Below, in pieces: positions 1 to 63,796 of a DNA stretch of 63,796 bases (within the stretch, counting starts at the first letter, position 1; each line of letters begins with the position of its first letter). The position numbers and the translations under genes are program-made. A model generated the notes under the pieces. The model was not told the DNA's origin, did no database searches, and saw nothing but the letters and a program-made list of their open reading frames with translations. The stretch spans positions 62,205 to 126,000 of the forward strand of contig NW_020847337.1 of the NCBI RefSeq assembly GCF_003704095.1, written 5' to 3'. This DNA comes from Pocillopora damicornis (taxonomy: Eukaryota).

Positions 1-488
1 TGATTTTAAAATTGTTACAATTTAATACACTCTAATGCAATTAAATATCTTATTTTAAAACAATGTTAAATATAGGCTGATGATGAGTTCTAACTAACAC
101 ACATTCTTGTATGGCTTGGTCACACCAAAAGTGAGTCCACAGTTTTCTCACAGTTTGGTGCAAAATGAGAACTATGCAAGCAATCAAATTAATGCTTTGA
201 TTTTCCTTGGTTGAATCATGATAACTACTATGACAAAAACACTAGGCAAGGCACTGTTACCTTACAATTATCAATAGCCCTTTTTACAGGGTAATGTCTG
301 AATTCAAAACCAATGTCAGTGATTACAAAAACCAGTCTTAGTCAAAAAAAAAAACAAAAAAAAATGAAAAGAAGCCGAGGAGAACTTGCAGTCAAAACAA
401 GCAAATGGCACTGGATTTGTCATTGACAAAGTAGTGATTCTTTTTATGGTTGAATTTGATTGGTTAAAAAGCTTTGAGCTCTCTCAAA

Positions 489-3400
489 TCAGTGATGAAC
501 CTTGCCTTGTCCTGTTCCAGTCCAAAGCTCTTTAAGTTCCACATCACAACCAAGATCTCTGAGAGCTGCTTTAGCTAAATCCTCACAATCACCCATCTTG
601 CCATGTGCTTTCCTGATCAAGCTTTCAGCTCCCGCTTCAAGGATGATGTCACAGTGATCAGGATTACGAGCCACCAGGTTGCGCAGAGCCAGGCAGGCAT
701 GTTTCTGGAGAGAAGAAATGATCAAGTCATTTATTCCAGCCTAAACTTGACTTGATCATAGTGTTGAACTACAGGTTGACTCACAAAATAATAGTTATTT
801 GGTTCTACAAAATCTTAATCCATTACAGATAGTTTTCAAAGTTGTCTTCAATTTTTTCATACAACTTTGTTAAGGCATGCATATTTGAAAAAAATGTTGA
901 CATAATTTATTCAAATCATAATGGGAATTATGAAATAAACATTTTTTTATTATTTTACTGATCCAAATTTACATTGGTGATATCTGGCGAGACAATGGTA
1001 TTTAGTATGATTAGCCACCCAGAAAGACACTGGTAAAGAGCCAATCAATTTGAAGCTTCAACATGCCCATCTCCCCAGGAAACCCACAGGCATTTGACCA
1101 TTGTCTGTACCCAGTGGGATGAGGAATTTGAACCTTAAGTAGAAAGTCTTTCCAGCAGAATACAGCTGTTATGCTTTTAAATATGGAGGTGTTTGAGGTA
1201 AATAGTTTATATACCTAAGTGAATGGCTCAGACAAATAGGTCTAAAAGGTCCAGTTTTTAAGCTCAGTCAATGTGTAGAAAGTCACTGTTGCTAATTTTG
1301 CCTTTTACAAAAAGACTGGGTGGAGTATTTGAACTCAGGAGTGGGAATTTGAACAAACCAATGCTCAAATGCCGGGGGGGGGGGGGGGGGGGGGGGGGGG
1401 AAGGGGGGATGTTGAAGCTTTGGATTGATTGACACTTAAGTTGACAAAAATGTTTTGGAGAATTTGAAAACATGTTGAGTTTTACTCAATTTATTTTGCA
1501 AAGGAAAGCAAGAAAGAAGGTTTTGCACTTCAAAGCATGAAAAATAATGTAGAATGGAAACCTGAGGGAAACCACAAACTTGATAAAACATACTACAAAT
1601 GTCCAGTATTAGATAGAAATATGGTTTTCATAAGACATAATTTCTAGCCATAACTTATTCTTGGAGCACAACTGTGATTAACTTCAATCTCTACACCCAC
1701 TATTCCACTGAACTTAAGGCTTCTACCATGAAGAAAAATATTTACTTCTTGTAAATTGATATGAAAACCTTTACCTGTACTCCAGCAACATCAGGATGAA
1801 TCTGCATAGCCTTGACAATGGCTTCTACCCCTCCAGCAGCAACAATAGCTGAACAGTTAGGGGGGCTTCTCAAAGCAATAGAACCTAGAGCTGCACATCC
1901 TTGTTCCGCTACTGTTGGCTGCTTAGCATGAGTCGTCATGGCAGCAACGATGAGTCCCAGGCCACCAGCATCAACAATGGAAGTCTTGACATCATCATTT
2001 CCAGCTATGGCTCTTAGAAGAGTGCAAACCTGCTTAGAAATATTCTATAACAAAGAGTACGAGTTAGAGCACAAATGTTGCTAAAATATTCCATCAAGGT
2101 TTATCTTTTTTCCTTTTTTTCTGTACATCTATCAAGACCTCTCCATCTTGGGTAGTGCATTCTGAATTGCAAGGGAGTGGGTGTCAAGATCCCATAGTTT
2201 TTTCTTCAACACTTTACACTCAAACATAAGTATTCATACTCTCCACACTATTCTTTTCACATTTCCTATTATACTGAAAATGAGAATTTGTTTGACAATC
2301 AGGAGCTTCATAAATTGAAGTTTGTTTCCCTTATTCTCATGACCCATACATTTGATCTAAGGGTGACAGTGTATGGAGAAATTAGAAACCTTTCACTCTT
2401 AGGGGCTAATGGATCAATGAGAAACTATCCTCTCACAGTGCCTCTTTCCACCCAAGAATATATATGCAGTTAAATGCAATTTAACAGAGTTAACAACAAG
2501 GAGCATTAGCATTCTCTAGTAGTCAGCAGTTACTTGCATATGCGCATGCATCTGAATACTAGGTGCTCTTTGTTTGAGGCATTCTTGCATATGCTTTGAG
2601 TGTGAACTTGCAGCATTGTGAGGGGTGCCAGCTCATCACCCAGGCAGTTTTCCCCACCCCTTCCCTCCCTCTTTCCACTGTTTATTCAGTGTGACACTTT
2701 CCTTTCCTACATGGGGGCTCATGGCTGGGTTGCCAAGATTTGCTAGCCATGGGAGAAGTCTCCATCTAGGAGCTGGCTGCCAATAGTGGAAGTGATGCAG
2801 TTGTTAAATAAATATTAAGTACAAAAAAACACAATTGATCAACCTGATAAGTAATAGGGGAGGTAAAGGGGGAGGAGAACTACACTGTAGCGATATTCCT
2901 AGTTGCCACTGAAACTGTGATTAACTTTGGTGGCGTGGGCTCCTTAAGCAGATGTTACACACAAATGAAAATTTCTTAGAAATACTTCTACCTACCTGGT
3001 TAGAAGTATGGTCTTGTAATAACTTCAGAACCATCTTCAGTCCACCCATATCAACTATGTCCTTACAGTATTCATTCCTCACTGCCAGACGACTCAAGGT
3101 GACACATAACTCACTTGCCACCTCCACGTCTTTGTAATGTTCCATGATACCCAACAGTACTCCAAATGCATTTTCTGCCACAATCAACTTGGCATGCTCG
3201 TGTGCTTTCCCAAAAGCTACACTCATGTCATCATCAAATGTGAAAACACGCAGGGCCAGGCATGTTTCCTTCACGATTTTTCCTGACTGGCTGAAATCTT
3301 TCAAAATAGCGACTAAACAAGGTATGACACCATTAACAACAAAAGTCTGACGATTCGATTCACTCTTGATGCAAGCAACTCTTACAGTTTTAACAATTTT

Positions 3401-4986
3401 TTCAACTAAAATCTCTTCTTTAAGTTCTTTTAAACAGTTTGAGAGAAATTCAATCATTTTAACATCAGCAAGATCTCCTTGGCCACACAAAAATGAGCTC
3501 AAAGCATCAAGACTGGCAGCAAGGTTATCCTTGTTTTTCACTAAGTAACAATGGTTGCAACTGGAGAAGAGTAATTTGAAGGCATCTCTGCTTGCTGCAA
3601 ATTTTCTGTTACTTTCGCTCTTATCGCATTCAGTGGAGAAATCCTGCAATCCTTTCCAGAGTAATTGGGAATCATCCTCTTGTAAAGATGTCTGTATCAT
3701 GTCCAAGGCATCTAATAATAATAATAATATTAAAAATTTATAGTGCGCAAATTCCATAAAATGTTCAAATGCGCATTACAAGATTAAAAATTATCATTAA
3801 AATAGACTTACAATAATTTTAAGAAACGAGATAAAAAAAAAAAAAAAAAAAAAAAAATCTACAGTTAGAATCAGACAAAAAAGTCTTGAGTTTAACCTAA
3901 GATGACTGCATGATATGCATTTATGCATTATAGGTCAGCAGAACAATCTTAATTTATTATTATTTTCACTACTGCTGAAGTAGTTTTCATCACTGCAAAG
4001 ATCTCTTTCATATTCACATCTTTATCTGCAGTTCACATATGTGATTTTCATATATTCACAGTTATTTATTCATCACTTCACAGGTTTATGTGGAACCAAC
4101 ATAATGACCAGCTCCCAGTTGGCTTGTTAGCTCAGTTGCTAGAGCACTGCATTGGTATCGCAGAGGTCATGGGTTTAAATCCTGTACAGGCCTGAAATTT
4201 TTTCAGGCATTATTTTAACTACTGTTCAAGTAGTGTTCATTACCACAAAGATCGCTTTCATATTCAAATCTTTCTTTCTTTCAGTACATCAATCAACCAG
4301 TTTTTGATCAATTTATTGGTTGCTAAGTGTTCACAATTGATTGACAGTCAGCTGATAGCTAGCTAATAGTAGCAGCTGATGTTTCAATCTCCAAATATCT
4401 GTCTTTCTTCTATCTCAACCAAGACATGGACCCATTGTTGGTGGAGTGTCCATCAATCATTGATCAACTATCAGTTCACTATAAGCTGACCTTTGACTGA
4501 CGACTGAGCGCCTAGCAACCAATAAATGGATAAAGTTTGCCATATATCCCCTACATTAATGCATCAATCAAGGCTAGCAATACTACGTACAATCCAAATA
4601 GCTGATGGTAAAGAAGAGTAAATGCATAGCACAGAAATGCGTAGCATATATACTACACTTGCTGGTGTGTTAAAATTTTTCAATTGAGCATTTTTATATG
4701 TACAGTTTAAAAATCAGCTGATAACTTAGCTTTTGGTGTTATTATTTTTGCTTTTCCTGTTCCAATATAGGACTAACGTACCTTTCACAGGATTGCTGTG
4801 TTTAAGTTCACCTGTATCTGGATCTTGAATATATGATGTGATCAAGTTCGACGAGTCAACGCCCTGAGTTTTAAACTGATCCTTCGCATCTTCTATAGCC
4901 TCGTGCAAATCCATTTCAAATTCTTCTATATTCTCTCTTACAACCGCATCAAATGTTTCTTGTGTAATTTTCTTTGGTTGTGCCAT
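489..4986 (-). CDS. ARMC6: Armadillo repeat-containing protein 6, 4 coding exons (~468 aa)
   Basis: Exons 4986-4782, 3711-2996, 2044-1775 and 704-489 join in frame with GT-AG introns (phases 1,0,0). Recognisable ARMC6 motifs: N-terminal [76 protein letters not shown]. Confidence 0.93.
1034..1438. mobile_element. Non-autonomous TIR element (MITE-like) in ARMC6 intron 3
   Basis: Imperfect terminal inverted repeats caatcaatttgaagcttcaacat (1042-1064) and atgttgaagctttggattgattg (1409-1431), each next to a C- or G-rich tract. A related copy lies at ~6389-6882. Confidence 0.6.
2206..2418. repeat. ~210-bp dispersed repeat (TTAACCCTTT...AAAGGGTTAA-terminated family), degenerate copy
   Basis: Shares internal motifs (attctccatact.ttct...acatttc, gagaatttgttt, ggagaaattaga) with the copies at 7495-7705 and 39971-40186. 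Confidence 0.55.
3961..4270 (+). repeat. tRNA-derived repeat (SINE-like): tRNA-like core 4121-4193 between ~60-bp direct repeats
   Basis: Core ggcttgttagctcagttgctagagcactgcattggtatcgcagaggtcatgggtttaaatcctgtacaggcc has an A-box, a degenerate B-box, an acceptor stem GGCTTGT/ACAGGCC and GGT at the anticodon position. Direct repeats lie at 3961-4020 and 4211-4270. Confidence 0.7.
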
Positions 4987-5298
4987 GGTAATATGGGATA
5001 TTTTCACCACAAGAGCGAAGATCTACCTTTAACGATCAAAGAATCAACGTTTCAAACGGTTCGAACTAAATTACAGTTTTCCGCCATTTTCTCAACTTCT
5101 TTCTATCAACCGCTGACTAAACCTTGTTCGGATGATTTCATTTCACGTGACGTTTCACGCAACTTCACGGCTTCAGGCTTCTTCGTAAATAATTTATTTC
5201 ATCATCATTCTTGAAAGTGCAGCATTTCACAACAGTTTATTGAGAAAGATCGGTGCTGTTTATCGCTATTTCCTTCTTTTCCCAAATTATTAGACAGA
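4987..5298. promoter_or_regulatory. Probable bidirectional promoter between ARMC6 and the PTTG1IP-like gene
   Basis: Only ~310 bp separate the divergent start codons. Contains a YY1-type CCGCCATTTT (5081-5090) and an E-box/CLEAR-like TCACGTGAC (5143-5151). Confidence 0.6.
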
Positions 5299-7373
5299 AT
5301 GAAGAACTTAGTTTTGTGTATTTTCTTTGTTATCTATTTCTGGAGCTGTGTGTTTGCAGTTAACATTTCGACCACAGCTAATACTACCACAACAAAGCGA
5401 TCGACACCTTCGACAACTCCACTTCTTTCGACACGTTCGAAAAGTTCATCGCCGAGTACTACCGTTCCGATTACCACAAGCAGCAATAGAACAAGCACGT
5501 CTGTTCTACCAACTTCGTCACCAACACCTGAAACGACCTGTTCACAGAAAAACACTTCGTGTGGTGACTGTGTCAAAGATATCAGTTGCTTCTGGTGCGC
5601 CGCGGATGTAACATGTAAGAAGTACGATGCGGGCATCAAGATTATTCCTCACAACTGCAAGGGAAATAAATGGTATTGGAAGCAGTGTTTTGTTGCAGGT
5701 AACGTTTTGAGTTTTGAATTTTTATTGTACGATTTCTTCAAAAGGTAGATGTCAACGAAAGATAAGAGTGGTAGAGATTCTTCCAGTCGGTGATGTATTT
5801 ATGTAAGATTTTACGCTAGTAACTAACGGCGTAATTTCTTCCAGTCGGTGATATATATAATGTAAATTTTACGCCAGTAATTTAATTAAATTATATATCA
5901 ATTTATTATAATTAATCTACCGACTGAGATAGTGGCGTAAAATCTTCCAGTATATAAACTATGAGTCACACATAACGCCGTTATATATATTCCCTGGTCG
6001 AGAGGTACACTGGAATAAAGTTGAAGTCGAAAGTGATCCGTTTACTTTTCTCACCGATTTTCTGATCTATCAATTAAATTGCTTCTTTATTTGTGTTTAA
6101 GGTTACTTTTGATAAAGAGACATCAGTAAAAGTAACTGTAATAAGGGTTATAAATGGGTCCTGCTTTGGGTAAAATTTCTGCATAGCCCCATCCTACATT
6201 ATGCATTCAGTTCTTGGATAGAGAAAACAATGACATAAACAATACATTGCCATTGGGAAAACAGATTTGTTTAACAATAGTATGGGGCTGTGAAGAAATT
6301 TTACCCTGCTTTGAACTTCATTGAATAAAGACAGTCATACTCTAAGGCCCAACATCTATGAATGGCTGCCTTCTGCATTGACTCTGTCATAATGTGTTGA
6401 GTTATTTGAAACTTCAACATCACCCCCCTTTCCCCTGGGGTACCTCTCAGGTATTTAAACTTTTGAAGATCAGCTCATTTAAATCCCCCCTTTCCCCCCT
6501 CTCCCCCCGGGCCAAAATTCCATTCTAATGCCCCACCCAATGTTGAACAATTCTTTGTGTGATCAGCAAATGTTGTAGAATGTAACAAAGTCTTGTATTA
6601 GTTTTTTGGTGTTGCTGTTAGGTTTTCACTTGTAAACATCATTCTACAATATGAAAATTGTCTTTCTAAGCCAATCACTCACAAAAGCAGACTCTTTACC
6701 TTTAAACTCCTCCATATACAATATGTGTATTACACTGGAGGAACTTGGCATTTCTAGTTCAAATGCCCCACCCCACTCAGGCAAGGTTAAAATTCTCCAC
6801 CCCCTGGACATGGATGACAGTCAAATGCCTATTGGTTACTGGGGGGAGGGGGTGTGGAAGCTTTGAAGTTGATCAGTGCATAAGCAGCCAGCTGTAACTG
6901 CAGGCACATTTCACAGACAGTGTTACTGAAAGTAAAGTATTAGACTTGCAGCCCAGAATTCCTGGGCTTGAGTCTTACTCTGACATGGCTGGGATGACTA
7001 CAATGTATCTGTACTTCTACTTTAAACACAGCTTTCTCTTGTTTTGTTTTTTATTTTCTGTCTTTTCTACCTTTCCTAGTGATTTTAACATCATTGCTCA
7101 TTATATTTCTCTACTTTAGGTTCTGTTCTAATTTATGTCATACCAAGTGTGGCTTTTGTGGTCCTGGTGTTAACTGGCTGCTGTGTTTACTGTCTGTGCT
7201 GTCGAAAACGCAGACAACTGAGTTACCGAAAGGAAGACAGAAAGATGCAGAAAAGACGAGAAGAGGCACAGAAAAGAAATGCAGAGAGAAGAGCAGACAG
7301 GAAAATCAGAACTGATGCAATGCGTCAGAAATATGGACTGCTTACAAATGAAGATGATGGTGAACTTGCATAG
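5299..7373 (+). CDS. PTTG1IP: PTTG1-interacting protein-like type I membrane protein, 2 exons (~217 aa)
   Basis: Exons 5299-5698 and 7120-7373 (phase 1). Signal peptide, S/T-rich stalk, PSI-type Cys domain (CSQKNTSCGDCVKDISCFWC...C...C...WYWKQCFV), TM helix followed by CCVYCLCC, and a basic tail ending ERRADRKIRTDAMRQKYGL, as in PTTG1IP. Confidence 0.85.
5777..5950. repeat. Short local tandem/inverted repeat in the PTTG1IP-like intron
   Basis: ttcttccagtcggtgat...gtaa.attttacgc.agtaa occurs at ~5777-5822 and ~5836-5880, with a partial rearranged copy at ~5934-5950. Confidence 0.5.
6389..6882. mobile_element. MITE-like TIR element, second copy of the 1034-1438 family
   Basis: Begins ...tttgaaacttcaacatcacccc and ends ggggtgtggaagctttgaagttgatcagtgcata. 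Internal segments (ctttacctttaaactcctccatat, caaatgcct..ggtt..ctgggg) match the reverse complement of the first copy. Confidence 0.55.
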
Positions 7374-7494
7374 TAGGGAGACAAAAGCCAGTGCTACTGA
7401 ATCAGTTAAAGAGTGGTACTTTCACCACTGCAATTTTGTTACTTCAATTTTGTACTTGCAAATATTTTCAAATTTGAATCATAATTGCTATTAA

Positions 7495-7705
7495 TAACCC
7501 TTGGAGGCCCAAAAGTAACTAGCATCTGATGTCCTCGCATATTATCACTCCTGAATCGAACACTAACATCACAAGAATAAAGGAAATAATCACCATCCAA
7601 AAAAGCTGTTGATTGTTAAACAAATTCTCCTACTCAGCGCCTTAGGAAATGTATGGAGAACAGTATGGAGAATTTGCATACTGATGTTAGGGTGTCAAGG
7701 GTTAA
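7495..7705. repeat. ~210-bp dispersed TIR-bounded repeat (TAACCCTT...AAGGGTTAA), just 3' of the PTTG1IP-like stop
   Basis: Short terminal inverted repeats; the internal sequence matches the reverse complement of the copies at 2206-2418 and 39971-40186. Confidence 0.65.
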
Positions 7706-9152
7706 GATAAGAGAAAAATAGTGAGTCTTTTCCTATGAATTTTATAAGGTCTGTTCTTGATTCCTGTTGATGAAATAATGTTATTGTAACTATGAGACAT
7801 TTCCCCCTTTGGTTCTGCATGCACCTTGGCAAGTTTTGATGAGATCTGGCAGCGAAGTTGTCTAATAAATCAGTTTTGACAGATTTATCCTACAGCAGAG
7901 CATTTAAGCACTCCTAGTGTGATATAAATCAATGATAATGTATTAATATCATTATTAAACAAACTTTAATAATTATTTCAAAAAAATTATTTAATCATTT
8001 TTAGAATGGTGTGTCTTCATTCTCCTCATTATCAGCTAGAGATGAAGGGGAGAATTTTTTGATAATTTCTTTTAAAGTTATGTCTTTAACTGGAGGTTTA
8101 CATGGTAGAAACAAGTATTCTTAATTGACAACACCTTCATTAATTGTGTAGAAATGATGCAAAGAGTGTAGAGTTGCTCTGTGATCATATTAATTGATGA
8201 AAACTTTAACACTGGACTTTGAAGTGGAATCTCTAACATTTAATTTTCAGGGAGTTTTCTCTTTTTACATATTATTTATAACTAAATGGATTTCCAAGGC
8301 TGTTAACAAGTACACTACCAGTTGCGATGGTTGAACAAGGTAACCTCAGATGTATTTTTATTACAATCTTGTTTGAACTGTCAGACCTGGAATTGATGCA
8401 GATTAGAACTTTTTGGCAGCCTGCTGTATATCTGGAGGTTTATTTTGCAAAAGTATAGTGAATGCGTCTTGGGGGGCATCTCACTTGCTTTGATGTGCCA
8501 CCTACAAAGAAAATTTCCTACAATGTTTACTGTATTTATGAGACAGATTAATAAAATTATAATAATATCCTATCTCTCTTTAGTTTGGAATTAAATATTG
8601 AAAAACAAGCATAGTTTTTACTCAGATCATCCTTACATTCAGCCTGAGAAGCAGGTGCAAGACGAGAAGGGGCAGGGGGGGGGTGCACAAGGTTTGGGAG
8701 GGTTCCTCTTTTTATCCTCTCCCTTCCTCCACAGGTTATTCCATTGTGTAACCTCTAGCCTTTCAACAGTACCCATTAACTTTTCTGACATGTCAGCTTG
8801 CCATAACCATTCCTCAACTCCTGGACAGTCTTATTTGGTCACTTCACTGACACCCTTAGTCAATTCAGTTTAGTGACTCTTTTATATTCCTTACTGTTTA
8901 ATTACCTTTTGGTATAGAGTAGGTGTAATTTTTTGGCAAAGTTGTTGGCAAGTGGACCACAGTGTTGGTGAGTTGGCTGTCAGCCAGTTAACATGTCAGT
9001 TAAATGACTGGTCACTCTTCAAACAAGCTCTCCTGTGACCAAGCTCTTCACCATCTACACCTTATCAGTGAGCTTACAACCCTTAAATCATACAATTTTG
9101 TAAACAATATTAGCTCTGATTTATTAATGAATGGAAAATTGCGATAAGAAGG

Positions 9153-10004
9153 TCAAAGTATGGGATCATACAGGTACAAATTACTTTGAAAAGCAACGAG
9201 TTGCTTCCAAGGAACAAAATACACGAATGACAAGACAGCACCCAATCCCATAAGCACTTGAAGATAGATCGCCACATTGTGTGAATCGATCATGACGACT
9301 AAACTAGATGGTCCCTTCTCCGTTTCGACAACTTGCGAAACTACGAAAGCCACGTACAGTGTAACGATTAACACAGCAACAATGATCCTCGTTCTATTTA
9401 CATTTTTCGATCGTTTATGCAGCAACATGGCGCTGGTAGCTGCACTGACTGCAATCATAGCCAGTTTGAATACACCGTAACTTGCCCCGGAAGCAACGCC
9501 AATATTGAAGACCATTTGGTAGCAAATCACACCCACAGATCCATTAAGATACTTAGGACTGCTACAATCGATCGGATCTTCTCCAAGCCTTGCAAATGCT
9601 CTCCAGAACTCCACGTTTTCCTTGATGTTGTATTCGAAGCATTCCATAGACACGGAAGCATCATCCGGTTTGCAACCGTAGCTCACGTCGAGAAGTAAGT
9701 TTTCCCAAAACACACTTGAAGCAAGGGTAAACATTGTAAAGAACAGCCCAAAAAGGCTGGAAAAAACTTTCCTCGTCAGCTGTTCTGAGCGGGTCAGTTC
9801 AACATCCTTCAAATACCATCTTGTAAGTCCGCTATCAGTCTTCTTCGTGATGACGGCGGAGAAGGCATTCGAGACAATCCACTGAATCAAGGCAGAAGCC
9901 TTCTCCTTACCGCAAAAGCTTGCTGCTTCGAGGATGACTAAAGGAACACAGCTTGTGACAAGAACCAGAAGAGTACCTATCAGGCCGTAATAATAACGCT
10001 TCAT
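9153..10004 (-). CDS. Uncharacterised intronless multi-pass membrane protein (283 aa)
   Basis: 852-bp uninterrupted ORF, more GC-rich than its flanks, with an in-frame stop just upstream of the ATG. About 5 hydrophobic segments and a loop carrying 4 Cys (YGCKP, MECFEY, PIDCSS, VICYQ). No family recognised. Confidence 0.75.
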   Translation of the reverse strand: MKRYYYGLIGTLLVLVTSCVPLVILEAASFCGKEKASALIQWIVSNAFSAVITKKTDSGLTRWYLKDVELTRSEQLTRKVFSSLFGLFFTMFTLASSVFWENLLLDVSYGCKPDDASVSMECFEYNIKENVEFWRAFARLGEDPIDCSSPKYLNGSVGVICYQMVFNIGVASGASYGVFKLAMIAVSAATSAMLLHKRSKNVNRTRIIVAVLIVTLYVAFVVSQVVETEKGPSSLVVMIDSHNVAIYLQVLMGLGAVLSFVYFVPWKQLVAFQSNLYLYDPIL

Positions 10005-12423
10005 AGTAGATTTTCAAGGGAATTAATATAAAGGAAAATCAAAGTCCGACCCTATGATCTTTGAGTCTGAAAGTCTGGTCCACATGGATGGTGAATCGTA
10101 TCTCTTTAGTCACGCAATAACGCAGTGACAAAACTACATCTGCGCAGTTAACTGAGCTTTTTTTTTTTTTTCTTTTTCGTAAACAATTAGATTAAACAAT
10201 TCAGCAGAACTAAAATATTTGAGGCATCACAACAGTAATTGCTAGAACAGAAGTTTTACGCGTGAATTTTCACAAACGAAAGAATGGATGAAAAACACAA
10301 AGCGGGAAGGAATAGAGGAAACGAGAAAGCGAAACGTACTCAAGCACGCCGCTAGATTGCATTACCTCCTTTCGGTAAAGCTGCTTTAACCCTCACACAT
10401 TCACCTTTCTTCGATTGTCATAGTATCAAGATTACTTTGACCGACTCGCAAATAGCCTTAGCTAGTTTAAGGTGCGTTACTGATATCTAGGCCAACTGCC
10501 TAAACTAAATTTAATTTAGTGGTGGGAAGTGTTTACAATTTAACATATTTCACTATCATGAATTAGGTCGAAAATGAAATTATTGATTAAAAGTCGAATA
10601 TCACACTACTATTTACATTAATTTACCTTTTTACAATTGTTCCAGTTTTTAAGTAATTGTGTTCGTTTGTCAGGATGCCAAAAATATCATGGAGTTTTAT
10701 TCGAAAATATTTTCTTTTTAGATCTCTTATGCAGGCTGGTAACTCATTCCCACAGCTCCAACTGCCTGAACTAAATTTAATTCAGTGTCAGAAAAAGCAT
10801 TTTTAAATTTTTCAGTTCGGAAATTTTTGGAGGGAAGATCGCGTGTTATGCAAATGAATGTGCGATACTTTGGTGAAAAACGGTGATCAGCCACTCCATG
10901 ATACATGGAAATGGATAATTATTTTCCAGTTCCATAATTTAGAAAGTTTATCTGTCAAACGATAGCGTAAATAAAGAGAGGAACAGCATGGTAGTTTCTG
11001 CCAGCAAACGATGTGACGAGCAAGGCTCTTTTTTGTAGAGTTACAAGATCTCACTATGTTTCAAATTTCCGCAATGTAAATTTGAAACATTCTAAAAAAA
11101 AAAAAAGTCTCCTCCAGAGGATTTTTTTAATTTTTTTTTTACCTATCATCTTTCTCAATAATAAAAAAATTCCCTCTGTATATGACCAGAACTTTCTCTT
11201 CCAGAGACGATTATAGGTACAAAAGGGGACTGACATTTGAGTTTCCCCTTCTTTCATTTTGTTAAGGTAATCATCCGATAACCCCTAAATGAACCCAACC
11301 CAGTGTGTGACACTGATCGGAGAAGGGGATCATGGTTTCCACAGCCATGAATCTTAGCAAAGGTACACAATTGTGTTGTTTGGCCTCTTGAGATGTCTAT
11401 CTTCCGCCACCGGAAGCCTTCATTAGTGGATCCGCAGCATGATCAAGCGTCTAGCGAGTCGGATCATAATCGGGAGGTCCTGGGGGCAAGTGCTATTCGG
11501 ACCACCAAAAGTACCCGTTTATTATTAGTCCTGAGTTCAACTCCCTGTGAACGCTCGTAATTAGTCTTAATTGAATTCAATCCTAACAGATAGGGCTTTT
11601 ATTCACAGTTCTTTGTATACGAGGTGGAAGGAAAAAGACTAGAAAGATGGGGGAAGGATAATTTTGTATAACACTCTTAAAAAGAATTTTTTGTCTCAAC
11701 CCTTTTGCTTACAAAAGAACATAGCAAACAATATTAGAAATAATAAATAACAGGACTCTCGACTAAATATCTATTTTTATTTTAATATCTTGTGTTATAA
11801 ATAGCTAAAATACGCCCTAAATAACAAATATGACAAAATATCAACCAACTTTAAACAAAACGTTTAACAATACAGCGATAAAGAAAAATTTCCCAATTGC
11901 GATTACCATGCCACTCTCTAACGCCCTTCGCCTGTAATGATTAAATACTAAAAAATTGGTCAAAACTTGCGGTAAAAGAGCGAAGTTTCGTTATTCTCTC
12001 AAATTTCCCCCCATTTAACAAGGAATAAACAACTTCACAAATAAAGCTTCAAATAGACTTCGAGCTAAATTAAAATGCCGAGCAAGACATTCCTATTAAT
12101 TAAGAAAGGAATTCATGTACAGCATAAACCTGACCTGCTTTGGAGAAGCTCAACACGGTTCGCCCTTAGTCATGACCATTTTTGGTCCCCTGTAATAACC
12201 AATTTTGGTCCCTCAGCCAAACTGATTATGGTCCCCAAGCCAAACCGATTTTGGTTCCTGAGCGAAACCGATGTTGATCCCCAAGACATAACCGATTATG
12301 GTCCTTGGGCCTCAACCGCTGAGGTTCCCTGGTGTGGACCAATCCATGGACTAAACAAGGGCGGGGCAACCCCCTCCTCCCCACAAAAAAAGAATGAGAC
12401 GAATAAATAATAATCTGTATTAA

Positions 12424-12460
12424 CAATGATAATTATATGATGATGATGATCATGATGATC

Positions 12461-12498
<38 letters not shown>
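12424..12498. repeat. Compound (TGA/TCA)n-(TAA)n microsatellite 3' of CHSY1
   Basis: Directly visible trinucleotide runs. Confidence 0.9.
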
Positions 12499-12499
<1 letters not shown>

Positions 12500-12745
12500 G
12501 CGGCCAATCGAAACATAGGAAATATCACCAGAAGCGAATGAGACCTCAACCAAAAAAAAGGCAGAGAGACTGTAGCGCGGGTAGACGCAAATTACCGAGT
12601 TGCAATTAATTTACTTTTTAATTTAATTGGTCGGAAAGGAGACGCAAATTCCTTCACGAATCACTGAGCGAAGTACAGCGAAACCAATCTGATCCAGAAT
12701 AGTTTCAAAATTAAATTTAAAATTGCTCTCTACTGTTTTGTAACT

Positions 12746-15700
12746 TTACCTATTTATGTAAGCTTTTGACAACATATGACGGACTAACGACTTTTCTGAG
12801 CCAAAACCGGACGCTTTCGAGCCCTGGCACATAGCATATTGTCGATCTACAAGCTTAGGATCACAGATGACCGGATGGTATACGTGAACCAAGCCAGGAT
12901 CCGCCGCACGGAACACGCTAATGTCTTGATGCCTAACAAACTTCTCGTACAAATCCACATCTTCCAGCCCCCACCCCTGAATTGTTGTGTCAAAACCCCC
13001 AACAACTCGTAAATCGTGGTTGTAAACAGCGACTATGCCGAACGCATAAGCTCGCCAGAATCCAGCGTCCTTGCTCACTGTGAACTGGTCTTTGGGAACT
13101 GTATGATTGGGGTATGTGATCTCGGAATCAAACTGACTAAACACCATAGGATAATACACTTGTTGACCAAGTATCGTGTTCATACGAGCGCGATACAGAA
13201 ACTCGGCATTAAAAACCAAATCGACGTCGCAGAAGAACAACAAAGCACTTTTGTCAAACTGGTTCGCCCCAAGAGAAAGAGCAAGGCCGCGTGAAAAATC
13301 TCCTATTGCTTCCAGCCACAATAGATCTGCCTCAGGATACCTCGTTTGGTAGTCTTTCATTACAGTTTTGTGCTCATGCGCAGGAGTCACGGAAGGAAAA
13401 TATACCACCAGAAGTTTCGCATTCTCTCGTCGTTTCAGGCAGACGTCCTCGAAATTCTTCATAAAACGGCGGAACGTTCCAATGCGACCGGTTAGGGGGA
13501 GGATAAAATGCACCGAGGGGACCTCTTTTAGTAGGGGCTCGGCCCTGTAGACCATGTTGCCAAATGGCAATTGTAGAAAGGCGTGGTGACGCACGTGTAC
13601 TGTCATGCGCCTCCGGTTGTGTCCAATGTGCCGATGATACTTCATGAGCATGTCCATGAGGTACTGTGCACCGTACAGCGGATGTACTCGCATGTACCCG
13701 TGATTCATTTTTTTAAATTCAAGGCTGCGATGAAGAACTCGCTTTGCCTCCTCATTGATTAATCCCATTGTCTGCCCAAGCACGTGATTAAGTCCGTCTT
13801 TCCACGGGTCGCGCATGCCTGTTTCAGGCGGCTGAAGCGTGGCTAGGGAGTAGAATTTTTGCGCCGTGAACATGTCCCAAGGCTCATGGTATCTTGAACT
13901 AAGCTGGTGATGAAAATCTCGCGCGCCTTGGAGGCTGGTTTTTTCTTCCGTTGACAGCGAACTGATCGTAGAGTTCAGCAGTAGATCCATGTTCTTGAGG
14001 ACTCTTTGCAGCTTAGTTGCTTGGTGCTGAAGGTCTTGAATGCGCATGGACATGAAATGTGCTTGCAAACGGTACATGTACGACGGTTGTTTTACCGGGT
14101 GAAGGGTGATGGCCTTACGTACCGACTTTGTGTCCAGGTTACCATGAAATGCCTGCGACTTGCTTTGGTTGTGGTAGAACAGGGCTTGCATCTGAAAAAA
14201 AAAGGTCAAACTTGAATCAAAACAGAAAAATTGCACAATTTTATCTCAATTCAACGCTTTCAGAACACAAGTGAGCATCTCTTTTGGGAAACGCCCGTTA
14301 CAAGAGGACACGTAAACAAAAATTGATTAATAAAATGTTCTTCGAACTTTTGTGCTTATTATCCCTGATAAGGGCAGATAGACCCATGGTCTCTCATGCA
14401 TACTTAAAAATTATGCTTCAATGCAGTTTGCTACAAATTTATAATCGAACAATGTTTGGCGATGTAAAGTAAATGTTCAGCAAGAAACCGTTTTCAACAT
14501 CGAGGCTAGTGAAAGACTGAATCAAGAACAATACTGGATGAGGCCACAAAAGATAAAGACAAAAAGATGCAATTAAAAGTAAGTTCCTGATGGGGTGATA
14601 TTCATAGGTGGATTACAATTAGTGAACACAAAACATGAACTCAGTAAACTAGTGTGCTTCAATCTGTAAAAATATCGTTGTTAAAGCGAGCAGAAAGGTT
14701 CCATGGTCCATGAGCAGAAAGGGGACATAACAGTCTTAATAATTAGAGGATTTCCGAATGATTTTGTTGAAACAAGATCCTTTCACCAGAAATCTGGGAC
14801 GAAGTTACTTGCGAGAGCTCATGCATACACGCGTATGCTATTTTTGTATTCGAGTTGTAACCTCAACACTAACCGAGACCGTCACATTGTGAAGTTTCCA
14901 AATAAGAAATAAGAACTACAAAAGGGACCTTTATAACTGTTTTGGCATTTCAGAATTGGGATGGAAGCGGGTTTACAAACTTTCGTAAGAACTATTTCCT
15001 AGCAAGACTGGAGGAAACTAAGTTATGCTGAAGCGTGTTACGCACAAAACTATATTGACTGGCGGTACAAAGGTCGATGAACTAACATAAAGTTGTCACC
15101 AAGGGAACGTTCGGGAAACATTACAGACCATTACAATAGATGGTACTTCAACTTTTTTCAGTAAAGCTGTTTAAGTTCGTATTTTTATTGAGCTTTGTTA
15201 ATTTGCTTAGTGTATCTTGCCACCGTATTACTTAAATATAACTGCGCTTGAGATTTAGTTGTTGGAAAGTTCATTAAAACTTGACTTACCCAATGCTTTT
15301 CAAAAACAGAATTTAGATTCATTAAAAAATTTCAGAGGACCATTGCAGAGCTGAGGAGAAAATGGTTTGAGAATGAAATCCCAATTACTCAGCACATTAG
15401 CTTACCCTGTAACATAAATTATGATGTTGTTCACTATTGTTTCTTAATCTGTTCAAACTTTGGTCTTTTGCTGTACATCACATGGGTTGAAGCTCTTACT
15501 TTATCTTACAGCCAATACAATAAAACAATTTGCATCATTTCAAAAATTCACGGTGAGAGTTTCAATATTACTTTGTTTTGGCAATGAAAACGTCATTAGT
15601 TGTAATAGTCTGAGTAAAGAAAGCACTCTGAATTCAAGGTATTGAACTAAAGGAAAATGCAATTAAAAAAAAAAACTGGAGCAAACTTGTTACATATTTG

Positions 15701-16854
15701 CCATGAGCCATCCTCAAAGGTTGGGGCAAAAATATGATTGAAAAAAATAATTTACTATCTTTTGTGTCCCTACAGCCTAAAATAATGCTCAATAAATTTA
15801 AAATATTAATCTAAACCCCTTTTTTTTAAGTGGCCCTGAACCTATAATTAAGCTTTTTTGAAAACTATTCCTGGAGAATAATTTTCTTCTACCATTTACA
15901 ACCTGATAAAAGAAATATGCAAGTTCCAAAACTCCTAAATTAGAGTTGAAAGTGTTGCCATGGGAAAACAAGCAAATGAAAAAAATGAATTGTTGGTGAT
16001 GATCTGGAATTTGTGCTATACCATTGTGAAGCTAAAATAAACTGTGAAAAATTAGAAAAGCTATTTATCCAACAAACAATAGGGCCTAACAAAGAATACC
16101 TTCCTTGAAATAAATGTCTGAATATTCAATCAACTAAAGTGCTATTTGCACATCTTTGAGTAAATAATCAATTTGAGAGGGAAACAGTAGAGCAGCTGGA
16201 AAAACATGAAATTTAACTAAGAATTTTAAAGTAAATAACAAAGCTTTCTTTTCCCTTCCCTCCACACAAAAGAAAGAAAAATAGTATCCCTAAATTTTTC
16301 TTGCATATGTTAATCAACACTGGTTAACACTGATATTGTTTAGGTTTTTAAGAAGGGTTATATAATTTTTTAATACAATTTCAATTCTCAGCTTTGAAGA
16401 TGGGAAGAGCCAAGCCAAGACAAAAACTGTTGATAATTCTAAATTGGATACAACTTAGAGGTAATTCAGGGCTCAAATCATGCATTCAATTAATTATTTT
16501 AAAAAAATTAAGACCTTTTAGACCAACTGCATGTATTATCACAGAAACTACAAAGGTCAAGGTAATCTTCTTTTTTATCTACAGCAATTCACATACACCA
16601 CAAGCACAAATATTCAAAGGGCCTATATAAACAGTACTTTACAATATCTTCAACAATTTAAGCTTACCAGTAAAGAAAACCAACTTTTTGGAGTAACTTA
16701 CGAGAAACTGAAGCATAAAAATAGTGTATACCCTGATTTCAGTATACTTGGTATTTGCTTTATTTCATGATAGTCAGATTAAATTTAGGATGGATAAACT
16801 GAAGCATTGATATTACAGAATGGCATAAACCCCAACAGATTGTTTTTAGTGGTG

Positions 16855-16886
<32 letters not shown>

Positions 16887-18510
16887 ATAAGTGCTCTAAT
16901 AATTCAAGAGTATCTGTTTTGAATTATTATTCTTAAGAGAAGAGAATTCATGGTGTGAGTTTAAATTCTTGATTAAGAACTCAACATAACTGCCCTGGTC
17001 AATTCTAAAACCTGAACTTCTCAGTCTAGTTTTCAGCATGCTATTGAAAGTAAACAAGAATTCCAAAGCACTATAGATATGCCCTCTCACAATTCAAGAG
17101 TATCTTTTTTGAATTATAATTTATAAGAAAAGAAAATTCATAGTAAGAGTTTAAATTCTTGATAAAGAAAGATATACTGTATTTCTCACTCACAGAAATG
17201 TCAGAGTAACAATTTAAAATGACACAGACTACATCATTTTAAATTAGAGCCTGATCATCATAATTGTGTTGAATGTTTGAGGTAATCATGGAAATTTTTT
17301 GTAAATGTATTCTGTGACTATTTTTATTATGAACATCTCTATAGACACCAGAACAATTCAAAGAAAGAGAAATTAAGTCTAAATGTGAGCAGAGGGAAGG
17401 TGTTAATCAAAAGCAAATAAGGAACACAGGAGCTTGAACTTCCTGCATCAGACATGTTTAACTGTGACATGATAAATCACACAAAAAATGTTCTGTTTGA
17501 TACCTACACTAAAGGAAAACACGGAAAATAACTTTTGCCCCCGTCTTTTCGACCCCCAATTTGATTAAGCTACCGCCTCGCACTCAGACACCCCCTCCCC
17601 TCCCCATCTTGCGCCGTTCACCCCGCCGTCCGCTTATCTCTTGATCATGACCTCAACAGTGAGTATGTTAAAATTAATTCCGCCGCATACTTTATAACGC
17701 GAGTTCATCCCACTCTACCGACGCAACTTTAATATAGCAATAATAAATCAAGAACAGAAAACTTACCTCAAAAGACCAAGTGCATGGAATCCCCACAAAA
17801 CGTTTAATACATCGCCCAACCTCCACATCTTCATGCGATGTGAGCAAATGTTTCAAACAATATTCGATATGAGGTACAACCTTCTTCAAAACGCTTCTGC
17901 TTATAATGACTCCTGGACCACCCATACAAAAATTGTCTCCAGAGCCCAAACCCAGCAAGCCTTTTTCGTCTTTAGATCCTGTTCCAGCTTGGCCAAGATA
18001 AATGTCCTGAGAACTATTTAGGGACTGAAGAAAGCTTGCAAGTTTCTCGGTCCTAATGTAAACATCATCATCCGAACGCATAAACCACTCAAACTGGTCG
18101 ATATAGTTGTCATGCATGTACTTCAACATCATCATGGACTTTCTCTGAGGAGGGTATGAATCATCCACGCCGGGTAAACTCACAACGGGTAATTCCATCT
18201 TAGTCTGGGACGTGCCGCTTGAGAAGAACTCTAACTTACCCGGGACGTTTCGTCCCCACGTATCATGAACTGCCTTCGCTCGCGAATCGAGAAACATCTC
18301 AGCCGTCATAACTCCAATAAAGATTAAATGTTTGGAGTTAAGCTCTTTAGACAATGTGCTCGGCCGTACGTCTCTGATAAAGTTCATATGGCAACGCCGT
18401 GACTGGACGGGCAGAAGATTCTGCCGGAGGAACAATGCCACAGTGAAGCCAAAAATCAACCCGCCAAACATCGTAACAACTCCTCTGATACTCATGTGTC
18501 TCGATTTCAT
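12746..18510 (-). CDS. CHSY1: Chondroitin sulfate synthase 1-like, 2 coding exons (~729 aa)
   Basis: Exons 18510-17767 and 14191-12746 (phase 0, WSFE|MQALFY). N-terminal type II anchor, LPGVDDSYPPQRKS, EWFMRSDDDVY, NFCMGGPG, HEDVEVGRC, then FSRGLAL, FFCDVD and GWGLEDVDLY in the second glycosyltransferase domain. Confidence 0.93.
16901..17170. repeat. ~80-bp direct repeat pair in the CHSY1 intron
   Basis: aattcaagagtatct.ttt.gaattat...gagtttaaattcttgat.aagaa occurs at 16901-16979 and 17091-17170. Confidence 0.7.
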
Positions 18511-20662
18511 GGCTTACAAAGACAAAAGTCCTTCTAGACTTTAGAAAATAGATAAATATTTTAGCAGTCTTCGAACTTTACGAAGGTATAAAGGACCAGG
18601 GACTGAACATTTTAGTGAACAGTAAAGGTTTCAAGAAGTTCGCTCTCTCAGTGCCAGCCATGTTTGCTATATCCTTACGTCACCATTCACGTGCAAAATT
18701 CTCGAATATTTGCTCCAGCTTTCCGTCTCCGAGGGAACGAAATATTTGGACGCTTATCTTTCTTGCACTTTGATTTCTCCCATCTTTCCGGCCACGAGAG
18801 CGTCCTGTAAACTGCGCTTTTTCTTGTTTAAATTGTTGACTCCAGTTCAAGCCCATTGAGACATAAATAAATCATTTCGAGGACTCTCATTGGCTAATCG
18901 CCTAGTTTCACCGGCAACCATAACAAAAGAACCGACAAGAAGTAAGCTTTTCCACGCTTCGATAAATTCGCACTGTCTTCTGCTGATCGGAAAAGAAATA
19001 AAAAGAAGCGACGACAACAAGCCAGTAATTAAAGCTACTCTTGGAACAACAAGTCAAACTGAACTTTCCAGCAGCCAAAATGACTTTGTTCTTTCTATCT
19101 ATTAGCACTTTTTGGTCGATGTAGTGTGAAATACATGGCAAACCGAAACTAACTGCTCATGTCAAAATTTATTTCCAGAAGGCGATCATTCGTCTATCTT
19201 TACATCTAAATGACCTTAAAAAAAATAGCACCAGGAAAGCCCTCTATAACTTGCACTCTCCGTCTTTGCGAGATCTTGCCCAAGGGTAGTGATTTTGTCA
19301 TGTCAAAAATGTTCCCAGATTTCAACCCCAATTTAGGCTAAACAAACAAAGGTAGTCATTTTGAAAAACTCTTGATCAAGGGGATTAAACGCTTTGCACT
19401 CAAGTGTGAATAATCAAAACATTCTTTCATATGCTCTGATGCTTGTGTTCACTTCAAGGGATCGACAGGCTCACAACTTTGATATGACTGTCTTATCGCT
19501 CTCATACAAACTGTCAAAAGTTTAATTGCAGAACTGGCTCCACTGAAAGTTGTTACATCAAGAACATAAATTTCCTCGCCTTTTTAAAAATATTTTATAT
19601 TGCGATCGAAGGCTCTCTGCTTGTGATTTCATTAGAGCTACTCTTATTAGTGTACTGGTACTTCGTTTCATTTTTTTTCTCCTCTTTTTTCATCTTATAA
19701 TTAATTTTTTTCTTTGTCATGCAATGTTCTCTATTCTGGGAATAGACTTGAATCGCTCCCCTCTAAATCTGGCATTACATCGTCAATGAAATCATGCTAA
19801 AATTGAAAATCTTCAAAGGGGGGTTACTGGGGGGTATAAATCCTATTTCCTGATCTTGAATAGATATTTTCAAGTCCCTCCTAATTACCTCAGTCTTAAT
19901 AATGCCAAATCCACCCGAGTTCTCGACTGCGGCCGACAGCTGGTTTATTCCCGCCCTCGATCCTCCCCATCTAGAGTCAGAGTCGGGGTTGAAGCATGAA
20001 GCAGTATTCGATTACAGTCTAAGAAATACTTTATCACCGAGCTTCGGTGAAAATCGGAATTTATCTGTGCAAATTTTATAAAATACAGAAAACGAAAGTC
20101 TTCAACGAAGCCGAGGTAGATCTCAAAATCGCTTTCGACTCCCGGGTGGGAGTTAACATCTTTATGGCAAAAAAATATCCGACTTCTTTCTGACCTGACG
20201 AATGTTTGATTGGGAATGAAAAAGCACGCGTTCTAATCGATAACCATGCGATATTTTCTTTGAGCAACCGTTAAAAAGAATCCCCTGTATTTATTATATT
20301 TTTGCATAATCATTATATTCCCACTTGCGAGACGAAAATAATTAACAAAAAAACGGAAAAAAGTTGTTGCAAGGAACCGGTACTGATTTATCGCCAACAT
20401 GGGGGTTGTAGGCGAATGTTGGGGATCACATGGTTTTCAAAGGGAACTGAGCGAGGATCAGTCGTCTCCGAAAGAGTTCAAAGATGGGACTAGGGAAAAG
20501 TGTCAGCCAATTAGGAGGGATCATTGGAAAACTACAGAGTCTTATAGGTGGATCAGGAAAATTTTATCACGACACAATCAAAATCTTACGACACCCCTCT
20601 CTCCCCCGTCAAGTGGGCAGGAATTCGCCAGCAGTCCAGTAGCCAGCGGATTAGTTATCAAG

Positions 20663-23446
20663 ATGGCGGCTTTGGCTGGTATTCGAGTGGTTGAACTCGC
20701 AGGACTTGCTCCTGCACCGTTTTGCGGAATGATTCTAGCTGATTTCGGCGCGTTGGTCACGCGAATAGACAAAGTAAGAACTATGTCCACTACCGATAGA
20801 CTTGCTCGGGGAAAGAGGTCCATATCTGTAGACTTACAGACTCCTGAGGGGATGGCCATCGTGCGTAAGCTGTGCTTGAAATCCGATGTTTTGATTGAGC
20901 CTTTTAGACCTGGAGTTATGGAGAGATTGGGATTAGGACCAGAGATACTGTTGAAAGAAAATCCAAGATTAATTTACGCTCGATTAACAGGTAGTCTCTA
21001 TAAAGTAGAGTCTAAGTATTAGTTGCGGTAATTAACAACAGCAACAATCTGTAATTGGAATAACAAAAATTGCAAAAACAAAAACAAAAAAAAAACCCCA
21101 ACAGCAAAATGAAATTCATGATGTATGTCCTTTAAACAGCAAGTGTTTAGATTTTTACCTATATTTAATTTTTATTCACTGCTGGTGAAGTGACATCAAC
21201 ACTGTGGATTGTAAACATTCAACTCATCAAAAAGTAGACAGTAGGTAATATGAGGTGATATTTGTTAAGTTATTTTCCCCAATTTGTAAGCCTTATATAT
21301 GATGCAATGATAGTCAACTTACAAAAGTTGACTCAAGTTGAGAGAGCATTTTGCTGTTGTTATAAAACAAGAGACACACTTGTTTGTTCATAGAGGTGCT
21401 CTGAAAAGTCATTTTTATTATGTCCACTTACTCACCAATATGGAGGTGAATAGGGGACAATATTTACCCAGTTGCAAAGTGGTGAGGTAAAAATTTACCA
21501 CTTTCACTAACACTGAGATGAATAACTATTTCAGTACATACCAAATTAAAATTTAACTGTTGATGTCTCTTTGGCTGCTCAAAGGTGAGTGGTACTGGCT
21601 TGGTAATTCTAAATTAGCCAAAAGTAGACAGCATTATTCACCTGTGTGGTGTATGCTGAATTTAGATTTTTTTCCCAACACAAAAGAGAGGGGGGTTGAG
21701 TTAATTTCACCTGCATTAACCCCTCAACTCCTGAGGTGAGTAATTACATGGGTCCATGTTGTCATTCATGGTTCATGGAGTTGAAATTCCTTTTTCCTTA
21801 ATATTAAGGGTGTTATTAATAATAAAATCATCATGCTTAAAACTGAATTGCAAAATTATTTATAATTCAAAGGCTATGGCCAGACAGGATGTCATGCTAA
21901 GAGAGCTGGTCATGACATAAACTATGTTTCCCAAACTGGGCTGCTTTCAAAGCTTGGACGCAAGGATGAGAAACCCACTGCACCCATCAACCTTCTAGCA
22001 GATTTTGCAGGTGGAGGACTGTCATGTGCTTTTGGAATTTTGCTAGCTTTGTTTGAGAGATCTCAATCTGGAGAAGGCCAAGTTGTTGATGCCTCTATGG
22101 TAAAGTGTTGTTTATATTTTTATTATTGATATAAATAATATGAAAGAGAGAGCTGTGCTTGATGTTTTCTGTTAACCCATCAACTTACACATGTGGTTAA
22201 CATGTCACCCTCATGGAGTAATTTTTATTTTATTAAGTCAGTTTTTAAAGATTTCTTTTGTTTATAACTGTTTTTTTTTTTTAACTTTTTTCTTTTTTTT
22301 GAAGGTTGATGGTGCAGCATATCTAGGATCTTTTATTTACAAGAGTCTTGATATGGGATTCATCTGGCAGCATCCTGAGCGTGGCAGGAACTTGTTGGAT
22401 TCTGGGGCACCTTTTTATGATACATATCAAACATCTGATGGAAGATACATGGCTGTTGGAGCCATTGAGCCCAAGTTTTATCAAAATCTTATTAAAGGTT
22501 TGTCGTTAACATTTGTTCTTTGCACCATTAAGTTGTAAATTTAAATTAAAAAAAACATTTTTAAATGCTGTGATTGGTCATTGAATACCATTGAATCTGA
22601 GGATTGGCTATTTAAACAAGCAGTGGCCATTTTCTTGAGCAAAAGGGTATTCTAAAGATCTTCAATTTAGCCACATTATTTTATGAATCTGACCTTAATT
22701 TGTAAAGGTTTGAAGAGAGTCTTCATATAATCTTTGACTGAATCGCTAGATTTATACAAATTCCTTACTTTTGGCCAGTCATCAAAAATTACAACATTTT
22801 GGGAGAAAAATGTAGTTAAGAACGCTTGAATTGCAAAATTTAATGCCTTTTTTTCATTTTTGCCCATTGAAATTGGGAATATAAACCCCGCAAAATACCA
22901 TTGCATTGCATCTAATTTCTTCCAGCAATTCAGATGAATGCAAAATTAAAGACCTGCAAAATAAACTACCAATAAGGTAGTCGCTCTAAGGATTTTAAGG
23001 GTATAAGGTTTGCATTTTACTGAAGGTGATAAATTTTTTTAGGGCTCCAGTTGGAAGAAAAACTTCCATCTCAATTTGATATAGATCAATGGCCAAAGGC
23101 TAAAGAGGAAATTACCAAAGTGTTTCTAACAAAGACTCAGTCTGAGTGGTGGGAATTATTCAAGAATCTTGATGCTTGTGTAACACCAGTTCTCACTATG
23201 GATGAAGCACCTTATGAACCACACAATGAAGAAAGAAAGACGTTTATTTGGAGTGATGGAGCATATGAACCTACTCCTGCTCCCAAATTGTCCAGAACAC
23301 CAGGCTGTTGTGAGAGCAAGCCTCAGCCAAAGATTGGGGAACATTCCATGGAGGTTTTACAAGAGATTGGTTATACAAGAACAGAAATTCAACAGTTGAT
23401 TAGTGAGGGTGTGGTTGATTACATAGACATGAAATCTTCTCTTTGA
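20663..23446 (+). CDS. AMACR: Alpha-methylacyl-CoA racemase (CoA-transferase family III), 4 exons (~383 aa)
   Basis: Exons 20663-20990, 21873-22099, 22305-22497 and 23043-23446 join in frame. Motifs [90 protein letters not shown]; C-terminal KSSL resembles a PTS1. Confidence 0.95.
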
Positions 23447-26400
23447 CAAGGTGTAGGATGCCTTTTTTGACCATTTAATAAAAATTTTCAGGTTCAGTTC
23501 TGGGGACACAAGTTTGTGGAGGGGTATAGTTGTTCAAGTTCGTACAATTTTGAACAGANNNNNNNNNNCCTCCCACCACCATCACCATTATTCTCACAGA
23601 GCATGGCTGAAGATGCGTATACCAAAAGAAAAAAAACCATCGGAATGGGTTTGAGGGGGGGAATTGTGCGATCATTCCGTCCACAATTCAGATGGTTCAT
23701 TGGATAAAGCAGACGAAAAACTTTCCGCGTTACTCGAGAACACCATCCAGTCCTGAAATTGTTTAAGAGAGTTTGCCATTGTAACCTCCTAAGGTCACCC
23801 AACGATTTAAACAAGCTGCCCACCGCTTGCGCGAGTTCTCTCCCTAATCTCATACACAGACCTTTCACAGCCACGCAGTTGTAAGTTACAGTTACACAGT
23901 AGAATCTGGGTATGAGATTATTTTCTCTCCGCACTAGCCTCACCCCCCGACAACCTGTAAAGAAGTCTGAGCATCAGAGTGAAGTTGTCTTTGTTTGTGA
24001 CGTCTGCTCGGTAAGTTGGAGCTATCAGCGATAACAATTATTTGCCGATTATTTCTTACCAAGGGGATAACAAAGCCTGTTTCAAGCGTTCAGTTAGTAC
24101 AAGGGCAGAGCTAGCGGAGGGGGGTTCGTAGGGTGCTCGTGACCTCCTCTTTGTAAGCCTTTATTTGTCACATCAAGTAAAACACGGCGTGGAGGTTGAC
24201 ATGACAATCTGGTGGAGTACCCTCTTTTTGACACAGCGTGACCATTCCCCCCCCCCCTCCTCCTTTGAAAAATTCTGGCTACGCCACTGTAGTAAAACGA
24301 AGCGTGATAGTAAACGTTGCGACAGTAACAGAGGAGTGAGCAAACGAGTGAGATTTGTGAATTGGCCCAAACATTCCTCGTTTTCGATTTTCCGTTAGTA
24401 GCCTATCGTTTCCTTAATTTTACGCTCTTTTTGCTACGCGAGCACCTGGAACAGGTTAGTAATTACACTGACTAAACGGCCGACTGTAACTCTCATGTAC
24501 AAAACATCCATTGTATCAAAAACAATATTGACGACTTTTTCTTCTTTTTACTGGTATGTGATGTGTTGTGCACGCGTCTAATACCTGTCTTCACTTGTTA
24601 GCCACGTGGAACAGGTATATAAAATCTCACGCAAAATATTAAAGTGTTGCCCCTCAAGCTGTAATATTGTTAGCCATGAGTTTTTCTCTTTTTTTGGCTT
24701 TTTCAGATTCACTTAACCAAACCATTCGATTAGATTAAAAGTTAGCTATTTCAGTGACTTCCTTCATTGTTGTCTAATATTCACTAATAGGTCTTTTTTC
24801 GTAGATGTCGTGTCCGAACCAGAAAAGTGCATTGAGATGGTTGTCTCAGTTTTCAACTTCAAATAAATAATTGAGAACAAGAAAGTAACCAGAAAGCATG
24901 ATTCGAGCTAAAACAAAGCGTAAATATTTGTTTAAAGTTTAGAGACTACGACTGAAACCTGGTACGGATCTGAAAAAGGTGTACAGAGTCAGGATTTGAA
25001 GAACTGAGCGGCGTCTCCCCAGGAAGAACTCTAAGGAGTACCCACCCCACCCTGGGCAAATAGTGATCCAAACCACTAATCCCGTAGTTTTATCACATCA
25101 TCGATCCACACAAGAGGACGTTCTCCTTCAGGTAAAAAGAGACCCTGCTTACAAGTGAATTAACCTCTTTTTTGCAACTCTTTTTTTCCATATGTTTGGC
25201 GTGTTGAGTATTAAGCCTTAAACAAGTTCCTACTTGCCGCGAGTCTGAGCAAGTTCTTGTTGCTCCGGAATTGAAATTGACACATGTTATTCCAAATTTT
25301 CCTTCATGCATTAAGCTACTATATCTACCTGAGGCTTCCGTTTCCCGTATGTAGTGTTTGTTTACTCAGAACGGTGTTTCAGATAAGCTCTTGACTTGGC
25401 TTTGTGCCTGGTTTCTGAGCGATGCATCTGGCTAATTGGCCAGGAGCCATTGTTTCATCTGGCTTTAACAATAAAAATCACCCCTATTCACTGTCTCTGT
25501 TTTGTGACCCAAAGGCATATGATTTTGTGAGAACAAAAGACAGGCCTGGTAAAAGCCTTACCCAAAGCAAAATATACATCGTTTATGGCGTGCGTCTACT
25601 ATAGCTTACTGGTCAGTATGTTGTTGCGTAATTATTCCTGAAACGAAACGTTCCCAGATTTAATTTTTAATATTAATGGCGAATCTAGTAATATATACCT
25701 TGATATATACCTTGAATAAAATTGTTTACCATTAACTTTGCGGATAAGCGCGAAGGCATACAGCGAAGGCGGGCCCAAAAATTAGAAACTGCGCCCAATA
25801 ATCTTGCGAGAGTTCGACCTGAAAGGAAACTGATCCAATATCCCGTGTACTGCTCCCCAGGCTACGGAAACGTTGGCTGTGCAAGCTGATCTGGCCCTCA
25901 AGTTCCACTCCCGCCGTCTATATCTAAAACTTTCAGAATGCTACACTTTAAACATGTCATCAAACTATAATTTATGAGTTAGACGTGGCGAATTCTCGCG
26001 ATCTCTGACTCTGTTAAAAAACTTGTAAGGTCAAGGGTCTCGCAAATTGTCGTTAGATAGGGCTTCTATGCGTTTTCAATTTTCGTATCGGTGTGTCTCG
26101 CGGAATCGTCGGACTTTTTTTTCTTTTTCCTTTTTTAGTCTATAATTGTGAACGAAGACTGTCTGCCTCGGAGTGTGGCAAATATTTTTTTCACTGAACC
26201 CCTATAGATTTGATAGCCAAATATAATGCTTCGTAGAAAGAGATCCAACAGTCCAACAGCCAGGAGAAAACAAAATAAGCTGAGCTCAGATAAGAGTGAC
26301 AAGGCTTGTCAACACTTCTGAAGACTTTCGCAGTCTAGTCAGAGTCGCCCGTGTAGGAAAAGTACTAGTCTCGCAATATTTCACCAAGAGCATCGGCATG

Positions 26401-28145
26401 GCATGGCCACCCCTCATGACAGACACCATTATTGAAAACCCCTGAAGCAAATCTATAATACATAAAATAAAAAGGATAATTCTCCCGACCAGTCCTGTTT
26501 TTTTTAAGGGCACAATGGATTATTTTATTCAGATTTCTCTGAATCTGCGAGCTTTTCGTTTAAGTGAGCGAAAGATGGTTTCCATCTCCATGGATTGATT
26601 TGTACGCGCAAAACGAGAATGATTTGTTGCTTCATTTTTCCTGATCAGAAAAGTCACGGTCTTAGATACGTATAAGATAATTCTTCGTAGATCCGAACAA
26701 CTCTGATATATGTAAAGTGCTGGGAATTTTGGCATCTTTCACAGAGGTCCATAAATAGCAGCGCTGCAACGTAAATTGCTGGGATGAAACTCCGTGTTAT
26801 TCCTTAGTTTCAACCTTCCGGAGTCTCAGGAGGTATCGAGCGATTGAAGATTTCACATTTTGAAGCTGATAAAACTGTTCTTAAAAAGCTAAACTGTTTG
26901 AAACTGATTATGAAAAGGGACCGAAAAAGCTCCGAAAAGCCTGGAGGTGGCATTGACGAATGTTACTACGCTCACTGAAAATTTTGTCAATTTTGGGTGA
27001 CAAACATTTTGCAACGAGTCAGATTTCCGCACGTCAGCTTCTTGTCCCGTGATATCATTTAGCAGCGCCGTTACTTATCAAGCCACTGCCTTGCGTAACA
27101 GGCTCGTCTCAGATGAGATCCACAAACTGACCCCACATCATTACAAAAATATTTTTGTAACCGATTCCAAAAAAAGATTGCCCTTTAAGAGAGAAACAAG
27201 ATTTTTATATTGAGTTACATAGTATGAAATGTCGAATGACTTCCCTCTTCCTTAGTCCATTGTTGAGTGGGTAAAATTTCCTGTTTCCTGAAAACAGTGG
27301 GTCTATTGATGTAAAGTGCAGTGAGGGTCATTTCAACTCTTTCCTCTCATAATTTTTTATTCTCCATCATTTTAGAGTCTGTCTGCTGTCCACAAAGCGC
27401 TCCAAGGACAGGCACTTTAGAGGCATCCAAACAGCTTTCCTTTTTTTTTATTCCACAGAGCAACGACAGTAACTTCGTTCCCAGGGGTCGAAAAAAAAAT
27501 TACTGGAAAGACACGGCTTTGTCCACCGCCTCACTTGAAAAAAAGATTCTTAAAAGCCTCAAGTAAACCAAGGGTTACCACATCTTGCGTAATTTTTTTT
27601 CTCGCGTCTCGTGTTGTTATTGTTGTTGCTGTTGTTGTTTATTATTTTTCATTATTATTTTATTTTTTATGGGCAGTTCTGTCCCGTTAAAGTTTAGAAT
27701 GGTGATGTTAAATGAATTAAGTTAATGAAATGGTAGTACGAGTATTAGCAAGTTAACACGGTCATATGTTGTCAAAATACTATTATTTGTTTCGGAGCTC
27801 AGACCCGTTTAAATTAGTATCCAAAACGTATTCCATGAAGATAGTTGAAGTATCCTTTTTCCGTTGTTAAATCTTTGTAATCGTAACACTTGAGTTTAGA
27901 GAGTACAGCATCCTTTCGAGAACGGGTAGTTCTGTGTTTTTGGAGTGTACACTTTTTCCATCTTTATCCGATGCTCAAAATGGCGATGACCGCATAGGTA
28001 ATATTACTGACTAGGCTATCACGCACGTGATTAAAGTGCAAACTCGTTTTACCGGAAATTCGTTGACTCAGTTGTTTCATTAACACAAAACGCGCCAAAT
28101 GATGACAGGTTCTTTTGTTTTCGGAGCACGTACAGCAATCGATTT

Positions 28146-28190
28146 CCAATCGATAGCTGCGAGTTATTGGGCCACGGGATAATGACGTCA
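28146..28190 (+). promoter_or_regulatory. Motif cluster upstream of the RYK-like gene: CCAAT, ERSE-II-like ATTGG-N-CCACG and full CRE TGACGTCA
   Basis: CCAAT 28146-28150, ATTGGGCCACG 28166-28176 and TGACGTCA 28183-28190, about 240-280 bp upstream of the ATG. Function untested. Confidence 0.35.
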
Positions 28191-28426
28191 AACCTTGCCC
28201 CACCAAGGAGAGCAGCTACACTTACCCAACTAGAATTTCTGTAGTGCGTCATCGGGATTCATGTTTTGAAATTTGGTACGGTATTGGAAGGTCCAGAATA
28301 CTTAACTAGACATGTTCAAATTAGTCCCGGAACATGCTACATCATCCGACATTTAGGGGAAAGGTTACTTAAGAGATTCAAACGTGCACTGGATGCGTAA
28401 CTTGTGAGGCCTTTTCGCTCGTAAAC

Positions 28427-31400
28427 ATGTACACAATCTGGTTCGTGGGTCATCGATCTACAACGTGGTCATACTTGGTTGTCCTTTTAGTGTTTTGCTC
28501 CATTCTACAGCGAGCAACAGCTCAGTTGCATCTGTTTATTACAAAGGAGGATGCCAACACACATCTAAGTGAGTATATGTCTTTCAAGAAAGGTAGCAAG
28601 TTTGTAAATAGTTCGCAAACCATGTGGATCGAGGGAGAAGAATCATTCGCGATGGCTTATTCTGTATTTCAGAGATGAACTTCCAGGGAAGATTGTACCT
28701 CATTCGCGATGGAGAACCAAACACTATGGTGCAGAATCCTGGTGCATTTTATCGTTTTATGTCACCGTTAGATTCATCGGTTTCAACGATTCAGCTAAGC
28801 TGGTTTTCATCTCCGCAGGTGAGTACGACGTGATAAGCGGGAGTGATATATATATATACGATTGTTGGGTGTTTTGATTCTCACTGAAGTCGAACAAAGT
28901 CCATCAGCCTGTCTCTGTGAATGATTTGTCGACTTCGGGTTAGTGTTTAGTCATAGTTATTATTTATTTTAGTTTGTGCCTCAAATTGAGGAGGAAAGAA
29001 AGATTTCCGTGCGTTTCTGATCATTTGAATGAAAGGGTTCTCTTAGCACTCTAGTAGCACAATACTCCACTTTACGCAATGCTAATTTTGTAGTGTATTT
29101 TTTTGTCATCTTACTTCATTCATGTGACGTTCCGCGAACTATTTTCGTCTTAGAAATCAGATGATTATGTTCCAGAAAACATTTTCATCATTGAAGAGTC
29201 GTTCTGATGAAGAAAACTTTGCCAAAAACGCCAATATTATAAACACGAAGAATCGGGGTATTTTGTTTTGCATGGCCGGAATGCATTCTTTCTTCCCCTA
29301 TTGTTCGCTTAGCAATGATTCTTAACGATCGAAAATCGGCAATTCTTTCTTCGGTTCGAGTGCTGAATGCTTCAGATCTTCCTGTTCTAAGCTTTGAAGG
29401 AATCAAATGAAAGGTATTAACGATATCGGCGATCTAAGGGTTTCGTGTTGACGGTTTTAGCGTGGACCATTAAGTATTTGTCGTTGTTTATTTAAGCCGG
29501 ACTGATCGCTCTCTGTCTTGAATGAATGGAATTGTAATGTGGTGTTTTTCAAATTGTAAGCGATCGGACAAGCCATTTGGAGCATTTTATCAAAAAATGT
29601 GATGTATGCTGATGTCTGGAAAATTTCTGTCGAAAAGGCAATCTAGAATATGACTCTGGGGGATAATGCCGTTGATTTTTTTACGCCAATATTCTAAGCT
29701 TAGAATTGGCAATGAACTTTAGGAATGCATGTGGTTGTGTTTATTGTTCTTTAAGAAGATTTAGCAGAGGCAAGTCTGTAAAATGTCCGTTTTCCAGTGG
29801 TTTTCTAATTATTTGCTCCCGTTAAATCATTCAAACGTGATCTTGCCACAATATCATTTCCTACTCCTTGAACTGCGAGCCTTCAGAATTGGATTTTAGT
29901 GTAGTTCCGTTGGGCTCGAGCGTTTCCTGTTGTGGCCTCTGAAAGGCACGTAAAAGCTTGTTTTTATCATGGATAATTCAAGATTGCGGAGGAAACAGCT
30001 GAACAATATCAACTTGATAAGCCAAAAGCTTGTTAAGGCACGGTAGGGTACGATTTAAGATGTGATGAAGGCACCTTGCCAAGCAGAGGAAAACAAAACA
30101 ATAACGAGTAGTCATTTAGTCTAACCACTTGGTTTGCAATAAAGTTGGCGTCCATTATAATCATTTCATCCATAATGGCATTTCCTATTATGCTACAAGT
30201 TGAATATTTGACTCTCAAGAAACAATTTAATGTTTATGGTGTCAGTTACACAACTTAAATATCCTTTTTTTTTGCCAAAGCAAAATAACTTGAGAAATTG
30301 ATCAATCATGAAACCACAGATTCAGTGGCTTCCATTTAAGATTCTGTGCGAGAGCTACAATCAACATAACTCTATTGGGAAATTTCAGTCTGAATTGTTT
30401 GATTTTCAAACATGTCTTAGTTTTAACAATCAAGCATAAAGAGGTAGTGTTGCAATAACTTAAAGGTCCTCTGATGATATTGTTTCAGGGCTTTGTCCAA
30501 AAAGCCTTGGCTGAAATTAATTATTTCAAAAGAAGAGATAACACTTGATTTTTTTAGGAGTTTATTCACTTTAACCCTTTAACTCCTAAGATCTGATTGT
30601 TAATTCTCCCCTCTATCTGCTACACATTTCCTTGAATCAGTGATGAGAATTTAGTGTTAGATCAAAATAAAAACTTCTACCAGACACGTTGGAGTATTCT
30701 GAATACCTGTTTGCAGGATAATGTATGATTATTATGGGGAGAAGTTCTTTATTAATCACCCCAGGGAGTTAAAGGATTGAAAAAATTAAAATGGTGTAAA
30801 TTTGCATGTGAGCATACTGGCAGGAAATTGTTGGGTTGTAACAAAATATCTAAATAAGCTGGAAAACTACTTTGAGGATTGTATCAAATGCAATTTTCAA
30901 AACCAAACAGCTTTAATATTCTATTCTGTTCTTCAGTTTTTTTAAATAAATTTCTGCTCGCACAGTGGGTTGGAATTGGTGAAAATAAGAGGTTTTGAAC
31001 CATTGGTGACAATTTCATCCTCCCATGTTCACCTGATATTATGAAATAGCAGAGATACTCTTTAAGTCTGTTACTCACAAGCAGGAGGCAAGTGATTAAC
31101 ACACTTTTCTCTTGTTCTCCTGATAACTAAACTGAGTACACAGAGCTATTTCAAAGGTGGATCTTTCCTTAGAATTAACTTTTTCACTCTCAGAGGATAC
31201 ATAAGAGGAATTTCTCCACATATCTTTTGGGAAATTCTGTATGATTCAGCAACAATCTCTCAGAAGCAAAATTATAAGATGTGTATGGTAAACTGTGCAG
31301 AGGATCGCTTGCTAGATCTTGGATATGTGGTGGTTACGGAATTGATGATGTCTTCTTTTACAGGTCTCACACTATAGCATGAACTTCAAATCAAGTGATC

Positions 31401-31997
31401 ATAGTATCATGCCTGATCCTCATGCAGCCACTCCTTTGGAAGGAATTGTTCCACAATCTCAAAAAGGTGTGAATGACCTGTCTTTACAGGTTCACATTTT
31501 AGTGTTTTATACAAACACTGAATTTTAAAGTGATCCATATGTTTGTTTGTTTGCTAGCAGAAGAAGTTAGTACAATACATGCAGTGAGAGTGCATCTTAA
31601 CATGTTTTGTTAGCATTTTAAGTTACCTTGATAAGTACTCTCCAAGAAATAGTTTGAAACATGGGAGGGGGGGAAAGTATACTTGATAAGGAAAATGATT
31701 ATCAATGGACTAAATGTCCTGTACAAGGTACAGTTTATAAGTATATACGCTACAAACAAGGAAGATCCTTGCTAAAACTGAATTTCAACTAAGTTTTTCA
31801 TAGTATCTTTACAAAGATACTTCCTTCTCTCTTGCAAGCAGTTGCATAGAAAGCGTTCTTGCTTCCAGAATGCGATTCTTGTCAAAGGGAAAGGCAAAAA
31901 CTTTCTGAAGGGACCTGTTGCTTCTTACAAATTCTTCACACAATGAAGTCATATTTTCTTAATTATTAATTGGCATCCCAGGGTGGAGTGAGTGAAT

Positions 31998-32052
<55 letters not shown>

Positions 32053-35000
32053 CAATTTTTTTTCAGAATTGTACTTTCCTGAATAAAATGTACTGATTTG
32101 TCATGTTGTTTTGTCTCACAGCCTTTCAGGTTTCCTTCTACTGTCCTGGTACTACTGAGGGAGAAGTTGATATGACATTTTCCTTGAACTACACCAGAAT
32201 TGTTTCAGGCTCAGTGGATACGGAAGAGATCAAAAGTTTTATGCTCACAGTGAGAAGACAATGTGAAAAAACAGGTAATTGACATTGAATAAGACACTAT
32301 CATTTTGCTTTCCTGCAGGGTTTTTTTTTTTCTCAAATTCCTTGTTTGTTCAGATCAGTGTCCTATGAGACATTCAAACAGAGCCTAACTGAAAATTACT
32401 CAGTCATCATTATCATTGTTGTTTTTGCCTTCTTGCTATTCACTTTGATGAAACAATTCTTAGCTTGCCTGGACAGAAGCTTCAAGATTTATTTTTGTAG
32501 ATCAATTATCATTTTTGACACTTTACCCTTCACCCCCATGAGTGGCCAAGACATCATTTCTCTTTCCAATATAAATATGATACCAAGCAGACAAATGATG
32601 AGATTACAGAAAAATGTCAACTTGGATTATTAGTTGATCCAACACCAAATGTTTACATGAAATTCTCTACAGGTGGAAATGACAATTTCATCGAACAAGT
32701 TACATCTTCGCCATGGTCACGCAGTAAAGTTGTGGGAATCTGTGCAGGCTTGACGACTGTTATTATATCTGTTGTTGGGCTGGTGTTACTGTTTCGTTAT
32801 TGTATGAGACAGAGGAAGTTGAAGATAGAGTTTGAAGATGATGTGGAAATGTATCGCAGCAGCAGCAGGTTTGTTACTTAGCAGTCTGTCCTTTCAATGG
32901 TTGTGCATCTTTGAAAGCTGCTGACTGTGAATTTGTTGGCTATTGTAAAATAGGGTTGGCAATTTTTCCTCTTTGTTTTTTTTTCAGTAGTAGTATAGTC
33001 AAACCTTGATTATCCAGACCTCAATTATCTGAATTTCTTGATCATCCAAACTTTTTCCCTGGTCCCAATTTTGTCATGAATTTTTATTAGTCATGATCAA
33101 GATCCGTAGCCCTCTTCTTTTTAAAACTACAGTGTTGAAAAGTAAAGTGAAGGCAAGTTTTGCTTTCAAAAAGCAAAAGCAGAGCTCACACGTGTCATAA
33201 CTAATGAAGAACATTTGATTGAGGTCTGATTGGCTTAGAGTTGCTTTGTTGCTACATGAGATTTCACACTCTATAGGCTCTTTCAGCATGGTATGCAAGA
33301 TAAACAAGTTATTACACAGCATCGCGAATGGTTATTCACAATCATTGTGTCCTTGAACCATGAGCGATCTTTTCTTTCGATTAAATGTCGCTGTCTTAAT
33401 TTAATCAGTTTTTGTTCCTTACTGATATTCATATTTTTCAATTATCCGGACCCTCAATTATCCAGACTATTTCATTTTGTCCCAGCAAGTTCTGTTAATC
33501 AAGGTTTCAGTTTTCGACTTCTACCTCCTGAGCTCATTCACAGACAAGTGATAAGATAGTTTTCTTATGAATAGAACATGTTATGTATCGTGTTTGTAAG
33601 TCAACAATAGGTTTCAGAATTGTGCTCTGAGGTCATCTAAGGTGGTGGGAGATTTTCTACTAAAGATGTTGAGTGAAATTGATTTTTTAACTTAAATGTA
33701 AGAATCAGTGTAAAAATTTCTATGACACAACATTTTTTCAGTGAAACTTCAGGTCTTTGTATCGCGTACCTTTATTCTTTTATGTCTACTGAATATATTT
33801 CCTTTGATGCCTGATGAAATTCTCTTTTGTAAAAAACCAGTTCATCCAAGATTTACAAAAAAGAAGAGCAACAAGAAGAAGAAGTTGATGAAACAGTGGA
33901 TTCTTCAAAGCCAGGACTGTTTTACAGCCCACCAAGGCCTAATTATCAACCTCCAGGAGGAGGAGGAGGAGGAGGAGGAGGAGGAGGAGGAGGAGGAGGA
34001 GGAGGAGGGCGTGGCCGCGCTAACACAAGTGGCAGTGACTCCTCAACAACTGATCTGATTATTCCCGAGGAAAGTAGTGATATGTGTATTCAAAAGCAAT
34101 CAGAGGGAAAGTACAGCAGTAGAGATGGCAGACACGGAGTAAGACATAAACATCGACGACATGAACGACAGTGGAAACATGGAAGCTTGTCTAGTATGTT
34201 TGTTTGTTTGTTTGTTTTTTTCACATGGGTGTGTTTGGGTCTGTTTGGAAACTGTACCTTCTGGTAAATTATGTCAGTTGATTCATAATTATGTAAAGGG
34301 TTTCATTTCATTCTCTCTTTATTTGGTGCAGATACAAAATACACTTGGATACAAGAGAGACCTTTGTCATCTTATCATGAAACAGAATCTTTGTTGGAGA
34401 GAAGAAATAGTAAGGGAGTTTTTTATTGATTTTTGTTTTGGTAAATCAAGTCAGTTGTTACATATATTTTGGTTTTAGTTGTCAATAACATATTGACTGC
34501 ACTAGTGTGTCCTTATTACAAGTAGATGTATTAGTTTTTTGTAACTAATAAAGATTTTTTTCACAGCTCCTGATGAAGCTCAGAATACTGGAGGACTTTT
34601 TACAGTATTAAATGAATTTTGGGCAACAGAACTTGCAGATGTTTTAATACCAAGAGACCAAGTGTCAGTTGGAGATCCTTTGTATAGAGGTTAGTTAGAT
34701 GCAAAGAACTTTGGATGTTATTTCATTTCCTGGCACATAAATTTGCTTTTCCTCTTTTAAATTTTGATTACTGAGCAACGTGGCTGACAGTTAGCCCCTT
34801 GGGTTTAAGTGTAGTTATTAACAGTAAGCTTTTAAGATCAGATTGGCCTATAAACATACAATCACATTCCAATTACTGTAAAGAAAGAGGTAGATTGTTT
34901 CAAGCGACAATTGTCATGTGCCAATTTATTCCGAGTGTTCCAAATGGTTAAAAATAACTGTCTGTGACAAGGAAAGTTGATTCATTTGTTCACCATTGGA

Positions 35001-37718
35001 AATTTATTTTGCAGGAACATTTGGATGTTTGTACAAAGGTTCTGTTCGAGGACTAAGTGAAGAGCAACCTCGCAAGAAAATGGAAGTGTCCATCAAAGCA
35101 CTTCAAGGTAAGACCAAACCTGAAAGTCTTCTGGAGTTTGTGTCTAATACAGTGATCTGGTGGCATCTGGAGTAGGATAGTGGAGTAGGACAGTGATCTG
35201 GTGGAGTAGGACAGTGATCTGGTGGCATCTGGAGGAGGATAGTGCAGAAGCACAAATGACCTTTGTTAGGCTTTTCAAAGACAAAGTGCTAATTCTCCAT
35301 TTAGTAAATTTGAGGAGTTTTTCCATTTTACTTGTGGATTTGTTAAGTGCAGAAACAAGTAATGTGGGAGTTTGATATGCAAAAATTATGACATTATCAT
35401 GGTCTTAGTTTAGGGATAGCATGCATTATTTTAAAGGAGTTATTTTTGTGCACTTGTGTGAGGTTTTGGTTGGCTATTGAGGTGTTTGAATAACTTTTTG
35501 TGAGGTTTGTAGTTCCCTACTGCATTCTTTTCTTCAACTAATTCAATTCTTTTAATGAAATATTTTAAGTGCAGTACAGAGTCCTGTAGATGTGTGTTTT
35601 GACTCAGTATTTATCCTTCACAGATGAAGCAGACATGGACACCATCACTTCTTTTATGCAGGAAGCAATGGTCATAAAAGGCTTCAAGCATCCAAATGTT
35701 GTGGAACTGGTGGGTGTGGTGCTTCAACGTTCAACGCCACCTTACATCGTAACTCCCCTAACACGAAATGGAGACCTAGGACACTTTTTGAAGATTTCAA
35801 GAGCAACATCTGCAAGAGTACAGGTGAGAACACAAGAACAGCATCAATAGGGAGTGTGGAGACAGTCTACTGTAAGAAATGGTTGGGATTGTTGGCCAGA
35901 AATTGGTGTACCTCTGATCATTAGACCAATGAAAATTACAAAGATAAAGAAAGGTAGAATGTGTTAGATCTTTAAATAAAAACTTTGAATTGATTTTTTC
36001 CCCAGACAATTACCTCGCGCCAGCTTATTGAGTTTGGAATTGAGATCTGCAAAGGAATGGATTATATCACTCAGAAAAAGATTGTTCACAGAAATCTTGC
36101 AGCAAAGAACTGCATGTAAGTATTTCTTATCTAAGTTCGCCTTGTGTTTCACATAGTTGCCTTTTATTTCTAGTTTTCTTCTTTTTTGCGAAGAATTTAG
36201 ATGATTCAGGTTTGTAATGATCAGGAAAATAAAGATTTTTCAAACATTTGCCTCCAATCTTATAGGCAATCTTATTTTAATAGTTTTCACTTTGCAATTG
36301 ATAGTCACATGCCCTAGTTTACTGCTGGCATAAAGAGGCTGTTGCTCTGACTGAGTATTTGGGTTAATATATTTCCCTGCATTTTGAGATGATGATTTAT
36401 AAATTAAGAAGGGATTGGGTTTTCCATCTCAGGAAATCAGACTTATCTGAAAGTGTTTTCCTCTAGTGTCAATGATGATTTGAGTATCAAGATCACTGAC
36501 TTCAGTTTGGCCAGAGATGTGAACACAACAAACTTGAATGACAAGGGAATACGGTCCAGATTACTTGTCAAATGGACAGCACTTGAGGGTTTAGCAGAGG
36601 AGGGTCAATTTTCAGAAAAAAGTGATGTGGTATGTTTCATTTCTTTTTCACTCTTTGAAGATAAATTTGGTTTTGCCTGGCTTGTCAAAATTAGGACTCT
36701 TAATTTATATTGCAAGCACTCAACTCAGAATTTGGATGCTTATCACTCTTAGAGATCAAATTCTTATGAGTGGCCTACAGAGGAATATATCACCATCAGT
36801 AAAGAGAATTTGCTTGTAGATCGTGGAAAGGGATCAGGGATACGTGAGCAATTGTTATCACAATGACATTGACTTTGCACAACAGCAACAGATTTTACAG
36901 GTTGTGGCCTTGGTATCAGCCTGTTTATTGATATGCGTCATTGTTGTATAAATGACTCATATGTGGCATTTATTCCTTCACAGTGGTCATTTGGAGTTGT
37001 TTTATGGGAGATTGTAACTCTTGCTAAGGCACCGTATCAAGCTATTGACAGTTCAAAAATGGAGCAGCATCTGCAAGCTGGACATAGATTACCACAACCT
37101 AATAACTGTCCGTATGACTTGTAAGTTTTGTCTTGTATTTCCGTAACAAAAAAATGAGCAGTAAGCTTAAAATTTCAATTTTTCTCTTTTTTTTCCTGTT
37201 TTTTTTTTCTTTTAAGGGAGTGATTCCCTTAAATAACTCATCTTTTGTTAATAATAAAATAAAGAATGGGTGGGTTCCAATAGTCCACATTGATATCCTT
37301 CTGTGAAACAGGTCTGAGCATTCAGAGGTTAATCCTTTATCTCCTAGAAGTGTTTAACCCATAACTTCTCCCCATAAAATCCATAAATTATCCAACAATC
37401 AGGTACTGAGAATACTCATACTTATCAGGTCAAGGTTATCTTGATCAAACACCAAATTCTCATAACTAGGTTACAACAAAATGTGTAACAGCTGGAGGGG
37501 GGAAATTAACAATGAGATCTTGGTAGTTAAAGAGTTATGGCATTGTTTTGACCTTCACTGTGTCTTTTTGCAGATATTTCTTAATGAAAAACTGCTGGGA
37601 ATCCAGTCCAAAAGCAAGACCAACATTTAGTCTGTTATTAAAGCAACTGGAACACTACTCCACAAGGCTGGTGCAAAATGGACTCAAGTTTGAATATCTA
37701 CCAGAGTCTGACTGTTGA
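28427..37718 (+). CDS. RYK: RYK/Derailed-like Wnt receptor tyrosine pseudokinase (signal peptide, WIF domain, TM, kinase-like domain), 13 exons (~687 aa)
   Basis: Exons 28427-28568, 28673-28818, 31364-31466, 32122-32274, 32673-32868, 33841-34193, 34567-34689, 35015-35107, 35624-35823, 36006-36115, 36467-36629, 36984-37120 and 37574-37718 all join in frame with GT-AG. WIF-like ectodomain (LHLFIT..D, LYLIRDG, LEGIVPQ, FQVSFYCPG, VRRQC), TM helix, and a TK fold (GTFG, HRNLAAKNC, IKITDFSLARD, VKWTALE, SDVWSFGVVLWE, RLPQPNNCP, CW...RPTF). Confidence 0.88.
30571..30780. repeat. ~210-bp TIR-bounded dispersed repeat in RYK intron 2
   Basis: Starts ttaaccctttaactcctaagatctgattgttaattctccc and ends gggagttaaaggattga. 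Related to 37329-37537 (opposite orientation) and 49353-49470. Confidence 0.65.
33956..34009 (+). repeat. Coding (GGA)n microsatellite encoding ~18 Gly in the RYK-like juxtamembrane region
   Basis: Splice phases of the flanking exons (phase 2 acceptor at 33841, phase 1 donor at 34193) select the poly-Gly frame. Confidence 0.8.
35148..35245. repeat. Minisatellite in RYK intron 8
   Basis: Repeated acagtgatctggtgg / agtagga / catctgga units. Confidence 0.7.
37329..37537. repeat. ~210-bp TIR-bounded dispersed repeat in the last RYK intron
   Basis: ttaatcctttatctcctagaag...gagatcttggtagttaaagagtta; inverted relative of 30571-30780. Confidence 0.6.
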
Positions 37719-39970
37719 TGAAGGGAAATTTGTTGCTTTTCTGGGCTTATTATTACCACTTAAATATATAATTTTTGTACTTGTGGCTGTATCATAGGAA
37801 AAAAATAATTTTTGTACATTGTATACTTTAGGTTTATCAAATTATAGCCATTTAAAATTCAAGTAGCCTTATTTCAGGTATGTTTGAAGCGTGGCAGTTA
37901 AAAGATTCTTTGGTTGTTACATTAAAGGTGGCTGTTTGGGTGGGTCAGTTTTTTAAAAATATTAAGCTACTATTTAATGAAATTGAAGGCGAACTTTTGC
38001 TTTTGAAAACACAGACATGTGGGAAGACTTCTGTTTTACAACATTGTAGGTTATGGGTCAGTATTTTTGTAGGATTTTTTCAGTGTTGCTTGTAGCACTT
38101 TTCTTTTCCAATGTTGTGTTTCACATGTCAATTGTTAAGTCATATGGTAAAATGAAAATTCATATTTCATTGGGAAGTTTTGTTTCTGAAGGAAGCCCCT
38201 GTGCACAGGAGCGTAATCTTCTGGAGATAGATCACAATTTTTTATTGTGAAGCTGTTCTTCAAATTAACATGCTGTATTTTTCATAGTGATTTACCATTG
38301 TTTTGCTGCTATAAAATTCTATGCCTTTTTTTTTCTCTTGTGCTGTCTAGTAACATTGTTAAGTTTCCCCAGTTACATTTTACTGTTGCAGTATAACTGT
38401 GATTGGTAGCATTCGTTGTTTGGTTTCAAAGTTCACATGGAAGTCATTTTGTAAATACAGTATCCATTGTTCCATTTCCAATTTTTCAGGGACATGTTTT
38501 ATATTCTAGTTATGCTTTGTTCATCTTGTTTGTTGAAAATCAACATTTGAGTAGTTATCATAAAGTTTTACCCCTTATATTGCTTCATCAGGCCATTCAT
38601 TAGAAAACTCTATGTTTGTTGTTTGGTAAATCATATTTGGGTTAATAGTATCAAAACAAGTTTTAACTTTGTCCACTGCATGTCATCAAACTTATTGCCT
38701 TCAGACCCTAAAGAGCTTATATTATTAATTAGCTAACCTACAATTGTTATTTACTTAGTAAAAAGGGAGTATTTTTCTACTAAGTTTCCAAAAAAACTCC
38801 AATATTAACTTTTTTTAAAACATCATATTAACTCACCAATCTTAACTTTGTGGGTGTTGAATGTTTTTCAAAAAGAGTAGCACAAGTCCCCCTACCAGAT
38901 TTGGACAATTTAAGGGCAACATAAAATTTTTTGCAAATAAGCTCAGTGTTTATGGTTTTGGAAAATGTAAATTATGTTTTCCAAGCCATTTTCGTTAGAA
39001 AATTCTGTTACAGGCTATTTTGTACATTTAACACAGTAAAATTTTCAAAACAGTTTGTTTTGCAACATTGTTCATGGAGATGCTGGGATTGGATCATATT
39101 TACGAATTAGCAGTAGAAAGCTACTGCAAATGTTAATCTGTGTATGGTGACGAATTTAAAATATTTGAGGTACCATCAGATGTGGTGCATTCTTTGAAGT
39201 TATAGTACAGTTTGATTTTAAATCTTGCTCGTCTGTGGCCTCTCTCAGAGCCACACAACTGCAAGTTTTCCATACATTGTTTGTTATTTAGAAGTACTAG
39301 AATTGTAGTTTTCAAATTTGTTCTTTTGGTTCACGTTCAGATTTGTACAGTGTAATTAGTTTTTTTTTTTTGACGGGATGTTAGTAATAGAACATCTCAA
39401 AAGTATAACAGAACGAGCGCATTTTTCTTTAGCGTATTGCATAATGTATGGCTTCTCTTTATAACTTAATCTCATAACACGGTTGTTAATAGTGGTTGGT
39501 TAATTTTAATGCAGTAAAGTGTTGTGGAAAAACGTTGTTTCGGAGCCAAAGTTGAGCCGCTTGCTTAAAACATACCTTAGAATGAAGATATGTAGATACA
39601 GTATTAATAAAATGTTTTGTAAAGAAATAAACACATATCACGTTAAAAGTAATAGCCAAAAATATATATGATGTAAATAGTGATTTTAAGGTAACTCTGT
39701 CTTTGAATGGTGGATCCTTCTGGCAATAAACATGTAATTTAGCATTTCTTGTTGGGCATGAATTGATATACGTTCTGTCATAAATGATTTAGCTTTGGTG
39801 ATGAGACTCTGAAGGTCACTTCAATTTTACATCTCATATTAGAGTTATGTTGCAATCTTGAAGCATTTCATGCAACAGTTACTCTAATATGCGGTCTTTT
39901 CACGCAATGCGGGAGAGAGCGCGTTGCGTGACTAGATAAACGACAGCTGCGAAGGAGAGGTTGTGTTTCG

Positions 39971-40186
39971 TAACTCTGTACACCCCAACATCATCATGCA
40001 GATTCTCCATACTGTTCTCCATACATGTCTCAAGACGCTGACATAAAGAATTTGTTTCGTAACCATCGAGCGCCTCGTCAGTTGGTGATCATTTCCGTTT
40101 TTCTTTTGACCTTTACCTTTCATTCTATGGATGATACTATAAAGAGAAATTAGATGCCTGTCACTCCTCCTGGGTTAAAGTGTTAA
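39971..40186. repeat. ~210-bp TIR-bounded dispersed repeat
   Basis: taactctgtacaccccaacatcatcatgcagattctccatactgttctcc...gggttaaagtgttaa; same family as 7495-7705. Confidence 0.6.
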
Positions 40187-42014
40187 GCTGCATGTGTTTA
40201 TCCAAGTTCAGTCCAGGTTTGCTGCATCAATAAAGGTTTTGGGTATCTTTTGACGGCAAGTTACACTAACGGTTAGGATACTTCACAGCTCGGACATTTT
40301 TCGTGAAGGATCCACTGTTTTAAAATCATTTTGTTATTTTTGAGTGGTACTGAGTCACGATTGCATGACGTATGACGCAGGGTACGAGCTTTTTTCACTC
40401 TTCTTACGGTGGAGAGGAGGTGGCACAGATTCAGACAAATAATAAATGTTGCAATTACCAAATTATATTTTGAATCTTTTTTGCGTGAAACTTATTTATA
40501 GAATCATTTTTAAAAAAACCTTGCGCTGCGGAAACACTCGNNNNNNNNNNCCAGGCATGAATATTGACCGGTCCCTTGGCCTGAAACCATATAAATTATA
40601 TCATTTCACATCACTCAGCTTTCAGTTCTCTTTTGAGAGAACTTCATTTCATGTTCCATGTCTTTAAGCCTAACTTTAAAGCTTCTTGCCTTCACCTGCC
40701 ATGAAATAGAACAAGAGAGCAGCAGTTTAGATTAATTCCTCATGAAGATTCACGTTGGTCGGTGATCCGGCGACTAGCATACTCTGGTAGCCACAGGATT
40801 CGCCAAATCTTTCCCGCTCGCAAAGACAGCCATAATTTGAAGTTGTATTTTACTAGTTCCGATCAAGCAAGTCCAACATATAAAATCTAACAATCAGAGA
40901 GGGACTGCCGGCCATGAGAATCGAAGTGTTTATTTAGTTGAAGGGAAAAAACAACTGCCCTTCATTCAGTATGTCAGAATAATTAAGAATAACTAACATC
41001 ATCTTAATGATTGCAGTAAAATAAATGGTCTAAGCAACAAATTTTTTTAAAAAAATTGGTACAAATACCTGAAGTCTAACGAAGTCCGGTAGAAATTTTT
41101 GTACGAAAATGTTCCTAGTAACCGTGCTCGGATTAACCTTCTTAACTCCTAATCTACGATTTTTTTGGTACAAAAATAAGGGATATGTGGTCTTCCCTTT
41201 AAATTCGAAGAGGTATTTTTAACTTGAGGGCCATCATCAAATATCAATCTAGAATCCTAAACTACACAGTTGTAGACTGCTCGTGTGACCAGCTATAAAA
41301 ATCTTTATCGTCAGTAAAAATAAGAAAATGCTAATTTCCCGAGGAATTAATTTAATGAAGTCAAAAAAATTAGCGTTACCCCGAAGTCGATATATATATT
41401 GGGCATGAAGATCACTTCATAAAAATACTTGAGACAGATCCACGCAAAAAAACCAAACAAATGAAACCGAAAAAAAATTTTGAAAACCTTTGAAAATCTT
41501 ACTCTATTAGAGAAAACGTTTTATCATCACGCTTGAGATTTCATATGATTTCCTGAAAAAATCAGAACAATTATGTACGAGTATACTTTTTAACCTTGAA
41601 AAAAACTCTGCGCATTTGACATGATAGAGAGCCTCTTAGAAAAACAATTACTCCATATTTGCTAGGGCTACACGACGTATCACTTTCGAAAGAATATTAC
41701 TTAAAATTTGCTTTGCTTGATATATTAATCGCTTTCGAAAAACATTAGTTACAATATGCTTGGCTTGATTATTTAACTATTCCGTTTGAGAGTTCAGCAA
41801 CTGCTAACTGTTCATCATCTCTACTTTATGAATTGTTCTGTCCCTGCTGCGCTCTTTACAGGAATGTTTAACTTTGACAATAGCTGAGTACTTGAAATTT
41901 AGCTCGCACGCGTCTCTCGCAGATGGCTTCCTCTTTCTATACGGTAGCAGTTCACAGTTTCTAGCTTTGCTCTGTCCAGCACATTCCGTTACAGCGGGTT
42001 TACTTGATTCATGG

Positions 42015-42083
42015 CTATTTGGTTGTAGCAGACACAGGCCAATTTGCAAAATCAAACGTCACGTTGTCGCCAATCAGCATAAA
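42015..42083 (-). CDS. Last 22 codons of a CHAT-domain gene paralogue; the remainder is lost in the N gap
   Basis: FMLIGDNVTFDFANWPVSATTK* is near-identical to the C-terminus FMLIGDNVTFDFANWPVSTSTK* of the + strand CHAT ORF. Confidence 0.75.
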   Translation of the reverse strand, partial: FMLIGDNVTFDFANWPVSATTK

Positions 42084-42184
42084 NNNNNNNNNNNNNNNNN
42101 NNNNNNNNNNNNNNNNNNNNNNNNNNNNNNNNNNNNNNNNNNNNNNNNNNNNNNNNNNNNNNNNNNNNNNNNNNNNNNNNNNNT

Positions 42185-42712
42185 TTGATTGGAGATCGCG
42201 CGACAAAGCAGGCTGTACTTCAAGCAATACATTCAGTTAGTCTGATCCATCTAGCTGCTCATGGTGATGCTGAAAGAGGAGAGATTGTCCTTTCCCCAGA
42301 GTGTCCCGCTGACTATGTTCCACGAGAAGACGCCTACCTCTTGACTATGGCGGACATTTCACGAATTAAGCTGCAAGCTAAACTGGTTGTGCTTAGCTGC
42401 TGTCACAGTGCACGTGGACAGATTAAAGCCGAGGGAGTTATTGGAATCGCTCGAGCGTTCTTAGGATCCGGTGCTCGCTCAGTGTTAGCGGCACGGTGGG
42501 CTTTAGATGACACAGCCACAGAGAAGTTCATGACTTGTTTCTACGAGCACTTGTTCCGCGGTGAAAGCGCCAGTGAATCTCTTCACGAGGCCAGGAAATG
42601 GATGAGAAACAATGGCTTTGTGGAAGTCTCCAAGTGGGCTTCTTTTATGCTGATTGGCGACAACGTGACATTTGATTTTGCAAATTGGCCTGTGTCTACT
42701 TCAACCAAATAG
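42185..42712 (+). CDS. C-terminal CHAT (caspase HetF associated with TPRs) protease domain of a TTC28-like TPR-CHAT protein, 5' truncated by a gap
   Basis: ATKQAVL, LIHLAAHG (His 42260-42262), AKLVVLSCCHSARG (Cys 42401-42403), EGVIGIARAFLGSGARSV...W.LDD.AT..FM..FY, WASFMLIGD. These are canonical CHAT motifs with the His/Cys dyad intact. Confidence 0.88.
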   Translation: MIGDRATKQAVLQAIHSVSLIHLAAHGDAERGEIVLSPECPADYVPREDAYLLTMADISRIKLQAKLVVLSCCHSARGQIKAEGVIGIARAFLGSGARSVLAARWALDDTATEKFMTCFYEHLFRGESASESLHEARKWMRNNGFVEVSKWASFMLIGDNVTFDFANWPVSTSTK

Positions 42713-44159
42713 CCATGAGTCATGTAAACCCGCTGTGACGAAATGTGCTGGACGGAATAAAGTTAGAAACTGTTAATTGCCACCGTACAGAGAGAGAAAA
42801 CCATCTGAAAAGACGTCTGCAAGTTAAATTTGAGGCACTCAAGCAAAACTTTCCTGTAAAGAACGCAGCAGGGACACGAAAATTCATAAAGTAGAGATGA
42901 TGAACTTTTAGCAGTTACTGAACAAACGCAAGAGCATTCCCTTTTCGAAAGCGAATGGTTCAATAATCAAGCCAAGCACATTGTAGCTAATTTTTTTCGA
43001 AAGCGGTTAATACATTGAGCAAAGCAAATTTTAAGTAATATACTTAAAGTGATACGTCATGTAGCTTTAGCAAGTATGGAGTAATTGTTTTTATAAGGGG
43101 CTCTGTATCATATAAAATGTGCAGAGTTTTTTTCAAGGTTAAGCAGTATACTCGAACTTAGTTGTCATGATTCTGTCAGGAAATCATTTGTCATCTTAAG
43201 CAGGATGATAAAACGTTAGGGTTAGATTTTCAAAGGTTTTCAAAATCTTTTCGGTTTCATTTGTTTGTTTTTTTTTTGCGAGAAATTATAAGTCGTCATA
43301 TGTGAAGTACTTTTAGAAAGTGATCTCCATACGCAATGTATATATCAACTTTGGGTAACGCTAATTTTTTTGAAATTAGCATTTTCTTATTTTTACTGAC
43401 GATAAAGATTTTAATAGCTGGTCTTACGAGCAGTCTACAGGTGTCTAGTTTAGGATTCTAGATTGATTTTGATGATGGCCCTCCAGTTAAAAATACCTCT
43501 TCGAATTTATGGGTAAGGTCAAGTTTATCTTAATTTTGTAGGAAAAAATCGAAAAAACAAGATTAGGAGTTAACAACATTGATGTGAGCACGGTTACCAG
43601 TACCATTTTCGTACAAACATTTATACCGGACTTCGTTAGATTTCAGGTATTGTATTCAATTTGCAAAAACTTGTTACCTAGACCATATATTTTACTACAA
43701 TCATTAAGATGTTCAGATTAACACTGTTGTGAGTAAAAAGCACTTAATTCTTCGTCATTACGACATACCGAATGATGGACAGTTGCTTTTTTCTTCATCC
43801 AGATATATACTTCGATTCTGACACCGGTAGTCCATCTCTGATTGTTGGATTTGATATGTTGGACTTGCTTGAACGGAAATAGTAAAATACGCCTTCAAAT
43901 TATGGCTGTCTTAACGAGCGGAAGAGATTTAGCGAATCCTGTGTTCTGATCGGCTACCAGAGCATGCTAGTCGCTGGATCGCTGACCAACATGAATTCAT
44001 CTAAACTGCTGCTCACTTATACTATTTCATGGCAGGTGAAGGCACAAAGTTACTAAGTGAAGGTGAAAGAAATGAAACATGATATGGAAGTTCTGTTAAG
44101 AGAGAATTGAAAGTAGAGTCATATAAAGTGATATAATTACTCGGGGCTTTCAAAACGAA

Positions 44160-46727
44160 ATGCCGAATGGCATCCTCAGCCGCCGTTTTCGGCGGCTGAG
44201 GATGCCATTCGGCATAAGTTCTGCGCCTGAGATATGGCAGCGGAAGATGCATGAAGCAATTGAGCGATGATTTCCTGGTTTAGGGATTTGGAGACACAGT
44301 AGATGAAGCAGTGAAGGATCATGACCAAAATTAAACCGCTTTCCTACAAAGATGCCGTGATTTGAATCTGACACTTAATCTTTAGAAGATTAAGGTTTGC
44401 CTATCACAAGTACCATTCATGGGCCACTTACTCACAGCAGATGGTGCTGTGACTGACCCAAACAAAGTTCGTGCCATGCCGTATGTGACATGCCTACTCC
44501 AACAGATGTCAAATCCTTTAAAAGATTTCTTTGGATGGTTACTTACCTAGCAAAGTTCTTACCACACCTGTCCAGTGTCTGCGAACCGCTAAGGCGACTG
44601 GAGCTTAAGGATGCTGAATAGAGGTGGCTGCCCGTTCACGATGAAGTAGTCCAAAGTATTAAGATTCTTGTTTGTGAAGCTCCAGTGGTGAAGTTTCATG
44701 ATGTTAATCGGAAAGTCGCAATTGAAAGTGACGCGTCTCTCAGTGGATTTGGCGCCTCCTTACTCCAGGAGGGTCAGCCCGTTGCATTCGCCTCAAGAGC
44801 TCTCACTCCAGCGGAAGGTTGCTACGTTCAGATTGAGAAGGAACTTCTCTCTGTTGTTTTTGCCTGTGAGAGGTTCAATTCGTACATGTATGGTCGAGAT
44901 GTGGTGCATGTTAAGACAGATCACCAGCCCCTTAAAGCGATCTTTAAAAAGGACCTCGGCTCTACTCCCAAGCGTCTCCAGAGGATATTGTTGTGCTTAC
45001 AGCGTTACAAACTTGACGTAAAATACCAAAAAGGAAGGTTGATGGTTATGCCTGATCCCTTGTCCCGAGCCTCGACGAAACTCTCGCACAGACCGAGTTT
45101 TGCAATGAGCTCAAGGAGATAGTGCTTGTGGAGGATCTCCCCATTTCAGAAGCACGACCGAAGGAATTCAAGGAAGGGACTGCCTTGCATGACAACCTTT
45201 AGATCCTTATGCCCGCTGTCCTAGAAGGTTGGCCTAGCATTCTGGATAAAGTTCCGGCTGAGGTCAAGCCATACTGTGACTTTCAGTTTCAAGATGAAAT
45301 CACAGCCCAAAATGGTTTGCTGTTTAAGAGTGAGTGCCTCATTGTACTAGCCAAGTTAAGGAAAGAAATGATGGAAAAGGTCCATCTTGGTATTGAGGGC
45401 TGCCTTCGACGAGCCAGAGAAGTGTTTTACAAGCCGTGCATGAATGTTGAGCTTAAAGATTTCATTCTCAAATGTGATATCTGTAGTTCGTATAAGCAAG
45501 CTCTGCATCGAGAACTACTAATGCCCCATGAAATCCCATCAAGGCCTTGGAAAAAGGTCGGTGCAGATTTGTTCCCGTTTGACCAGCGCCACTACCTGAT
45601 TACTGTGGATTGTTACTCTTCTTTCTTTGAGGTGGACACGACAGCTTCCAGAACTGTTATTGAGAAATTGAAAATGCAGTTTAGCCGCCATGGTATCCCG
45701 GAGATAGTTATTTCTGACAATGGACCACAATGTACTTCTGCAGAGTTTGCAAAGTTTCCAGGTGACTGGCTCTTTCAACATATTACTACCTCTCCTCGAA
45801 ATCCGCGAAGTAACGGAAAGGTTAAAGGTGCTGTGAAAATCAGGCAGCGCATGGAAAGTTTGACCCATATCTTGCCTACTTGACTATTGTAACACGCCTA
45901 CGGAATTTGGCTCATCCCCAGCGTAAAGGCTGTTCAGCCGGAGAACACGCAATTTGTTACCCCTGTCAAGATGCAAGATAAGCTGATTAACTCTAAGAAA
46001 AATCAGGCTTTCTACTGCAACCTGAAAGGCAAAGCACAACCTGAGTTGCAACCTGGACAAACTGTCAGGATGAAGAGGCCCAACGAATCTACGTGGACGG
46101 AAGCTGTTTGCAAGAAAATGACTGGCCCACGTTTCTATGCGGTTGTATCGGGTGGTCGAACCTACCGACGAAATCACCGACAGCTGCGAATGGTGCCACT
46201 ATCTGATTCTCCGCCTGTTGCGAAATAAGCAGCTGAGCCTTTGCGATCACTGCCCCTGTTAGATTTCCACCCAGTTGCAAAAACAGCAACTGAGCCCTTG
46301 CAATTAGCATTTCAAGCAGACCCCCTACCTATTGTGAAAACTGCTGCTGAACACGTAGAACTTGCGCTCCTTCATACTGTCACAAAGAGTGGTCGTATTT
46401 GTCAAACGACCAGCACGTTTTAGTGAGTTTGCGATTTTGACTCAGTGCTTTTCGGAAGCTTTATTTTTTAAACACTGTTGTTGTTGTTTTTGTTGTTGTT
46501 TGCTGGTTTTTTTTTTTTCACGAAGGAACTCAGTCGCAGTTTGCAAGAACTCAGTTAAGACACCCCTTCTTTCAAAGGGGAAGATGTTGTGATACTGCAT
46601 AAATTAGCATATATTTCTGTATCACGTGACTTATTATTCTGTAATTAGACCTTGTGGTGTTTCAATCAGCCGCCATTAAAATAGTTGAGTTGTGTTTACG
46701 CTCGGTGTCCTTACGTTGATCATTACA
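44160..46727 (+). mobile_element. Degenerate, 5'-truncated Ty3/Gypsy LTR retrotransposon (RT fragment, RNase H, integrase, PPT, putative 3' LTR)
   Basis: RT remnants RLRMPFGISSAPEIWQR and DDFLV, then FMGHLL; RNase H SDASLSGFGA.LLQ..QPVAFASR, QIEKELL, TDHQPL; integrase HLGIEGC..RARE, CDIC, PWKKVGADLF, ISDNGPQ. Many stops and frameshifts. PPT aaaggggaaga at 46574-46584 is followed by TGTTGTGAT...ATCATTACA (46585-46727) containing ATTAAA. Confidence 0.88.
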
Positions 46728-46989
46728 CTTATGAGAGATCTCTTTATGAACGAACATTTATTAGTAAACCATTTAGAGAGAAACATGCTCTACCAACTGA
46801 GCTATCTAATGTTAATCTAGAGAAGCATAAACGCAAATCTCATCGTGTAAGCAGACGTGATCGTGAACCAAGCAGAATACCAATACGAAGTTTGAAAAGA
46901 TTAAGGAAAAAAAAAAAGATTAAGGCTAGAGAATTTGTCGTTGTGCGTATTCTTTCATGTATACCCATGTCATCTACATTGTACTATAA

Positions 46990-47755
46990 TGTAAATACTA
47001 AAAAAAGCTATTACGAATTCCTCAAAGTATAGGAATGATAAATATCGTGCCAGTCGATATTCAACGATGTTTTCTTGTAACAAACTGATGCGTTCTTGCA
47101 AGAGTGAGGCTCATGTAGCAAATTATTGCAACCATAAATTAAGTAGAGACATGGAAAAAAAATCCTAGTCCTCCAATATATATTGACCCTAACAAGACAA
47201 TAGCAGCTCCATAGAGTCAAGGTAACGAGTTAGTTTTTGGACAGAATGCAGGAAAACAATGTGTTGCAATGAGTTTGCGCTCTTTGATTTTTAATAACAC
47301 ACAAGGGATCAGCTCTGCAAGTGATCTTAAACAAAGAATGAATGTTAGAAATCAATTTATTCAAGTTTGTCACGATTAGTCAGACAGGCGCTCTTAATGC
47401 AGTCAGAATTACCAGCAGCATTAAATGTGTTTGATACCGATTATCAACTGGAATACAGTGAGAGCTACTCCGGTACTGTTCATCAAGAAACTACCATAGA
47501 GGGATATCAGTTCTGTATCTCTTTACAAAGAGCCTTTTGAATCGCTCATATCTGAAACCTAAACCAATATTATATTAACTATATTAACAGAAGGGTGTAT
47601 TGCTGTTGCAATCTATTGTAATGGTAATATGGGGGTTCAAAGTATTTTACTCTCATGCTAGAGATTTGTATGGTAGGGGGCAGCATGACAAGGTACACAA
47701 GTTATTCTGGAAGTACTTTTCCTTAATAGTCTATTGCATTAATTCCAGAGTATAT
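46990..47755 (+). pseudogene. Decayed ORF: 2A-like peptide followed by a herpesvirus tegument-type deubiquitinase (peptidase C76-like) domain, probably transposon (Helitron-type) cargo
   Basis: Manual translation across stops and frameshifts gives KLSRDMEK/NPSP, then IAAP*SQGNELVFGQNAGKQCVAMSL..LIF, SDLKQ.MN, LMQSELP, YSESYSG, FKVFYSHARDLYG. This matches the (H/S)QG..F..AG.QC and F(D)SH motif layout of that family. Confidence 0.62.
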
Positions 47756-49228
47756 TAGTTAAAGTGATGAATCAAGTGCTTCGACAACTCATCTTTCACG
47801 TTAAGTTTGTTATAGTGGTCAGTTTTTATAAGATATTAATATGATGCAGAAAATAATTTGAACTTTGACAAACTACTGATTCCTTAAAAATAAATTTCAT
47901 GAGAACCACTCTAACAACCCCATAAATTAATCGTTCATCTGCTAATAAGCTTCAGTAGAGACTCCTTGTTTTCTTTTGGTGATAAGAAAAATAAGCAATT
48001 GGTTTTCTTGCATGGGTTGAGTGTCATCAACTTAGCACTTGGGGCTGTGTATGATTAAAAGTTATCTCAGCCTGGAATCTTTTGTTAACCAAGAAAAAGA
48101 AAACAGAAGACAGCCCATTTGGCAAATGACTCACCCTGCTACAACCTCACAACCTGCCAAACGGAATTTAATAAAGTCAAAACCAAACGAAAAAAATGGA
48201 AATTGTGTCTAGTAATAAGTATGGAAATAATACCCAATAATAGCCAATAATATATGACACTACCTCCCCCCACCCCACCCCAGGAAATGGTCTTCACACT
48301 ACATAATAAATTCTTTTTTCAGCTCTCTGTTTACACATGTGAGAAACCTGCATCTCTTGCATACCAAGACAGAAAACACTTACAGGATAAACCGATGATT
48401 GCATAAAAAAACTTACTAAGACAAATGCAGGCACAGAAAACAAAGTTTCTTTCTAACAGAGAGCTCGAGTGAACGCAAATATGTACAAGGAAAACAGGCC
48501 TCTCAGGATAGCACAATAATCAAGTATTTGCATGCAAATCCAGCTTAATCTGTCGCTGCATTCTGAGCGCCATTATTGCCGCCTACCAACCTGCCATCCG
48601 AGATGTTTTTGTCCGAGAACTGGTCGTTACAGTCCGAATGCATCTGATTATTCACGAAGGTCGATTGTATAGCGGAATCGTCCAAGTGATCGTATTTCAA
48701 AGCCATCACGAGATAAACCGCGAGCAACCGTTAACATGTACGTTAAGATTAATAAGTCATTAAGAAAAAAAAAAGAACTTATTATGATACCTTAAATTAC
48801 CCTTGAGGTAGAGCGACCATCCAATATGTCAGTTCTAAAAATCGCCAACGAGAGATGGCTGTTGGTAGTAAATACACAAGTTAACTTAACTTAATGCCTG
48901 GAACGTGATACACTCATCCTTAAACTGGTGTTAGCAGGGTTTGCAGAGGTGTCCCGAGGAATTCACCAAAAACTGTTCACCAATACTCTCTCGGCTCTAG
49001 AATCGTAGGTTCCTTTCGTTGGTCCTTGATGTTAAAATTCTTTCTCGGTATCCCCAGTATCGCACAAACAGACCCACTTGTTGCAAAGCCGAGTAACAGA
49101 TGACCTGGCTTTCGAGTACAAAGAAAAAAAACATCCTCATTGAGCAATTTATTCACGGGTTCAAATCCAGCCAACATATAAGCCTGGTTAAGAACATCTA
49201 GAAGACCACCTAAAACACCGAAGAGGAA

Positions 49229-49341
49229 AATGTCTTTGAAGGTTTGAGTGAAATCAAGTGTGTCCAATATAAAATTCGCTTTGATTCCGAAGCAACACCG
49301 ATCTTCCACATTCCACCCCCAGCAGGTTCCCAGCTGCCCTA
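49229..49341 (+). mobile_element. Small second Ty3/Gypsy pol remnant (protease-RT linker)
   Basis: Translates as NVFEGLSEIKCVQYKIRFDSEATPIF.../PPSRFPAAL, resembling the DVFEGLG...Y.I.LD..A.P..HPPRRVP.AL segment of Gypsy pol. Possible further remnants at ~49727-49870 (FQEAG/LTIN, PLTDL). Confidence 0.5.
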
Positions 49342-49522
49342 GTAAGCTCTCTTAGCCCTTTAACTCCGAAGATCCAATCATTAATTCTCCTTACTAACTG
49401 CCATACACATCCTTGTTTCTTATGCAAGAGAATTGATTCCAAATCACGATAACACAATCTAACCGATAATAACATATTAGGTATCTGTTCATATCTTCAA
49501 AGTGCTTAAGGATATAAGAGGA

Positions 49523-49714
49523 ATTTTCAACTTCGTAACAGACCTCGCCGCGCCTCGCCGCGCCTCGCCGCGCCTCGCCACCCTGGAGTCTCTGTGGCTC
49601 AGTGGTAGAGCATCGGAGCGCGGAATCCGAAGGTCTGAGGTTCAATTCCTCGTGAAGACTCAGAATTTTTTCTTTGTCCCACACTCGTGACAAGACGAAA
49701 AAAACATCATTCTT
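49523..49714 (+). mobile_element. tRNA-derived SINE-like insertion with a 12-bp target-site duplication
   Basis: tRNA-like core 49586-49661 (A-box tggctcagtggt, B-box ggttcaattcc), preceded by a 10-bp tandem (cgcctcgccg) x4. Flanked by GATATAAGAGGA at 49511-49522 and 49715-49726. Confidence 0.75.
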
Positions 49715-50739
49715 GATATAAGAGGACTTTCAAGAAGCTGGCCCTCACCATTAACAATGCGGGATACGCATTTCTTCGCCCGCGGGAAGATTTGAGACAG
49801 TTGAGGAAAGATTTGCCGAGATTTGTCTGGCACTTATGCTATCAGTGCTACGCCCCTTACAGACCTCGCACCGGCTCTCGTCGCTCCACGCCTCCAACAT
49901 TCCCGTGGGCAAAGAATCGCACGTGCCAAAGCGCTTATATTGAGGGCCTGGAGCTGAGCTCTATGTTAACTTGAAGTTGATGTGCGAAACCTGTCAATGA
50001 GCTTAGAAAACAGAAGAAAAACTTCCACCAAACTATTTATAGTGACTGCCTTCTTCCTCAAGCAAAACATGTTCAAGTTTTTTTTCACTGCTCTCTTACA
50101 TCAAAAGTTGAATAAGACCTAAAAGAATATGGCCAATCAGAGTTAGTGGAGTCCCTGTGCTAACTCTGATGGAAGTTATGGAATTTTTTGTTGTTTATGT
50201 CCAGAGGAGTATTATATTAAAAATAGCTTTGTTCAATGATAAGTTTTAAGAAAAGAATAAACTGGTCATCTCATTTACAGCTCTTTTAACGCATCCTGTC
50301 TAATCAGGTGTAATCATGTGAGTTTGCTGGTTTAGTTGAAAAAAAAATTGATGTCTGAGTTTCCACCAGCTCAGCACAAAAGGGCCACAGGCCAAAAGAA
50401 ACGGTAAGCCTGGGGACAAGAATGACTGCGAAAGTGACAGAAAGAAGCATAAGATCACGTTCTATTGGCATTTTCCGTGAGTGACAGCTGACATGTGTTA
50501 GGAAAAAACTGAACAGAGTAGCGGAGGCGGTTAACTGTATTTATTTATGGCGAGGCATTGAAGTCTACAGGTTTTGGTAAGTACTGATTGTATTCAAAAA
50601 ATGATACAGTTTAACTTTGCCACTGTCAGTGCCTTTACGTAGCTTACATACATCATTTTTGTTTGGAGCGTCAGTGTTCTATCATGCTATATTCAATGTT
50701 ATGATCTATGTCTTCGATAAAAACTGAGAGTTAATTTCT

Positions 50740-53700
50740 ATCAAATAGAAATACAATCACAAATAGCGAGGTCGAATTGAAAAATTATAAATACCATTTG
50801 GAATATTGAAATTTTTTGCGATTGGCTGAATCGCATATCACCAGCACTGGTGATATGATTTCTGTAGCAACTATTTGGATCCGACCTCTTCAAAGTTTTT
50901 GTCACACATCGTACTGTCGAGCTAATCTTGCACAGGAAGGAATAGAGTATTGAGGAAGCAAAAATGAAATTTATATATTTTTTCGTTCTCCAGAAGATAG
51001 GGGAAGATGTTTCCTCTTTAGTTCAGGTATTTCGGTTTTTTATATCTAACTTATATAACTAATGATGGATTTGAGCATGCAACAATAAAACAATTTATTC
51101 TGTTTTACAGGGAACGTCAGCCTTTGGTGTTCATTTATTTTGACCGCTTGGATTTTCATTACAAGATTGATCAAAGTACAACTGATCCTTCTGCTTTCAA
51201 AAGGTGAGCCATCTCCGCGATTTTCCACGCTTTTCGTTTTCTATTGAGTGTGATTTTCATAATCAAGATACTAAGTAAGTTCCTAAATCAAGAAAACGGA
51301 TTAACCTTATCCTGCGAGTTTCACTACGATTATCACTTCACTAAGAGATACCTTTTAAGTGTTAATCAAGATAAGACTTCGATGAAGTAACGAGTGGGTG
51401 ACATTANNNNNNNNNNNNNNNNNNNNNNNNNNNNNNNNNNNNNNNNNNNNNNNNNNNNNNNNNNNNNNNNNNNNNNNNNNNNNNNNNNNNNNNNNNNNNN
51501 NNNNNNGTAAAATTGATTTCTGTAGAGATATATTCTGTTCCGACCTCGTCAAAGTTTTTGCTGCACGTCGCGCTGTCGAGCTAATCTTGAGAAGAACGGA
51601 ATAGAGTATTAAAGAAGTGTAAATGACATTGGTATATTTTCGTTCTCCAGAATGAAGATAGTGAAAGATGTTCCCTCTTCAGTTCATGTATTTCGGTTTT
51701 TTGTATCTATTTTATATAACTAATGACAGATTTGAGCATGCAAAAATGAGAAAGTTTCCTTGGTTTTACAGGGAACGTCAGCCTTTAGTCCCCATTTCTT
51801 TTTGACCGCTTGGATTTTTATTACAAGATTGATCAAAGTGCAAGTGAACCTTCTGCCTTCAAAAGGTAAGCCATCTCCGCGATATTCCGCTCTTCAAGAC
51901 TTTTCATTTTCTTGCGGGTGTGATTTGCATGATCAAGATATTAAGTAATTTAATAAATAAGGAAAACGGATAAAGTTAAACGTTCAAGTTTCTCTAAGAT
52001 GATCACTTTACTAAGAGTTACCCTTTTAAGTGTTAATCTAGGTACGCCTTAGAGAAAGTAACGAGTGAGTGGCATTAAGAGTCAGGATCTACATAGATCA
52101 ACACTCTCTAAAAAATATACAACAATTGATAACATTCTGGAGAGTGGAGAGAAGGGGAATGAACCTAAACCATACTTATGCAGCGGGATCCTTGAAGCTA
52201 ATCTCCTGAAAAGTCCCATCGGTCATCCCTGCTATTCTCAGTTTTATTTCCGCTTCGCTTTGGCTACGAAACTAGCAATTTGAGAGAGCTTCAACGCGCC
52301 ATAAAAGCGATGACGAATACATGTAGTAATGATGTTAATACATTGATGTCTAGAACACCTAAATTCTCGAGCCAACCTCGGGCAGGATTTTCTTGTGAGA
52401 TAAATGGAAGTCCAATCATGAAAGAATTAATAAATTCATCAACTTTTTCCTGATTCATAAGTGGGAAATAGAGAAGAACGTTGAGCAGTGTTCCCCTTAA
52501 GGTACTTGTGTTTCGGTTTTGAATTTTACAAACAATGATGCATTTGAGCATGCAAAAATGAAAAAAAATTGTATTTTGTTTAGTACAGGGATCGTCAGCC
52601 CTTAAGTGTTCATTGCTTTTAAACGGTTGGATTTTCATCACGANNNNNNNNNNNNNNNNNNNNNNNNNNNNNNNNNNNNNNNNNNNNNNNNNNNNNNNNN
52701 NNNNNNNNNNNNNNNNNNNNNNNNNNNNNNNNNNNNNNNNNNNGATCAAAGTACAACTGATCCTTCTGCTTTCAAAAGGTGAGCCATCTCCGCGATTATC
52801 CACGCTTTTCGTTTTCTATTGAGTGTGATTTTCATGATCAAGATACTAAGTAAGTTCCNNNNNNNNNNNNNNNNNNNNNNNNNNNNNNNNNNNNNNNNNN
52901 NNNNNNNNNNNNNNNNNNNNNNNNNNNNNNNNNNNNNNNNNNNNNNNNNNNNNNNNNNNNNNNNNNNNNNNNNNNNNNNNNNNNNNNNNNNNNNNNNNNN
53001 NNNNNNNNNNNNNNNNNNNNNNNNNNNNNNNNNNNNNNNNNNNNNNNNNNNNNNNNNNNNNNNNNNNNNNNNNNNNNNNNNNNNNNNNNNNNNNNNNNNN
53101 NNNNNNNNNNNNNNNNNNNNNNNNNNNNNNNNNNNNNNNNNNNNNNNNNNNNNNNNNNNNNNNNNNNNNNNNNNNNNNNNNNNNNNNNNNNNNNNNNNNN
53201 NNNNNNNNNNNNNNNNNNNNNNNNNNNNNNNNNNNNNNNNNNNNNNNNNNNNNNNNNNNNNNNNNNNNNNNNNNNNNNNNNNNNNNNNNNNNNNNNNNNN
53301 NNNNNNNNNNNNNNNNNNNNNNNNNNNNNNNNNNNNNNNNNNNNNNNNNNNNNNNNNNNAGGTAATGTCTATCAAATAGAAAGACAATCACAAATACCGA
53401 GGTCGAATTAAAATCTTGAAATACCATTTTGGATATTGAAATTTTCTGCGAACGACTGAATCGCATATCNNNNNNNNNNNNNNNNNNNNNNNNNNNNNNN
53501 NNNNNNNNNNNNNNNNNNNNNNNNNNNNNNNNNNNNNNNNNNNNNNNNNNNNNNTCGTCAAAGTTTTTGTCACACGTAGTACTGTCGAGCTAATCTTGAG
53601 AAGGACGGAATAGAGTATTAAGGAAGGATAAATGAAATTCGTATATTTTTTCGTTCTCCAGAATGAAGATAGTGGATGATGTTCCCTCTTTTTTTCATGT

Positions 53701-55300
53701 ATTTCGGTTTTTTATAACTAACTTATATAACTAATGATGGATTTGAGCATGCAAAAGTGAAACAATTTATTCTGTTTTACAGGGAACGTCAGCCTTTAGT
53801 GTTCATTTGTTTTGACCGCTTGAATTTTCATTACAAGATTGATCAAAGTACAAGTGAACCATCAGCCTTAGAAAGGTAAGCCATCTCCGCGTTGTTCCAC
53901 TGTTCAAGACTTTTTATTTTCTAATGGGTGTGAAATGCATGATCAAGATACTGAATAATTTACTAGATAAGGAAAACGGATGAAGTTAAGCGTGCGCGCG
54001 AGTTTCTCTAAGATGATCACTTTACTAAGAGTTACCCTTTTAAGTGTTAATCTGGATAAGACTTAGATAAAGTAACGAGTAGGTGACATTAGAGTTAGGA
54101 TCTACATAGATCGACACTCTCTAAAAAATATACAACAATTGATAACATTTTGGGGAGGGGAGGGAGGGGGCATGAACCTGGACCATACTTATGAAGCGGG
54201 ATCCTTGAAGCTAATCTCCTGAAAAGTCTCATCAGTCATCCCTGCTACTCTCGCATTTTTATTTCCGCTTCGCTTTGGCTAGGAAACTAGCAATTTGAGA
54301 ACACTACAATGCGCCATGAAAGCGATGTTGATGATAATTTGATGTCTAGAACACCTAAAAACTTGGGCCAACTTCGAGCAGGATTTTCATGTCAGAAAAA
54401 TGGAAGTCGAATCATGAATAAATTCATCTACTTTTTTCCTAATTCATAAGTGGAAAATACAGAAAGACGCTGANNNNNNNNNNNNNNNNNNNNNNNNNNN
54501 NNNNNNNNNNNNNNNNNNNNNNNNNNNNNNNNNNNNNNNNNNNNNNNNNNNNNNNNNNNNNNNNNNNNNNNNNAATTCATCTACTTTTTTCCTAATTCAT
54601 AAGTGGAAAATACAGAAAGACGCTGAGCAATTTACCCCGAATATTAATTGTTCCCCTTAAATTACTTGTGTTTCGGTTTTGAATTTTATAAACAATGATG
54701 TATTTGAGCATGCAAAAAGGAAAAAATTGTACTTGTTCAGTACAAGGATCGTCAGCCCTTACGTGTTCATTGCTCTTAAACGGTTGGATTTTCATCACGA
54801 GATCGATCACAGTTCAGTTAAATAGGGTATTTTCCAGTGTTTGGGTGTGGGGATCGACTCTTTACTGGTGAACTTTTCATTTTCTAATGAGTGTGATTTG
54901 CATCATTAATAACAAAGACATTATATAATTTACTATATAAGCTAAACAGATGAAGTTGTTAGTGTGAGTTTCTGCCAAGACGATTATTTTAGTAAATGTT
55001 ACCCTCGAAAGTTTTCATCTTGGTGGAAGGTGGAAAAGAAAAGTTCAGTAGGTTACTCTGAGCTTCAAGTGCTTCGGTTTAGGTATTTGTATTTCGGTTT
55101 TGTTAGTTGAACTTAGATAAACATTGATGGATATGAGCATGCAAATGAAACTTTTTACTTTGTTTTACAGGAAACGTCAGCCCCTAGTGTTCATTGCGTT
55201 TTAACGGTTGGATGTTCATCACAAGATCGATCACAGCACTATTGAAGTTTCTGTCTTTAAACGGTAGGGTATATATAAGTTATGACTGACTGAATGTTTT
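50740..55300 (+). repeat. Nested tandem duplications carrying repeated ~93-nt exon-like modules upstream of the TPR genes
   Basis: Module ...tgagcatgcaaa...ttttacAG|G(G/A)AACGTCAGCC...AAAAG|GT(G/A)AG occurs at 51111-51203, 51772-51865, 52589-gap, gap-52778, 53783-53875, ~54747 (degenerate) and 55171-55263. Larger blocks ~51900-52500 and ~53900-54470 are paralogous. Confidence 0.8.
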
Positions 55301-56184
55301 ACAATCATAAAATGTGGGGCAGGAAATGCAACTGATTGACCCCTTGGGCCCCCCCCCCCCCCCACCCTCCCCCTCCCCCTCCCTCTCCCCCAGTATCTAC
55401 CGCTTGTAGTTCCAGTTTGTGGTAATTTGAAGGAAAATGAAAACTGTGAACAAGAGTATGTGACAAAGGTTTTTCATTTTTCCAGGGATAAATTTCATTC
55501 AGGTACCCTCGCTTGAATCAAAATGAACACGGAACATGTCTAACTTCAAACAATAAGTTCAATGATTTATGTGACATCGTAATGAGCATCTCAATGATGT
55601 GCGTGACAGTGTTATGAATACCTCAGTGGAACAAACGGTAATAAATTTTCTTGGTGTGTTTCTTTGTACAACACACACACACACAAAACACAAAATTGGA
55701 TTTATTACATAAGTACACGAGGATTCCTGATGAAAAGAAATGAAAAGAGTCGAAGAAGAATCCAATTAGATCTGTAACTACACATCGAGTGATTTAACAA
55801 AATTTGACAAATACCGAAGTGGAAACTAAAAAGGTTAGGATAAGGAACCCTATGTACCAAATGTTTTAGGCTATATATGGAGTAACAAAAAAAACTTGGT
55901 TTCAACCATTTAAATTCAGTTACCCCTACTTCATTCCAGCAAAACGTTCTAACACGAACGGCGCAATCATTAAAAAAAAAAACAGATTTTTGTGAGATGA
56001 AGCAGGAAGTGCAATCACACTCATACTGGTTCCAGTCTCGTAAACGCTTCATTTCAATACAGGGTAGGACCTCCGTCGAGATGAGAAAACCAAGATTCCT
56101 GAAAAAGTTCGCATCCATGAACCCTTGTACAGGAACTTTCGAGTGTCATATGCCTGATCTACATTTTTTTTTCCAAACTTACAG

Positions 56185-58887
56185 TGATCAAGGCGATATG
56201 AAAAACACAGAAGAGGAATTCACCACGTTAGCTATCAAAATAGGTGTAACTGTCGCCATTTTCCTTCTCAACAATGGTTTGGCCTTGAAAGCCATCGAGC
56301 TGTGCCAAGAAAGCTTGATTTTACTGAACAATGGTGATTTAACCGCGGACAGTCCAGTTGCCAAGTCATTTGACGAACGCATCCGCACCACAGTGAAAAG
56401 GGCGTGGCTCACTCTATGCAATTCACCAGGTATTGAAGAATACCTCAGGGAACTTTTACTTCACCCTGAAGAGGAAAAGAAATTTTATGAATCAGCAATA
56501 AATGTAATGAAAATAACCGAAAACAGACAAAAAGAAGCGGAATATTATAGAAGACTAGGAGTGCTTCTGTGTTTCTTAGGAGAATATAATAAAGGGAAAG
56601 AATATTTGGAGATAGCACTCGCTATCCAAATAAAAATTGGCGACAGACGTGGAGAGGCAACAAGCTACACGGACATTGGAATACTGTTCATGTCGCTTGG
56701 CAAATATGACAAGGCCCGCGAATACCTGGAGAAAGCTCTCGCTATCCAAATAGAAGTTGGCGACAGACATGGAGAGGCAACAAGCTACACGAATCTCGGA
56801 GCACTGTTCATATCGCTTAGCAATTACGACAAGGCCCGCGAATACCTGGAGAAAGCTCTCGCTATCCAAATAGAAATTGGCGACAGAAATGGAGAGGCAA
56901 CAAGCTACCAGAGCCTCGGAAGAGTGTTCCTGTCGCTTTGCAAATACGACAAATCCCGAGAATACCTGGAGAAAGCTCTCGCTATCCAAATAGAAATTAG
57001 CGACAGAAATGGAGAGTCAACAAGCTGCGCGAACCTCGGAGCACTGTTCACATCGCTTGGCAAATTAGACAAGGCCCAAGAATACCTGGAGAAAGCTTTC
57101 GCTATTCCAATAGAAATTGGCGACAGACATGGAGAGGCAACAATCTATGGGAACCTCGAAACAGTATTCGGGTTGCTTGGCAAATACGACAAGGCTCAGG
57201 AATACCTGGAGAAAGCTCTCGCTATCCAAATAGAAATTGGCAACAGACATGGAGAGGCAACAAGCTACCAGAGCCTCGGAACAGCGTTCATATCGCTTGG
57301 CAAATACGACAAGGCCCAAGAATACCTGGAGAAAGCTCTCGCTATCCAAATAGAAATTGGCAACAGAAATGGAGAGGCAACAAGCTACCAGAGCCTCGGA
57401 ACAGTGTTCCAGTCGCTTGGCAAATACGACAAGGCCCGAGAATACCTGGAGAAAGCTCTTGCTATCCAAATAGAAATTGGCAACAGAAATGGAGAGGCAA
57501 CAAGCTACCATAGCCTCGGAACAGTGTTCCAGTCACTTGGCAAATTCGCCAAGGCCCGAGAATACTTAGCGAAAGCTCTTGTTATCCAAATAGAAATTGG
57601 CGACAGATATGGGGAGGCAGCAAACTACTCCAACCTTGGACAACTGTTCATATCGCTTAGCAAATACGGCAAGGCCCGAGAATACTTAAAGAAAGCTCTC
57701 GCTATCCAAATAGACATTGGCGACAGAACTGGAGAGGCCACAAGCTACGTGAACCTCGGAGCACTGTTCATATCGCTTAGCAAATACGACAAGGCCCGAG
57801 AATACTTGGAGAAAGCTCTCGCTATCCAAATAGAAGTTGGCGACAGACATGGAGAGGCAACAAGCTACTCGAACCTCGGAGCAATGTTCGTATCGCTTAG
57901 CAAATACGACAAGGCCCGAGAATACCTGGAGAAAGCTCTCGCTATCCAAATAGACATTGGCGACAGAAATGGAGAGGCCACAAGCTACGTGAACCTCGGA
58001 ACAGTGTTTCGGTCGCTTAGCAAATACGACAAGGCCCGAGAATACTTGGAGAAAGCTCTTGCTATCCAAATAGAAATTGGCAACAGAAATGGAGAGGCAA
58101 AAAGCTACAATAACCTCGGAACACTGTTCATATCGCTTTACAAATACGACAAGGCCCGAGAATACTTGGAGAAAGCTCTGGCTATCCAAATAGACATTGG
58201 CGACAGAATTGGAGAGGCAGCAAGCTGTGGGAACCTCGGAACACTGTTCAAATCGCTTGGGAAATATTACAAGGCTCAGGAATACCTGGAGAAAGCTCTT
58301 GCTATCAAAATAGAAATTGGCGACAGAAATGGAGAGGCAACAAGCTACCAGAACCTCGGAACAGTGTTCCAGTCGCTTGGCAAATACGACAAGGCCCGAG
58401 AATACCTGGAGAAAGCCCTCGCTATCCAAATAGAAGTTGGCGACAGATATGGAGAGGCAACAAGCTACTCGAACCCCGGAGCACTGTTCATATCGCTTAG
58501 CAAATACGACAAGGCCCAAGAATACCTGGAGAAAGCGCTCGCTATCCAAATAGACATTGGCGACAGAAATGAAGAGGCCACAAGCTACGTGAATCTCGGA
58601 ACAGTGTTTCGGTTGCTTGGCAAATACGACAAGGCCCGAGAATGCTTGAAGAAAGCTCTCACTATCCAAATAGACATTGGCGACAGAAATGGAGAGGCCA
58701 CAAGCTACGTGAACCTCGGAGCACTGTTCGTATCGCTTAGCAAATACGACAAGGCCCGAGAATACTTGAAGAAAGCTCTCGCTATCCAAATAGACATTGG
58801 CGACAGAAATGGAGAGGTAACAAGCTACCAGAACCTCGGAACAGTGTTTCAGTCGCTTGGCAAATACGAAAAGGCCCGAGAATACTT
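56185..58887 (+). CDS. TTC28-like TPR-array protein, copy 1 (unique N-terminal region + ~20 tandem 40-aa TPR units); 3' end lost in gap
   Basis: Acceptor ttacAG at 56183-56184 and likely ATG at 56198 (MKNTEEEF). Open through to the gap with exact 120-bp periodicity; consensus GDRnGEATSYxNLGxxFxSLGKYDKAREYLEKALAIQIEI. Confidence 0.88.
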
Positions 58888-59585
58888 NNNNNNNNNNNNN
58901 NNNNNNNNNNNNNNNNNNNNNNNNNNNNNNNNNNNNNNNNNNNNNNNNNNNNNNNNNNNNNNNNNNNNNNNNNNNNNNNNNNNNNNNTAAGTGTTCATTG
59001 CTTTTAAACGGTTGGATTTTCATCACGAGATCGATCACAGTTCAATTAAATAGTGTATTTTACAGTGTTTGGGTGTGAGGATCGACTCTTTACTGGTGAA
59101 CTTTTCATTTTCTAATGAGTGTGATTTGCATCATCAATAACAAAGACCAACAAAGACACTATGTAAATTACTATATAAGCAAAACGGATGAAGTTAATAG
59201 TGTGAGTTCCTCTGAAACGATTATTTTACCTAATGTTATCCTTGAAAGTGTTTATCCTGGTGGAAGAAAAAGAAAATTTCAGCACACTTCTCCAAACTTC
59301 AAGTTCTCCGGTTTAGGTATTTGTATTTCGGTTTTGTTAGTCTAACTTTGATAAACGTTGATGGATATAAGCATGCAAAATGAAATAATGTACTTTGTTT
59401 TACAGGAAACGTCAGCCCCTAGTGTTCATTGCGTTTTAACGGTTGGATGTTCATCACAAGATCGATCACAGCACAATTGAAGTTTCTGTCTTTAAATGGT
59501 ATGGTATTTATAAGTTATGACTGACTGAATGTTTTACAATCATAAAATGTGGGGCAGGAAATGCAACTGATTGACTCCTTGGACG

Positions 59586-59643
<58 letters not shown>

Positions 59644-60410
59644 ATTATCTACCGCTTGTAGTTCCAATTTGTGGTGATTTGAAGGAAACTGAAAACTGTG
59701 AACAAGAGTATGTGACAAAGGTTTTTTCATTTTTCCGGGGAAAATTTCATTCAGGTACCCTCGCTCGTATCAAAATGAACGCGAAACATATCTAGCTTCA
59801 AACAATAAGTTTAAATATTTGTGTGACATCGTAATAAGCATCTCAATGATGTGCGTGACAGTGTTATGAACACCTCGCCTGTGGAACAACAGTAATAAAT
59901 TTCCTCGGTGTGTTTCTTTGTAGAAACACTCACAAAAAAACACAAAATTGGATTTATTACGTAAGATCACGAGGATTCCTGATGAAATGAAAAGAGTCGA
60001 AGAAGAATCCAATTAGATCTGTAACTACACATCGAGTGATTTAACAAAATTTGACAAATACCGAAGTGGAAACTAAGCAGGTTAAGATAAGGAACCCTAT
60101 GTACCAAATGTTATAGGCTATCTATGGAGTAACAAAAAAAACTTGGTATCAACCTACTTCATTCCAGCAAAACGTTCTAACACGAATGGCGCAATCATTA
60201 AATAAAAATTAGATTTTTGTGAGATGAAGCAGAAAGTGCAATCACACTCATACTGGTTCCAGTCTCGTAAACGCTTCATTTCAATACAGGGTAGGACCTC
60301 CGTCGGGATGAGAAAACTACGATTCCTGAAAAAGTTCGCACCCATGAACCCTTGTACAGAAACTTTCGAGTGTCATATGCTTGATCTACTTTTTTTTTCC
60401 AAACTTACAG

Positions 60411-63400
60411 TGATCAAAGCCATACTGATATGAAAGACACAGAAGAGGAATTTACCACGTTAGCTATCAAAATAGGTGTAACTGTCGCCATTTTCCTTCT
60501 CAACACTGGTTTTGCCTTGAAAGCCATCGAGTTGTGTCAAGAAAGTTTGATTTTATTAAACAACGGTGATTTAAGCGCGGACAGTCCAGTTGCCAAGTCA
60601 TTTGACGAACGCATCCGCACCAGAGTGAAAAGGGCGTGGCTCACTCTTTGCAATTCACCAGGTATTGAAGAATACCTCGAGAAACTTTTACTTCACCCTG
60701 AAGAGGAAAAGAAATTTTGTGAATTAGCAATAAATGTCATGAAAATGACCGGAAACAGACAAAAAGAAGCAGAGTGTTATAGAAGACTAGGAGTGCTTCT
60801 GTGTTCCTTAAGAGAATATAACAAAGGGAAAGAATATTTGAAGATGGCACTCGCTATCCAAATAAAAATTGGCGACAGAAATGGAGAAGCAACAAGCTAC
60901 GCGAGAATTGGAATACTGTTCATGTCGCTTGGCAAATATGACACGGCCCGAGAATACCTGGAGAAAGCTCTCGCTATCCAAATAGAAATTGGCGACAGAA
61001 GTGGAGAGGCAACAATCTATGGGAGCCTCGGAACACTGTTCCAGTCGCTTGGCAAATACGACAAGGCCCGAGAATACCTGGAGAAAGCTCTCGCTATCCA
61101 AATAGAAAATGGCGACAGACATGGAGAGGCAGCAATCTATGGGAACCTCGGAATAGTGTTCCAACGGCTTGGCAAATACGACAAGGCCCGAGAATCCCTG
61201 GAGAAAGCTCTCGCTATCCAAATAGAAAATGGCGACAGACATGGAGAGGCAACAAGCTACACGAACCTCGGAATAGTGTTGATATTGCTTGGCAAATACG
61301 ACAAGGCCCGACAATACCTGGAGAAAGCTCTCGCTATCCAAATAGAAATTGGCGACAGAAATGGAGAGGCAACAAACTACACGAACCTCGGAACAGTGTT
61401 CCAGTCGCTTGACAAATACGACAAGGCCCGAGAATACCTGGAGAAAGCTCTCGCTATCCAAATAGAAATTGGCGACAGTCATGGAGAGGCAAAAAGCTAC
61501 GGGGGCCTCGGAACAGTCTTCCAATCACTTGGCAAATACGAAAAGGCCCGAGAATACCTGGAGAAAGCTCTCGCTATCCAAACAGAAATTGGCCACAGAA
61601 ATGGAGAGGCAAAAAGCTACGCAAACATTGGAATACTGTTCATGTCGCTTTACAAATATGACAAGGCCCGAGAATACCTGGAGAAAGCTCTCTCTATCAA
61701 AATAGAAAATGGCGACAGAAATGGAGAGGCAACAAGCTACACGAACCTCGGAACAGTGTTCATATCGCTTGGCAAATACGACAAGGCCCGAGAATACCTG
61801 GAGAAAGCTCTCGCTATCAAAATAGAAATTGGCGACAGAAATGGAGAGGCAACAGGCTACACGAACCTCGGAACACTGTTGGAATCGCTTGGCAAATACG
61901 ACAAGGCCCGAGAATACCTGGAGAAAGCTCTCGCTATCAAAATAGAAAATGGCGACAGACATGGCGAGGCAACAATCTATGGGAGCCTCGGAAAAGTGTT
62001 CCAGTCGCTTAGCAAATACGACAAGGCCCGAGAATACCTAGAAAAAGCTCTCGCTATTCAAATAGAAACTGGTGACAGAAATGGAGAGGCAGCAAGCTAC
62101 GGGGGCCTCGGAACAGTCTTCCAATCACTTGGCAAATACGACAAGGCCCGAGAATACCTGGAGAAAGCTCTCGCTATCCAANNNNNNNNNNNNNNNNNNN
62201 NNNNNNNNNNNNNNNNNNNNNNNNNNNNNNNNNNNNNNNNNNNNNNNNNNNNNNNNNNNNNNNNNNNNNNNNNNNNNNNNNNNNNNNNNNNNNNNNNNNN
62301 NNNNNNNNNNNNNNNNNNNNNNNNNNNNNNNNNNNNNNNNNNNNNNNNNNNNNNNNNNNNNNNNNNNNNNNNNNNNNNNNNNNNNNNNNNNNNNNNNNNN
62401 NNNNNNNNNNNNNNNNNNNNNNNNNNNNNNNNNNNNNNNNNNNNNNNNNNNNNNNNNNNNNNNNNNNNNNNNNNNNNNNNNNNNNNNNNNNNNNNNNNNN
62501 NNNNNNNNNNNNNNNNNNNNNNNNNNNNNNNNNNNNNNNNNNNNNNNNNNNNNNNNNNNNNNNNNNNNNNNNNNNNNNNNNNNNNNNNNNNNNNAATACG
62601 ACAAGGCCCGAGAATACCTGGAGAAAGCTCTCGCTATCAAAATAGAAACTGGCGACAGACATGGCAAGGCAACAATCTATGGGAGCCTCGAAAAAGTGTT
62701 CCAGTCGCTTAGCAAATACGACAAGGCCCGAGAATACCTAGAGAGAGCTCTCGCTATTCAAATAGAAACTGGCGACAGAAATGGAGAGGCAGAAAGCTAC
62801 GGGAGCCTCGGAACAGTGTTTATATCGCTTGGCAAATATGACCAGGCCCGAGAATACCTGGAGAAAGCTCTCGCTATCCGAATAGAAACTGGCGACAGAA
62901 ATGGAGAGGCCAGAAGCTACGTGAACCTTGGAGCACTGTTCCTATGGCTTAGCAAATACGACAAGGCCCGAGAATACCTGGAGAAAGCTCTCGCTATCCG
63001 AATAGAAACTGGCGACANNNNNNNNNNNNNNNNNNNNNNNNNNNNNNNNNNNNNNNNNNNNNNNNNNNNNNNNNNNNNNNNNNNNNNNNNNNNNNNNNNN
63101 NNNNNNNNNNNNNNNNNGACAAGGCCCGAGAATACCTGGAGAAAGCTCTCGCTATCCAAATAGAAATTGGCAACAGAAGTGGAGAAGCAACAATCCACGG
63201 GGGCCTCGGACCACTGTTCATATCGCTTGGCAAATATGACAAGGCCCAAGAATACTTGGAGAAAGCTCTCGCTATCCAAATAGAAACTGGCGACATAAAT
63301 GGAGAGGCCAGAAGCTACGTGAACCTTGGAGCACTGTTCGCATTGCTTGGCAAATACGACAAGGCCCGAGATTACCTGGAGAAAGCTCTCGCTATCCAAA

Positions 63401-63796
63401 TAGAAATTGGCGACAGAAATGGAGAGGCAACAAGCTACACGAACCTCGGACCACTGTTGGAATCGCTTGGAAAAATCGACGAGGCCCGAGAATACCTGGA
63501 GAAAGCTCTCACTATCAAAATAAAAACTGGCGAAAGACATGGCGAGGCAACAATCTATGGGAACCTCGGAAGAGTGTTCCGACGGCTTGGCAAATACGAC
63601 AAGGCCCGAGAATACCTGGAGAAAGCTCTCGCTATCCAAATAGAAAATGGCGACAGTCATGGAGAGGCAATAAGCTACTCGAGCCTCGGAGCACTGTTGA
63701 CATCGCTTGGTAATTATGACAGGGCCCGAGAATACTTGGAGAAAGCCCTACATATTTTCAGGAGAATTGGCCAAAGAGAAGGAGAGGTAGGCACTT
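60411..63796 (+). CDS. TTC28-like TPR-array protein, copy 2; interrupted by two N gaps and running off the window end
   Basis: Acceptor at 60409-60410 and ATG at 60430 (MKDTEEEF). The 120-bp TPR units continue in each contig piece (to 62181, 62595-63017, 63118-63796). The last unit diverges (EKALHIFRRIGQREGEVG), suggesting the end of the homogeneous array. Confidence 0.87.

Follow-up and report, generated by a model that had tools for sequence, protein, structure and literature searches.

In a tandem array of TPR units encoded in the genome of the coral Pocillopora damicornis, framework and helix-B residues are under purifying selection, and a stripe of residues on helix A, together with unit position 19, is under diversifying selection. 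Probably (probability about 0.7), the array makes up the part of a coral TPR-CHAT protein that folds into its ligand-binding TPR solenoid; the gene is one of two in tandem and belongs to a family of hundreds. The window, by which we mean the whole stretch of DNA analysed, is 63,796 nucleotides long; the two members of the pair, here called gene B and paralogue C, both start in it, and paralogue C runs on past its end.

A TPR array cut by an assembly gap

Tandem Repeats Finder (TRF) reported an array at 56599-58885 with a period of 120, 19.1 copies, 86% matches and 0% indels. The array lies in frame inside an open reading frame (ORF; 55997-58990) that is open up to a gap of N, and the gene B ORF has 963 codons intact as far as this gap. 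The gap, at 58888-58987, cuts the array, so that 19 units are a lower bound. The relevant features are as follows.

42185-42712, + strand: C-terminal piece of CHAT, carrying both residues of the catalytic dyad (His and Cys) and a stop codon (PF12770, profile positions 126-289 at E = 1e-38)
56165-56184, + strand: polypyrimidine tract followed by AG, probably the splice acceptor of an intron in the 5′-UTR of gene B (direct reading)
56198-56518, + strand: gene B from its start codon through an N-terminal helical region, 107 aa (ORF, Pfam)
56519-56638, + strand: degenerate first TPR unit that keeps the 120-bp register (weak TPR_12 and TPR_2 matches)
56639-58798, + strand: 18 complete TPR units of 120 bp (40 residues) (TRF, unit alignment, Pfam)
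58799-58887, + strand: partial 19th unit of 29 codons, ending at the gap (unit alignment)
58888-58987, no strand: assembly gap of 100 N, which takes away the remainder of gene B (sequence)
58988-60429, + strand: region upstream of paralogue C, belonging to a tandem segmental duplication (sequence comparison)
60430-63796, + strand: paralogue C, with an N-terminal region, 17 similar units and one diverged unit (ATG at 60430)

A preliminary description of this DNA had counted 19 units with no indels. The units are indeed free of indels and in one frame, and the count resolves into 18 complete units plus 29 codons of a 19th. The register that starts with GDR begins at 56639, not at 56638 as given there. 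The term near-identical, also used there, was too strong: compared pairwise, the gene B units are on average 86.3% identical in DNA and 75.5% in protein. The Pfam family TPR_12 (PF13424) matched over eight units with E = 9e-75. Variation among the units is concentrated at unit positions 4, 8, 11, 12, 15, 18 and 19, and positions 16, 27, 39 and 40 are variable too. The residues listed earlier for positions 4, 8, 11, 12, 15, 18 and 21 were recovered exactly; positions 16, 19 and 40 had been overlooked as variable sites. The 7-residue groove signature was unique in each of the 18 complete units (18/18), and none of these signatures (0) was common to paralogue C.

Coral homologues begin at a Met equivalent to the gene B ATG at 56198. 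The N-terminal region encoded from this codon (107 aa) matched no Pfam family above threshold, is 89% identical to that of paralogue C, and has at least 32 matches in the genome assembly (234.35 Mb, 4393 contigs). The splice-acceptor motif is likewise found ahead of paralogue C, at approximately 60393-60411. The sequence following the gap is 87% identical to 54760-55969, which lies upstream of gene B; thus the gap swallowed the remainder of gene B, and gene C follows.

The preliminary description had further proposed coupling to a CHAT protease, and this was borne out in the neighbouring gene and in a second species. Paralogue C, which is broken by N gaps at 62182-62594 and 63018-63117, continues in one frame beyond the window through diverged TPRs and a linker into the first part of a CHAT domain, within which the contig stops (PF12770, profile positions 8-71, 32.3 bits with the cut-off at 24). 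The gene called at the orthologous locus of Pocillopora meandrina also carries CHAT. For gene B itself, the 3′ part falls in the N gap, and a CHAT domain would be predicted from paralogue C and from the P. meandrina orthologue. The CHAT fragment at 42185-42712 begins directly after an N gap and shares 88.8% identity with the P. meandrina orthologue at its 3′ end. It might be the missing end of gene B; the scaffold is unreliable there.

Diversifying selection on helix A and purifying selection on helix B

A single-sequence AlphaFold2 model of the repeats (mean pLDDT 83; one of five models confident) predicted unit residues 3-19 as helix A and 23-40 as helix B. The variable stripe 4, 8, 11, 15 and 18 follows the spacing i, i+4, i+7, i+11 and i+14 on helix A, with positions 12 and 19 alongside. 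All five positions of the stripe lie inside one predicted helix (residues 3-19), in agreement with the helical periodicity proposed for them from the sequence. In the Pfam TPR_1 match, unit position 8 is canonical TPR position 2, and in the HMMER alignment to a solved consensus TPR, unit positions 3-4 are TPR positions 33-34. By this register, unit positions 4, 8, 11, 12, 15, 18 and 19 correspond to TPR positions 34, 2, 5, 6, 9, 12 and 13. Among TPR positions, variability is highest at 2, 5, 9, 12, 13, 33 and 34, every one of which is on the concave face, and HOP holds its ligands through TPR positions 2, 5, 6, 9, 12 and 13 (Magliery and Regan, PMC1261162). The variable unit positions would therefore line the concave ligand face, by register and literature rather than by measured geometry, which is where the earlier description had placed them, on the side of helix A that lines the ligand groove of TPRs. 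Within-protein entropy among 120 coral homologues peaked at positions 18, 4, 8, 37, 15, 9 and 11.

Selection was analysed in the 18 gene B units and 17 units of paralogue C. In pairwise Nei-Gojobori comparisons, pN/pS was 2.3-2.6 for the set of variable positions named in the preliminary description and 0.37-0.58 for the other codons. An a-priori set was composed of the canonical concave unit positions 8, 11, 15, 18 and 19, which avoids picking sites by their variability. For this set, the ratio of pN to the array-wide pS was 2.44 in array B (bootstrap 95% CI 2.01-3.03) and 3.43 in array C (2.42-5.06). The control, six exposed helix-B positions, gave 0.58 (B) and 0.44 (C). This tree-free test at pre-defined sites is the most robust of the selection results.

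Helix B had been described as almost invariant even at synonymous sites. This was not the case: synonymous diversity is 0.257 in helix B versus 0.187 in helix A, and silent variants were found among gene B units in helix-B codons 23, 27, 30, 33 and 34. Given this silent variation and a helix-B pN/pS of 0.24 in gene B, helix B is kept by selection at the protein level and not by DNA homogenisation alone.

The changes at codons 4, 8 and 15 all hit codon position 1 or 2 with position 3 fixed, just as had been noted from the sequence for changes at variable sites. By parsimony on a tree, which was built on 120-bp sequences only, these three codons had 13, 9 and 14 replacement changes, respectively, and 0 silent changes. 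Codons 11, 15 and 18 passed Bonferroni correction against the global synonymous rate in the parsimony counts; mutation at codons 11, 18 and 19 may be raised by the CpG sites they contain.

Models M1a and M2a were run in our own GY94 likelihood implementation with branch lengths fixed at M0 proportions. For both arrays pooled, lnL was -1363.11 (M1a) and -1339.19 (M2a), giving a likelihood-ratio test (LRT) statistic of 47.9 (p = 4e-11), which can be inflated because recombination among units violates the single-tree assumption. Pooled M2a assigned omega2 = 3.9 to 19% of codons, with posterior >0.95 at codons 4, 11, 15, 18, 19 and 40. Neutrality was also rejected in each array alone, in B with an LRT of 24.3 (sites 4, 11 and 18) and in C with an LRT of 25.1 (sites 4, 8, 11, 12, 15, 16, 18, 19, 21, 37 and 40). 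Sites 4, 11 and 18 were thus recovered separately in the two arrays. Position 21, which had been listed among the variable sites of the recognition face, sits in the turn between helices A and B and had no support in array B or in the pooled run. A minimum-spanning count of distinct codons per site, which is too conservative, gave an overall omega of approximately 1, with codon 18 alone significant.

In six older arrays of the same genome, the concave positions had pN/pS of 0.86-1.48 and the control positions 0.26-0.75. The direction was the same, and the signal was weaker where silent divergence was higher. In brief, the prediction that dN/dS exceeds 1 at the variable sites was upheld by the a-priori ratios, by parsimony and by the M1a/M2a tests.

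Placement in the coral TPR-CHAT family

The top homologues listed were all TPR-CHAT (PF12770) proteins of 1100-1500 aa with up to 76% identity, some of them annotated as TTC28-like, and the named ones among those listed were almost all from Pocillopora, Stylophora and Oculina. By homology, gene B belongs to the published coral TPR-CHAT (TTC28-like) family. Members of this family, like gene B, have a long N-terminal TPR_12 array and occur in tandem clusters, and the family has a C-terminal CHAT. Coral species carry 276-362 TPR-CHAT genes each, clustered in tandem and differing in copy number from one haplotype to the other (PMC12314368); the expansion is also described in PMC9145168 and PMC6208414. 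A separate, conserved orthogroup of canonical TTC28 is known from acroporids (PMC9145168). With at least 32 paralogues in the genome, a one-to-one orthology of gene B with human TTC28 is unlikely. Internal identity ranged from 47% to 92% across 120 homologues, with 10 of the 120 at 80% or above.

The idea of an undescribed system finds no support, because the coral expansion is published (PMC12314368, PMC9145168, PMC6208414) and so is the mode of diversification, in fungi (PMC4986451). As far as their searched text goes, PMC12314368 and PMC9145168 cover copy number, tandem duplication and TPR length, and a term search of these two papers turned up no analysis of the repeats site by site. Groove-specific dN/dS above 1 and rearrangement at the level of units appear to be new for coral TPR-CHAT.

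In fungal NLRs, the TPR, ANK and WD repeats are internally conserved and polymorphic in number, and positions on the concave face are under positive selection (Dyrka et al. 2014, PMC4986451). The coral array resembles these repeats, as in Podospora (PMC4986451), in its tandem similar units, in differences of unit number, and in the selected concave TPR positions. It differs in that there is no NACHT or NB-ARC, the effector is a CHAT protease, and the host is an animal. The protein identity of array B, 75.5%, is below the value of >85% over at least 100 aa used by Dyrka 2014. Neither the N-terminal 214 aa of the ORF nor paralogue C gave a Pfam match to NACHT or NB-ARC, and the homologue architectures consist of TPR and CHAT only. 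Lacking a NOD domain, the gene is not an NLR.

A likeness in domains is provided by fungal HET-Q2-like TPR-CHAT proteins, proposed to be sensor-proteases: the protease cleaves a gasdermin encoded in the same cluster after its TPR part has been taken away (Clave et al. 2022, PMC8851545). Unlike in the fungal system, no gasdermin or other candidate substrate gene was found adjoining the coral locus. Csx29 of type III-E CRISPR (Craspase) is likened at the level of domains. It has a TPR region fused to a CHAT protease that a binding event activates; it differs in being prokaryotic, in its activation via Cas7-11 and target RNA, in having few TPRs and in the lack of internal identity.

The closest solved structures are those of LGN/Pins (GPSM2; PDB 3SF4, 6HC2, 4A1S), with approximately 30% identity (Foldseek E ~4e-16, HMMER E = 3.5e-39). 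The HMMER alignments to LGN are unbroken over 160-180 residues, and the 40-residue spacing therefore matches. LGN/Pins hold extended peptides in the inner groove via hydrogen bonds from Asn to the ligand main chain (PMC3438535). In contrast to the coral protein, LGN has 8 diverged repeats without internal near-identity, conserved endogenous partners and no CHAT.

Comparison with P. meandrina and possible function

The P. meandrina locus lies in a 24-kb stretch without N, part of an 11-Mb contig. It is orthologous to gene B, with an upstream flank that is 99% identical and a gene region that is 92.7% identical. Units 1-10 are collinear between the two species, with 114-119 of 120 nucleotides identical. 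For each of them the orthologous match beats any paralogous unit, except for unit 7, which ties at 115 with the closest unit of the same array. Beyond unit 10, window units 11, 12, 13 and 14 match P. meandrina units 12, 15, 16 and 20, and window units 15-18 best match P. meandrina units 11, 12, 13 and 10. The P. meandrina array has extra units, and a three-unit block is present twice in it with 95% identity. The variability in unit number and order that the preliminary description had expected is thus seen past unit 10, in a comparison between species. It would fit duplication and loss of units by unequal recombination. The orthologous units have 38 replacement and 11 silent differences (overall omega 0.99), with a weak excess of replacements at the selected sites (p = 0.04). 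As orthologous units are 95-99% identical, the groove residues are mostly stable between the species.

This stability bears on a different reading of the selection result, in which the protein is a housekeeping scaffold, as has been proposed for human TTC28 or LGN, whose units each adapted once to a fixed endogenous partner, so that dN/dS records past subfunctionalisation. The retention of groove residues in orthologous units 1-10 of the two species (114-119/120 nt) would agree with such a history, as would the endogenous peptides bound by the closest solved structures, LGN/Pins, and the role of human TTC28 reported in mitosis, according to a citation in PMC12314368. We nevertheless consider this reading unlikely. 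Against it speak the hundreds of tandem coral paralogues, whose copy number differs between haplotypes (PMC12314368), the lack of any groove signature common to adjacent paralogues B and C, the change in unit order and number between close species, and the omega of approximately 1 between orthologues.

Somewhat less likely still is the absence of any positive selection, with exposed positions simply unconstrained and the rest of each unit kept alike by gene conversion. Concave positions are, after all, the most variable ones in TPRs in general (PMC1261162), recombination inflates LRTs, and the older paralogue arrays are near a ratio of 1. Sites evolving neutrally, however, cannot exceed the synonymous rate, yet the concave set reaches 2.4-3.4 times that rate with bootstrap intervals above 1. 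Equally exposed helix-B sites stay at approximately 0.5, and codons 4, 8 and 15 have 13, 9 and 14 replacements without a single silent change.

Four changes of reading frame were found in the P. meandrina array, which could reflect a pseudogene or assembly indels. Together with the omega of approximately 1 between orthologues, they make decay of the gene B locus a possibility, in which case gene B would be a non-functional or decaying copy and its pattern a relic of family history. The absence of the 3′ part of gene B from the assembly would be in line with this. We regard it as very improbable, because the 963-codon frame is intact to the gap, omega in helix B is 0.24, exact unit-specific contigs occur in a polyA RNA library, and the frame changes of P. 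meandrina may be assembly indels.

Short reads underlie the scaffolds of the P. damicornis assembly, and the window contains 11 N gaps. Exact unit-specific stretches of the array are present in contigs of one polyA RNA run and of three other DNA studies. The public Logan contigs over the array, 100-400 bp long, confirm unit sequences and a few junctions; those at 56336-56737, 56972-57218 and 57505-57660 are spanned exactly or nearly so by contigs from independent samples. The collinearity with P. meandrina and these independent contigs indicate that the units and part of their order are real. Variants seen in the public contigs may stem from paralogous units. The scaffold order near 35-43 kb conflicts with the P. 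meandrina contig. That paralogous units were collapsed or shuffled into an artificial array when the short reads were assembled is highly improbable: the N gaps, the ending of the array in one of them, the shortness of the public contigs and the conflict near 35-43 kb would allow it, but the gap-free 24-kb P. meandrina stretch has the first ten units in identical order and independent-sample contigs cross the three junctions.

If the array is the ligand-binding solenoid of a TPR-CHAT protein, as we favour, an extended peptide or protein would be bound in the superhelix's inner groove. The mostly conserved Asn at unit position 12 may hold the ligand backbone, and the variable residues may read its side chains. 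Ligand binding would then control a caspase-like CHAT protease at the C terminus and lead to cleavage of a substrate, a step suggested by analogy with fungal TPR-CHAT (PMC8851545) and Csx29. The partners recognised may be fast-changing ones, from a pathogen, a symbiont or a conspecific non-self. This is the least certain step; family size and the pattern of selection favour it.

A wider proposal is that coral TPR-CHAT proteins constitute an intracellular recognition repertoire independent of NOD, in which shuffled 40-residue units spell a groove code and a pathogen, symbiont or allogeneic ligand releases CHAT to start cell death or a signalling cascade. We put this forward tentatively, as a doubtful but serious possibility. 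If true, these proteins would be to animals what repeat-protease sensors are to fungi and bacteria. Selection specific to the groove, combined with rearrangement of units, would mark TPR-CHAT genes as candidate receptors for specific recognition; the gain is moderate, because the idea extends published work on fungi and the family has already been described. Such a role bears on coral immunity, symbiont choice and allorecognition, and the analysis supplies concrete residues and constructs for tests.

Scaffold order around the CHAT fragment

Sequence comparison showed that, within window 35101-43274, which holds the C-terminal fragment of a CHAT (caspase-like protease) domain, the order and orientation of the scaffold conflict with the P. 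meandrina contig. The P. meandrina sequence 3' of the gene orthologous to the TPR-CHAT family gene B aligns at 96-98% with the minus strand of window 40194-35101. Two contig ends meet across the N gap 42084-42183, each lying within or just beyond a CHAT 3' end, and the sequence at 40594-42083 recurs in inverted form at 42644-44138 (78%).

Neighbouring genes and elements

Among the window ORFs of at least 120 amino acids, no gene for a gasdermin-like protein or any other candidate substrate turned up. The following elements were found.

2921-3757, minus strand: armadillo-repeat ORF, an unrelated neighbour
12746-18510, minus strand: chondroitin N-acetylgalactosaminyltransferase exons (CHGN/Fringe-like), from a gene unrelated to the array
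20399-21022, plus strand: CoA-transferase family III exon, an unrelated neighbour
31999-32063: homopolymer run of 65 T
44685-45883, plus strand: retrotransposon remnants with RT-RNase H and integrase ORFs
59586-59643: homopolymer run of 58 C, between gene B and its tandem neighbour, paralogue C

Repeats and frame in the two species

Upstream of gene B, window 50397-55969 consists of repeated segments of about 1 kb each, interrupted by six N gaps; these repeats were also found upstream of the P. meandrina orthologue (locus sequence L033, 3403-8295). In the orthologous TPR array (L033 9751-12300) the reading frame shifts four times, once because the unit corresponding to window unit 8 carries a single additional T, and the public gene model begins 3' of the first frame change. 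A three-unit block of this array recurs 1440 bp further downstream with 95% identity.

In paralogue C (window 61951-62770), the TPR units flanking the N gap 62182-62594 match at 116 of 120 bases and have the same groove signature, the seven variable residues on the predicted ligand face of each unit. The two may be one unit that the assembly placed twice, or they may reflect a recent duplication.
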